Shown here in pieces: positions 1-64,000 of a DNA stretch of 64,000 nucleotides. Within the stretch, counting starts at the first letter, position 1, and every line of letters starts with the position of its first letter. The position numbers were made by a program, and so were the translations under genes. The stretch is from Candidatus Uhrbacteria bacterium (GTDB lineage Bacteria > Patescibacteriota > Patescibacteriia > UBA9934 > GWF2-40-263). The notes below the pieces were generated by a model. The model saw nothing but the letters and a program-made list of their open reading frames with translations, did no database searches and had not been told where the DNA came from. The DNA is taken from positions 173,987-237,986 of the forward strand of contig JAPLZK010000003.1 of the NCBI GenBank assembly GCA_026395055.1. Direction: 5' to 3'.

Positions 1-662
1 ATCTGTTTTGCTTCTAATTGTTCGTTGAACTGCATTTTTTGTGTTTCAAGCTCTTGTTCCGCTGCAATGTGTTCGTCTCGCATTTTTTCTTGTTGTTCTT
101 TCGCTTGTTCGAGTGAAACCTTCACCGCTTTCGCTTCTGCAACAGATTGAGATAAATCAGAATTGATTTGTTCTAGCTTTTGTACCGTATCGAGCAAAGC
201 AGAAAATCGATCGGATCCATAAAACAACTGAATGGGAAGCGATTGATCTTGTGCTTGAATTTTTTGAACAACGCCCGTTATCAATTCTTTTTGATGATCC
301 AACTTTTTTTGCATTGCTAGGATATCTTGTTCGGTCTTGCTGATTTCTGCCTGAATCAATTCGATTTGCGCAGTCGTTTCATTAATCTGCAATTCTGCTT
401 GCTTTAATCGATTCTGCAAAATATCTAGTTCTGTTTCTAGCGACAATGACTGTGATTGTGCTTCATTGATTTTCTTTTGATACGCCTGAATTTGGTCATT
501 CAGTTGATCGATATTACTCTTTTTATCCTGAATGGCTTGTTGAACGTCCGGACTCACTATGGGCACAGGTTCATCTGCATGCGAAAAAGAAATATGCACG
601 CAAAAGAAGAGAATCATTATTCCAATGGTGGAAACAAATATTGGAGTCCGAACGTGGGACAT
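1..662 (-). CDS. Secreted coiled-coil protein, N-terminal part (EnvC/M23-peptidase-like coiled-coil region); the gene runs off the window start
   Basis: An open minus-strand frame was read by hand from the ATG at 660..662 down to position 1 with no stop. It encodes a signal peptide (MSHVRTPIFVSTIGIMILFFCVHISFSHA) followed by heptad-rich Q/E/K/L coiled coil. It is absent from the supplied ORF track, apparently because it has no in-window stop. Confidence 0.5.
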   Translation of the reverse strand, partial: MSHVRTPIFVSTIGIMILFFCVHISFSHADEPVPIVSPDVQQAIQDKKSNIDQLNDQIQAYQKKINEAQSQSLSLETELDILQNRLKQAELQINETTAQIELIQAEISKTEQDILAMQKKLDHQKELITGVVQKIQAQDQSLPIQLFYGSDRFSALLDTVQKLEQINSDLSQSVAEAKAVKVSLEQAKEQQEKMRDEHIAAEQELETQKMQFNEQLEAKQ

Positions 663-664
663 AG

Positions 665-2086
665 TTATTTTAAGAGCGAGACGGCGTGATCAATGCGTTT
701 AAGAGATTCTTGTTTTCCAAAAATCCAGAGAAGTTCAAATGGATTTGGAGATTTTTCTTTCCCAGAAAGTGCTGCACGTAATGGCCATAACACATTTCCA
801 TTTTGAAAACTTCCCTCTTCAATATACTTCTTTACGACGGCTTCGAGAAGTGTGCGATCTGCGAATGTTTCGTCTGTTATGTTCTCAAGAAGCTCAAGAA
901 GGGCTACGAAATGCATGTGCGCATCTGCCGCGTCCGCTTTCTTCCAGATAAGCATTGCGGGATCATAGGCACTTAATTGAAGATACTCGAGTGCGCGGTC
1001 AGAAAGATCTTGTAGTGTAATGAGTCGATCTTTTTCTATTTCACAGATACGTGTCAGAAATTCTGGATCGATAGAGACCTGTGCCTTCTCAAGAAAAGGT
1101 TTTGCGAGAGTGATTATTTCTGCTACTGATTTCGTTCGAAGATACATCCCGTTCATCCAGTCGAGTTTTGCGTGATCAAACACCGCACCACTCTTATTGA
1201 TCTTTGAAAGGTCGAACAGTTGAATCAGTTCGTCGAATGCGTAGATTTCACGGTCCGCTGTTGGGTTAAATCCAAGTAATGCAACAAAATTGATCAATGT
1301 TTCTGGTAAATATCCTTTTGCGAGGTAATCTTCAACAGCAACGTCACCTTGTCTCTTCGATAACTTAGACTTGTCTGGATTCAAAATAAGAGGAAGGTGT
1401 GCGAATTTTGGAATTGCAAATCCAAACATGTTGTATAAAATAACATGTTTTGGAACAGACGAAATCCACTCGTCTCCACGAATGATATGTGTGACATTCA
1501 TGTCATTGTCATCAACGACAACAGCAAGATGGTAGGTTGGAAAGCCATCGGTCTTCAGTAAGACTTGGTCATCCACCTCTTTGTTATCAATCGTAATGTC
1601 ACCACGGATTTCGTCTGTGAATGTTGTCTTCCCTTCTGGAATTAATAAACGAATGACGTGTGGTTCATTTGCAGCAAGTTTTGCTTCCTTTTCTTCTTGC
1701 GATACATGCAAACACGCACGATCATATTTCATGGGTGCTTTTGTTGCTTGCTGTTCTTCGCGAAGGGCGAGTAAACGTTCTTTTGTACAAAAACAATAGT
1801 AGGCATCGCCTTTTTCAAGCAATCGATGTGCATGTTCACGATATAATTCGAGGCGTTCTGATTGGATGTAAGGCCCTTTGTCTGGTGGTAATCCCATTGT
1901 GGTAAGTGTGGAGATTAATGCTTCGACGGCCCCGGGAACAAGGCGAGCTTGGTCTGTGTCTTCAATGCGCAAAATGAAGGTTCCTTTTTGTTGTTTTGCG
2001 TAGAGATAACTATAAAGGGCCGTGCGTAAACTGCCGACGTGAAGGTAGCCTGTTGGAGATGGGGCGAATCGAGTTACAACATTCAT
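665..2086 (-). CDS. gltX: Glutamate--tRNA ligase
   Basis: HIGH motif PSPTGYLHVG near the N-terminus; class I GluRS architecture; 473 aa. Confidence 0.95.
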   Translation of the reverse strand: MNVVTRFAPSPTGYLHVGSLRTALYSYLYAKQQKGTFILRIEDTDQARLVPGAVEALISTLTTMGLPPDKGPYIQSERLELYREHAHRLLEKGDAYYCFCTKERLLALREEQQATKAPMKYDRACLHVSQEEKEAKLAANEPHVIRLLIPEGKTTFTDEIRGDITIDNKEVDDQVLLKTDGFPTYHLAVVVDDNDMNVTHIIRGDEWISSVPKHVILYNMFGFAIPKFAHLPLILNPDKSKLSKRQGDVAVEDYLAKGYLPETLINFVALLGFNPTADREIYAFDELIQLFDLSKINKSGAVFDHAKLDWMNGMYLRTKSVAEIITLAKPFLEKAQVSIDPEFLTRICEIEKDRLITLQDLSDRALEYLQLSAYDPAMLIWKKADAADAHMHFVALLELLENITDETFADRTLLEAVVKKYIEEGSFQNGNVLWPLRAALSGKEKSPNPFELLWIFGKQESLKRIDHAVSLLK

Positions 2087-2880
2087 AAACCAGTTAATTG
2101 ACGATAAATTTCCGGCAAAACATGTTTACACGCACGCCAGAGTCTGTGCTGCCTAAGTGTACCGTAAACGACCATGATCGGAAAGACGAAACTCGCGTTA
2201 AGAATACGACCAATGCGCTTTGGTTCGATGAAGACGCGCCAAACCCATTCGAGTCCCATTTGTGACATGATTCGAGGTGCGCGCGGCTTCATTCCAGCAA
2301 TCATCTCGAAGGCACCACCGATTCCGACTGCGATGCGAATAGATGGAACGTTCGGTAAGACTTCGTGTATAAATTTTTCCTGTTTCTTTTGTCCGAGGGC
2401 GACAAGCATGATGTCTGGTGAAATTTCGAGAAGGGTTTCGAGGATGCGGTCAGAAATTGGAAACGTCACTTGCCCAGGATTGAAAATGGAAATCTTGATA
2501 CCTGGATACTGTTTTTCAAAGACCTCTTTTGTCTTTTCGGCAGAACCTGGATCTCCACCAACGAGCAATACATGTTTATGATTTTCATTCGAGAGATATG
2601 CAACTCGCTCAACAAGATCAACTCCTGTATGCCGATAAGACAGAGTTTCATTTGTGAGTGCAGCTATTGCGAATCGGAGTCCCACACCATCCGGCAAAGA
2701 AAGATCGCTTGACTGCAATATTTTTTGAAACTCCTCGTCTTTACGTGCAAGCAAAAGAAACTCCGGATTTGGAGTTGTGATGAATTTTTGAACAGTTCCA
2801 TTCATCCATTCTGTCAGTTGAGCGTCGAGATTCTCGTTCGATAGATCATCGATCGGAACATCGAAAAGAAGATGTCTCAT
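2083..2880 (-). CDS. WecB/TagA/CpsF-family glycosyltransferase (N-acetylmannosaminyltransferase-like)
   Basis: The TagA/WecG family layout is present (VPIDDL..., LLGG, EWVWR). The start is moved to MRHLLFDVPIDD at 2880 by analogy with TagA N-termini. The 4-nt overlap with gltX is ATGA-type. Confidence 0.75.
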   Translation of the reverse strand: MRHLLFDVPIDDLSNENLDAQLTEWMNGTVQKFITTPNPEFLLLARKDEEFQKILQSSDLSLPDGVGLRFAIAALTNETLSYRHTGVDLVERVAYLSNENHKHVLLVGGDPGSAEKTKEVFEKQYPGIKISIFNPGQVTFPISDRILETLLEISPDIMLVALGQKKQEKFIHEVLPNVPSIRIAVGIGGAFEMIAGMKPRAPRIMSQMGLEWVWRVFIEPKRIGRILNASFVFPIMVVYGTLRQHRLWRACKHVLPEIYRQLTGL

Positions 2881-2926
2881 GTGCACATAGTCTATCAAAA
2901 TGGCACATTTATTCAAGTTTTTTTGT

Positions 2927-2955
2927 TTGACAAATCTTTTTTAGCACTCTATCAT
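2927..2955 (+). promoter_or_regulatory. Sigma70-type promoter of clpB: -35 TTGACA (2927..2932), 17-nt spacer, -10 TATCAT (2950..2955)
   Basis: Hexamers and spacing were read directly from the sequence. Confidence 0.6.
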
Positions 2956-2967
2956 TATGAGTGCTAA
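2941..2967 (+). promoter_or_regulatory. CIRCE element (HrcA operator) TTAGCACTC-N9-GAGTGCTAA overlapping the clpB -10 and transcription start
   Basis: Perfect match to the canonical CIRCE inverted repeat at 2941..2949 and 2959..2967 with a 9-nt spacer. Confidence 0.85.
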
Positions 2968-3004
2968 TGTTTCAGGTTTCCAAAACAAAAACGAAAATAT
3001 TCTT

Positions 3005-5650
3005 ATGATGCCAAACAATTTCACGTTAAAATCTCAAGAAGCAATCCAGCGCGCACATAACATCGCTCTTGAAAATGGACAACCCGCGCTTGAACCCATT
3101 CACCTTCTTGTTTCTCTGCTCACCCAACAAGACGGAATCATTCCAACGATTGTAGACAAAATTACCACGCAAGAATCTAATCTTCGTCATGAACTTGATC
3201 ACATCCTCGAAACGTTACCGAAATCCCCTGCCCCACAAGCGGGTGGAGTTGGACAAATGTATTTGAGTCAACAGATGGCAGAAACATTATCAATGGCACA
3301 TAAGAAAGCAAAAGAGTTTAAGGATGATTTTATTTCCACAGAACATTTACTTCTTGCCCTCTTAACAAACAAGCCCGTTGAAAACCTCCTTGCCGGATAT
3401 GAGATCACAGAAGAATCCGTCATGCGCGCGCTCAAGGACATCCGTGGTGCACAACGCGTAGATTCTGCAGAGCCAGAAGCACGTTATCAGACTCTCGAAA
3501 AATACGGCTCTGATCTCACGGAAGCCGCCCGTCTTGGTGAGCTTGATCCGGTGATTGGTCGCGATACGGAGATTCGACGACTTATGCAGGTGCTCTCTCG
3601 ACGAACCAAGAACAACCCGGTCCTGATCGGAGAAGCTGGAGTTGGAAAGACCGCAATTGTTGAGGGTCTCGCACAACGCATCGCATCAGGCGATGTCCCA
3701 GAATTACTGAAGGACAAATCTATTTTCATGTTAGATGTCGGCGCACTCGTTGCGGGAACAAAGTTTCGTGGCGAGTTTGAGGAACGACTCAAGGCTGTTA
3801 TCAAAGAAATCGAAAGTTCAGGCGGAAAAATCATTCTGTTTATTGATGAATTGCACACACTCGTTGGAACAGGAACAACAGAAGGTGGAACAATGGATGC
3901 ATCGAATATGTTGAAGCCGGCACTTGCTCGAGGGAAACTGCGTGCCATTGGTGCAACAACATTAAAAGAGTATCAGCGCTATATCGAAAAAGACCCAGCG
4001 CTCGAACGCCGATTCCAACCGATCATTGTTGAAGAACCTTCTGTCGAGGACACAATCGCGATCCTTCGAGGAATCAAAGAAAAGTACGAAGCGCACCATG
4101 GTGTGCGTATTTCAGATCCTTCCCTCATCTCCGCTGCCGAGTTGTCCGATCGCTATATCACAGATCGAAACTTGCCCGATAAGGCCGTCGATCTTATGGA
4201 CGAAGCGGGTTCTGCGCTTCGTATGCAGATTGATTCGATGCCAGAAGAACTGGATGTTCTCAAGCGAGATCTTATGCGTCTTGAAATTGAAGAAAAGGCG
4301 TTGCAAAAAGAAGATGACAAAGAATCAAAGTCTCGTCTCAAGGAAATTGAGAAGCAGATTGCCGATCTTCGTGAACAAACAGAAGCATTCGAAGGGAGAT
4401 GGAGAAATGAAAAGGAAAAGATTACGCTTATTCGTGAGATTAAGTCTTCGATCGATCGTCTCAAGCTGCAAGCAGAGCAAGAGGAACGCAAAGGGAATCT
4501 CGAGAAAGTGGCGGAGATTCGTTATGCAAACTTGCCTGTCGAAGAAAAGAAGTTGAAAGCGGCTGAAGAAGCGCTTCGAAAAATTCAAAAAGAGCGCGGT
4601 CTTTTGAAAGAAGTCATTACCGAAGAAGATATCGCCACAGTCGTTTCAAGATGGACAAACATTCCCGTCTCGAAAATGCTCGAATCAGAAATGAAAAAAC
4701 TGACGCGCATGGAGGACGACCTTGCAAAGCGTGTTGTTGGACAAGCAGAAGCAATCACAGCCGTCTCAAACGCACTACGTCGATCACGTGCAGGCATTGG
4801 CGAAGAACATCGTCCAATCGGTTCGTTTATTTTCCTTGGACCAACAGGAGTTGGAAAAACGGAACTTGCTCGAGCACTCGCCGAGTTTATGTTCAATGAT
4901 GAGTCTGCCATGATTCGTCTCGACATGAGCGAATACATGGAGAAACATTCGACCTCCAAGATCATTGGTTCCCCACCAGGATACGTCGGTTACGAAGAAG
5001 GCGGACAGCTCACTGAACTTGTGCGACGTAAACCGTATTCCGTTTTGCTTTTCGACGAAATTGAGAAAGCACATCCAGATACATTCAACTTGCTTCTCCA
5101 AATTTTAGACGAAGGTCATTTAACGGATGCGAAAGGTCGCAAAGTAAACTTCAAGAATACGATTATCATCATGACATCCAACATTGGATCAGATCTGATT
5201 CTCAATGCTGGGTCCTCGATGAGCTCAATGGGCTTTCATGAAGAATCGGAGATTGAAGTTGGATCGGACAAAGAAATTCGCGAGACGATCATGGGATTGC
5301 TCAAGGATCATTTCCGTCCTGAGTTCTTAAACCGTGTAGACGAAACGATTGTCTTTCACGCGCTTCGACCAGAAGACATGGAGGCGATCGTTCAAATCCA
5401 ACTTGATCGTGTTGCGCTTCGACTCAAAACACAAAGACACATTGAACTTGTTGTATCAGATACTGCTCGAGCTTTCATTGCGAAACTCGGATACGACCCG
5501 TCATATGGCGCTCGACCGGTGAAACGCGTCATCCAAACGCAGATTCTTGATCCGCTCGCTCTCAAGATTGTTTCCGGCGATATCAAAGAAGGAAAACAAG
5601 TTGTGGTCGGAGTAAAACAAGATCAAATCGTGATCTTGACCAAGAAATAA
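3005..5650 (+). CDS. clpB: ATP-dependent chaperone ClpB (Hsp100 disaggregase)
   Basis: Two AAA+ modules ([18 protein letters not shown] and [15 protein letters not shown] Walker A motifs) with a coiled-coil middle domain. The start was chosen at [15 protein letters not shown] because the upstream ATG at 2957 lies inside the CIRCE operator and upstream of the predicted transcription start. Confidence 0.9.
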
Positions 5651-5658
5651 GGCACAAA

Positions 5659-5687
5659 ATAAGAGCAATATCGCTCTTATTTTGTTT
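5659..5687 (+). terminator. Rho-independent terminator after clpB (8-bp stem ATAAGAGC/GCTCTTAT, then TTTGTTT)
   Basis: Hairpin plus T-run read from the sequence. Confidence 0.6.
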
Positions 5688-5713
5688 GTCGAACAAGTCG
5701 ATTTACGCTATAC

Positions 5714-6733
5714 TTGAAGCTCATGCACAAGCTGTTTCCCCTCATAATTCTCGGCATTTTCCTCTCGACACTTCTCCCGTCGGCAGTTTTTGCCAACGAA
5801 CTTTCTGCGCCAAGTCCTGAGCATTTACTTTCGGATACGGACATGACGGATGTAAACGCAATGACGCGTGACGATATTCAGACGTTTCTCGCAAACGGTG
5901 TCCTTGGCAAATATCGAACACAGGACATACGAGGTGTTTCTCGAAGCGCGGCCGATATTATTGCGAATACTTCGAAAGAGTTTTCATTGAATCCTCGCGT
6001 CATCCTCGTCATTCTCCAAAAGGAACAAAGTCTCGTTGAGAACACGAAGGCTACACAGAAACAATTCGACTGGGCCATGGGCTTTGCCATCTGTGACGAT
6101 TGTTCAAAAGCAGATCCTCGATTACAAAAATATAAAGGCTTTGGCAAACAGGTTTATTACGCAACGCAACATATCCGAGAAGCGTATCTTTCAAAACTCA
6201 TCACAAATGGTGTGACGACAGCTGGATACGGTCCAGGAATTGAATCTATCATCGACGGTTCCGCGCTTGTCCCACAGAATAATGCAACCGCAGCGCTCTA
6301 TACCTACACGCCGCACATGCACGGGAACGTAAACTTCATGAATATTTGGAATCGATGGTTCACAAAATCATTTCCAGATGGAACATTGATACAGAGTCGG
6401 ACAAATGGGGCGGTCTGGCTCGTCCAAGATGGAAAGAAACGACCGATCATCTCGGAGGCTGTGCTTCGATCCCGATTCAATATAAACACAATCGTTCCAA
6501 CAAGTGTTTCTGTCATTGAGCAATATCCTGACGGCGCACCAATCGACTTTCCAAATTATTCACTGCTTCGAGCCCCGAATGGTTCTGTGTACTTGATCGT
6601 AGACAACGTGCGTCGTGGGTTTGTCTCCATGAATGCTCTTCATGAAGCGGGATTCGATATCACAGACTCAATCTCTGTCAAAGCAAAAGAACTTACACGC
6701 TATACAGAAGGCCCACTTATCTTTCCGACCTGA
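5714..6733 (+). CDS. Secreted hypothetical protein, possibly cell-wall associated
   Basis: N-terminal signal peptide (LFPLIILGIFLSTLLPSAVFA). The C-terminal part has short duplicated segments (WLVQDGKKRPI / YLIVDNVRRGF). No family was recognised with confidence. Confidence 0.55.
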   Translation: MKLMHKLFPLIILGIFLSTLLPSAVFANELSAPSPEHLLSDTDMTDVNAMTRDDIQTFLANGVLGKYRTQDIRGVSRSAADIIANTSKEFSLNPRVILVILQKEQSLVENTKATQKQFDWAMGFAICDDCSKADPRLQKYKGFGKQVYYATQHIREAYLSKLITNGVTTAGYGPGIESIIDGSALVPQNNATAALYTYTPHMHGNVNFMNIWNRWFTKSFPDGTLIQSRTNGAVWLVQDGKKRPIISEAVLRSRFNINTIVPTSVSVIEQYPDGAPIDFPNYSLLRAPNGSVYLIVDNVRRGFVSMNALHEAGFDITDSISVKAKELTRYTEGPLIFPT

Positions 6734-6735
6734 AT

Positions 6736-7530
6736 ATGATCACCTTCGCCGCGTTCACCCCACATTCCCCTCTCTTGCTTGAAACAATCGGTAAAGAGAA
6801 TACGAAAGCTTTGCAAGCTACACTAGACGCCATGCATCAGCTTTCCGAAGAACTTTACGCTTCTCGCCCAGAGGTGATTTTGACGATCTCTACACATCGC
6901 GGTGCACATAAAGATGCATTTTCCATCAACATGCATGATGAATATTTTGTGGACTTTCAGGAATTTGGAGATCACGGAACACAGGGAGAATTTGCGCCAG
7001 ACATTGAACTCATGACACAAATCCAACGTCGCATGCGCAATGAAACAATCCCATTTACACTCGACTCAGACGCGAGTCTTGATTATGGTGTTGGAATTCC
7101 ACTTACATTACTCGCAAAAACTCTTCCCATCACACACACCATCGTTCCAATCGCCTACAGTTTCCTTCCTTCAAAGTCACACGTTGAGTTCGGTCGTATT
7201 TTGAAAGATGTTTGTATGGCAAGTTCAAAGCGTATCGCCATCATTGCCTCGGGTGATCTCTCGCACACCCTCTCGAGTGACGCGCCCGCAGGCTTTCATC
7301 CGTCTGGTGAGGAAGTTGATACCGCGATTGTGAAGTCGATTGAGAACATGTCCCTCTCACAACTTCTCTCCATGGACGAAACAATGCTTGAAACTTCACA
7401 AGAATGTGCGCATCGCCCCCTTCTCATTTTATTTGGGATCCTTGAAAAAATGCCCGTTCGTCCAGAAATTTTGTCTTATGAACATCCGTTTGGTGTTGGA
7501 CAGCTCGTTACCCAATTCCATTTAAGCTGA
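6736..7530 (+). CDS. LigB/MEMO1-family (class III extradiol dioxygenase-like) protein
   Basis: 264 aa with the conserved His/Asp pattern of the AmmeMemoRadiSam system protein B / LigB fold (TISTHRGAH ... GDLSH). Confidence 0.5.
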   Translation: MITFAAFTPHSPLLLETIGKENTKALQATLDAMHQLSEELYASRPEVILTISTHRGAHKDAFSINMHDEYFVDFQEFGDHGTQGEFAPDIELMTQIQRRMRNETIPFTLDSDASLDYGVGIPLTLLAKTLPITHTIVPIAYSFLPSKSHVEFGRILKDVCMASSKRIAIIASGDLSHTLSSDAPAGFHPSGEEVDTAIVKSIENMSLSQLLSMDETMLETSQECAHRPLLILFGILEKMPVRPEILSYEHPFGVGQLVTQFHLS

Positions 7531-7533
7531 GGT

Positions 7534-9378
7534 ATGGTTGCAGAAGTGTATCCACTCATGCGCATGCCGCGACACGTAACCGTGTTCGACTACACGCTTC
7601 CCGAAGAACTTCATCACCTCAAGCGAGGTGATGTTGTTGTGATCCCCTTTCGTACCGCATCCATTTTTGGAATTATCTCACGCGTAAAAGATGTTCCGGA
7701 CAGAGGCTTTCGTATTAAACCCGTAACACGCCAAGATTCACGCATCACGTTTTCTGATACAGAACTTTCTTTCTTCGAAAATTTGGCGATCGAACTTGCA
7801 CAGTCTGTTGCATCTGTGTTGAACAGTTGTCTGCCTGAATTTCCAAAGCGCATCTCGACAAAGACCGTTCCAATCGCACCTAGTGAACCCTTAACGATCG
7901 CACCAAATGAACTTGATGGACTTCAGTCGATTGCCCAACAACTCACCGAACGCAGTCGTGCGTTTGCACATGTTTCGGATATTCGTCGCATGGCGTGTGT
8001 GATTGCCGGGTATCTTCGATTAAAACCGGACCAGAAGTGCATTGTGCTGTGTCCAACGATTCTTGATGCACAACGACTTTATTCGCACCTTCCACTCGAA
8101 ACACGCCTCCTCCTCACAGGCGAAGAGAATACAGGAACGCAATTCGCTGTTTGGAATGCATTTCGAAATGCGGAAGCGTGTGTGATGATTGGAACAAAGA
8201 ATGTTTTGTTTGCAACCGACTCGAAAACTACAACGATCTTCGTTGTACGCTCAAGCCACGAGAATCACGGACATCACGAACAGAATCCACGTTTTGATGC
8301 GCGTCTCGTGGCCGAGATGCTCGCAAACCACCATCATACGAATCTGTTCTTTCTCGACGCCATGCCGCGTATTGAGGACACGATTACCTTCTCAAAAACA
8401 AACATCATTGGAAATCCAACGAATCTTGTTCCACACATCATCGACATGGAGCACCAAAGTCGTGCGTCCGCAATTGGGCACTGGATCTCACATGAGACCT
8501 ATCAGGCAACGCAAGAATGTCTCGACATGAACGCACATGTTCTTGTTGTCCTGAATAAAAAATTTCACGCTCGTCGTTTAAGCTGTACATCATGTGCATC
8601 GGATGTTGTCTGTGAGACATGTGGCAACGGAATGATTCTCGACGATCTGTTGATGCGCTGTGTGCGATGCAAGTCTTCCGTTCCGATCATCCGATCATGT
8701 CCGAAGTGTCATGAGGCGACATTGAAAGAATCTGGGTTTGGAAATCAAAAGATTGATGCACTGCTCCAGAAGGAATTTCCGAATGTCTCGACATGCCTCA
8801 TCGACAAAGAACACCCAAACATGAATACGAAGGCATCGCTTGTTATTGCAACGTCATACTATCTCGAACAGATGGCAAATGCATTTAGACCCGATCAATT
8901 CGCTCTCGTTGTTCTCCTCGACGCAGACGCGCCCCTGTTTCGACCAACATACCGTGCATCCGAGGCTGCACTCTACGAATGTGAGGGTTGGCGCGCACTA
9001 GCATTTGCCAATCGTGCACAATTCTTTGTTCAAACGCGATCGGTTCCCTTCTTCACCGAGTACTTCGAGAATCCAACGAAGTCTCTCGAAATGGAACGCG
9101 ATGCACGCCGCTCCTACATCCAACCACCGTTCTGCGAGATCTCAACGCTCACATTCGAAGAACCAGAGCCACGCAAAGCAGACATCTTCCTAAATCAACT
9201 CGTACAACAAATTCGTGCTGTGTCGAGCATAGCGCGCATCAAAAAGAATAAAGTATCCGTTGGCGCAGAATACCTCCTCGAAGTCCGCTATCCGCGTGAA
9301 GATCGACCCAAACTTCTCCTATTATTCCGAAGCCTTCCAGATCGTGTTATCATTGACACACAAGCAAATACGGGCTAA
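7534..9378 (+). CDS. priA: Primosomal protein N' (PriA)-like, with degenerate helicase motifs
   Basis: N-terminal 3' DNA-binding domain (VFDYTLPE), the PriA helicase-core alignment, and a four-CxxC zinc-binding region (CTSC, CETC, CVRC, CPKC). Walker A is replaced by HVSDIRRMA and DEEH by RSSHE. Confidence 0.7.
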   Translation: MVAEVYPLMRMPRHVTVFDYTLPEELHHLKRGDVVVIPFRTASIFGIISRVKDVPDRGFRIKPVTRQDSRITFSDTELSFFENLAIELAQSVASVLNSCLPEFPKRISTKTVPIAPSEPLTIAPNELDGLQSIAQQLTERSRAFAHVSDIRRMACVIAGYLRLKPDQKCIVLCPTILDAQRLYSHLPLETRLLLTGEENTGTQFAVWNAFRNAEACVMIGTKNVLFATDSKTTTIFVVRSSHENHGHHEQNPRFDARLVAEMLANHHHTNLFFLDAMPRIEDTITFSKTNIIGNPTNLVPHIIDMEHQSRASAIGHWISHETYQATQECLDMNAHVLVVLNKKFHARRLSCTSCASDVVCETCGNGMILDDLLMRCVRCKSSVPIIRSCPKCHEATLKESGFGNQKIDALLQKEFPNVSTCLIDKEHPNMNTKASLVIATSYYLEQMANAFRPDQFALVVLLDADAPLFRPTYRASEAALYECEGWRALAFANRAQFFVQTRSVPFFTEYFENPTKSLEMERDARRSYIQPPFCEISTLTFEEPEPRKADIFLNQLVQQIRAVSSIARIKKNKVSVGAEYLLEVRYPREDRPKLLLLFRSLPDRVIIDTQANTG

Positions 9379-9390
9379 AATCCTCTACCT

Positions 9391-9867
9391 ATGACATCAA
9401 GAACAGTACTTACCTCACCAAACGCAGAGTTACGCGTTGTCTCAAAAGAATTCCCAAAAGCGGAATTTGGATCTGATGAAACAAAGACTCTGACACGCGA
9501 TTTGATTGAAACCATGCGTGTGGAAAATGGGATCGGCATCGCCGCGCCCCAAATTGGAGTACACAAGCGCATGATTATTGTAGATGTTGGCAACAACCAA
9601 CCTCAAGCGTTTTTCAATCCAAAAATTACGTCAAAATCGTTTACAAAAACAGAAAGCGAAGAAGGATGTCTCTCTGTGCCTGGCGTATTTGGAATTGTGA
9701 AACGTCACAGATCTGTCACCGTATCCGCACAAAATATGGAAGGCATCACACAGGTCTTCCGTGCGGAAGGTCTCATGGCAATTGTCTTTCAACATGAAAT
9801 TGATCACTTGGACGGCATTCTTTTTATAGACAAGGTTCTTCGTTACACTTCTCACCCAAAACTATGA
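9391..9867 (+). CDS. def: Peptide deformylase
   Basis: Motifs GIGIAAPQIG, EGCLSVPG and QHEIDHLDG. Confidence 0.9.
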   Translation: MTSRTVLTSPNAELRVVSKEFPKAEFGSDETKTLTRDLIETMRVENGIGIAAPQIGVHKRMIIVDVGNNQPQAFFNPKITSKSFTKTESEEGCLSVPGVFGIVKRHRSVTVSAQNMEGITQVFRAEGLMAIVFQHEIDHLDGILFIDKVLRYTSHPKL

Positions 9868-10820
9868 AGACACGCGTTGTCTATTTCGGTTCTCCGGAAT
9901 TATCGGTTCCTTTTTTATCCGCGCTCGTAAACGACACGGATTTTGATGTTGTAGCGGTTGTAACACAACCAGAGAAACCCGTTGGTCGAAAAGCGGTCAT
10001 GACAAAATCCGCCGTTCACGAATTCGCAATCACACATAATATTCCCGCACTTACTTACAAGTCATTACGATCGGATGAAGTTGTTACAGAACTCTCAAAG
10101 TTGGAGGCGGACATCTTTGTCGTGGTCGTCTACGGAAAGATTATTCCAAAGGCCGTTCTCGACATTCCAAAGTTTGGCTGCATCAACGTTCACCCATCAC
10201 TCCTTCCAAAGTACCGCGGTCCATCGCCATTTCAAGAAGCCATTCGTATGGGCGAGAACGTAACAGGTGTATCGATCATGCTTCTCGACGAAGGAATGGA
10301 TACGGGGCCCGTGCTTACAATGCATGAATTTCCAATTGATGAACGAGAGACCGGTGAAACGATTCAACCAAAAGTTGTTGCGATCGGCGTGCCGTTGCTT
10401 CTCGACGCACTCCGCAAATGGACAACGGCTGATCGTGTAGCAATTCCACAAGACGATGCGCTTGCAACCTATTCAAAAATGTTGTCGAAGGAAGATGGAA
10501 AGATCGATTGGTCTAAGTCCGCGCTCGAGATTGATCGTCAGGTGCGAGCATTTAAACCATGGCCAGGAACATATTTTATCTGGAACGAGGATGGAAAAGA
10601 TGTTCGTGTCGTTGTACACGAGACATTGCCACTCGAGAGTTCATCCGATCGAACTCCTGGAAGTGTCATCGAAGATACGGGCCGCATCATGATCGTTTGT
10701 GGAGACCATTCTCTTCTCGAACTTATTACAGTCCAACCGGAAGGCAAAAATAAAATGTCCTCGAACGAATATGTTCGAGGACATCAATCATTTTTAAAAA
10801 CAAACCTTATTTCGTCCTAG
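9864..10820 (+). CDS. fmt: Methionyl-tRNA formyltransferase
   Basis: Formyltransferase N-domain (NVHPSLLPKYRGPSP) plus C-terminal domain; ATGA overlap with def; conserved priA-def-fmt order. Confidence 0.9.
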   Translation: MKTRVVYFGSPELSVPFLSALVNDTDFDVVAVVTQPEKPVGRKAVMTKSAVHEFAITHNIPALTYKSLRSDEVVTELSKLEADIFVVVVYGKIIPKAVLDIPKFGCINVHPSLLPKYRGPSPFQEAIRMGENVTGVSIMLLDEGMDTGPVLTMHEFPIDERETGETIQPKVVAIGVPLLLDALRKWTTADRVAIPQDDALATYSKMLSKEDGKIDWSKSALEIDRQVRAFKPWPGTYFIWNEDGKDVRVVVHETLPLESSSDRTPGSVIEDTGRIMIVCGDHSLLELITVQPEGKNKMSSNEYVRGHQSFLKTNLISS

Positions 10821-12345
10821 AGGTAGCAATAGATGTCGCGAGTTCTGCTCGTGGCATTTTTTGTTTGGCGCGCACTCGAATGCGAAGTCCTGGCACTGAG
10901 ATGATTGGCACAAACACAATTGCGAGAAGAATGAGGCCAAGGCCGATTGGGTGGTTCAGATATGGTGAGAAGAAGTGTGTGAAATACAGAAACGTCATGA
11001 ACTCAAGGATCCAAATGCCAACCCACGCCTTATCCGATCGAAGCAGGCTCGAAGCGGCGTACGCGGTATAAGCGAAGACTGCGAGAAACCCAAGCGGTGC
11101 GAGGATTCCCATCTTGAGCCAAAGCTCAAGCCAACCCCATTCCATAGAGGTCGTTGTCCATGAACCGTCCGGATGGATGGCACGAATGCGTGGGTCATCT
11201 GTGATGAATGTCACGGTTTGACCAAACCCATTGCCGAGGATTGGATCCGCCTTGATGAGATCAAGCATTGGATGCAAAAGATTCCAACGACTTGAAACCG
11301 CAACATCTGTTCCAATCGCGCGTTCACCAAAGACACCCGTGAGATATTCACCGGCCGCTCGTGTGTGTGGAAATGGAAAAATAACGGTCGAGTAGATGAG
11401 CGCGATCGCAATCACAATCGAAGCAATGATGGATCCGATTCCGAGAAGCCAATTTCGCAATGATGTTTTGAGTCCGAATACAAGCCAGACCCCGAGAATC
11501 AACATGGCCGCAATGAATCCAAACAGAAAACTACGTGACATGCCGACGAGTATGGCAATGAATACAACCGACAGAAGCGCAATCGAAATGCAACGATCTT
11601 TTCGAGATTGCACCTGATACACACGTTCAAGCAAAATGAATCCAAAGACAACGGCGAAAACCTGTGTTTGTTCGAAAATCCGATACATCCCCATTCCAAT
11701 GTTTGTCATCTCAGCAAAACGGATATCGCGCAAATAAACGTACATGACACGCAGGAAGGATTGTGAAAGATGGGTGAAGGCGTAGAGAATGAAAAGCGAC
11801 ATTGCGGTTGTAAAGACAGTTGCGGCCGCGAGTATCTGGAGAACAACGCGTTGTTTCAAACTATCCCATTGGACGTTTATGATTGGAACAAGATACGCCA
11901 AATAAAGATATGCGTTACCATCTTGAAAAACTTCCATAGTTGATCGACGCGTGAGTCCGATCATTCCACCAACTCCGATCGCGAGTGCGAGCACAAGAAA
12001 TGGTACATATCGTGTATCTCGTAACTGAAGTGAGGTACGTCGAAGCAAGATTGCGAGTCCCCATCCGAGGAATAAGCCAAGGAAGATCGTCATGCGTGCG
12101 GAAATACGGACACTTCCGATCGAGTCGTACAAAATGTATCCATGTGCGTTTGAAAGGAGTTCGAGAAATGCGATCATGAGTCCATACTCAAGTTTTCGAA
12201 ACGTTGCGACAAGTGTCACGAGTCCGAGTAGGCCGAGAATGAATAGACTTGAGTGCAAGAAATATCCGACCATCGACAACAAGAACAATCCCGCGAAGCC
12301 GAGGAGTGCGAATCGAAACGGTTTTCCTAAAAATTCTTGGATCAT
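10807..12345 (-). CDS. O-antigen ligase/polymerase-like polytopic membrane protein (Wzy_C family)
   Basis: About 12 predicted TM helices and a large C-proximal periplasmic loop containing IHPDGSW...MEWGWLELWLKMG, resembling the O-antigen ligase signature. Confidence 0.5.
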   Translation of the reverse strand: MIQEFLGKPFRFALLGFAGLFLLSMVGYFLHSSLFILGLLGLVTLVATFRKLEYGLMIAFLELLSNAHGYILYDSIGSVRISARMTIFLGLFLGWGLAILLRRTSLQLRDTRYVPFLVLALAIGVGGMIGLTRRSTMEVFQDGNAYLYLAYLVPIINVQWDSLKQRVVLQILAAATVFTTAMSLFILYAFTHLSQSFLRVMYVYLRDIRFAEMTNIGMGMYRIFEQTQVFAVVFGFILLERVYQVQSRKDRCISIALLSVVFIAILVGMSRSFLFGFIAAMLILGVWLVFGLKTSLRNWLLGIGSIIASIVIAIALIYSTVIFPFPHTRAAGEYLTGVFGERAIGTDVAVSSRWNLLHPMLDLIKADPILGNGFGQTVTFITDDPRIRAIHPDGSWTTTSMEWGWLELWLKMGILAPLGFLAVFAYTAYAASSLLRSDKAWVGIWILEFMTFLYFTHFFSPYLNHPIGLGLILLAIVFVPIISVPGLRIRVRAKQKMPRAELATSIATSRTK

Positions 12346-13187
12346 ATTGGCTTGATGATTGCGGCGATGTAACCGAGTACCACGAAGACGGGATTCAGAA
12401 GCGTAAACAAGAGCCAGACACCAAAACCATAATGCTTTTTCATATAGCGACGCAGACTACGACGAACCATTTCTTGTTTACGATAGGTCGTCACGCGCTC
12501 AAAGCTACTTCCCTTCTTGTGCTTTGCGTGAATCTCGGCAAAGTATCGTACGCGATATCCTGCATCAATCGTGCGTCTTGCAAAGTCGACTTCTTCATAC
12601 CAAAGAAAAAATCCATCATCGAGGCCGGTCAGCTTCTCATACACATCACGACGAATGCAGAAGAACGCGCCCATAACTTGGTTCACATCTTGCGACTTCG
12701 TATAGTCGAAGTCGGCCATGCGCCATCGAGCCACGGATTTGATCGACGGAATAATGTGAGGAATCTTTGCAAGTAACATCAGCTGATCGATCGGCGTTGG
12801 AAATCTCCAAACACAGGCTTGTTGTGTACCGTCGAGGTTCTTGAGCGAGATTCCGCCGACACCGACATCCGGATTCTCGCGCATTGCCTTCTCAATTTGC
12901 ACGAGGGCATCATCAACGAAAATCACATCTGGATTCAATAGCAAAAGAAAATCCCCTGTCGCCGATTGCGCTCCAAGGTTGCATCCACCCGCGAATCCTA
13001 AATTCTTTTCACTAAAGATAAATTTTACCTGTGGAAACTTCGCTTGAAGCTTCGAAAGGTCATCACCGGACCCGTTCTCTACAACAATTACCTCAACACT
13101 TCCGATCGGATGAAACTCAAATAACGAGTCGAGAAGTGTCTCGAGATAATCAGCGGTCTTATAGTTCACGGTGATGGTTGAGATCAT
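12342..13187 (-). CDS. Glycosyltransferase family 2
   Basis: GT2 N-terminal fold (TVNYKTADYL...VVENGSGDD, DxD region). Confidence 0.8.
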   Translation of the reverse strand: MISTITVNYKTADYLETLLDSLFEFHPIGSVEVIVVENGSGDDLSKLQAKFPQVKFIFSEKNLGFAGGCNLGAQSATGDFLLLLNPDVIFVDDALVQIEKAMRENPDVGVGGISLKNLDGTQQACVWRFPTPIDQLMLLAKIPHIIPSIKSVARWRMADFDYTKSQDVNQVMGAFFCIRRDVYEKLTGLDDGFFLWYEEVDFARRTIDAGYRVRYFAEIHAKHKKGSSFERVTTYRKQEMVRRSLRRYMKKHYGFGVWLLFTLLNPVFVVLGYIAAIIKPI

Positions 13188-13894
13188 ACAAGGTGGTGTT
13201 TCTCCAAAATAATCTTTTTTGCCTCGCGATATTTCTGTACACGCTTTGGCATCCAGCCGATGTATTTCCAGGGAAATCGAATAATGAGCGATGGTAACCA
13301 GTTAGACATCCGTTCTGGGCGATCTTCTTGAATCACAAGAAATAAACTCTTATCGATATAAGCTCCATTCGATCCTTGTTCGAGCATGGTGAGCCAAAGA
13401 TCCCAATCTTGAAAACGCTTAAGAGATGTGTCGAATTTTGGAAACTTCTCGCGACGGATAAGCGCCGACGTGTGAATGTAGTTCATTTGTTTGAGTCGAG
13501 CAGCATCGAATGGAAATGATGTAAACGTTTTCCATCCCCACTCAAATCCAGAGTACGCATAGGACGCATCAGGATGCGTTTTAAGCGCCTGTTCCAGTTC
13601 CGCGAGCATCTCAGGTCTCATTTCAACATCTGCATCGCAAAACAGCACAAGATCACCAACAGATTTTTCAAATCCATGATTGCGAGCCGCAGGTGCACCC
13701 TGATTTGTTTGCACTAGAACCTGCACACGGTCGCGATACGGTTTCAAAACCGCTTGCGTGGTATCCGTCGAACCGTCATCAACCACAATAATTTCATCTG
13801 CCGGTCGAGATTGCGCAAAAATCGAATCAAGGCATCGAACCAGTGTCGAGGCGTGTTGGTATGTTGGGATGACGATTGAGATACGTTCACTCAT
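13184..13894 (-). CDS. Glycosyltransferase family 2
   Basis: SIVIPTYQ...IIVVDDGSTD...CDADV motifs. Confidence 0.85.
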   Translation of the reverse strand: MSERISIVIPTYQHASTLVRCLDSIFAQSRPADEIIVVDDGSTDTTQAVLKPYRDRVQVLVQTNQGAPAARNHGFEKSVGDLVLFCDADVEMRPEMLAELEQALKTHPDASYAYSGFEWGWKTFTSFPFDAARLKQMNYIHTSALIRREKFPKFDTSLKRFQDWDLWLTMLEQGSNGAYIDKSLFLVIQEDRPERMSNWLPSLIIRFPWKYIGWMPKRVQKYREAKKIILEKHHLV

Positions 13895-14979
13895 ACAAGG
13901 TACGGTTCCAGTTTTGAAAACTGTGCGGCTGGCGTGAACTCTGTTGTCACACGCATTCGTGCCGCGTTCCCGAGCTGTTCTCGAAGTAATACGTCATTTG
14001 CAAGCGAAAGAATCGCCCCGGCGAGAGCTTCAATATTTCCATCTTCAACCAGTAGACCAGTTTCTTGATCAAGCACGGCTTCATCGACACCACTCATTCT
14101 GGTTGCAATTGAAGGCACTCCGTACGCAGCCGCTTCGAGATATACCATGCCAAATCCTTCCTTATCGATAGGATCATTTTTTACGGGTAACACAAACACA
14201 TCTGCATCACTGTAAACCGTTCGAAGTTCTTCATCAGATACATCCCCTTTAAACACAACACTAGACCCAAGATCAAGTTCAATCGCCAATGTCTCCAGCG
14301 CTTGTCGCATAGGACCACCCCCAACAATCGTGTAGCGAAACGTGGAAAGTGATCCATTCATCTTTAAAAGCGCGAGCGCCTGCAAGACACGCTCATGTCC
14401 TTTTCGATCAACGAGTCGACTAACACTCAATAATCTAAATACCAAAGATGCAACATTCGTTGCGCTCGACACAAACTTCGGATCCACACATGGGTAGATG
14501 GTCAGAATATTCTTCAATCCAAATTCCTGTTGAAGTTCTTGCGCAAGAGCGTTTGAATTTGCAATGACGAGATATGCATTCGAGAGAACACGAGACGTGA
14601 GTGACTTCTTTGATCTGAGAGCTAGACGGACGTCCATTCCGTGCGTGATAACAATGTAGGGTTTTTTTGTAAACCATTTTGCAACCATTGCTGCCGTTCC
14701 AAACGGAATCACGTGGCTTGTAATAACACAGCGATACGATTTGGCTTCTCGAACAAGAAGTAAAACGGAAGTGATCCATTTCGGCCAGATATACTTTGAT
14801 AAAAGCGGTTTGCGATCGAGTGGGTACGTTACAGCAACTTCGGTAGCATTCTCGAGAGGCGAAGCAATAACACGAACACGCTGTGAGAAATATTCCGCGA
14901 ACAAACCTAAATAGCGCGCAACACCGCCGCGGCTAGGAAGAAAATCTGGAGTGATAAGAAGAAGATCTTTTTCGATCAT
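13891..14979 (-). CDS. Glycosyltransferase family 4
   Basis: GT4 C-terminal signature EGFGMVYLEAAAYGVPSIAT. The start was moved to MIEKDLLLITP at 14979, giving an ATGA overlap with the upstream flippase stop. Confidence 0.8.
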   Translation of the reverse strand: MIEKDLLLITPDFLPSRGGVARYLGLFAEYFSQRVRVIASPLENATEVAVTYPLDRKPLLSKYIWPKWITSVLLLVREAKSYRCVITSHVIPFGTAAMVAKWFTKKPYIVITHGMDVRLALRSKKSLTSRVLSNAYLVIANSNALAQELQQEFGLKNILTIYPCVDPKFVSSATNVASLVFRLLSVSRLVDRKGHERVLQALALLKMNGSLSTFRYTIVGGGPMRQALETLAIELDLGSSVVFKGDVSDEELRTVYSDADVFVLPVKNDPIDKEGFGMVYLEAAAYGVPSIATRMSGVDEAVLDQETGLLVEDGNIEALAGAILSLANDVLLREQLGNAARMRVTTEFTPAAQFSKLEPYLV

Positions 14980-16424
14980 ACAAGCGGAGCGGACTTTCTG
15001 AAAAGAGATCGTAAACCTACAACATCTTGTTTTGTAACGGAACGTGTCAATAATAACGCCCCTACGTAAACAAGAGCTGCGCACGGAATAACCAACATCC
15101 AATGCAACCAAATTTTAAGAATGAGTCCAACACCTAACATGGCAAGTCCGCTTACAATGGTGCCACATGTTCTAAGCACAAACGCACGATTTAAAAATTG
15201 TGGAAGAAATTTTGAAACAATGAAAAGTTCTGCAAGAATCATGATGGTATAACTCATGAGAGATCCAATGACAGCACCGAGTAGTCCGAGACGTGAAATA
15301 AGAAACAAATCAATGATCGCATTTACCACCATTGCAAGCCCCATGATTTTCATACGTGTCGCCTGACGATCAGAAGCATTGAGAAGTGCACCGAATGGAA
15401 TTTCAAGAAAAGATGGAAAGAGAACGAAAATGAGTGTACGGAGAACAACAGCAGATTCGGAATACTCACGTCCTGGTAGCCGAATCATTTCTGGAGCAAT
15501 AAGCCACACACCAAAGACAATAGGAGTTGCGATAAGCAAAATATACCAAATAGCGCGATCAAACGTATGGGCTGTTGCTTGCTTGTCGTTTTCAATGGTT
15601 GCACTAAGACTTGGATAAAGAGCAGCAGAAAACGCAAGCGGAAGGAATTGAAATGCGTAGGTAAACTTATACGCAACAGAATAAATTCCAACAGCCGTTG
15701 TACTCATGAGTTTTGAAATCAAGACAATGTCTAATGAGCTATAAATTTTTGTGAAAATTCCTGTGAGGGCGAATGGGATCATGATTTTCATCATGTTCCA
15801 TTGTGCGTGCTTATCCCAGGATGGAACCAAAAGACGCCATCCATATAAACGAATAACTTGTGAGGAGGAAATGAGAAGACCCGAGAAACTTCCGCAAAAC
15901 AATGCAAGAATGAGAAAACGAACATCAGGGTGCAAGATAAGTGACAAGCTTCCAATAAGAACCGTTATGCATTGCCCTATAAACATCCCTACTGCCTCGT
16001 ATCGCAATTTCTGTGAACCTCGCAACACGCCATAGCAAACAAGTGCGAGAGCATCTGTTGTCATGACAACGGTTGTAATCAAGATAAACTCTGTAATTTC
16101 TTTTCCGTATCCGAAAAATGGCGTTGCAATGAAAACAAGAATAACCGTCAAAAGGATCAGGGTTAGCTTTAATCCAACCGCTCGACGTGTCGCAACCTCT
16201 CGATTCTCGGGATGCTTTGCAACCTCTCTGATTAAAATAGACGTAAGTCCTAGATCTGTAAAAACAGAAAAGGCTGTGACAATGGAAGTCGCCAAAAAAA
16301 ACATTCCTGTTCGCTCTGGCATCATGATGCGCGCCAGAAACAAAAAATAGACAAACGCAATAAGCTTTTGTCCAACGGAAGCCATGGTCATGAACGCCGT
16401 ATTTTTTGCGAGATGCTGTGACAT
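14976..16424 (-). CDS. Oligosaccharide flippase (Wzx / MOP superfamily polysaccharide biosynthesis protein)
   Basis: About 14 TM helices with a typical Wzx-like N-terminus; the start was moved to MSQHLAKNTAF at 16424. Confidence 0.7.
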   Translation of the reverse strand: MSQHLAKNTAFMTMASVGQKLIAFVYFLFLARIMMPERTGMFFLATSIVTAFSVFTDLGLTSILIREVAKHPENREVATRRAVGLKLTLILLTVILVFIATPFFGYGKEITEFILITTVVMTTDALALVCYGVLRGSQKLRYEAVGMFIGQCITVLIGSLSLILHPDVRFLILALFCGSFSGLLISSSQVIRLYGWRLLVPSWDKHAQWNMMKIMIPFALTGIFTKIYSSLDIVLISKLMSTTAVGIYSVAYKFTYAFQFLPLAFSAALYPSLSATIENDKQATAHTFDRAIWYILLIATPIVFGVWLIAPEMIRLPGREYSESAVVLRTLIFVLFPSFLEIPFGALLNASDRQATRMKIMGLAMVVNAIIDLFLISRLGLLGAVIGSLMSYTIMILAELFIVSKFLPQFLNRAFVLRTCGTIVSGLAMLGVGLILKIWLHWMLVIPCAALVYVGALLLTRSVTKQDVVGLRSLFRKSAPLV

Positions 16425-16460
16425 GTAAGGACAAGGATAGCAAAAAATGACCCGAATGTA

Positions 16461-16497
16461 AAACAAAAAAATACCTGCACAAGGCAGGTATTTTTTC
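16461..16497 (-). terminator. Rho-independent terminator downstream of rpsI on the minus strand (stem TACCTGC/GCAGGTA followed by a U-run)
   Basis: Hairpin at 16472..16490 flanked by an A7 run on the + strand, which is a U-run on the minus strand. Confidence 0.6.
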
Positions 16498-16901
16498 TAA
16501 CGCTTTGACCATTGTGGGGAGCGTCGAGCGGACTTTTTTCCGAATTTTTTACGTTCACGGATGCGAGCATCACGTGTCATCATTCCTTGTTTTTTCAAAA
16601 CGGTTTTGTATTCTGGGTTGAAATCAACGAGGGCACGAGCAATTCCAAGGCGGATACTGTCCGCTTGTCCTGCTTGTCCTCCACCCTTTACAACAACCTG
16701 TACATCAAACATGTTTTCTGTTCCCGTAAGAACAAGAGGAGATTTGACGGTTTGGTGTTGAAACGTTGTTGGCAAATACTTTTCGAGCTCACGGTCATTA
16801 ATGGTGATCTTTCCAGATCCATTATGGTGAAGGCGAACTTGTGCAACCGCACATTTGCGTCGTCCAACGGCTCCAATATATTTTGTTGCTAATTCAGTCA
16901 T
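16497..16901 (-). CDS. rpsI: 30S ribosomal protein S9
   Basis: GGGQAGQADSIRLGIARAL ... C-terminal RRSPQWSKR. Confidence 0.95.
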   Translation of the reverse strand: MTELATKYIGAVGRRKCAVAQVRLHHNGSGKITINDRELEKYLPTTFQHQTVKSPLVLTGTENMFDVQVVVKGGGQAGQADSIRLGIARALVDFNPEYKTVLKKQGMMTRDARIRERKKFGKKSARRSPQWSKR

Positions 16902-16902
16902 A

Positions 16903-17265
16903 TTAGTTCTTGACGACGAGGCGCTTCAAGCGTTCGTTGCGATGTGAGTTCTTTGGCAACATACGTGATACCGCACGAACCAATACGTCACCTGGATTAT
17001 CTGCCCATACTTTTTTCATGGACGTTGTGCGCAATCCGCTTGCGTACGCTGTGTGACGGAAGTATTCTTTCTGTTCTAAGCGCTTTCCGATGATGTTCAT
17101 CTTTGAAGCATTGATCACTTGAACATGATCACCACCATCTACGTTTGGGACGAACGTAGCTTTTCCTTTTCCCATCAAAAAGCCTACGACTTGTGTTGCA
17201 AGACGTCCTGGGCTTTTTCCATCCGCATCGATGGTGTGAATATTGCGATCAAGTTCTTTTTGCAT
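16903..17265 (-). CDS. rplM: 50S ribosomal protein L13
   Basis: GRLATQVVGFL and GDHVQVINASK motifs. The start was moved to MQKELDRNIHTIDADGKSPGRLAT at 17265 to remove the overlap with rplQ. Confidence 0.85.
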   Translation of the reverse strand: MQKELDRNIHTIDADGKSPGRLATQVVGFLMGKGKATFVPNVDGGDHVQVINASKMNIIGKRLEQKEYFRHTAYASGLRTTSMKKVWADNPGDVLVRAVSRMLPKNSHRNERLKRLVVKN

Positions 17266-17266
17266 A

Positions 17267-17617
17267 TTAGACAAGTTCAATTTGTACGACAGGAGCGCCG
17301 TCACCTTTGCGTGTTCCCATTTTGATGATACGTGTGTATCCGCCATTTCGATCCATATAACGCGGACCGAGGACATCCAAAATTTTGTTTACAGGACTTT
17401 CAGAAGCAAAACGCTTCATCAAATTTCTGCGCGTTGCAAGGGTTGCTTTCTTTCCATCCGTGATGGATCGTTCTACGAGAGAACGGACAACTTTCGCCTT
17501 TGTCTCGGTTGTTTTTACTTTTTCGTGCAAAATAATACTCGCCGCCAAGCTTGTAAGCATAGCGATTCTAGAAGAAGTTCTTCGACCGAGAGTTTTTGTG
17601 GCGTTGCGATGGCGCAT
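17267..17617 (-). CDS. rplQ: 50S ribosomal protein L17
   Basis: MRHRNATKTLGRRTSSR... Confidence 0.95.
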   Translation of the reverse strand: MRHRNATKTLGRRTSSRIAMLTSLAASIILHEKVKTTETKAKVVRSLVERSITDGKKATLATRRNLMKRFASESPVNKILDVLGPRYMDRNGGYTRIIKMGTRKGDGAPVVQIELV

Positions 17618-17631
17618 ATACGTAAACCGGA

Positions 17632-18351
17632 TTATGAAGCATCTGATTCAGATGTCACTTCCGTTTGTGTGTTGAGAAGGATTGAGAAATAATCGATAAG
17701 AGTTTTTGCAGATTGCTCTACAGCAACTTCTGGAGTAACGGTTCCGTCTGTTTCAATGTTCATGATGAGCTTATCATAGTTTGTGATATCGCCCACACGT
17801 GTATTGACCACATGGTAACCAACGTTTCTAACGGGAGAAAACAGGGCGTCAATGGCAATGGTGCCAAGATCATGTGTTTCTCCTGCGCGTTCCTCTGTTG
17901 TGGAATAACCACGCCCTTTACGAACGGTGAGTTCCATCTCAAAGGTTGCTTTTGCTTCTGTAAGATGAGCGATCACGAGGTCTGGGTTCATGATTTCAAC
18001 ATCTGCATTTGGAGCAATGTCTCCCGCTGTGATGGTTTTTAACCCGCTCACACTCAACTTGAGTGTGACAGGTTCATCAGAAAAAACTTTGAGACGAAGG
18101 GTCTTGAGGTTTAAAATGATCTCAAGAGCGTCCTCTTTCACGTTTTCAATTGCTTGAAATTCGTGCGTGACACCTTTCATCTTAACGGCTGTAACCGCAG
18201 CTCCCGGCAAAGATGAGAGCAACACGCGACGCAATGCGTTTCCGAGTGTTGTTCCATAGCCGTAAAAGCATGGTTCTACAACCAAAACGCCTTCGTTTGG
18301 TCGTTCGCCCTTTTCGAACGAAATTTTTGATGGAAGAAGAATGTTCTCCAT
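17632..18351 (-). CDS. rpoA: DNA-directed RNA polymerase subunit alpha, N-terminal domain only (no alpha-CTD)
   Basis: Strong alpha-NTD match (GTTLGNALRRVLLSSLPGAAVT). At 239 aa it ends where the alpha-NTD ends in E. coli, and only 14 nt separate it from rplQ. Confidence 0.9.
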   Translation of the reverse strand: MENILLPSKISFEKGERPNEGVLVVEPCFYGYGTTLGNALRRVLLSSLPGAAVTAVKMKGVTHEFQAIENVKEDALEIILNLKTLRLKVFSDEPVTLKLSVSGLKTITAGDIAPNADVEIMNPDLVIAHLTEAKATFEMELTVRKGRGYSTTEERAGETHDLGTIAIDALFSPVRNVGYHVVNTRVGDITNYDKLIMNIETDGTVTPEVAVEQSAKTLIDYFSILLNTQTEVTSESDAS

Positions 18352-18372
18352 ACGACGATCCTCCTTAGTGAT

Positions 18373-18984
18373 TTATCGAGAGTAAAATTCGACGATCAGC
18401 CGTGGGTCAAAGAGCTTTTCAACATCATCCATGGTTGGCTCTCCTGTTACCTTACCCTTCAGTGCGGCTGCGTCAGCATTCAACCATTTTGGAACTTGAT
18501 TTTCCTTTTTCAATTCCCCAATAGCTTTTACGATGCCTTTTTCCTTTTTATTTTCCTTTACGGAAATAACGTCACCAACTTTTATCTGATAAGAAGGAAT
18601 ATCAACCAGCTTGTCATTCACGAGAACAAATCCGTGTCCAACGATTTGACGTGCTTGTTTACGAGTTTTTGCAAACCCGAGACGATAGATCACGTTATCA
18701 AGACGTTGTTCCAGCAATTGAATCATGAATTCAGAAGTGTTTCCTTTATGTTGAGAGGCTTTCTCAAAACATTTTCGGAATTGCTTTTCCAAAAGTCCGT
18801 AAACGGCTTTTGCTTTCTGTTTTTCAAGTAATTGCTCTCCGTATCCAGAAATGCGGCGATGGTTCCCTTGTTTAGGACCATGCACACCTGGTGGGTATGG
18901 GCGTCGGCGGACGTACTTTTCTTTGCCGAGCACAATCCCGAGGCGTCGGGAGAGTTTTACGATGGGAGTTTGATTTTTTGCCAT
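18373..18984 (-). CDS. rpsD: 30S ribosomal protein S4
   Basis: MAKNQTPIVKLSRRLG... and an S4 RNA-binding domain. Confidence 0.95.
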   Translation of the reverse strand: MAKNQTPIVKLSRRLGIVLGKEKYVRRRPYPPGVHGPKQGNHRRISGYGEQLLEKQKAKAVYGLLEKQFRKCFEKASQHKGNTSEFMIQLLEQRLDNVIYRLGFAKTRKQARQIVGHGFVLVNDKLVDIPSYQIKVGDVISVKENKKEKGIVKAIGELKKENQVPKWLNADAAALKGKVTGEPTMDDVEKLFDPRLIVEFYSR

Positions 18985-18987
18985 AAA

Positions 18988-19383
18988 CTAGACACGACGT
19001 GGTTTACGTGGACGACAACCATTATGAGGAAGCGGTGTTAAATCTTTGATAGAAAGGACCTGGAATCCATTTGCGTTTAATGCGCGCACAGCAGAATCGC
19101 GACCTGCACCAACACCCTTTACGAACACATTGATTTCTTTGAGACCAATTTCTTTCACACGGTCAGCAGCAGCTTTGACGATCATTCCCGCTGCGTACGG
19201 TGTAGCTTTCTTTGGTCCTTTGAATCCACAGTTTCCTGCACTGGACCACGCAAGTGTGTTTCCGTTCAGGTCTGTAAGAGTAACAATGGTGTTGTTATAG
19301 GTTGCCTGAACATACGCGTTACCTTGCGCAACGGATTTCACGACTTTCTTTTTCTTTGATTTTGTTTGGGTTACAGCAGCCAT
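18988..19383 (-). CDS. rpsK: 30S ribosomal protein S11
   Basis: NTIVTLTDLNGNTLAWSSAG ... GFKGPKKATPYAA. Confidence 0.95.
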   Translation of the reverse strand: MAAVTQTKSKKKKVVKSVAQGNAYVQATYNNTIVTLTDLNGNTLAWSSAGNCGFKGPKKATPYAAGMIVKAAADRVKEIGLKEINVFVKGVGAGRDSAVRALNANGFQVLSIKDLTPLPHNGCRPRKPRRV

Positions 19384-19384
19384 A

Positions 19385-19771
19385 TTATGTCTTGGTCAAC
19401 GCGCGACGACCACTTCCTGTGGTCTTTCTCACGTTGCCTCGAATGGTTCGTGAATTTGTTTTAGTTCTCTGGCCACGTGCTGGCAAGTGTTTTGCGTGAC
19501 GTGTTCCGCGGTATGCTCCGATTTCTTTCAAACGCTTAACGCTAGAGAGAACATCTCGACGCAAGTCTCCTTCCAATCTACGTCCTTTTTCTACGAGGTC
19601 GCGGATGGATTTAACTTGGTCTTCTGTTAAATCTTTTGTTTTGATATCCCCTTTCACATCTGCTTGCTTTAAGATACTAGCAGCCGTTGTTGGACCCACC
19701 CCATAAATATAGGTAAGGGCGATGCGGATATGTTTGTTGAGTGGAAGATTCACTCCAGCGATACGTGCCAT
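19385..19771 (-). CDS. rpsM: 30S ribosomal protein S13
   Basis: MARIAGVNLPLNKHIRIALTYIYGVG. Confidence 0.95.
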   Translation of the reverse strand: MARIAGVNLPLNKHIRIALTYIYGVGPTTAASILKQADVKGDIKTKDLTEDQVKSIRDLVEKGRRLEGDLRRDVLSSVKRLKEIGAYRGTRHAKHLPARGQRTKTNSRTIRGNVRKTTGSGRRALTKT

Positions 19772-19821
19772 AAGAAATGTAGTAAGTAGAAATAAGGAGA
19801 GAGGGTTAAACCAATCAACTC

Positions 19822-19935
19822 TTACCCTTGACGTTGTTTATGTTTAGGATTTTTACAAATGACAACCACACGTCCTTTTCGGCGTGTGACACTGCAATCT
19901 TTACAAATTTTTTTTGCGGATGCTCGAACTTTCAT
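19822..19935 (-). CDS. rpmJ: 50S ribosomal protein L36
   Basis: Hand translation gives [37 protein letters not shown] (37 aa). It is below the 60-aa ORF-track cutoff and sits in the conserved position between infA and rpsM. Confidence 0.85.
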
Positions 19936-19981
19936 AATCTATAAACTTCACCGATGTTGCTCGATGAAGTTTGGAATCTTA

Positions 19982-20203
19982 TTAGAAACGATAAACGACA
20001 CGACCCTTTGTAAGGTCGTACGGACTAATTTCCACTTTCACGTCATCTCCAGGCAAAATGCGAATACGAAACTTGCGCATTTTTCCAGAAAGATAACCTG
20101 TGATGGTTTGTCCATTTTCCAGTTTCACTTTGAAATTTGCAGATGGTAGAAGTTCTTCTACCGTGCCTCGCATTTCAATAAAATCTTTTGTATCCTGACT
20201 CAT
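19982..20203 (-). CDS. infA: Translation initiation factor IF-1
   Basis: 73 aa S1-like OB fold ([42 protein letters not shown]). Confidence 0.95.
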
Positions 20204-20278
20204 AGGTTCTTTGGTTCAGAAAATGCTATCAGATTTTGCTGTAAATCGCAAGCAAAAATAGATTTCTGAGGCGCCGGT

Positions 20279-20307
20279 ATTTTATGTTATTTGCTAAATT
20301 GTGTCAA
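20279..20307 (-). promoter_or_regulatory. Consensus sigma70 promoter for the infA-rpmJ-rpsM-rpsK-rpsD-rpoA-rplQ-rplM-rpsI operon: -35 TTGACA (20302..20307), 17-nt spacer, -10 TAAAAT (20279..20284), minus strand
   Basis: Read from the reverse complement TTGACAcaatttagcaaataacaTAAAAT, about 75 nt upstream of the infA ATG. Confidence 0.6.
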
Positions 20308-20361
20308 GAAATCAACCGGGGATAACCTTGAGCAACATATTTCAGCTAAATTAAGGTGTGT

Positions 20362-22245
20362 TTACGTGAGAACAGCCTTGATTCTTCTGAGTCCAGATCC
20401 GATCGATTCTTCCTTCTGAATCTCAAATTTTCCTAGTTCGGCGGTGTTTGATACATGAGGCCCTCCACAAACCTCTTTTGAGAAGGCGTCTCCCATAGCT
20501 TCATCACCAACGAAATAGACTTTTACCTTATCTCCAACTTCTGCATACTTATCCGTAAATAGTCCGATTGCCCCTCGCGCTTTTGCTTCTTCAAGCGTCA
20601 GCATTTCGAAGTGAACCGGTAACTTCTTTGAAATTGCCTCATTAACCAGCCCTTCAACCTGTTTAATCTGATCATCCGTGAGTCTTTCTGGATACGGAAA
20701 GTCGAATCGGAGGCGTTCTGGGGTGATGTTGCTTCCCTTTTGGACGACCATATCACCAAGAACCTGTCTAAGCGACTGATGAAGTAAGTGAGTTGCTGTG
20801 TGGTATTTAACGCTCATTTCTGACGTATCTGCAAGACCACCCTTGAACTTCTGCTCTGAACCAGCTCGAGAAAGTGCTTGATGCTTTTCTTTTTCGACTT
20901 TAAACGTTTCCATATCGACCGTAAACCCATTCTCTGTCGCGAGCTCTTGTGTCAGCTCAACAGGAAACCCATAAGATTGAACGAGATCAAATGCATCCAT
21001 TCCTGATATCTGTTTATTACTTTCAACAGTCAGGAGCTCAACGAATTTCTTCATTCCCTGTTTCAACGTTTGTTGAAATTTCTTTTCCTCCTTCGCGAGC
21101 TCGGCAAGAACCCTATCTCGAGAAGATGCGAGATTCGGATATGCTTCCGAATAAGCTTCGATGAATGTTGCACCGATCTGAGCACAAACATCTTCTGTGA
21201 TATTCAGCCAATGTGCGAAACGAACGGAACGACGAATTAATCTACGTACAAAATATCCCTGATCTTTATTCGATGGATTAACACCATCACCAATAAGAAA
21301 TGTAGCAGCTCGAAGGTGATCCAAGATCACACGGAATTCATCCGTGTGTGTTTCGTAGGTTCTTCCACTGAGTTCTTCTAGCTTTTGAATAGCGGATTGA
21401 AAAACATCTACACGAAAAATATCTGGATCCCCATTCACCGCCGCGCACACACGTTCAAGTCCACCTCCAAAATCCACGTTTCTTTGTTTAAGCTCCTCAA
21501 AACCTGTTTCTGTCTTCACGTATTGCATGAACACATTGTTTCCAATTTCAACGAAACGCCCACAGTCACAGTTCACATGACATGGTTCGTTTTTCCAATT
21601 TGAAATTTCATGCAAGTTTCGTTCCGCACCAAAATCCCAAAACATTTCTGTGTCTGGACCACCGGGTTCTCCAACAGGCATGTTTGATGGCACGCCAGTT
21701 CTACTCCACCAGTTTTTTTTTTCTGGTTAATAAAAAATACGTTCACCAGATTTCATTCCGTCTTGTTCCACATTTTCACCAATCGCCGCATCAATCCCCT
21801 TTGACGCAAATAATTTTTGCCACAATGCTGCAGACTCTTCATCTCTGGGAATATTCAAATCCGTATTTCCTCGAAATACAGTCACATATAAATTCTTTGG
21901 ATCAAGTCCAAGATTCGTCGTCAAAAATTCAAACATCCATGTGATTTGCTCATTTTTGAAATAATCTCCAAGCGACCAGTTGCCGAGCATTTCAAAAAAC
22001 GTTGTGTGACGATTATCTCCCACTTCATCAATGTCTTGTGAACGAAAACATTTTTGAGAATCTGCAATACGAACACCACGAGGATGTGCCTCGCCGAGTA
22101 AATAAGAAACCATTGGTTGCATTCCGGATCCGGTAAAAAGGGTCGTTGGATCATTTTCAGGGATCAACAATGCGGATGGAAGAATGGCATGACCATGATC
22201 AGCAAAAAACTTCAGGTACTGTTCGCGAATTTCAGAAATCGTCAT
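20362..22245 (-). CDS. alaS: Alanine--tRNA ligase lacking the C-Ala domain; the reading frame is interrupted by one in-frame TAA (21727..21729) next to an A10 homopolymer
   Basis: The two ORF-track pieces (21727..22284 and 20362..21693) are in the same frame, separated by TAA plus 11 sense codons (PEKKNWWSRTG) that match the conserved AlaRS NFW-MGDTGPCGPC region. The catalytic and editing domains are present. The start was moved to MTISEIREQYLKFF at 22245. Confidence 0.75.
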
Positions 22246-22299
22246 AATGCGTGGATTGTACAAAGGAAAGAGATGAAAAGTCAAAAAGGAAAAAACCTT

Positions 22300-23943
22300 T
22301 TAAATTGTTCCGGAACCATCTGTTGAGTTTATGACCTCAACGGGCACAACCTGCTTCAGTTGTTTCTTAGAAAGAGAGCCAATAAAGCTAAAGAGTTCTT
22401 CTGAACGTAGAAGCGCAAGGATTCCAAGATACACGACTGCACCTGCTGCACCAGTTACAAAAATCTGTGTAAGAACATGAATGAAGGAGTCGAGTGCGAT
22501 ATGGGAACTTACAAATGCACGAGCAAAATACATCACGATTCCGGAAAGGAGTGCTGCAGGAACCATTTTAAATATTCCGTGCAAGATATTCATTTCATGA
22601 AGAGACCCAACTTTTTGATGAAGTAGAATCCATAAAAGTCCCGCGTTCACACATTCCGCCGTTCCAAACGCCATGGCAAGACCGATGACTCCAAATGTTT
22701 TTGTGAAAAGAAATGCAGATGTAATTCCTAGAATAGCAGAAACGATTCCTGCTGTAAGTGGCGTAACAGTGTCGTGAAGCGCAAAAAACGCACGCGCTAA
22801 AATGTAAACGCACGCTTGTGGAATGAGTGTGAGCGCAAAGAATGCAAGCGTATCAGCAGCGAGAATGGTTGCATTCCAATTAAATGCCCCCGCTCCGACA
22901 ACAACTCGAACGATTTGTGCACGAAGCAAAAGAAATGAAATCGTTGCAGGAATCAAGAAAAACAATAACTGACGGATAGTAGAAGCAAAAACACTCTGAA
23001 ATTGATCCATTCTTCCTGCCGCAATATGTTCTGAAAACGTTGGAAATGCCGCGATCGCATAAGACACACCAAAAACTCCTACGGGGAAAAATTCCACATT
23101 GTATGCGAACTGAAAAATAGTTACAGATCCAACAGCAAGTGTTGTTGCAATGATGGTTAAAAATAAAAAGAGTAATTGATTAATTCCGATACCAACAACA
23201 CGCGGAATCATCATGCGCAACACTTTTTGAACGTCTCTATCACGAAAATTGAATAACGGTTCGTATTTATAGCCTGTACCAATAAGCCCAACAGCCTGCG
23301 TTGAAACATGCATGAGTGCACCCAGAATCACGCCGTATGCAAGACCAATTGGACCAAACCAATTCACAAAGAACAATGCCCCAATTACGATTCCCAAATT
23401 ATAAAAGATGGGCGCAAGCGAATAAAGAAAAAATCGCTTCATGCTCTGAAGAACTCCTCCAAACACCATTGAAACAGATAGGAGGATTTCTGAGAGTAAC
23501 ATGACACGCGTAAAGGAAGCGACTTGTGCTTGTTTGAGATGATCAAAACCAGGTGCAATGATGGCAGCAACTTGATTTGCGAAAATAAATACAATAAACG
23601 CAATGACAATCATTCCAAGCCCTACCAAATGAAGAATGGTGTTTGTAAACTGCCAAGCTCGTTGTCGTTGTAATGGCGCATGATAATACTTTGTGAACAT
23701 TGGGATAAAACTTGCAGACAACGCCCCAATAACCATCAGGTTAAACAAAAAATCTGGCACTTTAAATGCCGCATAATAAATATCAAGCGTATTTCCTGCA
23801 CCAAAGGTTCCTGCAAGAATTCGATCTCGAACCAAACCGACGATATCGCTTAGAAACGAAAAGATGCCGACCAAGATGGCCGCACCAATTACCGTGGTCG
23901 ATTCCGACCCAAAAATCTTAAATAGCTTACTCTTCTTTAACAT
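22300..23943 (-). CDS. murJ: Lipid II flippase MurJ (MviN)
   Basis: 547 aa, 14 TM, MurJ N-terminal signature (LVRDRILAGTFGAGNTLDIYYAAFKVPDFLFNL). Confidence 0.9.
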   Translation of the reverse strand: MLKKSKLFKIFGSESTTVIGAAILVGIFSFLSDIVGLVRDRILAGTFGAGNTLDIYYAAFKVPDFLFNLMVIGALSASFIPMFTKYYHAPLQRQRAWQFTNTILHLVGLGMIVIAFIVFIFANQVAAIIAPGFDHLKQAQVASFTRVMLLSEILLSVSMVFGGVLQSMKRFFLYSLAPIFYNLGIVIGALFFVNWFGPIGLAYGVILGALMHVSTQAVGLIGTGYKYEPLFNFRDRDVQKVLRMMIPRVVGIGINQLLFLFLTIIATTLAVGSVTIFQFAYNVEFFPVGVFGVSYAIAAFPTFSEHIAAGRMDQFQSVFASTIRQLLFFLIPATISFLLLRAQIVRVVVGAGAFNWNATILAADTLAFFALTLIPQACVYILARAFFALHDTVTPLTAGIVSAILGITSAFLFTKTFGVIGLAMAFGTAECVNAGLLWILLHQKVGSLHEMNILHGIFKMVPAALLSGIVMYFARAFVSSHIALDSFIHVLTQIFVTGAAGAVVYLGILALLRSEELFSFIGSLSKKQLKQVVPVEVINSTDGSGTI

Positions 23944-25171
23944 GAATTTGTTTTAAAGTAGGTTCATTGGTCTTTTTTGCAGGAGTTTTTTTTGTTTTCA
24001 TTTTTATCCAAGCTATAAACGCCCCAAGAAGTGCGATCCCGAGAAGTGAGAGCAAGATGATAATAAGCGGGTTTGAAAAACTAAAAAAAGTTACTAGCAC
24101 ATCCGCAGACTCTTCCGAGATACTTCCATTTTCGTCTGTCGTCTTGAGCGTGACATGATATGAACCAGCCTGCGTATAAACATGTGTCGCGCTCGTCTTG
24201 CTTGAATGAACACCATCCCCAAAGTTCCATTCGTAAACGAAACGATCTTGAACGGGAGCAATCAAATGAAATGCAAATGTATTCCAAGAACTTTTTTCGT
24301 ATGTAAATACGGCGTTTGGAGAAATCTTTACTTTTGTTGAATTTGTGACGGAAGTTTCAACGATGGGGTCTGAAACCAATTTGGCTGTTCCACCAGCCGC
24401 GCTTGGAGAGTTAGATGCAATCTGCACGACGCCATTCTCCGATTTTACGATCGTATCAACCTGAATTGGTTTTTCTGTTTTTGATGGTTCAACCTTTTGA
24501 ATGATTTTGATTGGTACGGGTTTTTCAATAACCCAACGCTTTGGATCGAGCGGATACGCATCATGTGCATCGTCGACTCCATCGCCATCCGTATCTGTTA
24601 AACGTGGGTTTGTTCCCAACTCTGACTCAACAGCATTTGTTAAACCATCGCCATCAATATCGTCGTCACACGCATCCCCAATCCCATCATGATCAAGATC
24701 TGCTTGATCAGGGTTTGCAACAGTCGGACAATTATCTGATGCGTTTTGCGCCCCATCATGATCATTATCTGGTACAGGAGTGAACATCCCTGTAATAGCG
24801 ACGTTATTGTCCAGATTAACATCCGCGGGTTTTGTTCCACTAATAACGGTTCTGATATTAAATTGAGCATCGGGAACAACAAAATCTACAAAGACTTCTT
24901 CTGGGTCACTTCCTGCCACAACAGAAATAACTTGCGGTTGATCAATGGCCGTACTCCCTTGATAGAAGGTGACGTATCCTGTGACATCAACCGTTCCAAT
25001 ATTTTGAACTTTTGTATAAATACGAACCGTATCACCGGAAACAAACGGTGATTTCGAAAAACGAATATCCGACGCATTCACACGCAAGTCCGCCGTTGCA
25101 GCATGCGCAAAAGCAGGGGCGGAAAGGGCGATACAGGCAAAAAGGGCGAAGAACCCAAGACGTTTTAACAT
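23927..25171 (-). CDS. Cell-surface protein with thrombospondin type-3-like Ca-binding repeats, a PKD domain and a C-terminal TM anchor
   Basis: Signal peptide; D-x-D-x-D-G repeats (DNDHDGAQNASDNCP...DQADLDHDGIGDACDDDIDGDG...DTDGDGVDDAHD); a PKD-like segment (WNFGDGVHSSKTSATHVYTQAGSYHVTLKTTDENG); a hydrophobic helix plus KKTKKTPAKK tail. Confidence 0.65.
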   Translation of the reverse strand: MLKRLGFFALFACIALSAPAFAHAATADLRVNASDIRFSKSPFVSGDTVRIYTKVQNIGTVDVTGYVTFYQGSTAIDQPQVISVVAGSDPEEVFVDFVVPDAQFNIRTVISGTKPADVNLDNNVAITGMFTPVPDNDHDGAQNASDNCPTVANPDQADLDHDGIGDACDDDIDGDGLTNAVESELGTNPRLTDTDGDGVDDAHDAYPLDPKRWVIEKPVPIKIIQKVEPSKTEKPIQVDTIVKSENGVVQIASNSPSAAGGTAKLVSDPIVETSVTNSTKVKISPNAVFTYEKSSWNTFAFHLIAPVQDRFVYEWNFGDGVHSSKTSATHVYTQAGSYHVTLKTTDENGSISEESADVLVTFFSFSNPLIIILLSLLGIALLGAFIAWIKMKTKKTPAKKTNEPTLKQIHVKEE

Positions 25172-25728
25172 AGTTCAAATAAATCACCGGTATGAAGCCA
25201 ATGATGCGCGGCTTCATCGGATGTAAGATGTAATTCAAGAGCGAACGTTGGATGCACTCGAACAAAGACATGCGACAACACAACGTCTGGATTTTCTGCA
25301 TGTCTCAATGTTACCACGTGATGGTTTTTCACGTGAAGTTTTTTTGCCATTCTGTCAGAACAATGCAAATGTCTGGCAGGAACAATAACAGATGAGGTGG
25401 CTCGAACAGAACCGGCGGGACCGATCAGCTTGCACGACGCAGCTCGAGTCAAATCTCCAGACTGGCGCGTTGGCGCGTTTAGTCCAATCGCAAATGCATC
25501 CGTAATCGATAATTCAACCTGTGTTGCGCTTCGAGAAGGACCGAGCACGCGTACAGATTCAATAATTCCCGTCTTCCCTTCTACATCGACGGTTTCGCGA
25601 TACAAATACTGCCCCTTATGTTCCAACTCCGACTCGATCTCCAAGGTTTTTTCGTCACCAAACAATTGGCGAAGGTCTTTCTTCGACAAATGTACGTGAC
25701 GATGTTGAATAACGAGTGGAATGAACAT
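25165..25728 (-). CDS. pduL: PduL-type phosphate acyltransferase (phosphotransacetylase-like)
   Basis: Two PduL repeats with the signature ...NRHVHLS... (MFIPLVIQHRHVHLSKKDLRQLFG in the first; the second around VPARHLHCSD); 187 aa. Confidence 0.7.
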   Translation of the reverse strand: MFIPLVIQHRHVHLSKKDLRQLFGDEKTLEIESELEHKGQYLYRETVDVEGKTGIIESVRVLGPSRSATQVELSITDAFAIGLNAPTRQSGDLTRAASCKLIGPAGSVRATSSVIVPARHLHCSDRMAKKLHVKNHHVVTLRHAENPDVVLSHVFVRVHPTFALELHLTSDEAAHHWLHTGDLFELC

Positions 25729-25738
25729 GAACCGTCAT

Positions 25739-26473
25739 TTAATGTTTCTTTTCGGAAGCCTTTGTCTTTTTTGTTTTACTGTGCCCAAACGTGTAATTGA
25801 ATTTGTTGGATCTGATTGGTCCCACAAACGCAAGATGAAGTTCCGCAAGTAAGTATTTAATAGCGATTTGTAAACGTCCGTCACGATCTAAACGACGAAT
25901 ACTTACGGGAATTTTTGTTGATTTTAAAAAGCCGAATCTTCCCACGCGTTTAAAACGGCGTGCGTAATCATGATCTTCACAAAAAACAACAGATTCATCG
26001 AACCCACTGATTTTGTTGTGTCCCTCACGTTTTACAAGCATGCAAAATCCCGGTGCGTGCGGGAAAAGGGATCCCCATGCACGAACGTACTTGTTATAGG
26101 CTTTATGCAAAAAGTGATCGATGTACGCATCCGACAACGGAAAAACATCGCATGTTGCAAGTCCAAGTCCACGCGCTTTAAATTCTTTCACAGACTTTTC
26201 CAAAAATGTTGGGTCACGCAATTCAACGTCTGCATCTAAAAACAAGAGGATATCTCCAACCGCATGCTTTGCTCCAATGTTTCTCCCAACAGACGGCATA
26301 CCGCCGTCAATAATTTTTGCCCCAAAAGATTTTGCAATTTCACGTGTGTGGTCTGTTGAATGCGCGTCTGCCACGATGATTTCATGAGGCTGCACCGTTT
26401 GCTGCTTGATGGATTCTAAAAGTTTTGGAAGGTGTTCTTCTTCGTTTTTTGTTGGGATGACAATCGATAACAT
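25739..26473 (-). CDS. Glycosyltransferase family 2
   Basis: SIVIPTKNEEEHL...IIVADAHSTDHT...LDADVEL. Confidence 0.8.
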   Translation of the reverse strand: MLSIVIPTKNEEEHLPKLLESIKQQTVQPHEIIVADAHSTDHTREIAKSFGAKIIDGGMPSVGRNIGAKHAVGDILLFLDADVELRDPTFLEKSVKEFKARGLGLATCDVFPLSDAYIDHFLHKAYNKYVRAWGSLFPHAPGFCMLVKREGHNKISGFDESVVFCEDHDYARRFKRVGRFGFLKSTKIPVSIRRLDRDGRLQIAIKYLLAELHLAFVGPIRSNKFNYTFGHSKTKKTKASEKKH

Positions 26474-26484
26474 ACAGAATCAGT

Positions 26485-26937
26485 TTAGCGTATTTTTGTC
26501 ATGATCGCAAACAGGGCGATACCGGTTGCAACGGATACGTTCAGAGATTTTTTTGTTCCAATCATGGGAATCTCAATGACTTCATCACATTGTTCAAGAA
26601 GTTGCGGTGAGATTCCTTCCACTTCACTTCCTGCGATAAGCGCTATGTTTTCGACAGGAATCTCGAGGGCTCCAACCGGAATCGCGCGATCCGAAATCTC
26701 GAGAGCGACGATCTTCTTCCCTGTCGACTTAAGTTCGAGAAGCAGCTCGTCGAGATTCTCGCGATGTTCCCATGGAATTCGATGTTCCGATCCAAGTGCG
26801 GTCTTTGCGATCTCTTTACGTGGAGGACAACCCGTATAGCCCGTTAAATAGATCTTTTCAACGCCAAATGCATCTGCGGTTCGAAAGAACGCGCCGACAT
26901 TATGGAGAGATCGGATGTTGTGGGCGATGAGAATCAT
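26485..26937 (-). CDS. SpoU/TrmH-family RNA 2'-O-methyltransferase (TrmL-like)
   Basis: SPOUT fold motifs (HNIRSLHNVGAFFRTADAFG ... IAGSEVEGIS ... LNVSVATGIALF); 150 aa. Confidence 0.85.
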   Translation of the reverse strand: MILIAHNIRSLHNVGAFFRTADAFGVEKIYLTGYTGCPPRKEIAKTALGSEHRIPWEHRENLDELLLELKSTGKKIVALEISDRAIPVGALEIPVENIALIAGSEVEGISPQLLEQCDEVIEIPMIGTKKSLNVSVATGIALFAIMTKIR

Positions 26938-26981
26938 AGAATACTTGAAAAAATGGGAGGATTAATGTAGGATCGAGGCCT

Positions 26982-28112
26982 ATGTCATCGCTTTGCCCCA
27001 ACAAAGAAATATGCGGATCCTGCGCCTGGTCGCATATCCCTTATGAGAAACAACTGATACAGAAAGTATCGGATATGAACGGTTCTTTCAAGCTGAAAGG
27101 CCTTTCTTTAAAGTGCGAAGAGATTCTCCCAAGTCCAAAACTGGAACATTATCGCAATAGAATGGACTTTGTGATCGACTTTGAAGGACGTGTGGGCATG
27201 CGACAAAAGGACAAGTGGTGGAAAGTCATCGACAATCATACATGCTTTCTTGCAGATGAGCAGATCGACGCACTCTTCGTACCCGTTCGCGAATGGGCAA
27301 AGACCTGCGGACTCTCGTTTTATGATCGTCGTGCGCACACAGGACTCCTTCGCTATGCAACCATCCGCGCAACGCGTACAGGACAAACCATGATCGTTCT
27401 CGTTACAAGCAAGCCTGCGGATGCAGTGGAGAAACAAACTATTCTCGATGCGCTCGCGATTCTCGAATCAACAGCAAAGCCATCAACACTTGTTTGGTCT
27501 ATCAATGCCACAGACTCAGACACCTCGTTTGGCACAGAGCTTACAACCATCTCTGGTCCGGGTTACATCGAAGAAACTATTTCGGACATCACGTACCGCA
27601 TTAGTCCAAACGCATTCTTTCAAACAAACTCGTACGCATCACACTTACTCCTTGATACAGTGAAAGAATTTTGCGGAGACGTATCACACAAGTGCGTTCT
27701 AGACTTATACTGCGGAACAGGATTCTTCTCGATCGCACTCGCGAGTTCTGCTCGCAAGATGATCGGAGTCGAACTGAACGCGGAAGCAATTGAAGACGCA
27801 AAGACCAATGCAACACTCAACAACGTCTCACCAGAATTCTTCGCAGCATCGACAGAAGATTATGATTGGTCGAAACACAACGCCGACGTCGTGATTCTCG
27901 ATCCTCCTCGTTCTGGAATGCATGATCGCGCGCTTGCAGACGTCATCAAACACAAACCAAAAACAATTATCTACATCTCCTGCAATCCAAAAAACTTTGC
28001 ACGAGAGATGGTACAATTACAAGAGATCTACAATGTCACGGCCATGAAATCAATCGACATGTTCCCACACACGCCGCACGTCGAGCTTGTAACAAAATTA
28101 GAACTTAAATAA
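26982..28112 (+). CDS. Class I SAM-dependent RNA (uracil-5-)-methyltransferase of the TrmA/RlmD family
   Basis: N-terminal Cys cluster (CPNKEICGSC), SAM motif DLYCGTGFFS, catalytic DPPRSG and C-terminal nucleophile Cys region. Confidence 0.8.
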   Translation: MSSLCPNKEICGSCAWSHIPYEKQLIQKVSDMNGSFKLKGLSLKCEEILPSPKLEHYRNRMDFVIDFEGRVGMRQKDKWWKVIDNHTCFLADEQIDALFVPVREWAKTCGLSFYDRRAHTGLLRYATIRATRTGQTMIVLVTSKPADAVEKQTILDALAILESTAKPSTLVWSINATDSDTSFGTELTTISGPGYIEETISDITYRISPNAFFQTNSYASHLLLDTVKEFCGDVSHKCVLDLYCGTGFFSIALASSARKMIGVELNAEAIEDAKTNATLNNVSPEFFAASTEDYDWSKHNADVVILDPPRSGMHDRALADVIKHKPKTIIYISCNPKNFAREMVQLQEIYNVTAMKSIDMFPHTPHVELVTKLELK

Positions 28113-28130
28113 ATTTAGAATATCTATTCT

Positions 28131-29030
28131 ATGACAATCTCTCCCACCTCAGAAGAAGCAGAAGTTGAAAAACCAGTCTCAAAAGCAGGATTCGTGGTCA
28201 TTGTTGGTCGATCAAACGTTGGAAAATCAACCTTGATGAACGCGCTCGTTGGTTCAAAAGTTGCCATTACTTCCCCAAAACCACAAACGACACGCCTGCC
28301 GATTCACGGAATTCTTACGCGTGACGAAGGTCAAATCGTGTTCGTTGATACTCCAGGAATGTTGAAAGGGGCAAAAGATGCGCTTTCGAAAGCGCTTACG
28401 GAATCTTTGAAGAACGCCCTCGCGGATGTGGATATCCTCATGTATGTCGCAGATCCAACCCGAGTTATCGGCGATGAAGAAAAATCGATGTTGCGCATGG
28501 TTGAGCAAATCGACAAACCAAAAATCATGGTCATCAACAAAATGGATGACAACAACAAACCGTACCTAGACTTTTATCGCGATCTTTCTGATAAGTTTGA
28601 TTATACGTTCGAAGTGTCCGCAAAAAATAGCGCACACATCAAACCACTTATCGATAAACTGTTCGAGATTCTTCCAGAAGGTGAACAGTTCTACCCCGCG
28701 TATCAAATCACCAACATGGCGAACAACGTCTGGGTATCTGAGTTGATTCGTGAAAAACTTTACTTGCGTCTTCGCCAAGAAGTTCCCTACACCGTTCACG
28801 TCGAAGTGACCGCCATGGAAGAACGCGAGAACAACGTGCTCTACATTGCCGCAACCGTCTTTACGACCGAGGATCGTTACAAACGCATGATCATCGGACA
28901 AGGCGGACGAGGAATTCGCGAGATTGGACAATCCACTCGCAAAGAACTCGAGTCTGTCATGGGAAAAAAGATTTATCTCGATTTACAAGTCGAAACCAAT
29001 CCGCACTGGATGCTCAGATTTGAAATCTAG
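28131..29030 (+). CDS. era: GTPase Era
   Basis: G1 GRSNVGKST, G3 DTPG, and a C-terminal KH domain. Confidence 0.95.
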   Translation: MTISPTSEEAEVEKPVSKAGFVVIVGRSNVGKSTLMNALVGSKVAITSPKPQTTRLPIHGILTRDEGQIVFVDTPGMLKGAKDALSKALTESLKNALADVDILMYVADPTRVIGDEEKSMLRMVEQIDKPKIMVINKMDDNNKPYLDFYRDLSDKFDYTFEVSAKNSAHIKPLIDKLFEILPEGEQFYPAYQITNMANNVWVSELIREKLYLRLRQEVPYTVHVEVTAMEERENNVLYIAATVFTTEDRYKRMIIGQGGRGIREIGQSTRKELESVMGKKIYLDLQVETNPHWMLRFEI

Positions 29031-29083
29031 AAGATAAATCCGAAACGAAAGCAAATCCGAAATTCGAAAACACAAAAATAAAA

Positions 29084-29109
29084 CTGTCTCATGATTGAGA
29101 CAGTTTTTT
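29084..29109. terminator. Bidirectional rho-independent terminator between era (+) and the thioredoxin-like gene (-): stem CTGTCTCA/TGAGACAG, loop TGAT, T6, embedded in a larger imperfect palindrome (29036..29135)
   Basis: Perfect 8-bp stem with an A-run upstream and a T-run downstream. Confidence 0.7.
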
Positions 29110-29142
29110 GGTTTTCGGATTTCGATATTTTATCTTTCGGAT

Positions 29143-29397
29143 TTACTTCCCATCCGACCAGTTCTCCACCTCCTTCTCGGTTGCTTCACCACACAAAAAC
29201 TTTTTGGTTGTGACGTTATAAAAAAATGGAACACCACCGCACAATCCTGTATCAAACGTCGCGAGCTTCTTTGCATTTTCTTCATGATGCCATGTCTCAA
29301 GAATCTCGATCTTCGCCCCTGCTTTATTTAATTTCTCCACAATTGGTAGCATTGTGTGACAATGTGGGCACTCCGTTCCGTAAAAGAAGTATTTCAT
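29143..29397 (-). CDS. Thioredoxin/glutaredoxin-like small protein (CPHC active site)
   Basis: CxxC motif CPHC within about 84 aa; the start was placed at MKYFFYGTECPHC. Confidence 0.65.
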   Translation of the reverse strand: MKYFFYGTECPHCHTMLPIVEKLNKAGAKIEILETWHHEENAKKLATFDTGLCGGVPFFYNVTTKKFLCGEATEKEVENWSDGK

Positions 29398-29413
29398 ATA
29401 AACTGATTCTAAC

Positions 29414-30010
29414 ATGCGCCAAAAGATTCTCGCAATTCTCTTTATCCTCTGCGTATTCGCCCTTATTGTCGCGAACCGTTTTGATTTTACGGAACAAGTT
29501 ACCGCAAAGGTTTCTCGTGATACGGGAACAAGCTATTCCATTGGACACGTTTTTCGTCGAGGGGAAACCATCCATACGAGTAAGGGCGAGTTTGTCGAAC
29601 TATTTATTGGTGGAATGGTTGTTATTGATCTCGACGAGAATACAAACCTGGAGCTCAAGTCGCTTGCGAGAAATGCTGTTCGCGTCGGATTTGGACACGG
29701 ACGCATTCTCGTAAACCTTACGAACAATGATGGTGGCAATCTGGAAGTCGACACTCCAACCGCACAGCATCAACTCGTTGGTCGCGCCTCATTCATTGGC
29801 TACGACTTCAAACACGAAACAAGCGTGATCCCACTGTTTCTCTTGAACACCGGAAGTATTCACACAACTATTCCCCTTCTCAATCAAACATTCGAGCTCA
29901 CATCACCAATGACGATTCACGATGTGAATCCTCCAACCGTCGAGGAGATCACGTTCGATGAGAAAACAGACGCGCGAGCAGAATTTTATTTGTGGGCGGC
30001 AGGAAAATAA
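29414..30010 (+). CDS. Hypothetical membrane-anchored protein
   Basis: N-terminal TM/signal anchor (ILAILFILCVFALIVA); no recognisable domain. Confidence 0.45.
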   Translation: MRQKILAILFILCVFALIVANRFDFTEQVTAKVSRDTGTSYSIGHVFRRGETIHTSKGEFVELFIGGMVVIDLDENTNLELKSLARNAVRVGFGHGRILVNLTNNDGGNLEVDTPTAQHQLVGRASFIGYDFKHETSVIPLFLLNTGSIHTTIPLLNQTFELTSPMTIHDVNPPTVEEITFDEKTDARAEFYLWAAGK

Positions 30011-30038
30011 AAAACCCGACCAGTTGGTCGAGCGAGTC

Positions 30039-31055
30039 CTAGACGAGATGCATGGAATTTACGACTTCGACGATGATGTCTTCTTCGATCGGAAAGTCGC
30101 CGTATTGATCGATGATGGCAACTGCTGTGCCTTCGATCACGAAAATGATTGGGTCGCGCGAGAGATCCGGATGTTTTGTTTCCTTTTCCACGTTCGCATC
30201 ATGAATCCCCATGAGGATGTCCACAATGTTTTGGCGAAAATGAATCGCCTCCGGAACCACAGCCACATGAAGCGGCATACGTGCGCGTTCCGTTGCGACA
30301 AGGCGCTCCTGAACGTTCGCAGGCGGAATCGGGAGCACAATCTGCACATCCGTTCCATTTGCGGGTTCATGATAGTTGGGCCAGAAGTTCTGGAACAAGC
30401 GATCAGTGCCACGATCATTTGTGACGGATCTCTGTACGTATCTGAGAACCTCATCGCGTTTTGCTTTCACGTCAGTGTCAAAAAAAACGCTCAAAAGCCA
30501 GATAAAAATACCGAGAGCCGGAAGCAAACCCCAGAAAAACCACGAACTTGCAAAAATACCCCAAAGAATCGTCAGTACTGTGAACGCACCCCAAATGCTC
30601 CACCATTTTTTCAAGAATGCGCTCTGCTTCACTTCAGCGTCTTTGAGCGCAGAGGCCTCCGCATCTTTGACGTAGAATTCTCCGCTCATACGCACAACGT
30701 CGCCCCGCGTTACGAAACGATACAACTTGGCACTGTCGCAAATGCGTTCCCACGCCTTGAGTGGAATCGTCGCGACCGGCACAATGTCGACGCGTTTCAG
30801 ACGTTCGAGGACAAGCCCGCGATCCGCGCGATAGCGCAGAAGCCGCTCTTGGCGTTTTGCGGCGTCCTCATCGATGATTGCATCACGCGCTGCATTGCTT
30901 GCCACACGCATACCGCCAATGATTCGAAAACGTTTTGGCGCAACGCCGAGCTCTGTGAGAGCGGAGACGTTCTGTTCACCCTCGCCCAATTCCCAGGCAA
31001 CCGAACTCTCGACCGCCTGATCAAGCAAAGCCAGATTGGTCTTTCTTGCAGTCAT
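30039..31055 (-). CDS. Hypothetical membrane protein (two central TM helices)
   Basis: Protein-like composition with a TM hairpin (WWSIWGAFTVLTILWGIFASSWFFWGLLPALGIFIWLLSVFF). A GGAGA ribosome-binding site precedes the ATG at 31055. The fully overlapping + strand ORF has an antisense-like composition. Confidence 0.5.
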   Translation of the reverse strand: MTARKTNLALLDQAVESSVAWELGEGEQNVSALTELGVAPKRFRIIGGMRVASNAARDAIIDEDAAKRQERLLRYRADRGLVLERLKRVDIVPVATIPLKAWERICDSAKLYRFVTRGDVVRMSGEFYVKDAEASALKDAEVKQSAFLKKWWSIWGAFTVLTILWGIFASSWFFWGLLPALGIFIWLLSVFFDTDVKAKRDEVLRYVQRSVTNDRGTDRLFQNFWPNYHEPANGTDVQIVLPIPPANVQERLVATERARMPLHVAVVPEAIHFRQNIVDILMGIHDANVEKETKHPDLSRDPIIFVIEGTAVAIIDQYGDFPIEEDIIVEVVNSMHLV

Positions 31056-31170
31056 GGTTTTCTCCTTCTTCCTGATCTTTTTTGAACCCACAATTCTCTT
31101 CCTCCAATCATAGAGGAACGTTTCCTCGTGAGCTATCCTTGCAGAAAAAAATTAAAATGTCAATGAATAC

Positions 31171-31201
31171 AAAAACCATCAACGATTCGTTGATGGTTTT
31201 T
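31171..31201. terminator. Rho-independent terminator downstream of mnmA (stem AACCATCAACG/CGTTGATGGTT flanked by A/T runs)
   Basis: 11-bp inverted repeat with flanking homopolymer runs. Confidence 0.65.
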
Positions 31202-32339
31202 AATCAATAATTCCTCCGCCAATCATTTCGTCACCAATGTAGAAGACGATTGATTGTCCTGGAGTAACCGCGCGCTGTGGTTCGTTAAACACCACATGAA
31301 CCTGTTCTTCGCCACCAGAGGTCACAAGACACTTCTGCACGGGCTGGCGATGACGTAGACGCGCTTCACACACAATTGGATACACAGGATCTTTAAACCA
31401 ATTCAACTGTGATGCAGTTAATTCCTTCTTGAACAACGCGGGATGAAAGTTGCTGCCGACCACAATCTCGTTTGTCTCGCGACGTTTCTCGACAACGTAG
31501 TACGGATCGCCGCCGCCGATGTCCAGTCCGTGACGTTGGCCGATCGTGTAAAAGTTGATGCCAATATGTTTGCCGATAACTTTTCCGTCGGTCGTCACAA
31601 CATTTCCTGACTCTTCTTTCATGCGAGCTTTCAAAAACTCACGCATATCGACTTCGCCAACAAAACAAATTCCCGTTGAATCCTTCTTTGTTGCGACCTC
31701 AAGGTTGTGCTTTGCCGCGATCTCCCGAACAGCCGGCTTCTCGAGGTGCCCGATTGGAAACAAGACGCGAGGAATCACTGCTTTGTTGATCGCCCAGAGA
31801 AAATAGGTTTGATCTTTGTTTGGGTCGACCCCTTTTAAAATGCGACCACCCCCTGCCCCCTCCTTGGTAAGGAGGGGGTTCTCCGTGCGAGCGTAGTGAC
31901 CTGTGGCGATGAACTCACAACCGAGTTTATCTGCTTCTTTCAAAAAAAGATCGAACTTCATGTAGCGGTTACACATGACATCCGGATTTGGTGTGCGACC
32001 AGCTTCGAACTCGCGAAACATATATTCAACAACGTCACGTCGATATTCTGCTTCGAAGTCAAATGTCAAAAATGGAATCCCAAGCTGTGCAGCAACGCGC
32101 ATCGCATCTCTGCGTTCTGTCTTCCATCCACATTCCTCAAAAGACGTTCCAATGCGATCCGTTCCTTTCACCTCTGGTCCATTTACATCACCCGACCAAT
32201 TCTTCATAAACGCCCCAATCACTTCATATCCGGCTTCCAACAACAAAACCGCGGACACACTTGAGTCCACGCCGCCAGACATTCCAAGAAGTACTCTTCG
32301 ACTTCGCTCAGGATTTTCAACTTTAGGCTTGTCGTTCAT
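31200..32339 (-). CDS. mnmA: tRNA-specific 2-thiouridylase MnmA
   Basis: PP-loop LLGMSGGVDSSVSA and catalytic Cys residues; 379 aa. Confidence 0.95.
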   Translation of the reverse strand: MNDKPKVENPERSRRVLLGMSGGVDSSVSAVLLLEAGYEVIGAFMKNWSGDVNGPEVKGTDRIGTSFEECGWKTERRDAMRVAAQLGIPFLTFDFEAEYRRDVVEYMFREFEAGRTPNPDVMCNRYMKFDLFLKEADKLGCEFIATGHYARTENPLLTKEGAGGGRILKGVDPNKDQTYFLWAINKAVIPRVLFPIGHLEKPAVREIAAKHNLEVATKKDSTGICFVGEVDMREFLKARMKEESGNVVTTDGKVIGKHIGINFYTIGQRHGLDIGGGDPYYVVEKRRETNEIVVGSNFHPALFKKELTASQLNWFKDPVYPIVCEARLRHRQPVQKCLVTSGGEEQVHVVFNEPQRAVTPGQSIVFYIGDEMIGGGIID

Positions 32340-32397
32340 AGAAAGCAGATGCTATCAGATAAGAGCTCTTCGATCAAGAGTCGATCTGTGTTAAAAT

Positions 32398-32817
32398 ATG
32401 ATTACTATGAAACTCAAAAAACATCTAAAAGAGAATGTACTTAAGAATCTTGTTGTCATTCTTGCGACATTCGCCTTTTATCCGTTCCTAAAAAACGCGC
32501 TCGATGAAGTAAATTCTGCACAAGCAGGAAATTTACTTATGGTCATCAGTATGTTTCTTGTTACGGTATGTTTTGCCAACTTTGAATTCACCTACGAAAA
32601 AAGCCAGATGGACAACAAGCTCGGTAAATGGCTCGCAACTGGATCCACAGCCATTTTTATGTTCCTAATTGCGATCATGCTCGAAATCATTGTCATCATC
32701 ATCCGTACGGTTTATCCATCTCTCTTTGGCATCTTCTTTGTTATCTCCGCTCTACTCTATTTGAGTATTGTTATTTACGACTTCTGGGATTTGATTCAAT
32801 CCAGCTCACGACGCTAA
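32398..32817 (+). CDS. Small hypothetical membrane protein (4 TM)
   Basis: Hydrophobic helices only; no homology recognised. Confidence 0.4.
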   Translation: MITMKLKKHLKENVLKNLVVILATFAFYPFLKNALDEVNSAQAGNLLMVISMFLVTVCFANFEFTYEKSQMDNKLGKWLATGSTAIFMFLIAIMLEIIVIIIRTVYPSLFGIFFVISALLYLSIVIYDFWDLIQSSSRR

Positions 32818-34118
32818 AGAAGTTCGTTCAGTGTTTCTACATCTTCACGCAGCACAAAGAAATCCGTAAAGCGGATTTTTTCGTTGTATTTTTTCAACAG
32901 GTCTGAGTATTCCATCATTGGCACGTACTCGACACCATGCAAAACCTTCTTGGCCACAAAAATTGGCTGCATGCCTTCTTTTTTTTCGCCAAGCTGTGTG
33001 AGTCGGTTTCCAACAGAGTGCGTGAAGTAGCGGATATGATTCTTTTCACAAAGCTCTGTGAGTTCTTCAAGGGTGTTTCGATCTACTTCAACCTGATCTT
33101 GCAAACGCAACACACGACGTGCGGGTTCACGACGCATCAGATGTCCGCTCCAGTAATTCTTTTCTTTCTTTGCGGCTTCAAACATCATCTCAATGACTGC
33201 ACCATCTCTCAGATCTGCATACTCATACGGATCCGTTGGAATCTCTAACGTAATTTCTTTCGAGAGAATCGCTTGTTCAAGATAATGTGTGAATCCGGCT
33301 TTTGTTTTGTGATAATAAACTTGGTCGATCATGTGATAACGCGCGAGAAGAAAATCTTCAAACGCACGCACACCATTCTCGGTTAACGTAAAGATGAGCT
33401 CTCCCTCTTGCTCCACAATCCCCATCGAGGAAATAAGCCAATCGAGGTCGTAATTCCCATACGCAACACCACAATAATAACTATCGCGCAAAAGGTAATC
33501 CATGCGATCACAATCGACTTCACCGGAGATAAGACCTTTGAGAACTCTGTGCAAACTCGGAATACGAATCATGAGATTTTCAAAGAAGTGCGATGGCTTC
33601 ACACCTCCATGCACAAGGGACGCGACGTCTTGTGCAAACGCGCGATCCAGAACGTCTTCATCCGCGAGTGTTTGGATCATAAGCACACTGTAATCTTCGT
33701 GTGCGGCGCGACGCTTTTCCGGTCCATGCTTCCACCACGTCCAATCAAGGGGAAGATCGTTAAAGTTTGGAAAGACCACTTCGGACGCGTGTGAGAATGG
33801 ACCGTGACCGATATCATGCAACATGCCGGCCATGCGCACCATTTGTCCAAGCGCGTTTATTTCATCGTTCTGCAAACGTTCACGCGGAATGCGTGAGCTT
33901 GTAATGAAACGACCAAACAGACGACCCGCAACATGCATGGCGCCAAGACAATGCTCAAAACGATTGTGGACCCCTCCTGGGTACACGTACGACTGCAAAA
34001 ATCCCAATTGGCTTATGAAGCGTAATCGTTGAAAAAACGGATGGTCAATGACAGATTTTTCAAACGCATTAAATGTAATACGTTTGTGAATCGGATCGCG
34101 CAGTTCAAATTCGGCCAT
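32814..34118 (-). CDS. HD-domain phosphohydrolase of the dGTPase/SAMHD1-like dNTP triphosphohydrolase family
   Basis: HNRFEHCLGAMHVAGRL ... MLHDIGHGPFSH motifs. Confidence 0.75.
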   Translation of the reverse strand: MAEFELRDPIHKRITFNAFEKSVIDHPFFQRLRFISQLGFLQSYVYPGGVHNRFEHCLGAMHVAGRLFGRFITSSRIPRERLQNDEINALGQMVRMAGMLHDIGHGPFSHASEVVFPNFNDLPLDWTWWKHGPEKRRAAHEDYSVLMIQTLADEDVLDRAFAQDVASLVHGGVKPSHFFENLMIRIPSLHRVLKGLISGEVDCDRMDYLLRDSYYCGVAYGNYDLDWLISSMGIVEQEGELIFTLTENGVRAFEDFLLARYHMIDQVYYHKTKAGFTHYLEQAILSKEITLEIPTDPYEYADLRDGAVIEMMFEAAKKEKNYWSGHLMRREPARRVLRLQDQVEVDRNTLEELTELCEKNHIRYFTHSVGNRLTQLGEKKEGMQPIFVAKKVLHGVEYVPMMEYSDLLKKYNEKIRFTDFFVLREDVETLNELL

Positions 34119-34127
34119 ACAAAAAGA

Positions 34128-34787
34128 TTAGTTCAAAGGAAGCTGTAGAATCAGATCTTGCATCAAAGCTGGATCTTTATCAAACATGGATGTTCCGTGC
34201 CCTAAACTATTCTTCTCGATCCAGATTGTTTGTGAGGGATTTAGTCTGTGAAGTTCCATACAGCTTACAGCGGACTCTCGATCGTCATCATCTGAGGAAA
34301 CAAGAACTACACGTTGACCCTCATGAAGCTGCGTAATGAATCCATCTGTCTTCACACCACGATAATTCAGCCCCGGTGATAAAGCGATCACAAACGGAAT
34401 CTGTGCATGCTCAAACGCAAATTGAATCGCAAGATTCGCCCCAATGGACGCACCAATGACAATAATTTGAGATTCCTCGAATCCATGTTGCTGCAAAAAG
34501 TGAAATGCCGCCTCGACATCTAGAATCTTTGCTTGCTGCTCTGCCTCTGTAAATTTTTTATAATCAAGTTTCCCTCTCATGATACTTTCTCCATGCCCGC
34601 GCTCATCAATCGCGACCGATGTATACCCTGCTTTTTCTAGTTCATTCGAGAAATTATTCCAACTTTCTTTTACAGCTGGCATCATGTGTAACAAAATCAC
34701 CGCACCACGAGGATTCTCGGGGGTGCGGTAGATTCCGGCAATATCAATACCATCGGCAGTTCTTATTGTGATATGTTCCTGATCCAT
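34128..34787 (-). CDS. Alpha/beta hydrolase
   Basis: VILLHMMP..., nucleophile elbow GASIGA, C-terminal Asp/His region; 219 aa. Confidence 0.75.
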   Translation of the reverse strand: MDQEHITIRTADGIDIAGIYRTPENPRGAVILLHMMPAVKESWNNFSNELEKAGYTSVAIDERGHGESIMRGKLDYKKFTEAEQQAKILDVEAAFHFLQQHGFEESQIIVIGASIGANLAIQFAFEHAQIPFVIALSPGLNYRGVKTDGFITQLHEGQRVVLVSSDDDDRESAVSCMELHRLNPSQTIWIEKNSLGHGTSMFDKDPALMQDLILQLPLN

Positions 34788-34788
34788 A

Positions 34789-37293
34789 TCAATCGAATTT
34801 TACGCTTTGTCCTACGTGCAACTTTCCAGATGTTGGTTGTTCAGGTGATTTCTCTGCGGGTTTTTCTACTGGTACCTCGACCGGTTTCGTATCAGGCGGT
34901 GGCACAACAATAGGTTCTGTGACAATCGGAGCGTGTGGAACTTCAACCCTTGGCTCTTGTCGCTCTGGTCGTTTTTGTTCTTGAAGAGATTTTAAGGAAA
35001 TAGTTTGTCCGGTTTGTGATAGTTGTGTGGTGATTTCACGGCGAACTTCTTGTGCTCGTGTATCAGAAATACGTTCAGATGCTCGAGGTGTTCCAGGTGA
35101 ATGAGCACTGGACTGCGGAGATTCTAAGCCAGTTCCTGTTTTCTTTTTGCGTTTACGCTTGCGTTTGCGTTTTTCTCCTTCGAGGACGGGGGCAGCCGAA
35201 TGTGGCGCTTGAGGCTCATTCGTTGTTTGTGAAGGAACGCGCGACAAATTCCCCATCGGTCGAACGGGTGTTGTTATGGGCGGAGACACTTGACCCCGCG
35301 CTGGAACGAGCGGTTGCGATTGCGGCTTTGATTCTTGAGGAACTCGAATTACAGGTTCGCTAGGCGTGTTTACAACAACAGGTTTTTGTTCAACACGAAC
35401 AACAGGCACTGGAATAATTGGTGCCTCGACAACAAGTTTTGGTTCTGGTTGAACAGGAGTTGGTTGTGATAATTCTGGTTTTGGAACAGATTCGACGACA
35501 GGTTGCGGTTTTGGCGCAACAACCACGGGTTCGGATCTTCTTTGTTCCATTGGTTGCGCGGTTGCGACGGGTTTTTGTTCCGGAATCTTTTCGTTCATCT
35601 GAGGTTCCTCTACAACAACCACCTCTACAGGCTTTGGCATGAGTGTTGAAAGAGAAATGGTTGGTTCGTCTGGTAACTTATGATCTTCAACTTCCTGAAC
35701 TTCCGATGAACGCATCTCACGAGGAGATGCTTCTTTGACAGGAACCTTTGGTGGAAGATTGCGTGTATCTGCTGGCTTACCCCCCGTTTTTCCTCCACGA
35801 TTATTCTTTTCCTCACGCACAATCTCAATACAATCTTCACAGTAAATTGGACGTGAGCGATCAAGTTCTACAGGCAAAACCATTTTTTTGCCGCAACGCG
35901 AACAATCATATTCAAATTTTGGCTTCTTTGCGTCCTTTGCTGCCACCTTGTCTGTTTTCTTTTTTTCTTCCGCTTCTGCAAGCATGGTATCAACATCCAT
36001 GTTTCCCATTCCGCTCCACGTCAAAATTTGTTCTTCAATAAATCCACGTTCTTTTGCGTAACGTTCTCGAGAAACTTTAATGACACGCTCTTCTGAATCT
36101 GTCTTTTGAGAAATTGGCGGAAGCGTGATGGCAGAAAACGGCTGACTTGTTACTCCGTTGATGAGCAACTTTAAGTACACGTTATATTTTGGAAGATTGA
36201 TAATGTCTTCTGGTAAAAAACGTGGGGCAAATTCTGTTTCCATGTACTTTGCGTCCGGAGAACCCACACGAAACGAAATAATTGTTCCGACGTTACCAAA
36301 AACCGCTTCACGCACTTCATCTGTAAGCTGCGCAATGTACTGGTGAGCAATGGTTAAACACAAACGATACTTACGTGCCTCAGACAAAATCCCAGCAAAA
36401 GAATCCACAGCAAAGTTTTGGAACTCATCAACGTACAAGTAAAAGTCCATACGGTCTTTTTCTTGCATGTCTACACGTTCCATGGCGGACAATTGCAATT
36501 TCGTAATCAACAGTCCTCCAAGTAAACGAGAACTATCTTCTCCAATACGTCCCTTGGAAAGGTTAACGATGAAAATCTTTCCAGAGTCCATGATTTCACG
36601 AATGTTGATACTGGATTTCACCTGCGCAACAATGTTTCTGATCACAGAAGCAGACAAAAACTGTCCAATCTTGTTTTGGATTGGAGCCACAGCCTCCTGC
36701 GCGTATTTTTCATTATACGAAGCAAACTCTCTCAACCAGAATTGTTTCACCACAGGATCCGTCACATTCGAAACAATACGCTTGCGATAATCTGCATCTG
36801 ACAACATGCGGTTGATTCCAAGCAGCGTTGATCCTTGGTTATCAAGCAATGCGAGAATCGTGTTGTTCAAAATGTACTCCATACGGGACGACCATTGGTC
36901 TTCCCAAATCTTTTTGAAAACTCCCATCATTCCACTTGCGACCAAGTGTTTATGTCGTTCAGAGACGGCCTCCAGGATATTAAATCCAACCGGATATTCC
37001 GCGTCAGATGGATTGAAGTACACAACATCGTTAATGCGCCAGCTTGGAATGTAATTGATGAGCTTTTCTGCCGTGTCTCCGTGAGGATCCACGTAACAAC
37101 AACCGTGTCCTGCGTAAATATCAGAAAGGGTGAGGTTCTCAAGGAGAACCGTCTTTCCCATACCTGTTTTTCCAATCACATACACATGTCGACGGCGATC
37201 GTCGGTTTTGATTCCAAATTTCGTCATCGCATTTCGGAAGTTTGTCTTCGCAAAATAGTTGACCTCGTTTTCATGTTCGTGATTGTAGCCCAT
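34789..37293 (-). CDS. VirD4/TraD/HerA-like (FtsK-HerA superfamily, T4 coupling-protein-like) ATPase with a C-terminal zinc ribbon and a long disordered Pro/Val/Glu-rich tail
   Basis: Walker A VIGKTGMGKT, Walker B LYVDEFQNF, and a TrwB/TraD-like C-terminal AAD motif (VFGNVGTIISFRVGSPDAKYMETEF). Zinc ribbon CSRCGKK...CEDC at about aa 460-480. A tail of roughly 350 aa rich in P/V/E/K with a KRKRKRKRKKK run. Confidence 0.7.
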   Translation of the reverse strand: MGYNHEHENEVNYFAKTNFRNAMTKFGIKTDDRRRHVYVIGKTGMGKTVLLENLTLSDIYAGHGCCYVDPHGDTAEKLINYIPSWRINDVVYFNPSDAEYPVGFNILEAVSERHKHLVASGMMGVFKKIWEDQWSSRMEYILNNTILALLDNQGSTLLGINRMLSDADYRKRIVSNVTDPVVKQFWLREFASYNEKYAQEAVAPIQNKIGQFLSASVIRNIVAQVKSSINIREIMDSGKIFIVNLSKGRIGEDSSRLLGGLLITKLQLSAMERVDMQEKDRMDFYLYVDEFQNFAVDSFAGILSEARKYRLCLTIAHQYIAQLTDEVREAVFGNVGTIISFRVGSPDAKYMETEFAPRFLPEDIINLPKYNVYLKLLINGVTSQPFSAITLPPISQKTDSEERVIKVSRERYAKERGFIEEQILTWSGMGNMDVDTMLAEAEEKKKTDKVAAKDAKKPKFEYDCSRCGKKMVLPVELDRSRPIYCEDCIEIVREEKNNRGGKTGGKPADTRNLPPKVPVKEASPREMRSSEVQEVEDHKLPDEPTISLSTLMPKPVEVVVVEEPQMNEKIPEQKPVATAQPMEQRRSEPVVVAPKPQPVVESVPKPELSQPTPVQPEPKLVVEAPIIPVPVVRVEQKPVVVNTPSEPVIRVPQESKPQSQPLVPARGQVSPPITTPVRPMGNLSRVPSQTTNEPQAPHSAAPVLEGEKRKRKRKRKKKTGTGLESPQSSAHSPGTPRASERISDTRAQEVRREITTQLSQTGQTISLKSLQEQKRPERQEPRVEVPHAPIVTEPIVVPPPDTKPVEVPVEKPAEKSPEQPTSGKLHVGQSVKFD

Positions 37294-37308
37294 AACGTAA
37301 GGTGAGGA

Positions 37309-38934
37309 TCAAACAGGAAGATCAGGTGGGGTAAATAATTCTTCGTCAGATGCGTCTGCGGGAGACGTATCCCCGAAACGACCTTTTGGTAAAAAGGCCT
37401 CTGCGTCTTCATGTTCTATGTCTGTAGGTGCTTTCAAGTGTGGAAGTGTTTCCGGTAATGGTTCTTTTGAAGTGACATATGTTCCTGCAAGACGAGATTC
37501 CGCAGATTCGTGATGTTCCATTGGCATTCCGCCTGGAAGAGGAAATTCATTATCCCCCGCTCCAGGCAACGTGTTCTCCAAGAATGTTGTTGGCAATCCA
37601 ACAGGAGGTTCTGCACGACGTGCTTCTGATTTCTTGATGAGTGGAGCTTTGATACTGATCGTTGGAAAATGCCAAAGCGTTGCCAACTCTTCTGCATTCA
37701 AATAAACAGGATTCGCCCCAATTCCCCAACTGCGCCCTTGAAACGCCTTCATGAGGATTGTTTGTTTTTTTTCATAATCCCACTTCTGCCAGAAGTAATC
37801 ATCCTTTGGAACAGAGGGACCATGCATCTTAAATGAATTCAAGTTCAAGTGAGAATACTGGTTCAAAATTCCCTTAATGATGGTTACACGATCTCCTTTT
37901 TTATAAACTGCCTTTTGCGCGCAATACACAATACGAATCTTCACGGCATGTCCAACCTTTATGGTTTTCTTCATGATGGCCTTTGCTTCATCTTGTTGTG
38001 CGGGACCAAGTTTAAATGCTTTCCAGGGATCTGCTTCTTTTGTTGCTTCTGACGCCATTCCAAAAAATGGCGCGAGATCGATTTCCGTAGCGTGAGCAAT
38101 TAATTCAAATGGTAATTTAAAAACAGTTTGTGCTGCAGCAACAAGGTCATTCTTCTTTGCCGCCTTATCTTCAACACCGAACGTTTTGTTTACATGTGCG
38201 ATTCCCGCCTTTTTCCATTCATGACCGGTTGGCTGAATAACCATCTGAAACCAAAAATGCTCCCCCGGTTTCATTTTAGACATTTGTTCGAGCGTGTAAC
38301 CAAGAGGATCTTTAATTTCTCCTGTCATTTGGTCTTCAAAATCCACATACGTTCGAATGGGAAAATGAGATTCCTTGTCTAACGTAAATTCCGCACCCCA
38401 CATGTCATATTTCTCATCGGGAAAGAGTTTTGGAACTTTTGTGACGTAATCATCAACCTCATTCATTTCCGCATCAGGATACTGCGCGTAAATACCTGCC
38501 TCAATGACGTCTCGGAATTTTGCTTGTGTACGAATAATAAACTGCATGTACCCTTCTTCTGAAACAATTTCAAAAGAAAACGTTGGCATGATTTTTCCAT
38601 CAAACCATTTTTCCTTAAATGTAGGACTAGATTTTGCCGCGTACAGTGCCGCAAATAAGTTTTCAAGCGCCTTTGGGGTTTGTTCTGTCATGGACGGAAC
38701 GTCAACCGCAAGACAAATATATTTTTGTTTTGCCGCGAACACTCCTTGTCGTTCTGCAAGCCACAATTCTGAAAAACCCCACAGAAGTGTTGTGAGGACA
38801 GGGATCCAACCAAACCAGACCAAGAGATCAAAAAAAATGACATCAATCGGTTGATTGAGGAAAGAAAGTGAAATCATTGGGACAGATGATTGCGCGGATT
38901 GTTGGATGATCTGAATCGCAAGCATGGGAAACAT
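37309..38934 (-). CDS. Hypothetical membrane protein (N-terminal TM hairpin plus about 450-aa soluble domain and an acidic Pro-rich C-terminus), co-operonic with the VirD4-like ATPase
   Basis: TM segments (VIFFDLLVWFGWIPVLTTLLWGF); no recognisable domain; 15-nt gap to the ATPase gene. Confidence 0.55.
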   Translation of the reverse strand: MFPMLAIQIIQQSAQSSVPMISLSFLNQPIDVIFFDLLVWFGWIPVLTTLLWGFSELWLAERQGVFAAKQKYICLAVDVPSMTEQTPKALENLFAALYAAKSSPTFKEKWFDGKIMPTFSFEIVSEEGYMQFIIRTQAKFRDVIEAGIYAQYPDAEMNEVDDYVTKVPKLFPDEKYDMWGAEFTLDKESHFPIRTYVDFEDQMTGEIKDPLGYTLEQMSKMKPGEHFWFQMVIQPTGHEWKKAGIAHVNKTFGVEDKAAKKNDLVAAAQTVFKLPFELIAHATEIDLAPFFGMASEATKEADPWKAFKLGPAQQDEAKAIMKKTIKVGHAVKIRIVYCAQKAVYKKGDRVTIIKGILNQYSHLNLNSFKMHGPSVPKDDYFWQKWDYEKKQTILMKAFQGRSWGIGANPVYLNAEELATLWHFPTISIKAPLIKKSEARRAEPPVGLPTTFLENTLPGAGDNEFPLPGGMPMEHHESAESRLAGTYVTSKEPLPETLPHLKAPTDIEHEDAEAFLPKGRFGDTSPADASDEELFTPPDLPV

Positions 38935-38967
38935 ATCGAGAACAGTATAGCAGGTAAAAGCGCAAAT

Positions 38968-39007
38968 AAAAAATCTCGAATTTCATAGAGGAGATTCGAG
39001 ATTTTAT
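38968..39007 (-). terminator. Rho-independent terminator after secF (stem AATCTCGAAT/ATTCGAGATT followed by a U-run on the minus strand)
   Basis: 10-bp inverted repeat at 38971..38980 and 38995..39004, with an A-run on the + strand at 38967..38972. Confidence 0.6.
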
Positions 39008-39016
39008 CTGATACAT

Positions 39017-39940
39017 TTATTTTTTCTTTCCTTTTATCCCCTCCCATGTCACAAGCGCAGGGCTTGCAAGGAAGATAGATGAATACGTTCCCGCAATGAT
39101 TCCTACGATAAGGGCAAGGGAGAACGGACGTGTTGTGTCTCCTCCAAAGAAGAAGATGGCGGTTAAACACAGCAAGGTTGTCATGGATGTGCTAATGGAA
39201 CGACGAATGGTCTGGCGAATACTGACATCAACCGTTGTTTCAAAAGATGGACTGATGTGTTTGAGCAAGTTTTCACGCGTACGATCAAACACCACAATCG
39301 TGTCTGTAATGGAATAACCAAGAACAGTCAGAATGGCCGCTACGAATGCGGTATCAACTTCCCAATTGAGAAACTTTCCAAGAATCGCGAAGACGCCGAG
39401 CGGCACGACAACGTCATGGAATGCGGTGATAATGGTGAGAACACCGTATTTCCATGAAGCAACAGGATGTGTCACTTTACGAAAGGTAAAGGCGACGTAA
39501 GAACCGATGAGCACAAGAATCAAAATGATTCCAAACGCCGCAGACTTTTGTAATTCCTTTCCAATGACTGGACCGATGGAATCAAATTTTTCTTCCGCTG
39601 TTTTGTCTCCGTATGTTTTCTTAAGATCAGACAACAATGCTTGGTGCTGTTCTTCATTTAAACTCTCAAGACGAATGAGCGCTCCGTTCGTGCTTGTTGA
39701 TTGAACAATGACATCATTATGACCAAGTTTTGCAACGTGGTCGCGCAATTCTGTTGTGACAACCGGTTTTTCAAAAGAAACTTCAAGCAAACTTCCTCCC
39801 GTAAAATCGATTCCGAGTTTTAAGCCGAACATTCCGATGGAAACCACACACACAAGCACAATCGCTCCTGAAATGGCGTACCAAAGTTTTCTGTATTTAA
39901 CAATATGGATTTGCATAGGATTATGACTTGTTATCTTCAT
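39017..39940 (-). CDS. secF: Protein translocase subunit SecF
   Basis: SecF signature (GIDFTGGSLLEV) and a 6-TM C-terminal half. Confidence 0.9.
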   Translation of the reverse strand: MKITSHNPMQIHIVKYRKLWYAISGAIVLVCVVSIGMFGLKLGIDFTGGSLLEVSFEKPVVTTELRDHVAKLGHNDVIVQSTSTNGALIRLESLNEEQHQALLSDLKKTYGDKTAEEKFDSIGPVIGKELQKSAAFGIILILVLIGSYVAFTFRKVTHPVASWKYGVLTIITAFHDVVVPLGVFAILGKFLNWEVDTAFVAAILTVLGYSITDTIVVFDRTRENLLKHISPSFETTVDVSIRQTIRRSISTSMTTLLCLTAIFFFGGDTTRPFSLALIVGIIAGTYSSIFLASPALVTWEGIKGKKK

Positions 39941-41999
39941 TTTTCTTTACACCAAAGAGAATTGGTTTGTGTGTCCACTTCCAACCAAAGACGGTATGGA
40001 GATATTGGCGCGCCACATAAATTGCCGTAAACAAACTGAGAACGACTCCAATTCCAAGGGTGAGGGCAAATCCACGAATAAAGCTTGAACTGAACCAGTA
40101 CAACACAACAGAAGAGATGAGTGTGGTGAAGTGACCGTCACGAATTGCAGCCCATGCACGTCGTTCTGCTTCATCTGCGGAGGAGATTAATCCTCTACCT
40201 GATGCGTATTCCTCTTTCAAACGTTCAATAATGAGAACGTTGGCATCAACCGCAATACCAAGAGACAAAACAAGTCCAGCAATACCTGCAAGCGTAATGG
40301 TTACTCCAAAGAGTCTGTACGCAAGCATATTCAATGAAGAGAACAGGAGCAACGCAACAATTGCAATCACACCTGGCAAACGATACATGCCGATCATGTA
40401 AATGGTGACGAGCAAGAATCCGATAAGCGCCGCCATGATACTTTTTTGCAACGAGACAGATCCAAGTGTTGGACCAACAGTTTGTTGTGAAAGCAAGGTG
40501 ACAGGAACAGGAAGCGCACCCGCATTTAAGCGTTGTGCCAAAATCTTTGCTTCATCAAGGGTGAAGTTTCCGGTAATAACCGCACGACCACCATAAATAG
40601 CTGCCTGAACAACAGGAGTTGAAATAGGAGAACCATCAAGAAAAATCGCGATTGGTTTTCCAACGTTTGCGGCAGTGAGTGTTCCAAACAGATCCCCTCC
40701 GTCTTTATCAAACGTGATTCCAACATAAGGATTTCCTGTCTTTTGATCAAATTCTACAACCGCGCTTTGCAATTGCTTTCCAGAAAGTTGTGTGTTTTTC
40801 CAAGGTGACGCTGGAGGCAAAACATCTGCCATGGTGGAAAGCTTCATCGCGATACGTTGAATCTTAAACGCTGGGATCACTTTTTGATCTTGCTTATAAA
40901 TCAAATGGTATCCGAAGTCTGTTTCGACAATATCTGAGATTTTTCCAACAGGAAGCGTTTCTGCAGCCGCTCCAAATGCTGGGACGTATTTATCTGCAGT
41001 TGCGTATCCAAGATCTCCACCATTTGTTGCAGCGCTAGGATCTGTAGAGTTTTTCTTTGCGAGGTCTGCAAAGTTTTGTGGGGTTGCTTCCTTCTTTAAA
41101 TTTGAAATTTGAATATTCGCGTCTATTGCGGACGTATCCTTTGAACATCCCTGCTTGCCCTTTGAACAAATCAAGATGTGCGAAAGATGCATGTTATTTG
41201 CGGTTGTATTTTCAAGCACTTTGAAAATTTCAATAGAACCACCAGATTCAACGGTTTTCCAAAATACAGATCCTGCTTTTGGTTTGTTTTGTGTAAGTGC
41301 TTTTGCGATTTCAGGATATTGGGCAGAATCAGAAGTAATTTTTGGCATTATACCTTTTGTGTCTGCCTTTGCAGCTTCTGTACTTACCTCCGCAACAAGC
41401 TTATCAAAATCTTCTCCTTTTTGTGCACGAAGCAAAACGGCTTGTGCGGCAGCACGGTCTGCCTTTTGCAACTCTGCAAGTTTTGTTTGATCTGCCGCTG
41501 TTGGTTTTGTATCTGTTTTTGATCCTTGTTCTTTAAATTCCAAAACAGGTGTTTCTCCAATTTGTTTAATGGCATCAGAAACATTCAACACACCCGCAAG
41601 TTCCACAATCACACGAGACACTCCGCCTGTTGATGTGGTTTGTACGAGCGGTTCAGAAACACCAAACGCGTTTACACGACGTTCAATCACATCACGAACA
41701 CCAGAAAGAGCGTTTGCGCGATCTTTTTCTGGGATCTCTTTCATGTCCGCAGAATAAACAAGGTGTGTTCCACCCTGCAAATCAAGTCCAAGACGATATG
41801 CATGTTCGTTAAGCACTGGCAAAGAAACGTGCGCTTTCGCTTTTACAAATCCGGCCGTTACATTCCACGCGTGTGGAAAATCATAAAATCCCGCAACAAG
41901 TGTTACGATCAAAAAAACAACGGTTGCAACTTTTGCTTTCCATGGTTTATGAACTTTCTGTGCGTTCTGAGACGTTCGTTTGGTTTTCCAAGTTTGCAT
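39921..41999 (-). CDS. secD: Protein translocase subunit SecD carrying a tandem parvulin-type (PpiC) PPIase insertion in its periplasmic P1 domain
   Basis: SecD N-terminus, P1 segments and 6-TM C-terminus. Inserted at about aa 158-372 are two parvulin-like units, the second with clear PpiC motifs (HLSHILI...NGGDLGYA...VPAF...FGYHLIYK). Confidence 0.85.
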   Translation of the reverse strand: MQTWKTKRTSQNAQKVHKPWKAKVATVVFLIVTLVAGFYDFPHAWNVTAGFVKAKAHVSLPVLNEHAYRLGLDLQGGTHLVYSADMKEIPEKDRANALSGVRDVIERRVNAFGVSEPLVQTTSTGGVSRVIVELAGVLNVSDAIKQIGETPVLEFKEQGSKTDTKPTAADQTKLAELQKADRAAAQAVLLRAQKGEDFDKLVAEVSTEAAKADTKGIMPKITSDSAQYPEIAKALTQNKPKAGSVFWKTVESGGSIEIFKVLENTTANNMHLSHILICSKGKQGCSKDTSAIDANIQISNLKKEATPQNFADLAKKNSTDPSAATNGGDLGYATADKYVPAFGAAAETLPVGKISDIVETDFGYHLIYKQDQKVIPAFKIQRIAMKLSTMADVLPPASPWKNTQLSGKQLQSAVVEFDQKTGNPYVGITFDKDGGDLFGTLTAANVGKPIAIFLDGSPISTPVVQAAIYGGRAVITGNFTLDEAKILAQRLNAGALPVPVTLLSQQTVGPTLGSVSLQKSIMAALIGFLLVTIYMIGMYRLPGVIAIVALLLFSSLNMLAYRLFGVTITLAGIAGLVLSLGIAVDANVLIIERLKEEYASGRGLISSADEAERRAWAAIRDGHFTTLISSVVLYWFSSSFIRGFALTLGIGVVLSLFTAIYVARQYLHTVFGWKWTHKPILFGVKKNEDNKS

Positions 42000-42168
42000 A
42001 GGTTATGTGCGGCGTCCTGACCCAGGATAGATTAAAGAGGGCTAAGAGTCTCGCGCTTAATAATCGCAAGGATAATAAGGGATTTTTGAATCAAACGCAA
42101 GTGGACAAGTTCTTGACGTTCCTGCCATTTTCCTGTATTTTGCAAGTTCCATTGGAGGGATCCGTATC

Positions 42169-42810
42169 ATGCGACGAAATGAAGAACTTGTATGGGTATT
42201 TGATATGGATGGCACACTCTACTCGAACGTCGAGTTGATGTGGCACGAAACGTTAAAAGAAATGCTCAAATATTTCCGAGACGAACTTCATCTCCCCGTA
42301 GACCTAAGTCTTGCGGAACAAGATCGTCTACGAGACAAATGGAATACACGGCAGACGACGGTCGCCTACTTCAACGAATTCAATCTCGATTTCGATAAAA
42401 TTGTTGAAGCGACACACTTGCCCATCTTGGACATGCTAATGATGGAGGGCCGAACAGGCCTACATTCGATCGCAGATCTTCCTGGAAGGAAAATTGTTCT
42501 GACGAATTCTCCGGAAGCATTTGCTCACGCTCTTTTGAAGAAGCTTGGAATTCACCAATACTTCGACGAAGTTCTTGGCATCCGTGGCGATCTGCAACAC
42601 GCAAAGCCAAATCCGCTCAGCTACGCGCGTGTCGTTACGGGACAAAGAACGATCATGGTTGAAGACTGGGAGGAAAACCTTCGTCTTCCACACATAAACG
42701 GCTGGACAACGGTCTGGTTCCCAGAATCCGACAAACCGCGCCCAACCACATTCCCCACACACGTTCATCACGAAATTCAGTCGCTTGCTGAACTCGCAAA
42801 CCTCGTCTAA
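42169..42810 (+). CDS. HAD-superfamily hydrolase
   Basis: Motif I DMDGTL at the N-terminus and a HAD core; a GGAGGG ribosome-binding site upstream. Confidence 0.75.
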   Translation: MRRNEELVWVFDMDGTLYSNVELMWHETLKEMLKYFRDELHLPVDLSLAEQDRLRDKWNTRQTTVAYFNEFNLDFDKIVEATHLPILDMLMMEGRTGLHSIADLPGRKIVLTNSPEAFAHALLKKLGIHQYFDEVLGIRGDLQHAKPNPLSYARVVTGQRTIMVEDWEENLRLPHINGWTTVWFPESDKPRPTTFPTHVHHEIQSLAELANLV

Positions 42811-42838
42811 ACCCGTCCCAGTCCTTGGGCCGGTTTTT

Positions 42839-43108
42839 TTATAGCCGTTCCGCAATTAAATATCGACAACCTTCCATACCAACGACTGCCACATGGCTTG
42901 TTCCGCGTGGAATCTCAAAATAATCATGTGCACCAAGATGAACGGTCTGATAGCCAATCGTCACTTCAATATCACCTGAGAAGATAACGATCTTGTGATC
43001 CCGATCATGCGCGTGTTCATCTTCTGCTTCATGCGCGAACGCATCTCGAAACAACAGGTTGTCATACCCGTCATGCAGCAATTCCTCGATCCATTCAGAT
43101 TCTGTCAT
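42839..43108 (-). CDS. Cupin-domain small protein
   Basis: 89 aa with a His-rich cupin motif (HEAEDEHAHDRDHKIVIFSGD...YFEIPRGTSHV). Confidence 0.6.
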   Translation of the reverse strand: MTESEWIEELLHDGYDNLLFRDAFAHEAEDEHAHDRDHKIVIFSGDIEVTIGYQTVHLGAHDYFEIPRGTSHVAVVGMEGCRYLIAERL

Positions 43109-43114
43109 AGAATC

Positions 43115-43282
43115 TTAAGAGGTTGTCTCTTCGTCTTTTGGAATTTCCGCAACTACTTTCGTTTTATCATACGAACAGACCCACTTCACACGCTCAATCG
43201 GTTTTCCCGTATTTGCGTCAGATGCGGAATCGCGACTTTGAACAGACATTTCGTAACCGCAACCGGATTTCGGACAGACCAT
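43115..43282 (-). CDS. Small (55 aa) Cys-containing hypothetical protein
   Basis: A hand-translated ORF MVCPKSGCGYEMSVQ...WVCSYDK... fills the gap between the cupin and ParB-like genes. It is below the ORF-track length cutoff. Confidence 0.3.
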   Translation of the reverse strand: MVCPKSGCGYEMSVQSRDSASDANTGKPIERVKWVCSYDKTKVVAEIPKDEETTS

Positions 43283-43299
43283 AAAAAATAATTTAATGA

Positions 43300-43809
43300 C
43301 TAAACATCATTCGGAACAACAATCTCTTTTGGCAACTCAGCAAAGTGTTTTATCTCAATTTTTTCCGCACCATCAATAAACGCTTTTGTTAGACGATGAA
43401 TTCCATCCACAACAACGTTGTCTATAACTATAATTGGAAATTGTTTATAATCAGCCCTCTGAATTTTAAGGAGTTCATCCTTCCAATCTGGATGACGGGT
43501 AATCAGATCACTCCATTTCGTTTCTCCCTGAAACATTGCCGCTTCTTGGATGATTTGTGCTGGGCCAAGCCATTCCCCATTTGAATCATGCCAATAATTA
43601 TTCCCCTCTTCCACAGAAGATTCTAATCGTGAAAGATCTACAAATTGTGTTTCCAAGCCTTTTGAGAGTTCAATCAATTTATAAACATCAATGGTTTGAT
43701 CTTCAAATCCGGCTACATGTTTGTTATCAGGTGTTGATTCGATTGGGAACGTCTTTGCACCTGATTGCGATCGCAATACCTCACTCATAGAGTTAGGTTG
43801 TTCTCCCAT
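43300..43809 (-). CDS. ParB-like nuclease (ParB/Srx fold) domain protein
   Basis: C-terminal segment FPIIVIDNVVVDGIHRLTKAF matches the ParB N-domain DGxxR motif. Confidence 0.5.
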   Translation of the reverse strand: MGEQPNSMSEVLRSQSGAKTFPIESTPDNKHVAGFEDQTIDVYKLIELSKGLETQFVDLSRLESSVEEGNNYWHDSNGEWLGPAQIIQEAAMFQGETKWSDLITRHPDWKDELLKIQRADYKQFPIIVIDNVVVDGIHRLTKAFIDGAEKIEIKHFAELPKEIVVPNDV

Positions 43810-43864
43810 AGGACATTAAAATAGATATTCAGTACAAGCATCATACACAAATACACATCATCAG

Positions 43865-43896
43865 AAAACAACAACCCATTTGGGTTGTTGTTTTGT
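43865..43896 (-). terminator. Rho-independent terminator after secA (13-bp stem AAACAACAACCC/GGGTTGTTGTTT)
   Basis: Long inverted repeat directly downstream of the secA stop on the minus strand. Confidence 0.6.
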
Positions 43897-46659
43897 TTAT
43901 GCTCCGTGACACTTCTTATATTTCTTTCCGCTTCCACACGTACATGGATCATTTCTTCCCACCTTGTCATCATTCGATGTGCTTGCAACGGACGAATGTT
44001 CATTTGATGTTGTGGGTGCGCCTGCGAGGCGTACGCCCGCACGACTCAGGAGAGAGTCGTTGAGTTGCGCCTGAACCTTCATGTCCACAGCATGGCGAGC
44101 GAATTTGAAGAACGAGAATGTGACATCTTGGTTAATGACCGTGAGAAGCTGTTGGAACATGTCGTATCCTTCACGCTTATACTCAATCAAAGGATCACGC
44201 TGACCGTACCCTCTAAGGCCAATACCTGTTCTAAGAGATGTCATTGCAGACAAGTGCTCAATCCAAAGCATGTCGATGCTTCTGATGAGTGTTGCACGTT
44301 CAATGTGATAAACATCCATCTTTACTTCAAACAAGTCATGGATTTTGCGATACTCGTCTTTCACAACAGACATGATTGTATCAATCATCTTTGTGCGAGT
44401 TTCTACAACGTCATGCTTGTCCTTTGCGTTGTGAATGGTTATTGCTTCTAGTTTTGATTTGGATTCCGGATCAAGGGTGACGATTGTGTTCACGGTTTCA
44501 ATGATTTCTTTTGTATTCCAGTCCCCTGACCCGACGTCTTCCGCCCCTTCTGCTTTATGTACAGGGGAAAGAACTTTTTCACCCGTGTGAAATAAGACAA
44601 CTTGCTCTACTTCCCCTTCGATAATATCAAGAACGCGTTCCTTTAACGTTTCTGGTTCTTTTTCAAATGCCTCAAGCACTTCAATACGACGACCATAAAT
44701 AACTTCACGATGCTTGTTTAAAACATCATCGTATTCAAGCAAGTGCTTACGCATATCAAAGTTATGACCCTCAACACGCACCTGCGCTTTTTCAATGGAA
44801 CTTGTGATCATGCCGTTCTCAATAGGCATATCGTCTGGAATTCCGAGTCTGTCCATCATGTTTTTTGCGCGATCTGAACCGAAGATACGCATCAGGTCAT
44901 CTTCCATGGAGATATAAAATTGTGTAGAACCAGGATCCCCTTGTCGACCAGATCGACCACGGAGCTGGTTGTCGATGCGTCTCGATTCATGACGTTCTGT
45001 TCCAAGAACGTGTAATCCTCCCAATTCTCGAACACGAGCTTCGTCCTCTTTTGTTCCTGGATTTCCTCCGAGCTTAATGTCTACTCCACGACCAGCCATG
45101 TTTGTCGCAACCGTTACAGCCCCAACACGACCGGCCTGCGCAATGATTTCTCCTTCACGCGCGTGGTTTTTTGCATTCAAAATTTCATGCTTTACTCCAG
45201 CACTCGTTAGCAATTCAGAAAGCAATTCGTTTTTTTCAACAGACGCCGTACCAACAAGAACGGGTTGTCCAGCGAATTGGCGTTCTTTAATTTCACGAAT
45301 CACTGCCTCAAACTTTCCAAGTTCAGATTTAAACACACGATCCGGAAGATCTTTACGCGCAACCGCAACGTTCGTTGGAATCTCTGTCACTTCGAGCTTA
45401 TAGATCTTTGAGAATTCTTCTGCTTCTGTTGCGGCAGTTCCTGTCATTCCAGACAGCTTAGTATACATGCGGAAATAATTTTGGAACGTGATTGTGGCGA
45501 GTGTCTGACTTTCATTTTGAATAGGGACGCCTTCTTTTGCTTCAATCGCTTGGTGAATTCCTTCTGAGAAACGTCGGCCCTGCATGAGGCGACCTGTAAA
45601 TTCATCAACAATAAGGACTTCATTGTTTTGCACAACGTAGTGAACATCTTTTTGATAGTTTGCACGCGCGCGAAGCGCAGAATCCGCAAATCGCTGAAAC
45701 ATGATTCCAGAACCTGCTGCATACAAGTTTTCAATTCCAAGGGCTTTTTCAATTTTTTCAACACCCGCATCTGTAAACGCGGCCGTGCGAAGTTTTTCAT
45801 CAACGTTATAATCTTCATTTTCGATGAGCGTTTTTGTGATGTGCGCTAAACGCACATACAGCTCATTCGATTTTTCTGCCGGAGCGGAAATAATAAGTGG
45901 TGTACGCGCTTCATCAATCAAAATAGAGTCGATTTCATCAACGATGGCGAAATGGAGGCCGCGCATAACCATGTCTTGAACGGTTGGCGCCATGTTGTCA
46001 CGCAAATAATCAAACCCGTATTGGTTATTTGTACCGTACGTGATATCTGCCTTATACGCATCTCTGCGATCAACTGGACGCAAAAAATCTTCACGAACTT
46101 TAAACGATTCGATTTGGATCTGTTCTTCTGATCCCACTTCTTGTTCTGGATGTTTGAATAAAGGATCGTACAATAATCCAGTTTCATGCTGAATAACTCC
46201 AATACTCATTCCAAGGAAATGAAAAATTTGCCCCATCCAAACCGCGTCACGACGCGCAAGATAATCATTCACGGTGACAAGGTGACATCCTTTTCCTTCA
46301 AGAGCGTTCGCGTACAGTGCGAGCGTGGAGGTAAGGGTCTTTCCTTCACCCGTGCGCATTTCTGCAATCATTCCTCTGTACAAAACAATTCCACCCATGA
46401 GCTGGACATCAAAGTGTCTTTGACCGAGTGTGCGCTTTGAAGCTTCTCTTACAACCGCAAACGCTTCATACAAAAGACTATCAACACTTCTTCCTTGTGC
46501 GATCATTTCACGAAACTCAACTGTCTTGTGTTTCAGCGCTTCATCCGAAAGCATGCTGATCTCACCTTCCAGTTTATTGATTTTTTCTACTTCACCCTGT
46601 AATTCCGCAATCACCTTTTTATTCGGGTCTCCAAAAATCAGATTATAGAATTTGCTCAT
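43897..46659 (-). CDS. secA: Protein translocase ATPase SecA
   Basis: 920 aa with a DEAD-like motor (AEMRTGEGKTL) and a C-terminal zinc-binding tail (CTCGSGKKYKKCHG). Confidence 0.95.
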   Translation of the reverse strand: MSKFYNLIFGDPNKKVIAELQGEVEKINKLEGEISMLSDEALKHKTVEFREMIAQGRSVDSLLYEAFAVVREASKRTLGQRHFDVQLMGGIVLYRGMIAEMRTGEGKTLTSTLALYANALEGKGCHLVTVNDYLARRDAVWMGQIFHFLGMSIGVIQHETGLLYDPLFKHPEQEVGSEEQIQIESFKVREDFLRPVDRRDAYKADITYGTNNQYGFDYLRDNMAPTVQDMVMRGLHFAIVDEIDSILIDEARTPLIISAPAEKSNELYVRLAHITKTLIENEDYNVDEKLRTAAFTDAGVEKIEKALGIENLYAAGSGIMFQRFADSALRARANYQKDVHYVVQNNEVLIVDEFTGRLMQGRRFSEGIHQAIEAKEGVPIQNESQTLATITFQNYFRMYTKLSGMTGTAATEAEEFSKIYKLEVTEIPTNVAVARKDLPDRVFKSELGKFEAVIREIKERQFAGQPVLVGTASVEKNELLSELLTSAGVKHEILNAKNHAREGEIIAQAGRVGAVTVATNMAGRGVDIKLGGNPGTKEDEARVRELGGLHVLGTERHESRRIDNQLRGRSGRQGDPGSTQFYISMEDDLMRIFGSDRAKNMMDRLGIPDDMPIENGMITSSIEKAQVRVEGHNFDMRKHLLEYDDVLNKHREVIYGRRIEVLEAFEKEPETLKERVLDIIEGEVEQVVLFHTGEKVLSPVHKAEGAEDVGSGDWNTKEIIETVNTIVTLDPESKSKLEAITIHNAKDKHDVVETRTKMIDTIMSVVKDEYRKIHDLFEVKMDVYHIERATLIRSIDMLWIEHLSAMTSLRTGIGLRGYGQRDPLIEYKREGYDMFQQLLTVINQDVTFSFFKFARHAVDMKVQAQLNDSLLSRAGVRLAGAPTTSNEHSSVASTSNDDKVGRNDPCTCGSGKKYKKCHGA

Positions 46660-46733
46660 ACGCGGCGTATTATTCCGTTTTTCATGTGATAAATCAAGAG
46701 GAGAGGCTCGAAAGCCTCCCCTGCTTCTTATTT

Positions 46734-47078
46734 CTATTCTTTTCCTGGTCTTGGGCCTCTGTTTTGATCAATAGATTTTTCTTTCTTATCAACGAGCTGA
46801 CGTTTAATTTCATCTCGAACTTCGTCAATGACCGCATATAAATCTTCTCCTTCAGCCTTTGCAGTCAAAATCGTGCCTGGAACATCCATGTGAAACTCTG
46901 CGAAATAATATGGACCACTGGTGTGATGTTGTGAAGTTTTTCCGAGTTCTACGCGAAGCTCTGCTGTAGATTCAAAATGAGAGGTTAGTTTCTCAAGAAC
47001 TTCTGCACGCTCCTCAACGTATTGTTTAATAGCGTCTGTGAGATCCATGTTCGTTCCGAGAATCGATGAAATTTTCAT
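46734..47078 (-). CDS. hpf: Ribosome hibernation promoting factor (HPF/RaiA)
   Basis: 114 aa with the S30AE fold signature (DLTDAIKQYVEERAEVLEK...). Confidence 0.85.
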   Translation of the reverse strand: MKISSILGTNMDLTDAIKQYVEERAEVLEKLTSHFESTAELRVELGKTSQHHTSGPYYFAEFHMDVPGTILTAKAEGEDLYAVIDEVRDEIKRQLVDKKEKSIDQNRGPRPGKE

Positions 47079-47096
47079 AAAGCGACGTAAAAAAAA

Positions 47097-48062
47097 TTAA
47101 AACCCGACGTACTGAACTTCCTCTTGTAAAATTATACCATACGTATCCCGAGCTCGTGTTTTAATAAACGCAATCAATTGAACGATCTCATCTGCTGTTG
47201 CGCTTCCCGTATTTACCAAGAAATTTCCGTGCACATCACTGACTTTTGCTCCGCCAATTTGAAATCCCTTTAAATCTAACTGGTCGATGATCCAGCCCGC
47301 CGAGATTCGACGAGCTAGGACCACCTCTGAAGGTAAATCGATCTTGGATTGAATTCGTTGCAAGTCTTCATCTGACGCAATTTCATAATTCTTAAACATA
47401 CAACCAGCAGATCCGGCATCGAGTGGCTGAGATGCTTTGCGTTTGGCCAAGTTTGATTCCATTACTTGCTTGATGGTATTGCAATCACCCGGCAATAAGT
47501 TAAATGTTGCCGATAAGACAATGTCAGATGAATGTTTTATGGCGGATTCTCTGTATCCAAACGCAAGTTCTGCGCTTGATCGTGCGACAACTTCCCCATT
47601 TGAAAGAACAAACACCTCAACAAGATGATCTTTCGTCTCTCCTCCAAAACATCCGGCATTTCCCCGAACCGCACCACCAACCGTTCCGGGCAATGTGATT
47701 GCCCATTCAAGTCCGGCGAGACATGCTTCACCCACTTTTCTGGAAAGAAGGATCATAGGAACCCCCGCACCTACTTGAACACTATTTTTATCAATAAAAA
47801 TTTCACGCATGAGAAGTCTGATCATGATTCCATCAAACCCTTGATCTGCCACAAGCATGTTTGATCCACCTCCAATAATTACGCTCGCGATTTCGTTTGT
47901 CTGTGCAATTGATAAAACTTGTTTCAATTCATCAATAGATCTCACTTCCACAAAATATTTTGCTGGCCCTCCAATACGAAAATTGGTGTACTTACTCATG
48001 GGCTCGTTTTCTTTTACACGATTCGAAACGACCGTTTTCAATTGTTCTAAAACATCTTGCAT
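47097..48062 (-). CDS. murB: UDP-N-acetylenolpyruvoylglucosamine reductase
   Basis: FAD-binding domain (NFRIGGPAKYF ... IIGGGSNMLV) and a MurB C-terminal domain. Confidence 0.9.
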   Translation of the reverse strand: MQDVLEQLKTVVSNRVKENEPMSKYTNFRIGGPAKYFVEVRSIDELKQVLSIAQTNEIASVIIGGGSNMLVADQGFDGIMIRLLMREIFIDKNSVQVGAGVPMILLSRKVGEACLAGLEWAITLPGTVGGAVRGNAGCFGGETKDHLVEVFVLSNGEVVARSSAELAFGYRESAIKHSSDIVLSATFNLLPGDCNTIKQVMESNLAKRKASQPLDAGSAGCMFKNYEIASDEDLQRIQSKIDLPSEVVLARRISAGWIIDQLDLKGFQIGGAKVSDVHGNFLVNTGSATADEIVQLIAFIKTRARDTYGIILQEEVQYVGF

Positions 48063-48087
48063 AGTGAAAACAGTTTACCATTGACCA

Positions 48088-48114
48088 ATAAAAAAACCAG
48101 CCTCGAGAGACTGG
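48088..48114 (-). terminator. Rho-independent terminator after the Cys-rich lipoprotein gene (stem CCAGUCU/AGGCUGG with a G-U wobble, then U7 on the minus strand)
   Basis: Read from the reverse complement of 48088..48114. Confidence 0.5.
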
Positions 48115-48121
48115 AGAGACG

Positions 48122-49726
48122 TTACTTACAACCCGGTGTCCATTTATGTGTGCAGGTGTTCCCAATACAGGCATCAACCGTGCACCCCTGACCATCGTCG
48201 TTGCATACACCCTCTTGCGGGTTTGCATATGGGAGGAAAACACATCCTTTCTTTGCTTCATCACACGCGTCCGACGTGCACCCGTTTCCATCACTACACA
48301 CGTATGCGTCATGAACGGAACACATCGAATCTTTGCACTTGTCGTTGATGGTACACAGGAGTCCATCGTCGCATTTCAGGGCGTTTGGAACGTGCGTACA
48401 GAGCATGCTTGCACAGACATCTGTTGTGCAAACGTTTCCGTCGTCCAAACATTTTGTGCCATCCGGTTCTTGCGGGTGCATGCATTTGCCGTCCGCGCAT
48501 TTGTCTTGCGTACAGGCATTACCATCATCCGTGCATTTGCCGTCAGATGACGCAGCGTGTTTGCAACCCGTGAATGGATCACACGAATCCGTTGTGCACG
48601 GATCGTTGTCGTTGCAATTCAACGTACTTCCGCCGATGCATGTCCCCGCAGCGCACTGTGAAAGTGCGGTGCAAATATTTGCGTCATCACAGGCAGAACT
48701 GGTGAGAGGTGTATGTTTGCATCCACCATCAGTGTTGCAGACATCTGTCGTACAGCTATTGCCGTCGTCGCAGAGATCTTCATCGGTCTTGCCGTCACAA
48801 TCGTCATCCTTTCCATTACAGGTTTCGGGTGACGCATCCGGCGCATTGCAGATGGCTTTGCCGTCGCTGCAGGCAATGAACTTTCCAAGGCATGTGCCGA
48901 ATTCGTTCTTCTTGTCACATTGAACACCAAATGTATTCTCGTCGATGTTGTCCGTCTTTGCATCGCAGTTGTCGTCTTTCCCGTTACAGATTTCCTGTTC
49001 AGGGACTTGACCGACACATCCAGACAATCCATTCACCGTACACGTACGAGTACCCGCACAAGACCCAAAAGGATTTGTGTTGGCACAGGCCGTAGAAAAA
49101 CCTTTCTGGATGGCAAAGGGCGAACACGCACATGTTGCGTTTCCAGAAGGGAGACACTGTGAGCTTCCAGCCCCGCTCTTTGGATCCGTGACGAATTTGC
49201 ACGTATATCCTTTGGGGCAATCATCGCTCACTGGGTCACAGGTCACTCCACAAAAACTCCCCGCGTCACCATGACTGATGCACGCATTGTTCGAGTCTTT
49301 GGCAAAGTTGCATTGATCGTTTGTCGTGCACGGATTACACAGGTTCAACAAGCGAGAAACACAGACGAACTGAACATCTGTTCCACCACCTACAACCTGT
49401 CCGCATGCGTATCCACTTTGACACGACTGTACACAGATCATCGAGCACTTTTTCCCGTTCTCTGTTTGTAAACAAAGACCGGAATCACAATCATCTGAAT
49501 GTTCACACGCGTAGCCAAACTGACCCGGCGTGATCATGACATCACTTTGCGTTGAGACAAGTACGTCCGTGAACACATCTGCCGTGAGTACCGCATCGAG
49601 TTTTGCATCTCCCGCAACGTCTGCGTTCGATGTGTCCCCATTGGACGGCGCTAAGATCTGATCAGTACCACATCCAATCGATGTGCAGATGAGGCAAAAA
49701 AGACAGATTTTTTGAGAGAGCGTCAT
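48122..49726 (-). CDS. Cysteine-rich tandem-repeat lipoprotein (about 16 copies of the C-D-D-G-N-x-C-T-x-D-x-C motif)
   Basis: Signal/lipobox-like N-terminus (MTLSQKICLFCLICTSIGCG) with an AGGAGG ribosome-binding site 8 nt upstream of the ATG at 49726. Repeated DGNxCTxDxC units such as DGNACTQDKCADGKC and DGNVCTTDVCASMLC. Confidence 0.7.
   Translation of the reverse strand: MTLSQKICLFCLICTSIGCGTDQILAPSNGDTSNADVAGDAKLDAVLTADVFTDVLVSTQSDVMITPGQFGYACEHSDDCDSGLCLQTENGKKCSMICVQSCQSGYACGQVVGGGTDVQFVCVSRLLNLCNPCTTNDQCNFAKDSNNACISHGDAGSFCGVTCDPVSDDCPKGYTCKFVTDPKSGAGSSQCLPSGNATCACSPFAIQKGFSTACANTNPFGSCAGTRTCTVNGLSGCVGQVPEQEICNGKDDNCDAKTDNIDENTFGVQCDKKNEFGTCLGKFIACSDGKAICNAPDASPETCNGKDDDCDGKTDEDLCDDGNSCTTDVCNTDGGCKHTPLTSSACDDANICTALSQCAAGTCIGGSTLNCNDNDPCTTDSCDPFTGCKHAASSDGKCTDDGNACTQDKCADGKCMHPQEPDGTKCLDDGNVCTTDVCASMLCTHVPNALKCDDGLLCTINDKCKDSMCSVHDAYVCSDGNGCTSDACDEAKKGCVFLPYANPQEGVCNDDGQGCTVDACIGNTCTHKWTPGCK
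48150..49250 (-). repeat. Coding tandem repeat array (units of about 78-84 nt, Cys-rich motif) inside the lipoprotein gene
   Basis: Periodic recurrence of the DGNxCTxDxC peptide motif. Confidence 0.55.
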
Positions 49727-49843
49727 CAAGGAAACCTCCTGGCATGGGCAAGCAACATGCCCAGAGATCTTTTCAGAAAAAAATGAAATTGTCAATAGTT
49801 TAGATAAAAAAATCCTCCTTTCAGGTGAAAGAAGGAAGAGGTG

Positions 49844-51388
49844 TCAGGGGACGCAATTACCAATCGGGACGAAAACACATTTGCCTGTGGTTGGATTGCA
49901 CGAATCGGAGGTGCACTTGTTTTGGTCGTCGCACACAAGCGGAGGCTTGCTAATGCAGACACTGTTGTTGCACTTGTCACCGGTTGTGCACGCATCGCCA
50001 TCGTCGCACGGATCGTTGTTGACGTTTGTGAAGATGCATCCCGTTTTTGGATTACAGATGTCATCCGTACACGAGTTACCGTCATCACACTTGTAAACCT
50101 TACCTACACATGTTGTTGCGGAGCACTCACTCGCAAGCGTACATGCGTCGCCGTCGTCGCAGGAGTAACCCTGGTTGGCCGTGTGGTTACACACGCCAAT
50201 GGCTGGGTCACAACTATCGTTCGTACAGACATTATTGTCATTACAAGTCTGCGACAGTCCTTTGCAATTGTTGCCGTAACAGATGTCGCCGATTGTACAG
50301 GCATTGTTGTCATTGCACGGATCCTTGTCGTGAACCGTGAACTGACAGCCTGTTGCCGCAATACACGAATCTTCCGTGCAATCATTTCCGTCCGCGCACT
50401 GCTTCTGCTTGCCAATGCAAACACCAAGCGAGCACTGATCGTCCGTGGTGCACAGACTATTGTCACTACAAGAAAACACGTTTGGAATAGGCGTATGAAC
50501 GCACACACCCGTCCCGGAATCACACGAGTCTGCCGTGCAGACATTATTGTCGTTGCAATTCTTCTGGTTTCCTGAGACACACTGACTCTTTTGACACGTG
50601 TCATTCTGCGTACAAAAGTCCCCGTCGTTGCAATTCGCCCCGTCTGCTTGGGGTGTCGAATAACATCCAGCAACCTTGTCACACAGATCCGCCGTACACG
50701 CGTTCCCGTCATTGCACGTAATTGGCGTTCCGGCACAAGCACCCTTTGCGCACTGATCCGGTGCCGTACAGGCATTGCCGTCATCACACGGATCGTTCGT
50801 GAGCTTTTCATGAACGCACTGGTTGATTTCGTTACAGTAGTCCTTTGTGCATTGATCTGCATCATCACAGTCCACGGCCTTGCCGAGACAGTTGCCGTTC
50901 AGACAATGGTCGTTGTTCGTGCAGACGCTTCCGTCGTCGCATGGGATGTCGATGTTCACGTGCGAGCATCCTGCGATCTTGTCGCAAGGATCAAGCGTGC
51001 AAGGTTTGCCATCTGAACAGTCGACTCCCTTTGGACCAACACATGTTCCGATTGCAGAACAAACATCGCCCGTCGTACAGACATCGCCATCAGAACACGC
51101 GGTACCTTGTGGCGAAGGCTGGTGATGACACTCACCCGTTCCCGGGTCGCACCAATCTTGCTGACAAGGAGTCTTCGTGTCGCACTGTTCGTGCGTCACA
51201 CAGACAAATACATCTGCCGCAATTTCCGGCCCAGTGTCTTGTGGGACATCCGGCGGAAGATCGGGCGAACCCGAGTCCATCGAAACATCACCAGCAACTT
51301 CAGGAGGTGCAGAAACAATGGTCGAATCCGAGCACGCCGATACATAAACACAACCAACGATCAAAAGGGCTTTCGTCAAACGATTCAC
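49844..51388 (-). CDS. Cysteine-rich tandem-repeat lipoprotein, paralog of the adjacent gene (about 16 repeats)
   Basis: Lipoprotein signal (LLIVGCVY). Repeats include DGDVCTTGDVC, DGKPCTLDPCD, DGNACTAPDQC, DGNACTADLCD, DNNVCTADSCD, DGNDCTEDSC and DGNSCTDDICN. A GGAGG site lies upstream. Confidence 0.7.
   Translation of the reverse strand: MNRLTKALLIVGCVYVSACSDSTIVSAPPEVAGDVSMDSGSPDLPPDVPQDTGPEIAADVFVCVTHEQCDTKTPCQQDWCDPGTGECHHQPSPQGTACSDGDVCTTGDVCSAIGTCVGPKGVDCSDGKPCTLDPCDKIAGCSHVNIDIPCDDGSVCTNNDHCLNGNCLGKAVDCDDADQCTKDYCNEINQCVHEKLTNDPCDDGNACTAPDQCAKGACAGTPITCNDGNACTADLCDKVAGCYSTPQADGANCNDGDFCTQNDTCQKSQCVSGNQKNCNDNNVCTADSCDSGTGVCVHTPIPNVFSCSDNSLCTTDDQCSLGVCIGKQKQCADGNDCTEDSCIAATGCQFTVHDKDPCNDNNACTIGDICYGNNCKGLSQTCNDNNVCTNDSCDPAIGVCNHTANQGYSCDDGDACTLASECSATTCVGKVYKCDDGNSCTDDICNPKTGCIFTNVNNDPCDDGDACTTGDKCNNSVCISKPPLVCDDQNKCTSDSCNPTTGKCVFVPIGNCVP
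49900..51150 (-). repeat. Coding tandem repeat array (about 26-28-aa Cys-rich units)
   Basis: Periodic DGNxCTxDxC motif. Confidence 0.55.
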
Positions 51389-51490
51389 GGGTTCCTCCTA
51401 CCTCTGGGTTTCGAACACACGATCGAAAAAATCGTGCTTGTCTTTTTAACAAGATATTTGGATTACGTCAAGTTTAAAGCCTGTTGTGCA

Positions 51491-51521
51491 AAGAAAAAAT
51501 CGACCAGTTTAGGGTCGATTA
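51491..51521 (-). terminator. Rho-independent terminator after the YfiH-like gene (stem AATCGACC/GGTCGATT plus U-run on the minus strand)
   Basis: Hairpin at 51498..51520 with an A7 run on the + strand. Confidence 0.6.
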
Positions 51522-52547
51522 GTTACGCTTGATCACAACCAAGTTGCGAAGTGTCCTGTCGCGACGATTCGAGTGAAACAAGAAATTTCCGTTCGAGTCT
51601 GTCGAAGTTGCCGTGTCAAATTCGTCTTCTTCGATCTGTGTCACGCCATGCGCATCGAGCTGATGACGAACGAGGGCGAAGAGATTGATTCGTCCGAATG
51701 CATTTTCCGTCACAATGGATGGCAAATGACCACGCTTGACTTGGAGATTCTCCAAGTGATCAATGAGCCCCATATTGCGCACACTTTCCGGTGGAGCGAT
51801 GCCAAGATTCGCATACAATGGATGTCTCCACGTATTATGCTCAAACTTCTCCGGCCTGATACCGGCCGCAAGAAACACTTGCATCTCAATCGGCTGTCCG
51901 TCACACGGACGATCAGGCATTTCACAGGAAAGACGATCCAACATCTTGATGGCCGCATCAATCACCGATTCATTCTCTCGATGTTCCGCTCCGCGCGAAT
52001 CAAGTCGATTGCGATCAATGACCGCATCACGACCACAGTGCAGTGCAGCAACCATATTTGTATGCGGATCAAACAGTGCTGTCGCGAGACAATCCGCTGA
52101 AGCAAGAAAGTACGCGTCACCAGGCTGTTCGAGAATGACCCCATCCGCATCTGCACCTCGAAAGAAATTCGGGAGTAGTTCGTTTGGAAGATCTACATCC
52201 GTCACCACCTTCGCATTGAACGAAGGCTTGGGCACGAGCGCGCGCTTGATGTTGTAACGATCCATGATCGACAACAGTCGATTCACGACCACGGGATTCT
52301 TTGCATTGATCTCGTCCACGGATACGCCGGCGTAATTCCAGTCGCCATCCAAGGCGCCGAAAACAATGATCTTGGCTTTTCCGCCAAACAAATCCCGTTC
52401 ATAGACGGGTTGATATGCTCGCACAACGCGAACATTTCCAGATGAATCAGTCTCAATTGCCACGGAATCCTCCTGCCTTGCGGGTCTGCGGCCGCGTTGT
52501 AAAGCAGACTGGATATAATGACGGATTTTTTTGAGAACGTCAAGCAT
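51519..52547 (-). CDS. YfiH/PgeF-family (Cu_oxidase_4, peptidoglycan-editing / purine nucleoside phosphorylase-like) protein with an N-terminal extension
   Basis: Segment FLASADCLATALFDPHTNMVAALHCGRDA fits the YfiH ...ADC...HAGWRG core. The assignment is tentative. Confidence 0.45.
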   Translation of the reverse strand: MLDVLKKIRHYIQSALQRGRRPARQEDSVAIETDSSGNVRVVRAYQPVYERDLFGGKAKIIVFGALDGDWNYAGVSVDEINAKNPVVVNRLLSIMDRYNIKRALVPKPSFNAKVVTDVDLPNELLPNFFRGADADGVILEQPGDAYFLASADCLATALFDPHTNMVAALHCGRDAVIDRNRLDSRGAEHRENESVIDAAIKMLDRLSCEMPDRPCDGQPIEMQVFLAAGIRPEKFEHNTWRHPLYANLGIAPPESVRNMGLIDHLENLQVKRGHLPSIVTENAFGRINLFALVRHQLDAHGVTQIEEDEFDTATSTDSNGNFLFHSNRRDRTLRNLVVIKRN

Positions 52548-52552
52548 AAAGA

Positions 52553-53938
52553 CTAGCAAATCTCTCTCGCAACACAATCAATATCCCCCGCTCCCATGAT
52601 AATCAAAACGTCACCCGATCGAACAACCTGCTCAAGCGCGGACTTCACTGCATCAAAGTTTGAGGAGAACATAACATGAGCTCCTGGGTTTTCTTTCTTA
52701 ATCTTCTCAACAATCAACCTTGACGACATTTCGTGTTCTTCGTTTCTTCCGGCGACGTCATAGATTTCTGCGACCACTGTTTCGTCGGCCAGTTGAAGTG
52801 CGTGCACAAAACCATCAAAGAGCGCTTTTGTTCTGGAGTGTTGATGCGGCTGGAAACAGAGAACAATTCTTCGGCTAGGGAAAAACTCGCGCGCGGCACT
52901 GATGGTCTTCTCAACCGCCGTTGGATGATGACCATAGTCAGAGATAACATCCGCTTCTCTCCACATACCAACGCGTTCAAAGCGGCGCCAGATTCCTGGA
53001 AATGTTTCAAGAACGCGCGCGCAAGTCTCGAAGGGCACACCGAGTTCCATTGCAGCTGACGTTGCTGCAAGTGCGTTCAATACGTTATGTGTGCCTGGGA
53101 TAATCAGCTTAAGTCGTCCAAGAATTTCATCGCGATGTACGGCGAACGATTGCGATCCTTTTTCTGTTATACGATTGGTCGCTGCATAGTCGGCTCGTTG
53201 TTCGTAACCATACGTGATTGGTCTTTCGACCTTTAACTTCATAGATTCGGCATCATCTGCGTTCATAACCATCATTCCTTTGCCGATTAGCTTGTCAGCA
53301 AAAATCTGGAACGTGTCACGGATGTGGTTGATGTCGCGGTAGTAGTCGAGGTGATCTTCTTCAATATTTGTAAGCACGATCATTTCTGGATGAAGGTTTA
53401 ACATGTTCGCTTGATACTCACACCCTTCTACAACAAAGAATCTTCCTTTCCCAAGACGTAAATTTTTATCTGGAAATGCTGGAACGAATGAACCGACAAG
53501 AACCGTTGGATCGTAACCAGCTGCCTCAAGCATTAATCCGAGCAGTGCCGTTGTTGTACTTTTGCCATGTGTTCCCGTTACCACAATCGTCGAAAAAGTT
53601 TTGGACACCTCGCCGAGAAATTGCGCATAGGAAACTTCTGGAATCCCTTTTTCACGAGCCGCGATACGTTCTGGATTTGTGGAGGGAATGGCGGAGGAAT
53701 AGATCACAACTTCTACATCAGCAAGAACGTGCGAGGTATCATGACCGATATTTACTTGAATACCTTTCTTATTCAAGTCTTGAACCATCTCAGAATCATG
53801 AACGTCTGATCCGGTAACACGTTTTTCCTTAGACAACAAAAACTTTGCGAGAGCGGACATACCAATTCCGCCAATTCCTACAAAATGAAAGTGATTCTTT
53901 TCAAGTAACATAGTGCTGACAGGATAACAAAAAAGCAC
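52553..53938 (-). CDS. murC: UDP-N-acetylmuramate--L-alanine ligase
   Basis: Mur ligase N-terminal GIGGIGMSALA, central GTHGKSTT, and a C-terminal domain. Confidence 0.95.
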   Translation of the reverse strand: MLFCYPVSTMLLEKNHFHFVGIGGIGMSALAKFLLSKEKRVTGSDVHDSEMVQDLNKKGIQVNIGHDTSHVLADVEVVIYSSAIPSTNPERIAAREKGIPEVSYAQFLGEVSKTFSTIVVTGTHGKSTTTALLGLMLEAAGYDPTVLVGSFVPAFPDKNLRLGKGRFFVVEGCEYQANMLNLHPEMIVLTNIEEDHLDYYRDINHIRDTFQIFADKLIGKGMMVMNADDAESMKLKVERPITYGYEQRADYAATNRITEKGSQSFAVHRDEILGRLKLIIPGTHNVLNALAATSAAMELGVPFETCARVLETFPGIWRRFERVGMWREADVISDYGHHPTAVEKTISAAREFFPSRRIVLCFQPHQHSRTKALFDGFVHALQLADETVVAEIYDVAGRNEEHEMSSRLIVEKIKKENPGAHVMFSSNFDAVKSALEQVVRSGDVLIIMGAGDIDCVAREIC

Positions 53939-53959
53939 TAGATATTCTAGTGCTAGACG

Positions 53960-55249
53960 TTAGTGTCTGAGAAGGTCTGTTTCATCTACCGTAAGACAGA
54001 CGATGGATTCTGGAAGGACAGAGGAATAACCAATGCCGCCGCCTGAAGCCCAGTGAAGTCCCCAGGCGATCGGTACGGACTGCAAGGAGCGATCATACAT
54101 GACGGGGTAACAGAGTTCACCGTCGTCTGTGATCGTTGCTGCAATTTCTCCATCTGCATCCACAAGGAATTCTCGCAGGAACGTTCCTGTGGGAAATTCC
54201 CGTTGTGTGTCTTGCGTGATGATCGATTGTTTCTCTTGGCCACTTGCATCTTGCGTCGTGATCCGAGCGCCAAAGCATGGACCTGAAAGTGCCCACACAA
54301 GATCCGCTTGGTTCATGGAGAATTCTCCCTCATGAATCAATTGGCCATTCAAGTAAAGTGCGCGTCGGGATGGGTCTGAACGATCAGGCCTCACGAGCCA
54401 TGCAAGCGAACGCTCGCTTGGCGAAACCCAGAGCTGCTCAATATCCCCCATCCAAGTTTCCGCAAGCGGAAACGTAAGTGTGTTCGTAGAACCAACCACA
54501 CGCAATCGTGAACCGGACTCTGTGCGCGTGGCAAGAACGTACTGATTTTGCACGTATGCAAGTGCCACTGGAACTTCACCTTTCGGATGAAGCACGGGGA
54601 ACCAATCAACGAAGCCTCTCGCTCCAAATCGGTAGCGATAAGAATTTCCGTCGATCTGTTCCAAAAACAGGAAGCTTCCGTCTGAAACGGCTGTTGCAGT
54701 CGCAAGATCCTCGACGGGGAGCACACCGTGCTCGGTCCACACGTGTTTTGCATTGGAATCTTCTGTTCCGATTCCAAGCAAGAACATGCCATGTGGCAAA
54801 CGGCAGACGCGATGAAGCGCCGCAAAGGGTCGCACAAGTTTCAGGCGAGGACGTCCAACCTTCAACTCGTACACTCCTCGAACCAACTGCCCAAACGGCA
54901 AACCCCACACCAACAAGCGATCTGTCCCAACGTGAAGGATGCGTGTTTCCACACGCTCACCATTCTCATGGGAACAAAATCGCGACGAAGCCATGCGCTC
55001 AAAATTGTGCGCAACCCGCTCCGTAGAATCTGTCACACGCGCAATAAGAGCAACGCGATGACCATCTTTACTCACAACCAGGCGATCCGTTGCTACAAGC
55101 TCGGAGAGCTTGTTTGCGTCAAATTGTCCTGGAAGGGCAAAAATTTGGTGAATGACTCCAAGGAGTCCTATTCGCCTCATTTCGTATGGTGGTTGTAACG
55201 GTCGGTGTGGTTGCATGTTTCCTCGATCCCTCTCATACAAGAGGTTCAC
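53960..55249 (-). CDS. Hypothetical protein (Arg-rich, locally GC-rich), directly upstream of murC
   Basis: Long ORF with protein-like composition and no recognised domain; the exact start is uncertain. Confidence 0.45.
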
Positions 55250-55273
55250 TAAACCTAGCGATAATTCATGAGA

Positions 55274-55302
55274 TTGTCAACCAGTTCCTTGTCACGTACA
55301 AT
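55274..55302 (+). promoter_or_regulatory. Sigma70-type promoter for glyA: -35 TTGTCA (55274..55279), 17-nt spacer, -10 TACAAT (55297..55302)
   Basis: Hexamers read directly; about 20 nt upstream of the glyA ATG. Confidence 0.55.
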
Positions 55303-55323
55303 GCGCGTACAATTATCTTTCCT

Positions 55324-56568
55324 ATGTTTATAGCAAAACAAGACCCCGAGGTCGCGCACGCCCTACAAAAAGAACTCATCCGTGAAGAAGAAGGATTAGA
55401 AATGATCCCCTCTGAAAACTTTGTTTCTCGAGCGGTTCTTGAAGCTCTTGGGTCAGTCGCAACAAACAAATACGCAGAAGGATTGCCAGGCAAACGCTAC
55501 TACGGCGGTTGTCAGGAGATCGACGTAATCGAACAACTCGCGATCAATCGCGCAAAACAACTTTTTGGCGCGGAGCATGTAAACGTTCAGTCGTTATCTG
55601 GCGCACCCGCGAACCTCGCGGCTTATTCTGCTGTTCTCTCACCTGGCGATACCGTCCTCGGTATGGATCTTTCACACGGAGGTCACCTTACGCACGGACA
55701 CCCTGTAACCTTCTCGGCAAAGATTTACAACTTCATTCGATATAAAACAACTGCAGCAGGACTGATCGATTACGAGGAGATCGAGCGCATGGCGCGCGAA
55801 CATAAACCAAAGCTCATCCTTGTCGGTTACTCGGCGTATTCCCGAGAAATTGATTATGCACGTATTAAAGCAATCGCAGATGAGGTTGGTGCACTCACCA
55901 TGGCAGACATCGCCCACATTGCCGGTCTTATCGCCGGAGGAGAAATGAATAACCCGGTCCCCTTGTTCGATATTGTAACAACGACGACACACAAAACACT
56001 CCGCGGACCTCGTGGTGGAATGATTATGTGTAAGGCAATTCTCGCAAAGGCGATCGACAAAGCGGTCTTTCCTGGTTTGCAAGGAGGTCCGCATGAGAAC
56101 GTCATTGCTGCAAAGGCTGTCGCGTTTCTAGAAGCACTCCAACCAGAATTTAAATCGTACGCAAGACAAATTCGTTTGAATGCAAAAGTCCTCGAACAAG
56201 AATTGAGTTCAAAGGGTTATCGCTTAATGTTCGGTGGAACAGATAACCATTTACTTCTCATTGATGTCTCCACAAAAAACGTGACAGGAGGTGAAGCTGA
56301 AAAAGCCCTCGACGCCGTTGGTATCACGGTGAATAAAAATATGATTCCTGACGATCCACGTTCTCCGTTCGATCCTTCTGGAATTCGACTCGGAACTCCA
56401 GCACTTACATCTCGAGGAATGAAAGAAGCAGAAATGAAGCTCATCGCTACATGGATTGATGAAGCAATTATGCATCGCTTGGACGAAGCACATCTCGAGA
56501 AACTTCGAACAGACGTAAAAGAACTAACGAAACGATTTCCACTTTACCCAGAACTCGCATACGAATAA
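55324..56568 (+). CDS. glyA: Serine hydroxymethyltransferase
   Basis: PLP-lysine region [14 protein letters not shown] and typical SHMT N-terminus ([19 protein letters not shown]). The start was moved to [10 protein letters not shown] at 55324. Confidence 0.95.
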
Positions 56569-56569
56569 G

Positions 56570-56597
56570 AAAAAACCGAGCACGTGCTCGGTTTTAG
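56570..56597. terminator. Bidirectional rho-independent terminator between glyA and rdgB (perfect palindrome ACCGAGCACGTGCTCGGT flanked by A5/T4)
   Basis: 18-nt perfect palindrome. Confidence 0.7.
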
Positions 56598-57187
56598 ATT
56601 TGGGTAGATTCAAGGAACTCGCGAACTTTTCGCATAGCGCGGCCACGATGTGACATCGCGTGTTTTTCCTCTTCGGGCATTTCCGCAAATGTTCGCGTTT
56701 CGCCTTCTGGAATGAAAATGGCGTCATACGGCAGCTTTGGTCGTGCGGTTCCGCGAGGCTCGGTCGTAAGGGTTCCGTCAACGCGACCCTCAAATGTCCA
56801 TGTTCGACCATCTGGAGTTACGAGCGCGGCCACACAAACAAACGAGGCCTTTCGATTCGTCTTTCCAGACATTTGTTCCAGTGTATGCTCGACAAGTTGA
56901 GTGTCAGACGCACCTTCGCCAGCCCAGCGTGCGGTATAAACACCAGGAGCTCCGTCGAGTGCGTTAATACAAACTCCAGAATCATCTGCAAGGGAAAGAG
57001 CATTTGTTGCCTTACAGACCTCAACCGCTTTTTTGAGCGCATTGTCTGCAAACGTGAGGCCGTCCTCCACCACTTCATCCATCACACCTGCTTCGCGTGC
57101 GGATTCAATTTCATACAGAAGACCCGCAAGAATAGAACGCATTTCCGCAAGCTTTCCAGAATTATGTGTTGCAAAGATGAGGCGCAT
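56594..57187 (-). CDS. rdgB: Non-canonical purine NTP pyrophosphatase (RdgB/Ham1, ITPase)
   Basis: MRLIFATHNSGKLAEM ... SLADDSGVCINALDGAPGVYTARWAG; the start was moved to MRLIFATHN at 57187. Confidence 0.9.
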   Translation of the reverse strand: MRLIFATHNSGKLAEMRSILAGLLYEIESAREAGVMDEVVEDGLTFADNALKKAVEVCKATNALSLADDSGVCINALDGAPGVYTARWAGEGASDTQLVEHTLEQMSGKTNRKASFVCVAALVTPDGRTWTFEGRVDGTLTTEPRGTARPKLPYDAIFIPEGETRTFAEMPEEEKHAMSHRGRAMRKVREFLESTQI

Positions 57188-57237
57188 AATGAATCCTTTT
57201 TTGAATGACCTATGGAGTTTAGCGTGAACGAGATCGA

Positions 57238-57266
57238 TTGACAACATCCCCTTTTTCCCGTACAAA
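57238..57266 (+). promoter_or_regulatory. Putative sigma70 promoter: -35 TTGACA (57238..57243), 17-nt spacer, -10 TACAAA (57261..57266), upstream of the tandem hypothetical genes
   Basis: Hexamers read directly; AGGAG ribosome-binding site at 57285..57289 and ATG at 57298. Confidence 0.4.
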
Positions 57267-57297
57267 CAACTCACCTCAACCAAGAGGAGTTCTTTCC

Positions 57298-57906
57298 ATG
57301 ATGGAAGTTAGACAATCGACGTTGCGCGACATGCTCTTGCGTCATTTGACTCCAGAGCGCGTTATCGAAATCATGACCATTCTTGAACCGCTTTATGCGA
57401 TGTGCACACGCGAACGTTTCTTCTACGGACACGTCGAGTGTTTCCCGTCGGAGATTCATAAGCACATTCAGTTCCTCACACAAAGGCCTTGTGACGGAAT
57501 CGAGTTTCTTGCGGAGTCCGTGATTCCTCAACGACTTCTCATCTCCGTTCAAAATACGAATATCAGCGTTCGATCTCGCAGCCACATGCAAACGAAGTTA
57601 TTTGCAACGCTTGGAATCATTCAGGTTCACAATTTCGATTTCGACTTTCGATTCAGCTTCGGCAACAGGCTCATGCATGTCCTGCCACAGAACTTATGGA
57701 ATCAACTTTGGGAAACGGTTCGTTATTGGCTTCTGTGCGAAATTGCTTTGAAGCCGTTTAAAAAAGAAGCCGCAGCACTGCAACAGATGGTTTGTTTGTG
57801 CGCAAGTGGGTACATCCCTTTCGATTTCAATCCGATCAAGCCAACTATTGCACACATCGTGAACGAAAAGACTTCCACAACCAACATGCGCTACAGAACG
57901 CGCTAA
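57298..57906 (+). CDS. Hypothetical protein, paralog A of a tandem pair
   Basis: Good ribosome-binding site; alignable to the downstream gene (LRxxLxxHLxxxxVxxIMxILxP...; later W..IP segment). Confidence 0.5.
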   Translation: MMEVRQSTLRDMLLRHLTPERVIEIMTILEPLYAMCTRERFFYGHVECFPSEIHKHIQFLTQRPCDGIEFLAESVIPQRLLISVQNTNISVRSRSHMQTKLFATLGIIQVHNFDFDFRFSFGNRLMHVLPQNLWNQLWETVRYWLLCEIALKPFKKEAAALQQMVCLCASGYIPFDFNPIKPTIAHIVNEKTSTTNMRYRTR

Positions 57907-57917
57907 GGAGTTTCCTC

Positions 57918-58550
57918 ATGGCAAACATTATCCCAGGTCGTCTTCGCGGATTTTTGCGCGAACATCTATCCGATGATCACGTGAACAAGATCATGCAGAT
58001 CCTCGCGCCCTTCATGCAAATGACCGAGCAAGATGCATTCGCCTATTCCGCAGAGGTCAATGCAATCGATTTTCGACTCTCGATCTGTATCGAAGCATTA
58101 ACAGGAATCACCTGTTCGGATATTGCTTGCACAAAGATCGATAGTGGTCTCTTGCCCGTTTACATCGGAGATGGCTTAAGAGCTGATCTCTTGAACATGA
58201 ACCCAAAAGACAATCCCGCTGAACAACTTTCGCAGCAAGTACGCGAAGATCTCACGTTCGCTCTCTTGCATAGTTTTCTGAAAGCACTGTGCGAAACCAC
58301 GAACAAGCAAACGGATATCGGGCGTTTCCGACGTCCGAGCGATGATCTGTGGTGGATCATCCACACGTGGATTGCAAGTGAGCTCGTAAATGATCCTTTG
58401 CGAGCAGATCGAAGTCACGCCCTCGAACAACTGGTTGTGCAGGCAAGCAAAGGCTGGATCCCTCTCGGTGTCCACAAAAACAGAGAGACAAATGTTCTCG
58501 TCCTTGGTGGAGCACGTACGTGCTACATCCCTCTCCCTTTCGCCCCCTAA
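57918..58550 (+). CDS. Hypothetical protein, paralog B of a tandem pair
   Basis: AAGGAG ribosome-binding site before the ATG at 57918; shares conserved blocks with paralog A. Confidence 0.5.
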   Translation: MANIIPGRLRGFLREHLSDDHVNKIMQILAPFMQMTEQDAFAYSAEVNAIDFRLSICIEALTGITCSDIACTKIDSGLLPVYIGDGLRADLLNMNPKDNPAEQLSQQVREDLTFALLHSFLKALCETTNKQTDIGRFRRPSDDLWWIIHTWIASELVNDPLRADRSHALEQLVVQASKGWIPLGVHKNRETNVLVLGGARTCYIPLPFAP

Positions 58551-58570
58551 CCAGGGCGATTTTTTCTTTT
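58541..58570 (+). terminator. Rho-independent terminator (stem CGCCC/GGGCG, then T6CT4)
   Basis: Short GC stem followed by a T-run immediately after the paralog B stop. Confidence 0.45.
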
Positions 58571-58647
58571 CATCGATTGACGTATTCCCCAAAATTTGCT
58601 AGTCTTCCCTGTCGCACAGAAACAACAGCGACGAGGAGAAAAGAGAA

Positions 58648-59580
58648 ATGCCCATTTCCTATGGCGAACTGAATGGCCCGCTCATTGGAGCGACCATACG
58701 TGACTGTGTCGTTCGCGCGACCCGACTAATTCGCGACAAGCGATTCACCTTCAAACCCAGGCAAAAAGGGACGAAGGCGGACGGACGCCCGGATTGGGTC
58801 ACAGATGCCGATGAAGATGCTCAAGAGATCTACACAAAGGTCTTGCGTGAGCGCTTCCCACAATTCGGCATCGTTGGCGAAGAAGAAGGCTTACGTATTG
58901 CCTGTACGCATCCCACCGAAGACTTTTGGTTCTCGGTGGATCCGCTTGATGGCACGAGTGCCTACAATCGGTACCAGTCGCACGGCATTGGAACCATGAT
59001 CGCTCTCATGCACGGTAAAAAAGTGATTGCGGTCGCCATCGGTGACATCCTAACCGGAGAGATCTATTACTACAGGCCCGGTTCGCGAAAGACGCACCGA
59101 CTCGACGTTCATCAGAACTCATTTGATCAACGCCTATGGATCAACCCAAAACGTACACTGATCGATCAATACATTCTGTTGCGCGACCCGGTTGAAAAAC
59201 ACTCAGACATGGCTCAGTGCCTCGTTCAGTTGCATCCGCATCCGCTCTTCTACTCGCACGAGATCACCGGCGGTTCGATCGGTATTTCGATGGCACGTCT
59301 TTGGAAAGGCGAAGTCGGAGGCGTGATCCTGCGTCCGGGTAAGCAGACCCCGTGGGATTCCTGCCCCGTGCTCGGTCTCACCAAGCGTCTCGGATTCGTG
59401 TTCTTTGACCTGAATCCTCTCAAAGGAGAGGGTACATACGGTCCATCTCTCCACCAGACGCATCCGGTCCCACAAAAGCACACCTACTCGGTCGGCGTCG
59501 ACACCCTCGTGATTCACAAGAGTCGCATTCCGGAACTCACCGAGTGGTGCACATCGGCAGGTCTCAAGATAGAACTCTAA
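58648..59580 (+). CDS. Inositol monophosphatase / FIG-superfamily phosphatase family protein
   Basis: Metal-binding motifs GEEE...DPLDGT...; AGGAG ribosome-binding site upstream. Confidence 0.7.
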   Translation: MPISYGELNGPLIGATIRDCVVRATRLIRDKRFTFKPRQKGTKADGRPDWVTDADEDAQEIYTKVLRERFPQFGIVGEEEGLRIACTHPTEDFWFSVDPLDGTSAYNRYQSHGIGTMIALMHGKKVIAVAIGDILTGEIYYYRPGSRKTHRLDVHQNSFDQRLWINPKRTLIDQYILLRDPVEKHSDMAQCLVQLHPHPLFYSHEITGGSIGISMARLWKGEVGGVILRPGKQTPWDSCPVLGLTKRLGFVFFDLNPLKGEGTYGPSLHQTHPVPQKHTYSVGVDTLVIHKSRIPELTEWCTSAGLKIEL

Positions 59581-59606
59581 ACCGTCATTCTCGACGGTTT
59601 TTTCTT
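59581..59606 (+). terminator. Rho-independent terminator (ACCGTC-attctc-GACGGT followed by T6)
   Basis: 6-bp stem plus T-run directly after the stop codon. Confidence 0.65.
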
Positions 59607-59628
59607 TTTCCGCTATCCTATCCGCATT

Positions 59629-60465
59629 ATGATGACCATTCTTGATGGCAAAGCGCTTGCGCAAACCATTCGCACAAAAATTAAAGATCGTATTACTGCA
59701 CTCGCGTCTAAACCCGGTCTCGCCATTCTTTTGGTTGGGGAAGATCCCGCTTCACACATCTACGTAAACCTCAAACAAAAAGCGTGTGAAGAAGTCGGAA
59801 TCCATTTTGAAAAACATTTATACGCACAGGATGTCTCAGAAGAAGAACTTATTTCAAAAATACAAGAATTAAACAGCAATCCAGATATTCACGGAATTCT
59901 GGTACAAATTCCGCTTCCAAACCAAAATGCAGATCATGTCATCGAAGCGATCGATCCTGTGAAAGATGTCGACGGATTCCATCCAAGAAACCTTGAGGCA
60001 TTACGTGAAGGAAAACCATCACTTGCGCCCGCTGTCGCTCTCGGCATCCTGAAGCTTATCGATAAGGCGCTCGATGGAAAAAACCGAGCAGGATTACATA
60101 CGACCATCGTCTCAAGTGACTTTTTTGCAGACCCATTACAAATTCTTCTTCGTGAACAACAAATTTCGTCAGACGTTGTTAGACCAACAAATCCTTCCTT
60201 CCAACAAAAAATAGCGGAAGCGGATATTCTCATCATCGCCCTCGGAAGACCGAATTTGATCCACGGTTCCATGATCAAGACAGGAGCCATTCTCATTGAT
60301 GTTGGAACAACAAAAGTACATGGCAGACTTGTTGGTGATATTGAGCGAGCAACCGTTGAACCGGTCGCAGGCGCGCTCTCCCCTGTCCCGGGCGGTGTCG
60401 GACCCATGACCGTCGCCATGCTCCTCTTAAATGTTCTGAACGCATACGGAAAACAAAAGCCCTAA
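59629..60465 (+). CDS. folD: Bifunctional 5,10-methylene-THF dehydrogenase/cyclohydrolase
   Basis: LAILLVGEDPASHIYVNLKQKACEEVGI ... DGFHP ... C-terminal GGVGPMTVAMLL. Confidence 0.95.
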   Translation: MMTILDGKALAQTIRTKIKDRITALASKPGLAILLVGEDPASHIYVNLKQKACEEVGIHFEKHLYAQDVSEEELISKIQELNSNPDIHGILVQIPLPNQNADHVIEAIDPVKDVDGFHPRNLEALREGKPSLAPAVALGILKLIDKALDGKNRAGLHTTIVSSDFFADPLQILLREQQISSDVVRPTNPSFQQKIAEADILIIALGRPNLIHGSMIKTGAILIDVGTTKVHGRLVGDIERATVEPVAGALSPVPGGVGPMTVAMLLLNVLNAYGKQKP

Positions 60466-60467
60466 AA

Positions 60468-60495
60468 CAAAGAAACCCTCGCGGGTTTCTTTTTA
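60468..60495. terminator. Bidirectional rho-independent terminator (GAAACCC-tcgc-GGGTTTC followed by T5)
   Basis: 7-bp stem with flanking A/T runs between the convergent folD and membrane-protein genes. Confidence 0.65.
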
Positions 60496-60501
60496 ATATC
60501 T

Positions 60502-60906
60502 CTATTTTTTTATTTTCGTTTGAACAATCTTTACAACCACTCCTGAGAGAAGAACGGCTAAGAACGAACTCCAGTTTGCTTCTATTTGCGGAAGATTGAT
60601 GATAGAAGTCCAATCGAATCCATACACAAACTTTACCAATATTGCCGCGATTAAAAATGTAAGAAGAATCCATCCAAATGCAACCAAGAATCGATCATTC
60701 CAATCATTTGGACTTTTACGAAAGTATAAATACGAGAAAAGGAAAATCAAGATTGGGTAATACGCATTAAGCGCAACATATAACACACCACTCGTGGTTA
60801 CCGTATACGCAACATATAAAAGAAAAGACCCTGGATACCAAACAAGAAAAAGCAAAAGAAAAAAGAGCACGTAGCGTTTTGTAAAATAATGTTTTAAGAT
60901 TTCCAT
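60502..60906 (-). CDS. Small hypothetical membrane protein
   Basis: Four hydrophobic helices; no homology recognised. Confidence 0.4.
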   Translation of the reverse strand: MEILKHYFTKRYVLFFLLLFLVWYPGSFLLYVAYTVTTSGVLYVALNAYYPILIFLFSYLYFRKSPNDWNDRFLVAFGWILLTFLIAAILVKFVYGFDWTSIINLPQIEANWSSFLAVLLSGVVVKIVQTKIKK

Positions 60907-60915
60907 ATGAAATGA

Positions 60916-62064
60916 TTATACCAAAAATCGGTACAAGGTAAAAATTAATCCTCCAAGAAAAAATAAAATCGCGAGCCAAGAAAATACGTCTGGCAGATTT
61001 AAACAATGATGCTCTCTACAAACAGGCTCTTGTTTCAACTTCAAATAACATAGAACGATAAATATTCCGAGCATTCCTCCAAAGACAGATCCAATAAATC
61101 CAACCAGATCTACGAATTCGCGCACCCCAAACGCAAAGAATAAAAATGGAACGCCAACCGTGAGGGCAAACGCAACCAGCTTAGAACAACGCAGATCGAA
61201 TTTAAACGTGTTTTGAAGGGTGATTCCAAGAAGCATGTAAATGGAAAGAATTGTGATGAGTCCAAGAACAGACGCAATCACACGGAACGATGTTCCAAAA
61301 ACAGAAATGAGTCCATCAAACGCCACACCTGTTGTTGCCACTCCTGTAACCCCAACAACCGCAAAAGAGAAAAACGCATAGAGGAGAACAACGATCGTCA
61401 TTCCAATCAACATTGCTTTTCCTAACTGCTTCTTTGCTCGCATTCCCAAGACATCACGCATCTCTGGAACAATTCCCGTAGAAGAAAGAGCGAAGAGAAT
61501 AATTCCATACGGCAAAAACCATTTTGATGGGTCAATCACTGCCAAGTTCCCAATTTCGATATGCGGAACGGAAAGCGCGATCATGAAAATAAACAAAAAT
61601 AACAACGCGAGAATGACAAAGACCTCAAGTTTAGACGCAAATTGTAAGCCGCGGTAAATAAGAGCTGCGGCGATAATGCCGACGATGTAAGAATAAGGAG
61701 CAGCCGTTCCGCCAAAGACGGGTGACAAAAGAAGAAATAAAAATTTTCCTCCGATAATCATGTAAGCAAGCATGGCACCCCAAACGCTTGCACAAATAGC
61801 TGCCGTACTCAGCCATGACCATTTTTTTCCAAGATAAATTTCCACATATCCAACCAAACGATGCGTTCCTTCTGTTTGTAAGGCAAGTTCCGCATACATG
61901 AACTGAACCATGAGAAGAACGATTCCGATAACCAATAATTCAAGAAGTCCGATGGAAAATCCGCTTTGTGCAAACGCAAATGGAAGTCCAAATACCCCAA
62001 CACCAACAATTCCACCAATCATCATGAAAACGGCGCGTAAAAATTTAAAATCAGGGTGAATCAT
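60916..62064 (-). CDS. Amino-acid permease (Trp/Tyr-permease / AAAP-like transporter)
   Basis: About 11 TM with an N-terminal GxVGxGVFGLPFAF motif typical of aromatic/hydroxy amino-acid permeases; the start was moved to MIHPDFKFL. Confidence 0.6.
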   Translation of the reverse strand: MIHPDFKFLRAVFMMIGGIVGVGVFGLPFAFAQSGFSIGLLELLVIGIVLLMVQFMYAELALQTEGTHRLVGYVEIYLGKKWSWLSTAAICASVWGAMLAYMIIGGKFLFLLLSPVFGGTAAPYSYIVGIIAAALIYRGLQFASKLEVFVILALLFLFIFMIALSVPHIEIGNLAVIDPSKWFLPYGIILFALSSTGIVPEMRDVLGMRAKKQLGKAMLIGMTIVVLLYAFFSFAVVGVTGVATTGVAFDGLISVFGTSFRVIASVLGLITILSIYMLLGITLQNTFKFDLRCSKLVAFALTVGVPFLFFAFGVREFVDLVGFIGSVFGGMLGIFIVLCYLKLKQEPVCREHHCLNLPDVFSWLAILFFLGGLIFTLYRFLV

Positions 62065-62141
62065 AGAGTAATTTTCTCCACAATTATAGCACACCTTATC
62101 CTCTTGTCTCGTATCACGAGCGTGCTAAGATACCGGCATCT

Positions 62142-63662
62142 ATGGCAACACACGAGCGCATTCCCCCTCAAAACCTTGAAGCAGAGCAATCCTTGCTCGG
62201 ATCTCTTTTGATTGACAAAGATGCCATTGTGAAAGTTGCTGATCGCTTACAAGGCGATGACTTTTATCGTCCCGCACACCAATGGGTTTATGAAACCATC
62301 ACAGAATTGTTTGAACGGCATGACCCAATCGACATTCTTTCCTTAGGAAATCGTTTAGAAGAAAAAGGTCAGCTCACGCAGGTGGGTGGACGCGCGTATC
62401 TTGTTGAACTTTCAAACATGGTTCCCACGGCAGCAAACGTTACGCACTACGCAGAGATTGTACAAAAGAAAGCAACGCTGCGTCGCTTGATCACCGCTGC
62501 CACCAACATTTCTCAAATGGGATTTGAAGAGGAAGAAGAAATTGACGCAACGCTTGATGAAGCAGAACGTGCTTTGTTTCACGTTTCAGAAAAATATAAC
62601 AAGAATACATTCGTTTCTATTCGCAGTGTTCTTGATGGTGCCTTTGAACGTATTGATGAACTTCACCGCGATCGCGGCAAGTTGCGCGGAGTTGCAACAG
62701 GTTACACGGCCCTAGATCAAATCCTTGCCGGATTCCAAAAATCCGACCTGATTATTTTGGCTGCGCGTCCTTCTTGCGGAAAAACAGCGTTAGCGCTGGA
62801 CATGGCGCGTCATATTGGTGTGAACATGAAAGTCCCAACCGCCTTCTTCTCCCTAGAAATGAGTAAAGAACAGCTCGTCGACCGTATGATTTGTGCGCAA
62901 GCAAACGTTGATTTGTGGAAGCTTCGTACAGGACGCCTCTCTGATAAAGCAGACGACTTTCCAAAAATCGCGGATGCGCTTGGTAAATTATCCGAAGCTC
63001 CCATTTTCATTGACGACAGTGCAAACTTAAACATCATGCAGCTCAGAACAAAGGCTCGTCGATTAAAAACAGAACATGGGCTTGGCATGATCGTTGTCGA
63101 CTACTTACAGCTCATGGAAGGGAGATCCAAAAAGTCTCAAGAAAACCGTGTGCAAGAAGTTGCGGAAATTTCTCGTGGACTCAAACAGATCGCCAAAGAA
63201 TTAGACGTTCCTGTTCTTGCCCTCGCTCAGCTCTCGCGTGCCGTTGAGTTAACAAAGCCCGCAATCCCAAAACTTTCACACTTGCGTGACTCTGGATCTA
63301 TTGAGCAAGACGCAGACGTTGTCATGTTTATTTACCGCAAAGCCGCAGACAAAAACTTCCGCGAAGAAGACTTGGCACCGGAAGACAAGAACATCGCGGA
63401 AATTCACATTGCAAAACATCGTAACGGACCAACGGGCATGATCCGACTCTTTTTTGAAAAAGAGCGCGCGTCGTTTCGCAATTTAGATGGACAAGGAGGA
63501 AGCTATACAGGCGGAGGCGGATCAGGTTCCTCAAACACCAACGGATTTGCTCCTTACGCAACCGCACAAAATAAACCCGCTCACGCTCCACTCGGACAAC
63601 CCGGAGGAGGTGCCAATGTCATGGCTCCCCCACCAATTGATGCAAACCCAGGAGCACGGTAA
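62142..63662 (+). CDS. dnaB: Replicative DNA helicase DnaB with a Gly/Pro-rich C-terminal extension
   Basis: N-terminal domain PPQNLEAEQSLLGSLL, Walker A ARPSCGKTALALDMA, RecA-like core; a roughly 55-aa low-complexity tail. Confidence 0.95.
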   Translation: MATHERIPPQNLEAEQSLLGSLLIDKDAIVKVADRLQGDDFYRPAHQWVYETITELFERHDPIDILSLGNRLEEKGQLTQVGGRAYLVELSNMVPTAANVTHYAEIVQKKATLRRLITAATNISQMGFEEEEEIDATLDEAERALFHVSEKYNKNTFVSIRSVLDGAFERIDELHRDRGKLRGVATGYTALDQILAGFQKSDLIILAARPSCGKTALALDMARHIGVNMKVPTAFFSLEMSKEQLVDRMICAQANVDLWKLRTGRLSDKADDFPKIADALGKLSEAPIFIDDSANLNIMQLRTKARRLKTEHGLGMIVVDYLQLMEGRSKKSQENRVQEVAEISRGLKQIAKELDVPVLALAQLSRAVELTKPAIPKLSHLRDSGSIEQDADVVMFIYRKAADKNFREEDLAPEDKNIAEIHIAKHRNGPTGMIRLFFEKERASFRNLDGQGGSYTGGGGSGSSNTNGFAPYATAQNKPAHAPLGQPGGGANVMAPPPIDANPGAR

Positions 63663-63700
63663 AATGTTTTCGCTAAGCCTATCTGATAATAATCAAACCT

Positions 63701-64000
63701 ATGTTCTCCAAACTGAAACAGTTCAAAGATCTCAAGCAACAAGCAAAGACCATGGAATCTGAACTCGCAACCGTTATTTCAGAAGGTGAGGCGGCTTGGG
63801 GTAAAGTCAAAGTAACCGTCAACGGAAACCGCGACATGATCGGATGCAGCATTGATCCAACCATGACAGCAGATCTTCCAAAACTTCAAGAAGCCCTATG
63901 TGAAGCACACAAAGACGCCATTAAAAAAATGCAATTTAAACTCGCAAAGAAAGTACAAGAAATGGGTGGATTAGATATGTTGAAGAATTTGGGAGGCTAA
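63701..64000 (+). CDS. ybaB: Nucleoid-associated protein YbaB/EbfC
   Basis: 99 aa; KQAQKMQ..., GKVKVTVNGN ... matches the YbaB family. The stop is exactly at the window end. Confidence 0.8.
   Translation: MFSKLKQFKDLKQQAKTMESELATVISEGEAAWGKVKVTVNGNRDMIGCSIDPTMTADLPKLQEALCEAHKDAIKKMQFKLAKKVQEMGGLDMLKNLGG

Follow-up and report, generated by a model that had tools for sequence, protein, structure and literature searches.

A candidate HrcA operator embedded in the clpB promoter of a Candidatus Uhrbacteria bacterium, and a shortened HrcA in its CPR relatives

The clpB gene of this Candidatus Uhrbacteria bacterium very probably carries an HrcA operator that is embedded in its promoter. The site lies in a stretch of 64,000 nucleotides (GCA_026395055.1, JAPLZK010000003.1:173987-237986), the whole of which was analysed and is called the window here. 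As shown in Table 1, a TTGACA −35 hexamer and a TATCAT −10 hexamer precede clpB, and the spacer between them reads AATCTTTTTTAGCACTC. The final 9 nt of this spacer double as the left arm of a CIRCE element, which is composed of TTAGCACTC (2941-2949), the loop TATCATTAT (2950-2958) and GAGTGCTAA (2959-2967); the −10 hexamer makes up bases 1-6 of the loop. The inverted repeat TTAGCACTC-N9-GAGTGCTAA was matched at 18 of 18 specified bases. A perfect CIRCE overlapping TTGACA-17-TATCAT in front of clpB had been described in the first-pass annotation of this DNA, and direct reading of the sequence confirmed all of these elements. It was the single CIRCE match in the 64-kb window at up to 3 mismatches, while shuffled sequences gave 0.01 expected matches.

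Table 1. Features of the clpB promoter region in the window
Feature	Position	Strand	Basis or remark
−35 hexamer TTGACA, clpB promoter	2927..2932	+	sequence, promoter scan, relatives
17-nt promoter spacer	2933..2949	+	sequence, promoter scan
CIRCE (candidate HrcA operator), perfect inverted repeat	2941..2967	.	pattern search, column conservation
−10 hexamer TATCAT in CIRCE loop	2950..2955	+	sequence, promoter scan, relatives
Predicted transcription start, within right CIRCE arm	2962..2964	+	inferred from sigma-70 promoter geometry
In-frame upstream ATG inside CIRCE	2957..2959	+	probably not the ClpB start
clpB, 881 aa, ATP-dependent disaggregase	3005..5650	+	Pfam, TIGR03346, NCBI product
Intergenic region between divergent wecG-gltX and clpB	2881..3004	.	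ORFs, domains

In the promoter scan, the clpB promoter agreed with the sigma-70-type consensus at 11 of 12 positions. Three sites of this quality were present in the whole window on both strands, compared with a mean of 1.1 in first-order Markov randomisations, and the promoter match taken alone is only mildly unusual. What makes it convincing is its position in a 124-nt intergenic region, together with the overlap with the CIRCE and the conservation in relatives. Transcription would start about 7 nt after the −10 hexamer, so the leader would measure about 43 nt and the transcript would not include the full CIRCE hairpin. Since the left arm would be missing from the predicted transcript, an RNA-level role for the CIRCE is unlikely. 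The distance from the end of the CIRCE to the clpB start codon is 38 nt, and no Shine-Dalgarno-like sequence was found in the window's clpB leader before 3005. A CtsR box, a HAIR element and a sigma-32 promoter were absent from 2801-3060 even at 4 mismatches, and no Rfam family matched in 2700-3200. A terminator reading of the palindrome was rejected, as the palindrome has no T-run and it is the 5′ end of the divergent upstream gene that faces it.

The identity of the downstream gene is clear. Its 881-aa product was 100% identical to NCBI MCX6714871.1 (P0001), [quoted passage not shown], which is encoded on a contig of 367,614 bp. Pfam domains Clp_N, two AAA modules, AAA_lid_9 and ClpB_D2-small were detected, and the protein scored 1251.3 bits against the TIGR03346 equivalog (cut-off 1232.1), covering profile positions 1-852 of 853. 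On the minus strand, a WecG/TagA-family glycosyltransferase gene (ATG at 2880) and then gltX lie upstream and share the intergenic region with clpB.

An ATG in the loop and right arm of the CIRCE is in frame with clpB (ORF 2957..5650, 897 aa). The first-pass annotation stated that the operator rules out this ATG as the ClpB start. In all nine clpB loci compared below, a homologous start M-[MLI]-P-N-N-F-T corresponds to window position 3005, and the NCBI annotation also starts ClpB there. Of the relatives, only the closest, L081, shares the ATG at 2957; the CIRCE of L210 also contains in-frame ATG and GTG codons. An in-frame stop intervenes upstream of the clpB start in L083, L085 and L209, and an upstream start is completely lacking in L083 and L209. 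In addition, the ATG lies upstream of the predicted transcription start. These comparisons support 3005 rather than 2957 as the probable start of ClpB, so the exclusion of the upstream ATG stood, and the wording "rules out" was slightly too strong for a transcription start that is itself a prediction. Across the loci, 14 to 102 nt separate the −10 hexamer from the clpB start codon. In L209 and L210 (both at 2973-3003), the clpB ATG is 1 nt past the right arm of the CIRCE, so the predicted leader is about 7 nt or shorter and the mRNAs would be nearly leaderless.

The relatives' clpB loci were collected by ClpB protein identity and not by a DNA motif. Their ClpB proteins were 71-95% identical to that of the window, namely 95% in L081/L082, 84% in L083, 80% in L084, 75% in L085, 74% in L211, 73% in L209, 71% in L210 and 73% in L001. 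L001 came from a metagenome scan, in which the matches listed were mostly distant ClpBs of 51-58% identity and L001 was the only one useful for this clade; the other eight loci were assembly-derived. The gltX-wecG<>clpB synteny was kept in all eight assembly-derived loci, and the sequence of L001 ends 184 nt upstream of clpB. Directly upstream of clpB, a CIRCE with at most 2 mismatches was present in 9 of 9 distinct loci, the window included. All nine also had a −35 hexamer (TTGACA, TTGACT or TTTACA) 7-8 nt ahead of the CIRCE and a loop beginning with TAnnnT (TATCAT, TAAAAT, TAAACT, TAGACT, TATACT, TATAAT or TACACT). Column conservation over the nine loci was 0.94 for the left arm, 1.00 for the right arm and 0.80 for the −10 hexamer, compared with 0.44-0.46 for the flanks. 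This pattern reads as a clear footprint of both an operator and a promoter, and the CIRCE appears to be kept at orthologous promoters under purifying selection. A CIRCE also precedes clpB in the unrelated metagenomic lineages L003, L012, L021, L067, L077 and L079. The leader between CIRCE and clpB in L085 (9912-10000) contains an insertion of about 70 nt with a long, almost perfect palindrome, ggggacacatacattgtaaacc…ggtttacaatgtatgtgtcccc, which is absent from the other loci.

A minus-strand promoter-like site, TTGGAA-18-CATAAT (2954-2983), overlaps the CIRCE loop and is directed at wecG-gltX; it is weak and may be a mere by-product of the AT-rich loop. If it were functional, the operator would be bidirectional and would also control the divergent wecG-gltX genes through a −10 hexamer (2959-2954) located in the CIRCE loop, with its −35 hexamer at 2983-2978. 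Such a role would suit the distance of 61 nt between the CIRCE and the wecG start and the conserved wecG<>clpB arrangement. However, the site is a 9/12 match, level with chance frequency, and an AT-rich loop looks −10-like on either strand. Its −35 hexamer lies where the flank is not conserved (0.44), L083 has no equivalent of it, and heat-shock control would not be expected for the genes of a glycosyltransferase and a glutamyl-tRNA synthetase. We therefore regard control in both directions as unlikely; it is possible but poorly supported, and it would add to an HrcA operator within the clpB promoter, not replace it.

The arrangement was then considered beyond this clade. Species-representative genomes were scanned for TTGACA-N7-9-TTAGCACTC-N9-GAGTGCTAA, which gave at least 120 sites in at least 119 loci; the sample is selected by the pattern itself, so it tells what such sites precede and not what share of CPR clpB genes have such a site. 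At least 59 of the 119 loci listed were CPR-labelled. The labels among the matches listed were Peregrinibacteria/Peribacteria (20), Uhrbacteria (14), unclassified Patescibacteria (10), Parcubacteria (5), Magasanikbacteria (4), Gracilibacteria (4) and Moranbacteria (2). CPR-type genes were also found in many loci with a TPA label of "uncultured Gammaproteobacteria", which is probably a mislabelling. Seven TPA_asm MAGs with this label (L095, L098, L110, L141, L151, L166 and L180) have a CPR-type short hrcA-grpE-dnaK cluster.

Among the matches listed, the first downstream gene was of the chaperone type at 94 of the 113 assessable sites. It encoded ClpB at 34 sites, HrcA at 27 (usually as hrcA-grpE-dnaK, sometimes with dnaJ), GroES/GroEL at 15, DnaK at 13, DnaJ at 4 and GrpE at 1, while the downstream ORF was unclassified at 19 sites and the site lay at a block edge at 7. 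Several of the 19 unclassified ORFs are probably spurious ORFs in GC-rich contigs from outside the CPR. Thus clpB is the most frequent target among the matches listed in this pattern-selected sample. The loop of the 120 sites listed began with TATAAT in 38 cases, TATACT in 15, TAAAAT in 8 and TACACT in 7. One ClpB, P0060, was 73% identical to that of the window. At one of the 19 unclassified sites, in a Burkholderiales MAG (L123:5658-5697), TTGACA-CIRCE precedes a gene for a 301-aa RpoH-like sigma factor, which was identified by reading the sequence.

The module was found at both hrcA and clpB in Uhrbacteria JACRJW01 (hrcA in L087, clpB in L155) and in two assemblies named RIFOXYB12_FULL_58_10 (L130, L159). 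Moreover, contig JBFOMO010000178.1 (GCA_040960315.1) carries the syntenic clpB (L085), whose CIRCE has 1 mismatch, and hrcA-grpE-dnaK (L205) at a distance of about 73 kb. The latter cluster is preceded by TTGACA-N7 and a perfect CIRCE with TATAAT in the loop. These observations suggest that HrcA/CIRCE is a conserved stress circuit in the CPR radiation.

The same data bear on where transcription of clpB begins. If it started further upstream, the CIRCE would lie in the 5′ UTR, which is the classical arrangement in Bacillus, as a roadblock operator and/or an mRNA-stability hairpin, and TTGACA and TATCAT would be incidental. Three clpB loci of other lineages (L003, L012 and L077) do have the CIRCE downstream of a promoter-like −35/−10 pair, and promoter-like matches of at least 9/12 are no commoner than chance in this region. 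Against this, only 46 nt separate the wecG start from the −35 hexamer, and TTGACA/TATCAT is the only promoter-like site on the plus strand of the intergenic region. The −35 hexamer and the loop TAnnnT keep a fixed spacing in 9 of 9 loci, most of the 120 scan sites listed have a −10-like hexamer in the loop, and the start codons of L209 and L210 leave no space for a classical leader. A start further upstream is thus very unlikely, and the evidence favours a promoter that contains the operator.

The search for a repressor gene in this genome covered the window and a short extension. No hrcA, groES, groEL, dnaK or grpE was detected by Pfam in 50 of the 69 window ORFs of at least 150 aa. A phmmer search with the B. 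subtilis HrcA gave no hrcA among all six-frame window ORFs of at least 80 aa; the query was sensitive enough, since it later detected the CPR HrcAs. No second CIRCE was found in the 64-kb window. Beyond the last gene of the window, dnaB, the sequence was extended to the right by about 3 kb, using identical dnaB copies on Logan contigs of 3.7-5.9 kb, and this extension (ybaB, recR, coaBC) contained no hrcA. Among the matches listed, no HrcA homologue had an accession near MCX6714871. In relatives, hrcA was found behind a perfect CIRCE, and in relatives and other CPR genomes further copies were found at dnaK and groE operons; hrcA and such copies before groES or dnaK were what the first-pass annotation had linked to its reading. 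Given the perfectly preserved operator and the hrcA genes of relatives, we infer that this genome encodes HrcA as well.

Several other features of the window were recorded. RpoA (17632-18351, minus strand) is 239 aa long and has the N-terminal and insert domains with no alpha-CTD match, and it is followed by rplM, not rplQ; an alpha subunit without CTD would bear on promoter and activator function in this organism. In alaS (20362-22284, minus strand), an in-frame TAA (21727-21729) interrupts the conserved stretch …ERIFY*PEKKNWWS… 5 nt before an A10 run and leaves two ORFs of 185 and 443 aa in the same frame, which could reflect a sequencing or assembly error, a pseudogene, a split gene or readthrough. 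SecD (39921-41999, minus strand, 692 aa) contains an inserted PPIC-type peptidyl-prolyl isomerase (rotamase) domain at residues ~257-372. Two adjoining proteins of 557 and 514 aa encoded at 48122-51388 (minus strand) have Dicty_CTDC (Dictyostelium-type Cys-rich) repeats, and the GC content of this stretch is raised to 0.50, compared with about 0.44 elsewhere.

The HrcA proteins of the CPR relatives are short. Among the matches listed, CPR HrcA was 230-241 aa long (about 232 aa), compared with 348-353 aa for non-CPR HrcA from the same scan; Mollicute HrcA is also of full length, about 340 aa. The genes concerned are L205:10001-10699, L207:10001-10702 and those in L087, L101, L130, L142 and L152, with products among P0121-P0287. 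The proteins keep the N-terminal winged-helix motifs EPVGS…SPATVRN.M..LE..G…PHTSAGR.PTE and the C-terminal G.LG..GP.RM.Y, and about 110 residues from the interior of the canonical protein are missing. Against Pfam PF01628 they scored 49-60 bits (cut-off 22.2) over profile positions ~84-213 of 215. Against TIGR00331 (338 positions) they scored 162-185 bits in two stretches, with E-values of 1e-47 to 1e-54, which is below the cut-off of 197.2 and explains the frequent NCBI label "hypothetical protein". A search by gene name could thus wrongly report hrcA as absent. By these profile matches, the short protein is clearly homologous to HrcA and is a shortened variant of it. In the homologue search, 7,999 of the 8,000 scored candidates had E-values of at most 1e-10, and 118 of the best 120 were 230-248 aa long, the other two being 264 and 286 aa. 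Thousands of such short homologues occur in Uhrbacteria and other Patescibacteria.

An AlphaFold model of one relative's HrcA (P0170) had a pLDDT of 86 and a pTM of 0.83. Its best structural match was T. maritima HrcA (1STZ), with an E-value of 1.6e-14 and a TM-score of 0.83 normalised to the query and 0.61 normalised to 1STZ. The N-terminal winged-helix region aligns by sequence to residues 15-100. The model fits a winged-helix plus a GAF-like domain without the inserted domain. By size and position, the roughly 110 mid-protein residues that the CPR protein lacks relative to 1STZ presumably correspond to the dimerising inserted domain of the latter. With these residues absent, the DNA binding, dimerisation and GroEL dependence of the short HrcA are assumptions.

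Another explanation is that the CIRCE is a relic, hrcA having been lost from this genome and clpB being expressed constitutively from a strong promoter. The lack of hrcA in the 64-kb window agrees with this, CPR genomes are reduced, and CIRCE copies are decaying in Spiroplasma (PMC5138195). Decay does not fit an 18/18 site whose arms are 94-100% conserved in nine loci next to flanks of about 45%, and each relative with enough sequence has a short hrcA behind its own CIRCE, in line with the thousands of short homologues. We consider a relic highly improbable. A chance palindrome without function is effectively refuted, as 0.01 such matches are expected per window at 3 mismatches and this one sits right in front of a chaperone gene and is kept in 9 of 9 loci.

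The preferred reading is therefore repression by HrcA through promoter occlusion, which is supported by the conserved CIRCE and promoter, the association with chaperone genes and the short HrcA in relatives. The HrcA control of clpB proposed in the first-pass annotation gains weight from two comparative results: the same promoter-embedded CIRCE occurs at hrcA-grpE-dnaK, groES-groEL, dnaJ and clpB in many CPR genomes, and relatives with a syntenic clpB carry an HrcA-family gene behind a perfect CIRCE. Binding of HrcA at the site and its sensing of the signal are predicted from these sequences. An HrcA-family repressor, presumably a dimer, would place one winged-helix domain on each CIRCE arm, and the bound protein would block RNA polymerase at the −10 hexamer and the predicted transcription start, which would keep clpB off. 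In the established model, HrcA depends on GroEL/ES for its activity and loses it when GroEL/ES is titrated away (Mogk et al., 1997, cited in PMC7737663 and PMC7053576). Accumulation of unfolded proteins would thereby cause HrcA to lose activity and free the strong promoter. ClpB would then be produced along with DnaK/GrpE/DnaJ and GroES/EL.

Few bacterial heat-shock controls are as widespread as HrcA/CIRCE. The heat-shock control of clpB can also rest on sigma-32 (E. coli), HspR/HAIR (Streptomyces and others) or CtsR (Firmicutes); the logic is the same, with clpB co-induced with the DnaK system, but the regulators and motifs differ. The class I regulon of B. subtilis has the same operator sequence as the window and an autoregulated hrcA-grpE-dnaK operon like that of the CPR relatives. 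To our knowledge, B. subtilis has no clpB, and its Clp ATPase genes are under CtsR. Its CIRCE lies between the transcription start and the ribosome-binding site and is hence transcribed, whereas the CIRCE of the window overlaps the −10 hexamer and the spacer, and the left arm would stay outside the transcript. The proposed signal, GroEL titration, is the same (Mogk et al., 1997, as cited in PMC7737663 and PMC7053576).

The Mollicutes M. pneumoniae, M. gallisepticum and S. melliferum are likewise genome-reduced and have HrcA as one of few conserved regulators. Their regulon includes clpB together with dnaK, dnaJ and groEL/ES, and the CIRCE consensus is identical to that of the window (PMC7737663, PMC5138195). 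ClpB belongs to the HrcA regulon of M. pneumoniae (PMC7737663), and clpB of S. melliferum carries CIRCE copies (PMC5138195). Lon is a further target in Mollicutes, whereas lon was not seen among the CPR sites listed. In the window, the −10 hexamer sits inside the CIRCE loop at a fixed spacing to a consensus −35.

Repressors that occlude promoters are textbook knowledge, and Mollicutes provide a documented case of clpB under HrcA. For a specialist, the site itself would be unsurprising. In the searchable library, no literature was found that links HrcA with CPR, Patescibacteria, Saccharibacteria, Parcubacteria or Uhrbacteria. As far as we know, almost nothing has been established about transcriptional regulation in CPR bacteria. 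What emerges across the CPR is a stereotyped operator-in-promoter module that often precedes clpB, together with a shortened HrcA; this picture may be undescribed so far.

For the window, the analysis provides a supported start codon and a promoter for clpB and a specific, testable regulatory model. It describes a known type of stress switch in a little-studied lineage where the arrangement seems common, and the comparative data suggest that CPR genomes encode a shortened repressor, which often goes unnamed in annotation pipelines. In a wider reading, the core proteostasis regulon of CPR bacteria (hrcA-grpE-dnaK, groES-groEL, dnaJ and clpB) would be controlled by a minimal HrcA of about 232 aa, made of a winged-helix and a GAF-like domain without the ~110-aa domain that dimerises T. 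maritima HrcA. It would act through a stereotyped module of TTGACA, 7-9 nt, left arm, −10 hexamer as loop and right arm. We judge this wider reading about equally likely to hold or to fail. If it is true, the minimal HrcA must dimerise or sense stress in a way unlike the canonical protein, standard annotation would systematically miss it as a "hypothetical protein", and the clpB site of the window would be one instance of the operator-in-promoter module.

Follow-up and report, generated by a model that had tools for sequence, protein, structure and literature searches.

A priA orthologue without ATP-hydrolysis motifs in Candidatus Uhrbacteria and its probable role as an ATP-independent fork adaptor

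Can a PriA protein that lacks the motifs for ATP hydrolysis still serve in replication restart? The question is raised by a 614-residue open reading frame in a 64,000-nucleotide stretch of Candidatus Uhrbacteria DNA (Patescibacteria/CPR; hereafter, the window). An earlier note on positions 7960-8270, corresponding to residues 143-246 of this frame, had read the product as a PriA homologue without Walker A or DExH motifs. The gene is probably the priA orthologue of this organism, its product now being a pseudohelicase that would act as an ATP-independent adaptor at replication forks. Its features and neighbours are listed in Table 1.

The protein matches TIGR00595 with an E-value of 1.3e-36 (126.2 bits, below the curated equivalog cutoff of 230.35), and all PRK05580 and PRK14873 models score far under their cutoffs. 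PriA chains in the PDB are matched by phmmer with E-values of approximately 1e-22. None of the Pfam helicase, PriA_CRR or C-terminal models scores above threshold on this protein, and the RecG family is not matched (model score 10 bits, E-value: 0.19). The AF2 model has a confident full-length PriA fold (pLDDT 88.6, pTM 0.87) comprising a 3' DNA-binding domain (3'BD), two RecA-like lobes, a cysteine-rich region (CRR) insert together with a C-terminal domain (CTD). The best nine PDB matches to this model in Foldseek are all PriA (TM 0.65-0.74), with full-length structural matches to the E. coli and K. pneumoniae proteins at TM 0.71-0.74; the next family follows at approximately 0.3, and Mfd and RecG structures match only at about this level. 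Because an identical protein is encoded in an independent assembly (Logan SRR20698644), the gene is not an assembly artefact. Its NCBI label is "hypothetical protein", which is an annotation gap.

Table 1. Coordinates of the priA-like gene, its elements and its neighbours within the window.
Feature	Position	Strand	Remarks
LigB/Memo-like gene	6736..7530	+	Pfam; 3 nt upstream of priA start
priA-like gene (probable PriA pseudohelicase)	7534..9378	+	614 aa ORF
3' DNA-binding domain core, residues 16-101	7579..7836	+	PF17764, E-value: 4e-10
F18-D19-Y20	7585-7593	+	Corresponds to E. coli F16-D17-Y18, 3'-end pocket
Short linker, ~17 residues (about 106-122), replacing winged-helix domain	7849..7899	+	Alignment gap
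Former motif I (Walker A): HVSDIRRMA, residues 146-154	7969..7995	+	No Gly-rich loop, no GK[ST]
Motif Ia-like LCPT (P174), retained	8047..8058	+	Aligned to LVPEI in intact PriA proteins
Former motif II (Walker B, DEEH): VVRSSHE, residues 237-243	8242..8262	+	Alignments
Loop after motif II (PriA aromatic-rich loop/motif IIa equivalent): NHGHHEQNPRFDAR	8263..8304	+	Retained
Cysteine-rich region, four CxxC pairs, presumed two Zn	8578..8715	+	Alignments
Former motif V region: LVIATSYYLEQMANAFR	8839..8889	+	T440 alone kept; QMxxKG lost
Former motif VI region: LYECEGWRALAFANRAQFFVQTR	8971..9039	+	GRAGR lost; family hallmark QT (500-501) kept
C-terminal domain, conserved E521, R525, P531-P532	9049..9375	+	Full-length structural alignment
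def (peptide deformylase)	9391..9867	+	Pfam; begins 12 nt past priA stop
fmt (methionyl-tRNA formyltransferase)	9864..10820	+	Pfam; 4 nt overlap with def

In the MAFFT alignment with intact PriA proteins, HVSDIRRMA falls in exactly the columns of GVTGSGKTE and VVRSSHE in those of (V)VDEEH(D), which confirms the placement of these segments in the earlier note; phmmer puts IFVVRSSHEN at the motif II counterpart of K. pneumoniae PriA (4NL4). The Walker B aspartate is replaced by Arg239, and RSSH occupies the position of DE(E/A)H. At the old Walker A site, where the clade consensus is [SP]D[IL][RK]R, the AF2 model has a strand (residues 142-146) and then a helix from residue 150. The same alignment to intact PriAs shows that motif V (GTQMxxKG) has become ATSYYLEQ and that motif VI (QVAGRAGR, including the arginine finger) has become CEGWRALA. 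The flanking helicase core, described in the note as clearly conserved, is so only in part: the fold and several elements discussed below are kept, but motifs V and VI are lost and the winged-helix domain is absent, leaving a gap of roughly 60-100 columns in the MAFFT alignment.

These motifs are lost rather than displaced. An intact PriA aligns to TIGR00595 from position 1, with Walker A four residues in, whereas the alignment of the Uhrbacteria protein begins at profile position 24 and bypasses the P-loop. Scans of the whole protein with the expressions [AG]xxxxGK[ST], DE[EA][HG] and G[RK]AGR gave no match, and displacement was rejected on this basis. A few relatives (P0105, P0115 and others) have GK[ST] matches of the form LHGKT; these lie at the LHS position after motif Ia and are not P-loops. 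Nor is the AELxxGKS of Actinomycetota, which precedes the LVP motif. With motifs I, II, V and VI missing, the protein is predicted to carry out neither ATP hydrolysis nor duplex unwinding. Two relatives without Walker A keep traces of motif II (DEAH in L046, a DEH remnant in L044), which suggests that the decay may have been stepwise.

The elements of PriA that are predicted to contact DNA are retained. The note had taken the N-terminal 3'BD and the four CxxC pairs to be conserved, and both were recovered, the former as a PF17764 match. The 3'-end pocket residues of E. coli PriA have been named (PMC5778457); K62 aligns with the pocket residue K61 of that protein, and the pocket residue Gly37 corresponds to Arg40. 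Among 166 non-redundant relatives (<70% identity), conservation is 0.87 at D19, 0.99 at Y20 and 0.98 at P174. The best-conserved segment of the family is the NPRFDAR loop that follows the former motif II (N251 0.98, P252 1.00, R253 0.96, D255 0.88 and R257 0.91). In phmmer alignments, HEQNPRFDAR coincides with the aromatic/basic loop of PriA proteins in the PDB (ARL, ...KQxxxxRYxAR) and is predicted to contact DNA; in E. coli PriA, the loop after motif II crosslinks to the fork junction (PMC5175346). The histidine-rich stretch HENHGHHEQ was considered as a new metal site and rejected, as the wider family has ...NHKQxDRNPRFDAR, an ordinary YKQ...RYxAR loop; judged from the family alignment, it is a local variation of the PriA loop. 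All eight cysteines of the CRR are present (C351/354, C360/363, C376/379 and C389/392), invariant or nearly so in the close clade and each conserved at 0.88-0.92 among the 166 relatives. The CRR is missing altogether in approximately 9% of family members and so is not a universal recruitment surface. Over the whole set, conservation peaks in NPRFDAR (251-257), the 3'BD (FDY, G32, V35 and G46), the eight cysteines, QT 500-501, R525 and PP 531-532.

The best-supported reading, which we hold to be likely, is the one that the earlier note put forward: a hard-wired ATPase-dead PriA that would recognize forks and recruit the replicative helicase. It rests on several findings: motifs I, II, V and VI are missing, the modules for fork recognition are retained and are the best conserved of the family, the predicted fold is that of a complete PriA, and the gene is under purifying selection in a conserved priA-def-fmt context. 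Uhrbacteria PriA would most likely be a structure-specific adaptor that works without ATP. The nascent leading strand would be caught by its 3' end in the 3'BD pocket (D19, Y20 and K62), and the fork junction and the lagging-strand template would be held by the NPRFDAR loop and the surfaces of the lobes. The face formed by the CRR and CTD would then recruit the replicative helicase DnaB, either directly or via a loader or SSB, leading to replication restart. Fork binding, primosome nucleation, helicase recruitment and the lack of ATPase activity are all predictions from sequence and from analogy with characterized PriA proteins. In E. coli, the PriA-PriC pathway needs helicase activity, and PriB binding is linked to the CRR (PMC5778457). 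Both points count against this reading, as do the family members without a CRR and the presence of Arg40 in place of Gly37.

The priA-like gene is under strong purifying selection. Compared with an orthologue of 87% identity (L002), dN/dS is 0.064, a value that is approximate because dS is saturated (~1.3). In the same comparison, dN is 0.009 in the former ATP-motif segments and 0.084 across the gene, such that the replaced segments are not drifting. D149, R152, S240, H245, G246, H248, E445 and W486 are also invariant or nearly so in the close clade. These observations favour a different reading, in which the PriA fold is kept as a scaffold and the old ATP cleft has acquired a new selected role. 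The [SP]D[IL][RK]R segment, RS[SG]H with its histidine-rich stretch, YxxE and WRxxA might form a latch between the lobes that fixes a DNA-bound conformation; alternatively, the replacement residues might create a novel site for a ligand or a metal. In the cell, the protein might then serve a purpose other than classical restart, such as loading the helicase at initiation; reviews of M. tuberculosis replication call its essential PriA a "helicase loader" (PMC5694481). The distribution of the degenerate segments among relatives argues against this: loss of the motifs is common to at least 166 non-redundant relatives, but the replacement residues are conserved only in the closer clade, and L029-L046 are unrelated at motifs I and VI. 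Because these residues are not family-wide, structural packing is a better explanation for them than a new active site common to the family, and we regard the repurposed cleft as unlikely, though it is the strongest of the alternatives.

A second alternative is that the gene is a subfunctionalized paralogue, with an intact, ATP-hydrolysing PriA encoded elsewhere in the genome and the degenerate copy acting as an accessory DNA-binding factor rather than as the restart initiator. The region examined is 64 kb of a source contig of 367,614 bp, and intact PriA proteins (P0023-P0035) are present in the same metagenome-derived databases, both of which leave room for such a copy. The gene nevertheless lies in the position of priA, upstream of def-fmt, at every one of the 45 loci from related species. 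The order ClpB, unknown, Memo-like, priA-like, def, fmt recurs in these 45 GTDB species loci, in which identity to the Uhrbacteria protein ranges from 87% down to 23%. The Memo-like gene lies upstream in 45 of 47 loci (as the immediate neighbour in most), def lies downstream in nearly all related loci with a downstream flank, and fmt is next in most. A position beside def-fmt is a common context for priA in many bacteria. Searches with tblastn using four intact and three degenerate PriA proteins found no second priA in the 64-kb window, the sole match being 7534-9378, and none within 6 kb on either side of the 45 related loci; queries with intact PriA matched one gene only in each of 46 loci. 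The product is presumably the only PriA of the cell, the regions covered being the window and the flanks of related loci. The degenerate state persists from 87% down to 23% identity and in over 150 clusters, which implies long-term stability, and the annotators of related lineages use the name primosomal protein N' for such proteins. Patescibacteria genomes are small, making retained paralogues less likely. Taken together, a paralogue with an intact partner appears very unlikely.

Still less probable is a cryptic enzyme in which non-canonical residues continue to support NTP binding and hydrolysis. R487 pairs with the first arginine of GRAGR, the basic residues R151 and R152 lie at the old P-loop, and for E. 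coli PriA the literature mentions that a second nucleotide site, weaker than the first, may exist. The protein, however, lacks a glycine-rich loop, the Lys-Thr/Ser, the acidic pair of Walker B and both motif V and motif VI; a single K-to-R change already abolishes the ATPase activity of E. coli PriA, and Deinococcus PriA is inactive despite milder changes. Finally, a decaying pseudogene heading to loss, as the missing catalytic motifs and domain and the NCBI label might suggest, is effectively refuted by the intact 614-codon frame, the low dN/dS, the length and synteny kept in 45 species, the confident AF2 fold and the strong conservation of elements outside the ATP site.

The ATPase-dead PriA proposed here is not confined to one genome. 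In a search of 1.84 billion proteins, neither Walker A nor motif VI is present in any of the best 150 clusters (50% identity). PriA homologues of the Parcubacteria/Paceibacteria type (Zambryskibacteria and Minisyncoccia) lack motifs I, II and VI in 119 of the 119 checked, and in Actinomycetota one PriA (P0036) and 119 relatives lack Walker A, DEEH and GRAGR. UniProt marks the actinobacterial PriA proteins as being without detectable helicase domains. In cross-HMM comparisons, each degenerate group scores as close or closer to intact PriA than to the other degenerate groups. These scores give no backing to common descent with the proteins of Parcubacteria or Actinomycetota type, and the sequence comparisons suggest that the losses in the three groups were probably independent. 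In our estimate, the chances are even that a motor-less PriA, with no intact paralogue, is the rule in whole major radiations as a result of independent losses; such a PriA is seen in two or more classes of Patescibacteria (Uhrbacteria/Magasanikbacteria-type and Parcubacteria-type) as well as in the Actinomycetota. If this is true, the core function of PriA across bacteria would be ATP-independent fork recognition and helicase recruitment, with unwinding as an accessory function that lineages have dropped repeatedly. On the same view, the replacement residues under selection among the Uhrbacteria may hold the two RecA lobes in a permanently "engaged" conformation. The loss appears to be fixed, under purifying selection, in hundreds of Patescibacteria lineages, with a parallel in Actinomycetota. 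Such natural minimal PriA proteins provide a means to ask what restart without ATP demands of PriA, and which PriA surfaces recruit DnaB where PriB, DnaT and PriC are not known. A literature search found no paper linking PriA with Patescibacteria/CPR, and the mycobacterial PriA literature searched nowhere mentions motif loss.

Compared with canonical PriA (E. coli and K. pneumoniae; 4NL4, 6DGD and 8FAK), the Uhrbacteria protein is approximately 20% identical and shares the 3'BD, the lobes, the loop after motif II, the 8-Cys CRR and the CTD, but lacks the winged-helix domain and motifs I, II, V and VI. The second-best Foldseek match is a winged-helix deletion of E. coli PriA (6DCR), which has the same domain content (3'BD followed by helicase core); this is an engineered construct whose ATPase site is active. 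The Actinomycetota "primosome assembly protein PriA" (PRK14873, NF011453) is likewise approximately 600-650 residues long, has no insert of winged-helix size and has PF17764 as its only detectable domain. It reads VWDDADSSH or VDDGDESH instead of DEEH at the motif II site and belongs to a separate lineage (NF011453 scores 76 bits on the Uhrbacteria protein against a cutoff of 812). The Parcubacteria-type homologues are also from Patescibacteria and, like the Uhrbacteria protein, show only PF17764. They are approximately 20% (19-23%) identical to it with no special affinity in cross-HMM scores, and their replacement sequences differ (LQ[AS][ND]DEERY and E[KN]ESSR). One NCBI record of this type is named "primosomal protein N' family DNA-binding protein".

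Two precedents exist for a PriA without a motor. The E. coli variants K230R (priA300) and K230A/D have no ATPase, helicase or translocase activity, yet primosomes assemble with them in vitro and cells carrying them grow almost like the wild type (PMC5778457), in agreement with the earlier note's appeal to the dispensability of helicase activity for restart. These are engineered point mutants that keep the other motifs, the winged-helix domain and the partners PriB and DnaT, and they do not work in the PriA-PriC pathway; the Uhrbacteria version, by contrast, is natural and extensively remodelled. A naturally ATPase-dead PriA has also been published, and the idea is not new. D. radiodurans PriA has non-consensus motifs I and II and neither ATPase nor helicase activity, but it still binds ssDNA and forks and interacts with DnaB, and the pseudohelicase trait is common to the whole Deinococcus-Thermus phylum (Lopper, Boone & Morrow 2015, PMC4504706). 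The concept of PriA as an ATP-independent restart factor is the same, and the Uhrbacteria protein is also a clear PriA descendant without the catalytic residues of motifs I and II. The change at Walker A that is singled out in Deinococcus-Thermus is Lys to Arg within GKT (PMC4504706). Measured against this published description, the Uhrbacteria lineage has gone further in losing the entire P-loop, DEEH, motif V, motif VI and the winged-helix domain; the two losses, in different phyla, are presumably independent. A state previously studied by experiment only in Deinococcus appears to be the ordinary condition in several major groups of bacteria, and in a more radical form than was known, with all ATP motifs, the winged-helix domain and, in some members, the zinc region gone.

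In alignments of the 614-aa PriA-like protein with intact PriAs, HVSDIRRMA shares columns with the Walker A sequence GVTGSGKTE and VVRSSHE with the Walker B sequence (V)VDEEH(D), exactly the strings that the earlier note had placed at these sites. The segment paired with K. pneumoniae PriA (PDB 4NL4) in the phmmer alignment is IFVVRSSHENHGHHEQNPRFDAR. The motifs are lost rather than displaced, because a scan of the whole protein found no P-loop-like or GRAGR-like string elsewhere and because its match to TIGR00595 (E-value: 1.3e-36) does not start until profile position 24; the alignment of an intact PriA begins at position 1 and has the P-loop four residues in. The flanking helicase core, described as conserved in the earlier note, is so only in part: motifs V (GTQMxxKG) and VI (QVAGRAGR) are replaced by ATSYYLEQ and CEGWRALA, respectively, and the entire winged-helix domain is absent, but the 3' DNA-binding domain and the eight zinc cysteines are kept. 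An independent read-set assembly encodes an identical protein.

Features of the window and conserved elements of the PriA-like protein (decimals: conservation among 166 family members)
Feature	Window position	Strand	Residues	Remarks
Unknown protein	5714-6733			N-terminal hydrophobic segment; upstream of LigB/Memo-like gene
LigB/Memo-like protein	6736-7530			directly upstream of priA-like gene
priA-like ORF	7534..9378	+		614 aa
Former motif I (Walker A)	7969-7995	+	146-154	HVSDIRRMA
Former motif II (Walker B)	8242-8262	+	237-243	VVRSSHE
3' DNA-binding domain			F18, D19, Y20, G32, V35, G46	0.90, 0.87, 0.99; last three likewise among most conserved
Motif Ia			P174	0.98
Lobe 1			G220-T221	conserved
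Loop after former motif II			251-257	NPRFDAR; N251 0.98, P252 1.00, R253 0.96, D255 0.88, R257 0.91
Zinc cysteines			eight Cys	0.88-0.92 each
Lobe 2			T440, D465, Q500-T501	conserved
C-terminal domain			E521, R525, P531-P532	conserved
Alanyl-tRNA synthetase ORF	21727-22284	-		Pfam tRNA-synt_2c positions 1-140
Alanyl-tRNA synthetase stop codon	21727-21729	-		...GERIFY*PEKKNWW..., directly before A10 run
Alanyl-tRNA synthetase ORF	20362-21693	-		tRNA-synt_2c positions 159-447 and SAD

The sole Pfam match of the protein is the PriA 3' DNA-binding domain (E-value: 4e-10), and its NCBIfam matches are without exception PriA models, each below cutoff. The best nine PDB matches of its AlphaFold2 model (input alignment of 16 sequences; pLDDT 88.6, pTM 0.87) are PriA chains, full length (TM 0.65-0.74); one of these is 6DCR, an engineered PriA with the winged-helix domain deleted. 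Mfd, DEAD-box and RecG, the families that follow, reach a TM of about 0.3. In NCBI the protein is entered as "hypothetical protein NTX72_03595" (Ca. Uhrbacteria MAG), JGI labels its close relatives "primosomal protein N'" and a Minisyncoccota homologue in NCBI is a "primosomal protein N' family DNA-binding protein". Motor-less PriAs are annotated inconsistently, and pipelines recognize such proteins in part.

Conservation was assessed in 196 aligned family members, thinned so that no two shared 70% identity or more, which left 166 sequences (19-87% identity to the window protein). The strongest signature of this Uhrbacteria-type family is the Arg-aromatic-x-x-Arg core of the loop after former motif II; in E. 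coli PriA, an aromatic-rich loop past motif II crosslinks to the fork junction (PMC5175346). D19, Y20 and K62 align with E. coli Asp17, Tyr18 and Lys61, the pocket that recognizes the leading-strand 3' end (PMC5778457). The Pfam match and the conservation of F18, D19, Y20 and the eight cysteines bear out the earlier claim that the DNA-binding domain and zinc region are preserved. The cysteine-rich region, required in E. coli PriA for helicase coupling and PriB binding, is deleted entirely in about 9% of the 166 members, and 12 long family sequences lack any CxxC; examples of the deletion are loci L020, L026 and L027 (about 551-558 aa) and database homologues P0054, P0056, P0062 and others.

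The LigB/Memo-like gene ends 3 nt before the priA-like start, def begins 12 nt past the gene and def and fmt overlap by 4 nt. The cluster ClpB/unknown/LigB/Memo-like/priA-like/def/fmt (window 2957-10820) recurs in this order throughout the related loci (L002-L046), from 87% to about 23% PriA identity. Uhrbacteria-type loci in this arrangement also turn up in many TPA MAG records under the title "uncultured Gammaproteobacteria bacterium" (L004, L007-L009, L013, L020, L024 and others), a taxonomic label that looks wrong.

A survey of one genome per GTDB species gave 46 loci, of which L047 (Eubacteriales) encodes an intact PriA. Three ORFs that are broken or truncated (L005, L028 and L042) were excluded from the motif alignment; the other loci, from Uhrbacteria, Magasanikbacteria and unclassified Patescibacteria, lack Walker A. 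When 1.84 billion representative proteins were searched with a profile, 150/150 of the best clusters (50% identity) likewise had neither Walker A nor motif VI; the degeneracy is shared by relatives. Deeper-branching L046 and L044 retain motif II remnants, IIIDEAH (IIIDEAHS) and MHDEH (MHDEHADE), respectively, and lack motif VI. Because these remnants occur without a P-loop, they suggest that the ATP site decayed stepwise, with ATP binding going first.

ATP binding and hydrolysis by the window protein are very unlikely, since both the P-loop and the arginine finger are gone and the Asp that binds Mg is replaced by Arg. Judged from its sequence, it is most likely a static, structure-specific adaptor. 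The 3' DNA-binding domain would bind the nascent 3' end, the NPRFDAR loop together with surfaces of the lobes would hold the junction and lagging-strand template, and another surface (cysteine-rich region/C-terminal domain or lobes) would recruit DnaB, directly as in Deinococcus or by way of SSB or a loader. Clade-specific conservation of the replacement residues [SP]D[IL][RK]R, RS[SG]H, YxxE and WRxxA suggests a role in packing or latching the former cleft. A neofunctionalized cleft or role is possible, with a rather low probability. That an intact second priA lies elsewhere in the genome is improbable: intact-PriA queries match only one gene per surveyed locus, and the synteny and the breadth of the degenerate state disfavour it. 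A cryptic NTPase is distinctly unlikely. A decaying pseudogene is ruled out by conservation and by selection (dN/dS of 0.064, at a saturated dS of about 1.3, against the 87%-identical orthologue L002 of Ca. Uhrbacteria RIFCSPLOWO2_01_FULL_47_17); dN against L002 is 0.009 in the former ATP-motif segments and 0.084 gene-wide.

Other features of the window were recorded. An alanyl-tRNA synthetase (20362-22284, - strand) consists of two same-frame ORFs separated by one in-frame TAA, which may reflect a nonsense variant, a sequencing error, readthrough or a truly split essential gene. A 692-aa SecD homologue (39921-41999, - strand) has a PPIC-type peptidyl-prolyl isomerase (rotamase) domain, at residues about 257-372, inserted between P1 subdomains. 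Residues 27-342 of an 834-aa protein (34789-37293, - strand) match coupling proteins of type IV secretion, of the TrwB/VirD4 type; the adjoining 541-aa ORF (37309-38934) has no Pfam match. Two adjacent large proteins of Dictyostelium-type CTDC repeats (48122-51388, - strand) are located where a stretch of higher GC begins (0.49-0.50 over 48-60 kb versus 0.41-0.47 in the rest).

Motor loss is found in other lineages. Parcubacteria/Paceibacteria-type PriAs (Zambryskibacteria, Minisyncoccia) lack motifs I, II and VI in 119/119 cases, and Actinomycetota PRK14873-type proteins (P0036 and 119 relatives) have VWDDADSSH-like sequences in place of DEEH and no P-loop. In cross-HMM scoring, every degenerate group matches intact PriAs at least as well as other degenerate groups; this is consistent with, but not proof of, independent losses. 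The literature search found no publication on PriA in Patescibacteria and no mention of motif loss for mycobacterial PriA. A 2017 NAR review describes PriA helicase activity as conserved "except in Deinococcus" (PMC5778457). Motor-less PriA is widespread and has probably evolved repeatedly, which revises a textbook-level statement, and it offers minimal PriAs for mechanistic work.

The ATPase-dead reading of the earlier note is supported in silico by motif loss, retained DNA-binding elements, selection and two precedents. E. coli priA300 (K230R) is ATPase-dead and restart-competent save in the PriA-PriC pathway (PMC5778457). D. radiodurans PriA is a "pseudohelicase" that has no ATPase or helicase activity and binds forks and DnaB (Lopper et al. 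2015, PMC4504706). The concept is common to the Deinococcus and Uhrbacteria-type proteins; the latter add a new lineage, more extreme than the published one, to the PriA pseudohelicases and are not a categorically new kind.

Follow-up and report, generated by a model that had tools for sequence, protein, structure and literature searches.

An alpha subunit of RNA polymerase with no domain but the N-terminal one in Candidatus Uhrbacteria and its closest relatives

The rpoA gene at positions 17632-18351 (minus strand) of a 64-kb stretch of Candidatus Uhrbacteria DNA, the whole of which is called the window here, encodes an alpha subunit of RNA polymerase of 239 residues that is composed of the N-terminal domain (NTD) alone. 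We read it, with a probability of roughly 80%, as a genuine and functional Uhrbacteria-type rpoA whose product has been reduced to the NTD by stepwise loss and no longer makes any of the contacts of the alpha C-terminal domain (CTD).

The alpha-CTD is treated as near-universal in bacterial initiation, where it recognises UP elements, serves class I activation and contacts sigma region 4. In this study we focus on the content of the short gene, on the DNA that follows it, on the distribution of the CTD in related and distant bacteria, and on the tails that end the CTD-less alpha subunits of this lineage and of its neighbours.

Results

The rpoA gene and its product

Open reading frame, Pfam and NCBIfam models and alignment with solved structures all identify the product as a bacterial alpha subunit with the assembly domain alone. 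In Pfam, the insert domain PF01000 covers residues 56-172 (E = 5e-32) and the dimerisation domain PF01193 residues 26-221 (E = 1e-24), and PF03118 (RNA_pol_A_CTD) has no match in the 239 residues at E <= 1. Pfam and alignment place the NTD at residues 1-226 (17674-18351, minus strand). It is followed by a tail of 13 residues, NTQTEVTSESDAS (17635-17673, minus strand), as delimited by the homolog alignment and the structural model, and by a TAA stop at 17632-17634, the 3' end of the gene reading GAT GCT TCA TAA.

The NCBIfam rpoA equivalogs, which are 298-344 positions long, are covered by the protein over their first 216-240 positions only. NF003519 is passed with 278.8 bits (cutoff 277; profile positions 1-237 of 320) and TIGR02027 with 257.5 bits (cutoff 227.8; positions 2-216 of 298), and the scores against the other rpoA sub-models lie below cutoff because the CTD part is absent. 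The protein aligns to residues 16-229 of the 314 of the B. subtilis alpha subunit (E = 2e-61, ~50% identity), and to residues 24-230 of the 329 of the E. coli one. The sequence-only reading of this DNA, which had described an rpoA of 239 codons stopping at the end of the alpha-NTD, is thereby confirmed by Pfam, NCBIfam and both alignments.

In an alignment of 20 homologs the mean column identity of the NTD is 69%, and the motifs GNALRR (with R41 and R42), GRGY and ETDG are invariant. Past the segment ...LIDYFSILL, the same homologs carry tails of 0-47 residues whose sequence is variable; the tail of the window protein has a net charge of -3 and contains neither Lys nor Arg. An AlphaFold2 model, built on a shallow alignment and of moderate confidence (mean pLDDT 68), displays the expected beta-rich NTD and a long C-terminal helix, with residues 220-239 below a pLDDT of 50.

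Downstream boundary and search for a CTD in the window

Reading the sequence past the rpoA stop, a spacer of 14 nt (tccggtttacgtat; 17618-17631, minus strand) leads to rplQ (L17; 17267-17617, minus strand), which starts at 17617 with ATG CGC CAT, encodes 116 residues and matches the full L17 profile (1-97/97). Since the 14-nt gap is followed directly by a complete rplQ, there is no room for a linker and a CTD; on both points, the distance and the missing space, the earlier reading holds. A frameshift or a read-through towards a hidden CTD was also considered and is rejected, as rplQ occupies every frame 3' of the rpoA stop.

A separately encoded CTD was searched for in the six-frame translation of the 64 kb, which comprises 1,528 segments of at least 25 residues. 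An alpha-CTD HMM made from four textbook sequences found nothing in the window (best E 1.9), and neither did the HMM iterated on 82 CTDs of database homologs (best E 3.1), both values being at chance level. As a control of sensitivity, the iterated HMM was applied to the rpoA loci that do not belong to the CTD-less group, and it detects the CTD in 76/76 of them (E from 1e-9 to 1e-31). Moreover, Pfam searches of ~50 further ORFs of the window yielded neither a transcription factor nor any further subunit of RNA polymerase.

Gene context

All the genes of the operon lie on the minus strand. Directly upstream of rpoA stands rpsD (S4; 18373-18984), preceded by rpsK (S11; 18988-19383) and rpsM (S13; 19385-19771), the three being identified by Pfam. 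Further upstream, rpmJ (L36, 37 aa; 19822-19935) was assigned from its sequence and position, PF00444 being found at the same place in the related contig L082, and infA (IF-1, 73 aa; 19982-20203) from the match of PF01176 to the identical gene of a second related contig, L081. Beyond rplQ, Pfam identifies rplM (L13; 16903-17265) and rpsI (S9; 16497-16901). The operon position rpsM-rpsK-rpsD-rpoA-rplQ is conserved, being present in the window and in related contigs. The longest possible rplM ORF (157 aa; 16903-17376, minus strand) shares 110 nt with the end of rplQ; we retain the 120-aa form, which uses an internal ATG at 17265, two bases past the rplQ stop, and agrees with the gene call in L081.

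By consensus match alone (11/12), a promoter-like site, TTGACA-17-TAAAAT, stands upstream of infA (20279-20307, minus strand) and is the only strong sigma-70-like match in the rpoA operon region; a terminator-like hairpin followed by a T-run, likewise a consensus match alone, lies directly 3' of rpsI (16465-16497, minus strand). The 26 nt upstream of the infA -35 hexamer, gctcaaggttatccccggttgatttc, are not rich in A/T tracts, a composition that agrees with an absent UP element, as a single anecdote and not as evidence.

Upstream of infA stands alaS (the pair spanning 19982-22284), where the spc operon would usually end with secY-adk-map. This arrangement is also found in L081 and L082, from which it follows that the ribosomal super-operon is broken at this point in the lineage. 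The alaS gene itself (20362-22284, minus strand) contains a single in-frame TAA at 21727-21729, between ...ERIFY and PEKKNWW..., that adjoins a run of ten A and divides the gene in two, with ORFs of 185 aa and about 441 aa; in a 95%-related JGI contig it is one ORF of 627 aa. Possible causes of the stop are a nonsense mutation specific to the window, an error in sequencing and a site of read-through.

The CTD-less alpha subunit is fixed in the closest relatives

The best 120 database clusters, 74-95% identical to the window RpoA, are all 220-270 aa long and carry PF01000 and PF01193 only, with PF03118 in 0/120. Comparison of rpoA lengths in related lineages, which the sequence-only reading had proposed as a check, therefore reveals a lineage-wide trait. 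The named members of these clusters are Candidatus Uhrbacteria, Parcubacteria or Patescibacteria, Uhrbacteria being placed by the NCBI taxonomy in the Parcubacteria group of the Patescibacteria group. One representative, P0001, has 239 aa, is 95% identical to the window protein and is found on at least 24 contigs in the rpsD-rpoA-rplQ context. A 104-kb JGI contig among them displays, as in the window, the order alaS-infA-rpsM-rpsK-rpsD-rpoA-rplQ-rplM-rpsI followed by polysaccharide genes, and its rplQ also starts 14 nt after rpoA.

Because it is common to 120/120 of the closest homolog clusters, the CTD-less state is neither chance nor error: the CTD-less alpha subunit is fixed in the lineage and is not a local truncation. 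Short rpoA genes of this type are complete, and no 'partial' flag is warranted in their annotation. The tails of these 120 proteins measure 0-36 aa (median 12), down to P0088, which has none. They are mostly net-negative (median -2), have no conserved column and carry no basic tip, with at most two Lys or Arg in any 12 residues.

Distribution of the CTD across bacteria

A HMMER scan of 1.84 billion cluster representatives returned 5,530 proteins at E <= 1e-10. Among the best 150 of these 5,530 (42-63% identity, 50% clustering), 82 possess a CTD and 68 do not, some of the latter being fragments or frameshifted gene calls; several 'CTD-less' representatives longer than 300 aa, which are frameshifted or chimeric calls with Arg/Ser/Pro-rich nonsense tails or unrelated domains, were excluded from the counts. 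Three database representatives have two alpha-NTDs in tandem. In P0121 the duplication is internal and exact, and it is probably an artefact of assembly. P0123, of 526 aa, combines two diverged NTDs with a single CTD, and P0132, of 664 aa, contains two NTD-CTD units; these two could be genuine paralogous alpha subunits, fused or adjacent.

At the level of genome loci, a scan with a diverse alignment gave, among the matches listed, ~10 Patescibacteria loci and no close Uhrbacteria genome. Among these matches, the CTD is absent from the alpha subunits of a Candidatus Veblenbacteria (L001, 264 aa), a Candidatus Parcubacteria (L003, 261 aa), a Patescibacteria MAG (L014, 273 aa) and a MAG labelled Gammaproteobacteria (L002, 270 aa). 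It is present, in alpha subunits of full length, in five loci of Saccharibacteria, one of Microgenomates, one of another Patescibacteria (L007) and 69 of non-CPR genomes. As the CTD is absent only from Patescibacteria-type loci among the matches listed, its loss is confined to part of the Patescibacteria. The contig L002 (CAZQRI010000022.1, 'uncultured Gammaproteobacteria') encodes a Lys-tailed rpoA product that is 54% identical to the window RpoA and is of the Patescibacteria type, so that the contig or its bin is probably misassigned.

Lys-rich and AT-hook tails in the next ring of relatives

Searching with a profile of 30 diverse sequences brought 119 further clusters, 54-68% identical to the window RpoA, in none of which PF03118 was found; 118 of them were usable. 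Low-complexity tails end most CTD-less representatives, and in this next ring 114/118 alpha subunits carry a Glu/Ala-rich, acidic linker with a Lys-rich tip, the whole tail having a median length of 49 aa (range 12-105). Lys is by far the commonest residue in the last 12 positions, and a KKKRGRPKK-type motif, containing the AT-hook core RGRP, is found in 35 of these proteins (~30%). A basic tip was defined as at least five Lys or Arg in 12 residues, or RGRP, following an acidic linker; by this definition the window protein has none. The Pfam AT_hook model is passed by P0317, which has two copies of the motif, with 20.7 bits against a cutoff of 17.4, and it aligns to single-copy motifs at 9.5-11.2 bits, the cutoff of 17.4 applying to the whole protein.

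These CTD-less alpha subunits (P0280-P0397, among them P0324, and L001, L002, L003 and L014), most of which are tailed, all lie outside the window. P0324, Lys-tailed and 278 aa long, is itself named Candidatus Uhrbacteria and has the synteny of the window; other Lys-tailed relatives are named Buchananbacteria or Parcubacteria group. Judging from its sequence, the Lys/AT-hook tip on its acidic spacer could touch upstream DNA in these relatives and partly stand in for the CTD. Such a tail may keep contact with upstream DNA, so that, across the group, 'no CTD' should not be equated with 'no alpha-DNA contact'. In open-access papers and preprints we found nothing that links AT-hooks to the alpha subunit or to CPR bacteria, nor any analysis of these tails, and the tail series seen in the relatives is possibly an undescribed variant.

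Order of events

A neighbour-joining tree was calculated from 78 NTDs over 226 columns, with Kimura distances and 200 bootstraps. Every replicate recovers the window clade as monophyletic (200/200) and places a CTD-less group next to it (200/200). In 180/200 replicates none of the first three successive sister groups has a CTD; the median number of successive CTD-less sisters is five, and these sister groups are Lys-tail or AT-hook forms. The deeper nodes of the tree are weak, and a larger tree calculated without support values scatters the Lys-tail forms among CTD-bearing Patescibacteria, which reflects either several independent replacements or poor resolution. By parsimony on the neighbour-joining tree, the tail-less state was probably derived from a tailed ancestor that was already CTD-less. 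Since the window clade is nested in the Lys-tail group and itself lacks the tip, it probably represents the last stage of a reduction in steps.

Other features of the window

Several genes outside the rpoA operon deserve mention. SecD (692 aa; 39921-41999, minus strand), followed by SecF at 39017-39940, contains a PPIC-type peptidyl-prolyl isomerase (rotamase) domain at residues ~257-372, between the P1 sub-domains. Two adjacent genes at 48122-49795 (557 aa) and 49844-51388 (514 aa), both on the minus strand and in a region of raised G+C (about 0.49-0.51), encode proteins that match only the Cys-rich 'Dictyostelium repeat' PF00526, over three and seven stretches respectively; they are probably surface proteins. 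An 834-aa protein (34789-37293, minus strand) has TrwB/TraG-type coupling-protein domains and a treble-clef zinc finger, and next to it lies a 541-aa ORF (37309-38934) with no family match; the two may belong to a DNA-transfer or uptake machinery. In the whole 64-kb window, a tRNA scan found no tRNA genes and an Rfam scan found no family at the gathering threshold.

Discussion

Proposed mechanism and origin

The conservation of the NTD, its ~50% identity to that of B. subtilis and the invariant motifs, GNALRR among them, lead us to predict that the window protein dimerises and nucleates the assembly of beta and beta' into an alpha(NTD)2-beta-beta' core enzyme. Without the linker and the helix-hairpin-helix CTD, this enzyme could reach neither A/T-rich UP elements nor class I activators nor sigma region 4 through an alpha-CTD. 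It would then depend on sigma and on elements of beta and beta' to recognise promoters, regulators would act through those subunits or by occlusion, and activation of the class I type would be impossible.

Truncations have established that the alpha-NTD on its own can dimerise, assemble the core and support basal transcription, whereas UP elements and many activators require the CTD (summarised in PMC8321222). B. subtilis cells relying on a CTD-less alpha subunit grow for hours at about half the normal rate, and they express genes of ribosome synthesis and of secondary carbon sources at a lower level (PMC4495994). By analogy with this work in E. coli and B. subtilis, the window protein is likely to be an RNA polymerase scaffold without alpha-mediated contact to UP elements or class I activators, and the simplified mode of promoter recognition and regulation suggested by the sequence-only reading is a plausible extension of the published truncations (PMC8321222; PMC4495994). 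The marked absence of full CRP/FNR-type activators from CPR genomes (PMC12531629) fits a polymerase devoid of class I-type activation.

The reduction probably took place in steps. Saccharibacteria, Microgenomates and part of the other Patescibacteria keep the CTD; within the Parcubacteria group, a large clade would have exchanged it for an acidic linker with a Lys-rich or AT-hook tip, which, from the identity of the motif, probably makes non-specific or minor-groove contact with A/T DNA upstream; and the sub-clade of the window would finally have dropped the basic tip, leaving 0-36 non-conserved, mostly acidic residues. The more specific proposal, that the AT-hook/Lys tip replaced the CTD as a minor-groove A/T-DNA module and was then shed by the window sub-clade, which was left with no alpha-borne contact to DNA or activators, is tentative, and we rate it somewhat below an even chance.

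Alternative explanations

The alternative that survives best, though we consider it improbable, is that upstream contacts are supplied by another lineage-specific protein associated with RNA polymerase, or by an extension of sigma, beta or beta'. Nothing speaks for it directly; the other polymerase subunits and sigma are encoded outside the window, several ORFs of the window have no family match, and yet no candidate was seen among the window genes. Such a protein would be compatible with our explanation of the alpha subunit itself.

The short acidic tail could also be a functional module that takes the place of the CTD, either as a docking site for a basic DNA-binding partner or as a DNA mimic. 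The mostly net-negative tails of the window clade and the acidic linker common to the larger clade would agree with such a role, but a segment that varies from 36 residues to none, as in P0088, that has no conserved column and that AlphaFold2 models at low confidence with no predicted order makes it very unlikely.

Slightly less probable again is a split alpha subunit, in which another place in the genome would encode the CTD as a small protein of its own, acting in trans or docked on RNA polymerase. The CTD search covered 64 kb of the genome, which leaves space for such a gene; however, the window contains none, and more than 230 homolog clusters are without a CTD at the rpoA locus. Moreover, in the relatives the place of the CTD is taken by another module, a basic one, which suggests that the CTD itself has disappeared. 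The CTD works through the local-concentration effect of tethering, and this effect would be lost once it is untethered.

That rpoA was cut short through faulty sequencing or assembly, or through a nonsense mutation of recent date, is refuted by the comparative data and has practically no probability left: the apparent in-frame stop of alaS indicates that local errors or mutations do occur in the window, but the complete rplQ after 14 nt leaves no CTD-coding DNA downstream, the NTD is strongly conserved, and 120 homolog clusters, as well as at least 24 independent contigs, have the identical architecture. The reading that we retain is that of a genuine alpha subunit reduced to its NTD.

Significance

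A widespread environmental lineage without an alpha-CTD sets a natural lower bound on what a bacterial RNA polymerase needs, and it would be predicted to possess promoters and regulators that work only via sigma, beta and beta'. If the proposed series is true, sister lineages with and without the tail, in the same synteny, constitute a natural experiment on the role of upstream contacts. The series from CTD to AT-hook/Lys tail to nothing also raises the question whether an AT-hook of 10 residues could substitute for a domain of 80.

In the open-access papers and preprints we found no analysis of the alpha subunit in Patescibacteria. One sentence of PMC8321222 states that CTD loss 'is also present in Parcubacteria'. 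The work cited there for this loss (Nelson & Stegen 2015, PMC4508563) contains neither 'polymerase' nor 'rpoA' in its main text, so that the claim in print comes down to a single line with no visible support.

Comparison with known systems

The canonical RpoA proteins of E. coli (329 aa) and B. subtilis (314 aa) share with the window protein the NTD (PF01193 and PF01000) and the gene position between rpsD and rplQ. They differ from it by a linker and a CTD of ~80 aa (PF03118) that binds UP elements and activators, both of which are missing here. The homologous assembly-platform subunits of other domains of life, archaeal Rpo3 (subunit D) and eukaryotic Rpb3-AC40, are naturally without an alpha-CTD. 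The window RpoA is nevertheless clearly of the bacterial type, since it reaches only 31.5 bits against the archaeal subunit D model NF001988, whose cutoff is 153.

Laboratory constructs offer a close parallel. E. coli alpha(1-235) and B. subtilis RpoA-del have essentially the boundary of the window protein, which ends 13 residues past the NTD, and they still assemble into active core enzyme (PMC8321222; PMC4495994). The window RpoA, however, is natural and fixed in its lineage, whereas B. subtilis RpoA-del is a conditional laboratory allele that halves the growth rate (PMC4495994).

Naturally CTD-less alpha subunits have been described in the endosymbionts Hodgkinia and Tremblaya and in the rpoA of the Euglena plastid, where, as in the window, the CTD has been lost and the NTD kept in a small genome (PMC8321222). 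The window rpoA belongs with these known cases. Hodgkinia, Tremblaya and the Euglena plastid nonetheless reside inside cells, as endosymbionts or organelles, whereas Uhrbacteria are ultra-small bacteria of the environment. The nearest comparison remains that with the Lys-rich or AT-hook-tailed alpha subunits, such as those of Veblenbacteria (L001), Uhrbacteria (P0324) and Buchananbacteria (P0377), whose NTD is 54-68% identical, whose synteny is the same and whose CTD is equally absent. These sisters end in a tail of 12-105 aa with a KKKRGRPKK motif or a Lys run at its tip, whereas the window RpoA and its 120 closest clusters have no basic tip. A CTD-less alpha subunit in a lineage of the free-living type is thus notable without being unheard of, and what our work adds is the contrast between tail and no tail.

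Follow-up and report, generated by a model that had tools for sequence, protein, structure and literature searches.

The stretch of DNA analysed here (the window, 64 kb in length) carries on its minus strand, from 22245 to 20362, an alaS gene for a short-form alanine--tRNA ligase (AlaRS) that is intact apart from a single in-frame TAA at 21729..21727. Translation from the ATG at 22245 yields a typical AlaRS N-terminus that runs to GERIFY and into this TAA; in the same frame, the codons PEKKNWWSRTG then lead to a GTG at 21693 and on to RRIKAVLT, where a second TAA (20364..20362) ends the downstream ORF at the point where the C-termini of homologous proteins lie. The features of the locus are the following.

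22255..22284, minus strand: promoter-like site (TTGACT, 18 nt spacer, TACAAT) 5' of the alaS ATG, a consensus match only
20362..22245, minus strand: alaS, short-form alanine--tRNA ligase, 627 codons with the in-frame TAA counted as codon 173
21727..22245, minus strand: N-terminal ORF of 172 aa plus TAA, starting at ATG 22245 and matching AlaRS catalytic core profile positions 1-147
21727..21729, minus strand: in-frame TAA in a conserved Tyr column; its third base, 21727, is variant (A in the window, T in contig L055, described below)
21694..21726, minus strand: the 11 codons PEKKNWWSRTG, which follow the stop and precede the earliest codon at which translation could restart; they include the invariant KNWWSR block
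21713..21722, minus strand: A10 run within GAA AAA AAA AAC (E-K-K-N); base 21718 is variant (A in the window, G in L055)
20362..21693, minus strand: downstream ORF of 443 aa with a GTG start, holding the remaining catalytic, the tRNA-recognition and the editing (tRNA_SAD) domains

On the minus strand, the region of the stop reads GAA CGT ATT TTT TAT TAA CCA GAA AAA AAA AAC TGG TGG AGT AGA ACT GGC, which translates as E R I F Y * P E K K N W W S R T G. The stop thus falls inside the catalytic core, within the interval from motif 2 to motif 3, with the RHTTFFEMLGNWS block before it and the VDFGGGLER block after it, and it is one third-base change away from TAY. It is separated by CCAG, i.e. 4 nt, from the A10 run (21722..21713; T10 on the plus strand), which is the only homopolymer of at least 9 bases in the 64 kb and which lies next to the only gene-splitting in-frame stop found there. 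No promoter-like site was found ahead of the downstream alaS ORF. The sequence-only reading of this DNA had described an in-frame TAA between two ORFs in one frame, with the 11 codons PEKKNWWSRTG between them, and all of this is confirmed once the minus-strand orientation is allowed for.

The joined AlaRS protein, with X at the position of the stop, was used as a query and matched thousands of AlaRS sequences, and 120 homologues were listed and aligned. Among the matches listed, the best are 85% identical, exactly 627 aa long and uninterrupted, and belong to Patescibacteria, the named relatives being Candidatus Uhrbacteria and Magasanikbacteria. The nearest GTDB species-representative loci come from Uhrbacteria MAGs (86-87% identity; a 100% match was not among them), and every one of them has a single continuous alaS ORF. 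Many GTDB records named 'uncultured Gammaproteobacteria bacterium' (MAG TPA_asm, SRP..._co...) also hold a Patescibacteria-type short alaS, 61-83% identical (loci L005, L007, L010, L012 and L017 are examples), and the names on these records look like placeholders or mislabels.

Profile searches recovered the short-form AlaRS domain order, that is PF01411 (class II catalytic and tRNA-recognition) followed by the editing-domain core PF07973: PF01411 matches at profile positions 1-140 in the N-terminal fragment and at 153-447 in the remainder, and PF07973 (tRNA_SAD) at residues 401-449 of the remainder. NCBIfam NF002436, a family of 595 positions, is covered at 1-147 by the upstream ORF and at 158-592 by the remainder, with fragment scores of 197 and 490 that add up to 687 bits, as compared with 700 bits for the intact homologue P0001, so that the two parts together give a full-length NF002436 match with no C-Ala extension. 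The missing C-Ala domain had been remarked on alongside the stop. Its absence from the window alaS holds, since PF01411 and PF07973 were the only domains found in the profile search; as an anomaly, however, it falls away, because C-Ala is likewise absent from all 120 listed homologues (605-775 aa, mostly 620-650 aa) and its absence is the norm for this Patescibacteria (Uhrbacteria-like) clade and for the curated family NF002436. In domain order, in its 627 codons, in its C-terminus and in its lack of C-Ala, the window copy is therefore like the NF002436 / PRK01584 short-form AlaRS, from which it differs by a TAA in place of Tyr173, a difference that the L055 allele does not share.

The site of the stop is one of strong conservation. 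Of the 120 aligned homologues, 113 have Tyr and 7 have Phe in this column, the K-N-W-W-S-R block that follows it is invariant in all 120, and the Tyr codon is TAT or TAC in each of the 45 relatives' loci; a stop at this site was seen in none of the 120 homologous proteins and in none of the 45 loci. The window alaS itself keeps all 134 invariant columns and 236 of the 238 columns that are conserved at 95% or above, has no indels relative to P0001 and ends at the same C-terminal column as its relatives. The earlier description of a protein that is essentially intact apart from one stop is borne out by these counts. For a decaying pseudogene, several lesions and relaxed constraint would be expected, and with the stop as the sole lesion, 134 of 134 invariant columns retained and no indels against P0001, we rejected this explanation. 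The suggestion of very recent pseudogenisation thus survives in one part, since a recent or segregating nonsense variant remains a candidate, and not in the other, as there is no decay beyond the single stop.

As a substitute for a read pile-up, exact-protein look-ups in Logan can be used, and in runs SRR20698643 and SRR20698644 they found contigs with practically the same sequence as the window. Contig L055 (Logan SRR20698643_160802, 2351 nt) equals window 22172..19822 at 2349 of its 2351 bases, in a comparison of alleles between assembled contigs. Its only two differences lie at window position 21727, where a T gives TAT (Tyr), and at 21718, where a G gives AAG (Lys). L055 therefore reads TAT CCA GAA AAG AAA AAC, the pattern that is found in the relatives, and has neither the stop nor the A10 run; its product is a continuous 602-residue partial AlaRS containing ERIFYYPEKKNWW. 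The single continuous ORF that is absent from the window, owing to the TAA at codon 173, is accordingly present in a contig that is 99.9% identical to it, and an intact alaS allele exists in data from the same study. The sequence-only reading had named a sense codon in the reads as the observation that would count against its account, and as far as assemblies allow, a sense codon is what was found, in the TAT and continuous ORF of the SRR20698643 contig.

The second run is informative in another way. Contig L002 from SRR20698644 is 100% identical to the window and ends at 21728, one base short of the variant 21727. Such an end is what a branch in a de Bruijn graph would produce where the next base disagrees, and we estimate that a contig would end at such a base by chance at roughly 1 position in several thousand. 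A Logan contig that spans the site with the TAA allele was not found by exact look-ups of the downstream ORF (with the N-termini PEKK..., MPVG... and GTG as M), and no JGI metagenome contig matched in exact-pattern scans of this region. A short-query protein search from 21728 to 21478 gave no 100% identical fragment, its matches being limited to unrelated AlaRS pieces, fragmentary or frameshifted, in other assemblies. Public metagenome protein sets hold many short AlaRS pieces on long contigs (P0121-P0172), some of them ending in frameshift-derived tails, as in P0153, so that interrupted alaS calls often arise as by-products of assembly and are not peculiar to this locus. In another study, a related strain or species was seen with ~92-93% DNA identity across alaS-infA-rpmJ-rpsM (L054 from SRR22388063 and L056 from SRR22388280), and both of these contigs stop short of the Tyr173 site.

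Across all Logan contigs, 47.3 kb were aligned to the window, covering 36.9 kb of it, with six differences in total. Four of these are synonymous third-position changes in secA and secD, and the other two are the alaS pair, which holds the only non-synonymous change in the aligned ~37 kb. The three secA differences (46297, 46276 and 46255) are between the window and SRR20698644 contig L058, at synonymous third-position sites spaced by exactly 21 nt; at secD 40317, L058 again differs from the window (synonymous) and SRR20698643 contig L059 agrees with it. It follows that at least two haplotypes exist in the population; relative to the Logan assemblies of both runs, the window is a mosaic. The exact look-up for secA matched only the SRR20698644 contig, and that for window 55186-56568 had no match on record.

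Taken together, the stop is most likely an assembly- or haplotype-specific single-base lesion of an ordinary short-form gene, and unusual decoding is unsupported. Our leading explanation, to which we give a probability of roughly 0.6, is that the stop arose, at an A-rich site, as an error of the library, the sequencing or the consensus and involves no special decoding. The organism would then have an ordinary, single-copy, short-form alaS in which the true codon 173 is TAT (Tyr) and E-K-K-N is encoded as GAA AAG AAA AAC. The window carries a local variant in which T is replaced by A at 21727 and, 9 nt away, G by A at 21718; jointly these two changes create both the TAA and the A10 run. The source may be an error made by the polymerase or in the library and propagated through duplicate reads; it may also be a miscall specific to the sequence, or a consensus or path wrongly chosen at low coverage in an A-rich, low-complexity stretch, and the cell would make its full-length AlaRS from the TAT allele. 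By comparison with L055, the lesion is a substitution rather than a change in homopolymer length, with the A10 run belonging to the same two-base variant. An error at the homopolymer, as had been proposed, thus remains the leading idea as regards error, and is set aside as regards a change in run length, the lesion being a pair of substitutions. We also considered a pair of indels, one in the T6 and one in the A10 run, that would compensate each other, and rejected it, as L055 and the relatives align gap-free and all flanking codons match.

AlaRS is essential and is normally encoded by a single-copy gene, and a lethal nonsense allele should therefore not reach a frequency at which it assembles. 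Together with the fact that both changes go to A, at the most extreme low-complexity spot of the window and in a gene that is otherwise pristine, this leads us to infer that an error, rather than a real variant at minority frequency, lies behind the TAA haplotype. The case resembles known consensus and haplotype errors and strain-variant path choices in metagenome assembly, in that a two-base lesion lies in a low-complexity A-rich stretch, the sibling run, assembled independently, differs at precisely these two positions, and a further contig breaks there; it differs from the usual assembly error in being a pair of substitutions rather than a homopolymer-length change. Three points speak against error. 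From the break of L002 at 21728 it follows that several SRR20698644 reads carry the A allele or at least some heterogeneity, which would be unexpected from a random error; two linked miscalls are unusual for a short-read consensus; and the genuine microdiversity of this population, including the three clustered synonymous secA SNPs, makes a real linked variant possible.

Such a variant would be a real segregating nonsense allele, a reading that we hold as tentative and less likely than an error: a sub-lineage would carry TAT to TAA together with AAG to AAA, and the allele would be recent and deleterious, picked up by the assembler while being purged. It could have arisen through one multi-nucleotide mutation or through a nonsense mutation on top of an existing synonymous variant, with no mechanism behind the allele itself. 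The data of the same study appear to hold both haplotypes, real strain-level SNPs occur elsewhere in the window, some of them clustered, and the lack of any other decay in alaS fits a very recent event. Against this, a null allele of an essential single-copy aminoacyl-tRNA synthetase (aaRS) should be lethal and would be expected neither to leave solid k-mers nor to win an assembly path; the other four observed differences are all synonymous; and at ~1 SNP per several kb, two independent SNPs within 10 nt are improbable. The sequence context offers a weak hint of a template-directed change, since the A at 21727 extends by one pair an inverted repeat, from CCAG(N10)CTGG to ACCAG(N10)CTGGT (21708..21727, minus strand). 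The resulting hairpin is weak, however (-3.2 as against -2.1 kcal/mol), and its stability is no better than that of shuffled sequence (z ~0), and we therefore set aside a quasi-palindrome or hairpin origin as evidence; the extension of the repeat is probably a coincidence.

The remaining explanations accept the stop as real and differ in how the cell might cope with it. With regard to decoding, TAA ends 34 of the 54 long non-overlapping ORFs of the window (TGA ends 11 and TAG 9) and is the normal, preferred terminator in this genome. With this usage, and because TAA also ends alaS itself, at the homologous C-terminus, a reassignment of TAA to sense is excluded. All long same-frame neighbouring ORF pairs in the 64-kb window were listed, and those checked proved to be distinct genes, from different families or separate paralogues, leaving alaS as the only gene in the window that is split by a stop; the other genes with in-frame TAA that would be expected if the code were altered are not seen there. 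Neither tRNA genes nor Rfam families were found within the window.

Frameshifting or transcriptional slippage on the A10 run fares no better, and the reading in which TAA is reassigned or the run is used for recoding, supported only by a stop that lies in frame and close to A10, has a probability close to nil and is refuted within the window. Transcriptional slippage on poly(A) tracts is known to rescue frameshifted genes in endosymbionts, and programmed frameshifting is likewise known; the alaS locus shares with these cases a long A-run in an essential gene of a small-genome bacterium. It differs in that there is no frameshift to rescue: the stop lies 5' of the run and both ORFs are already in one frame, and slippage therefore cannot restore alaS. 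The run is also without conservation, being missing from the 45 relatives and from the intact SRR20698643 allele. In the E-K-K-N codons of all 45 relatives' loci the As are broken by at least one G, with longest A-runs of 2 to 8 bases, most often 5, and with more than 8 in none of them. Both reassignment and slippage had been among the possibilities raised from the sequence, and neither withstands these observations.

Readthrough of the stop is improbable in our view, in the form in which the stop is real and tolerated because a near-cognate tRNA-Tyr (or a tRNA for Gln or Lys) reads UAA-C usefully, giving functional readthrough in a slow-growing symbiont. Its more specific version, in which the TAA and A10 haplotype belongs to a genuine, viable Uhrbacteria-like lineage whose tRNA-Tyr reads UAA-C and restores Tyr at a level that is enough for a very slow-growing episymbiont, is slightly less probable still. 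tRNA-Tyr is a known near-cognate reader of UAA, and the stop lies exactly at the Tyr column of a gene that is otherwise intact, in an allele that several reads may carry. Bacteria, however, read through UAA at a basal level of ~1e-4 to 1e-3, which is far too low for an aaRS, and UAA is recognised by both RF1 and RF2 as well as being the terminator that this genome prefers. The conserved stop and context that would be looked for in programmed readthrough are lacking at the levels of protein (0/120) and locus (0/45), and the 99.9% identical copy has TAT. A search for a stimulatory RNA structure gave as its best candidate a 5-bp hairpin of -3.2 kcal/mol, with z ~0 against shuffled sequence and no Rfam match, and the suggestion of programmed readthrough is thus not supported.

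It is also conceivable, if highly improbable, that the two ORFs encode a split enzyme in the style of Nanoarchaeum equitans, with a 172-aa N-terminal fragment and a C-terminal fragment re-initiated at GTG 21693 or ATG 21681. GTG 21693 is preceded at 10 nt by a GGAG, and the split AlaRS of N. equitans is functional (PMC11392972), so that the window shares with that system a two-ORF AlaRS in a reduced-genome symbiont. The N. equitans enzyme, however, is split at about E. coli residue 368, after the catalytic core, and its alpha subunit (~E. coli residues 1-368) is the whole of that core, the two parts being separate and complete genes (PMC11392972). The window break, by comparison, is at residue 173, inside the core in the interval between motif 2 and motif 3, and would leave untranslated 11 codons with the invariant KNWWSR block; the break is unconserved, the homologues are all unsplit at this point, and the contig of the sibling run is uninterrupted. 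The GGAG, for its part, is merely the codons for the conserved W-W-S. A split at a domain boundary with all conserved residues encoded is thus not what the window alaS has.

A stop that was truly decoded within an essential aaRS gene would be a sign of recoding in bacteria of the candidate phyla radiation (Patescibacteria), and it is for this reason that the distinction matters. The alaS case cautions that a lone in-frame stop in a MAG contig, above all where the sequence is A-rich and of low complexity, needs independent assemblies or reads before recoding is claimed.

Two further regions of the window may be recorded. At 34789..38934 (minus strand), a TrwB/TraG-like type IV coupling protein of 834 aa adjoins a 541-aa protein with a DUF8128 match on record, and the two may form a conjugation or DNA-uptake module. 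Further along, at 48122..49795 and 49844..51388 (minus strand), two neighbouring genes encode cysteine-rich proteins (557 and 514 aa) with Dicty_CTDC repeats (PF00526), in a segment from 48 to 60 kb with a G+C of 0.47-0.51, compared with ~0.42-0.46 elsewhere in the window. These two ORFs are in the same frame, with a TGA (49846) and 16 codons between them, and what follows the TGA does not resemble the repeats, so that the two have the look of paralogues rather than of one interrupted gene.
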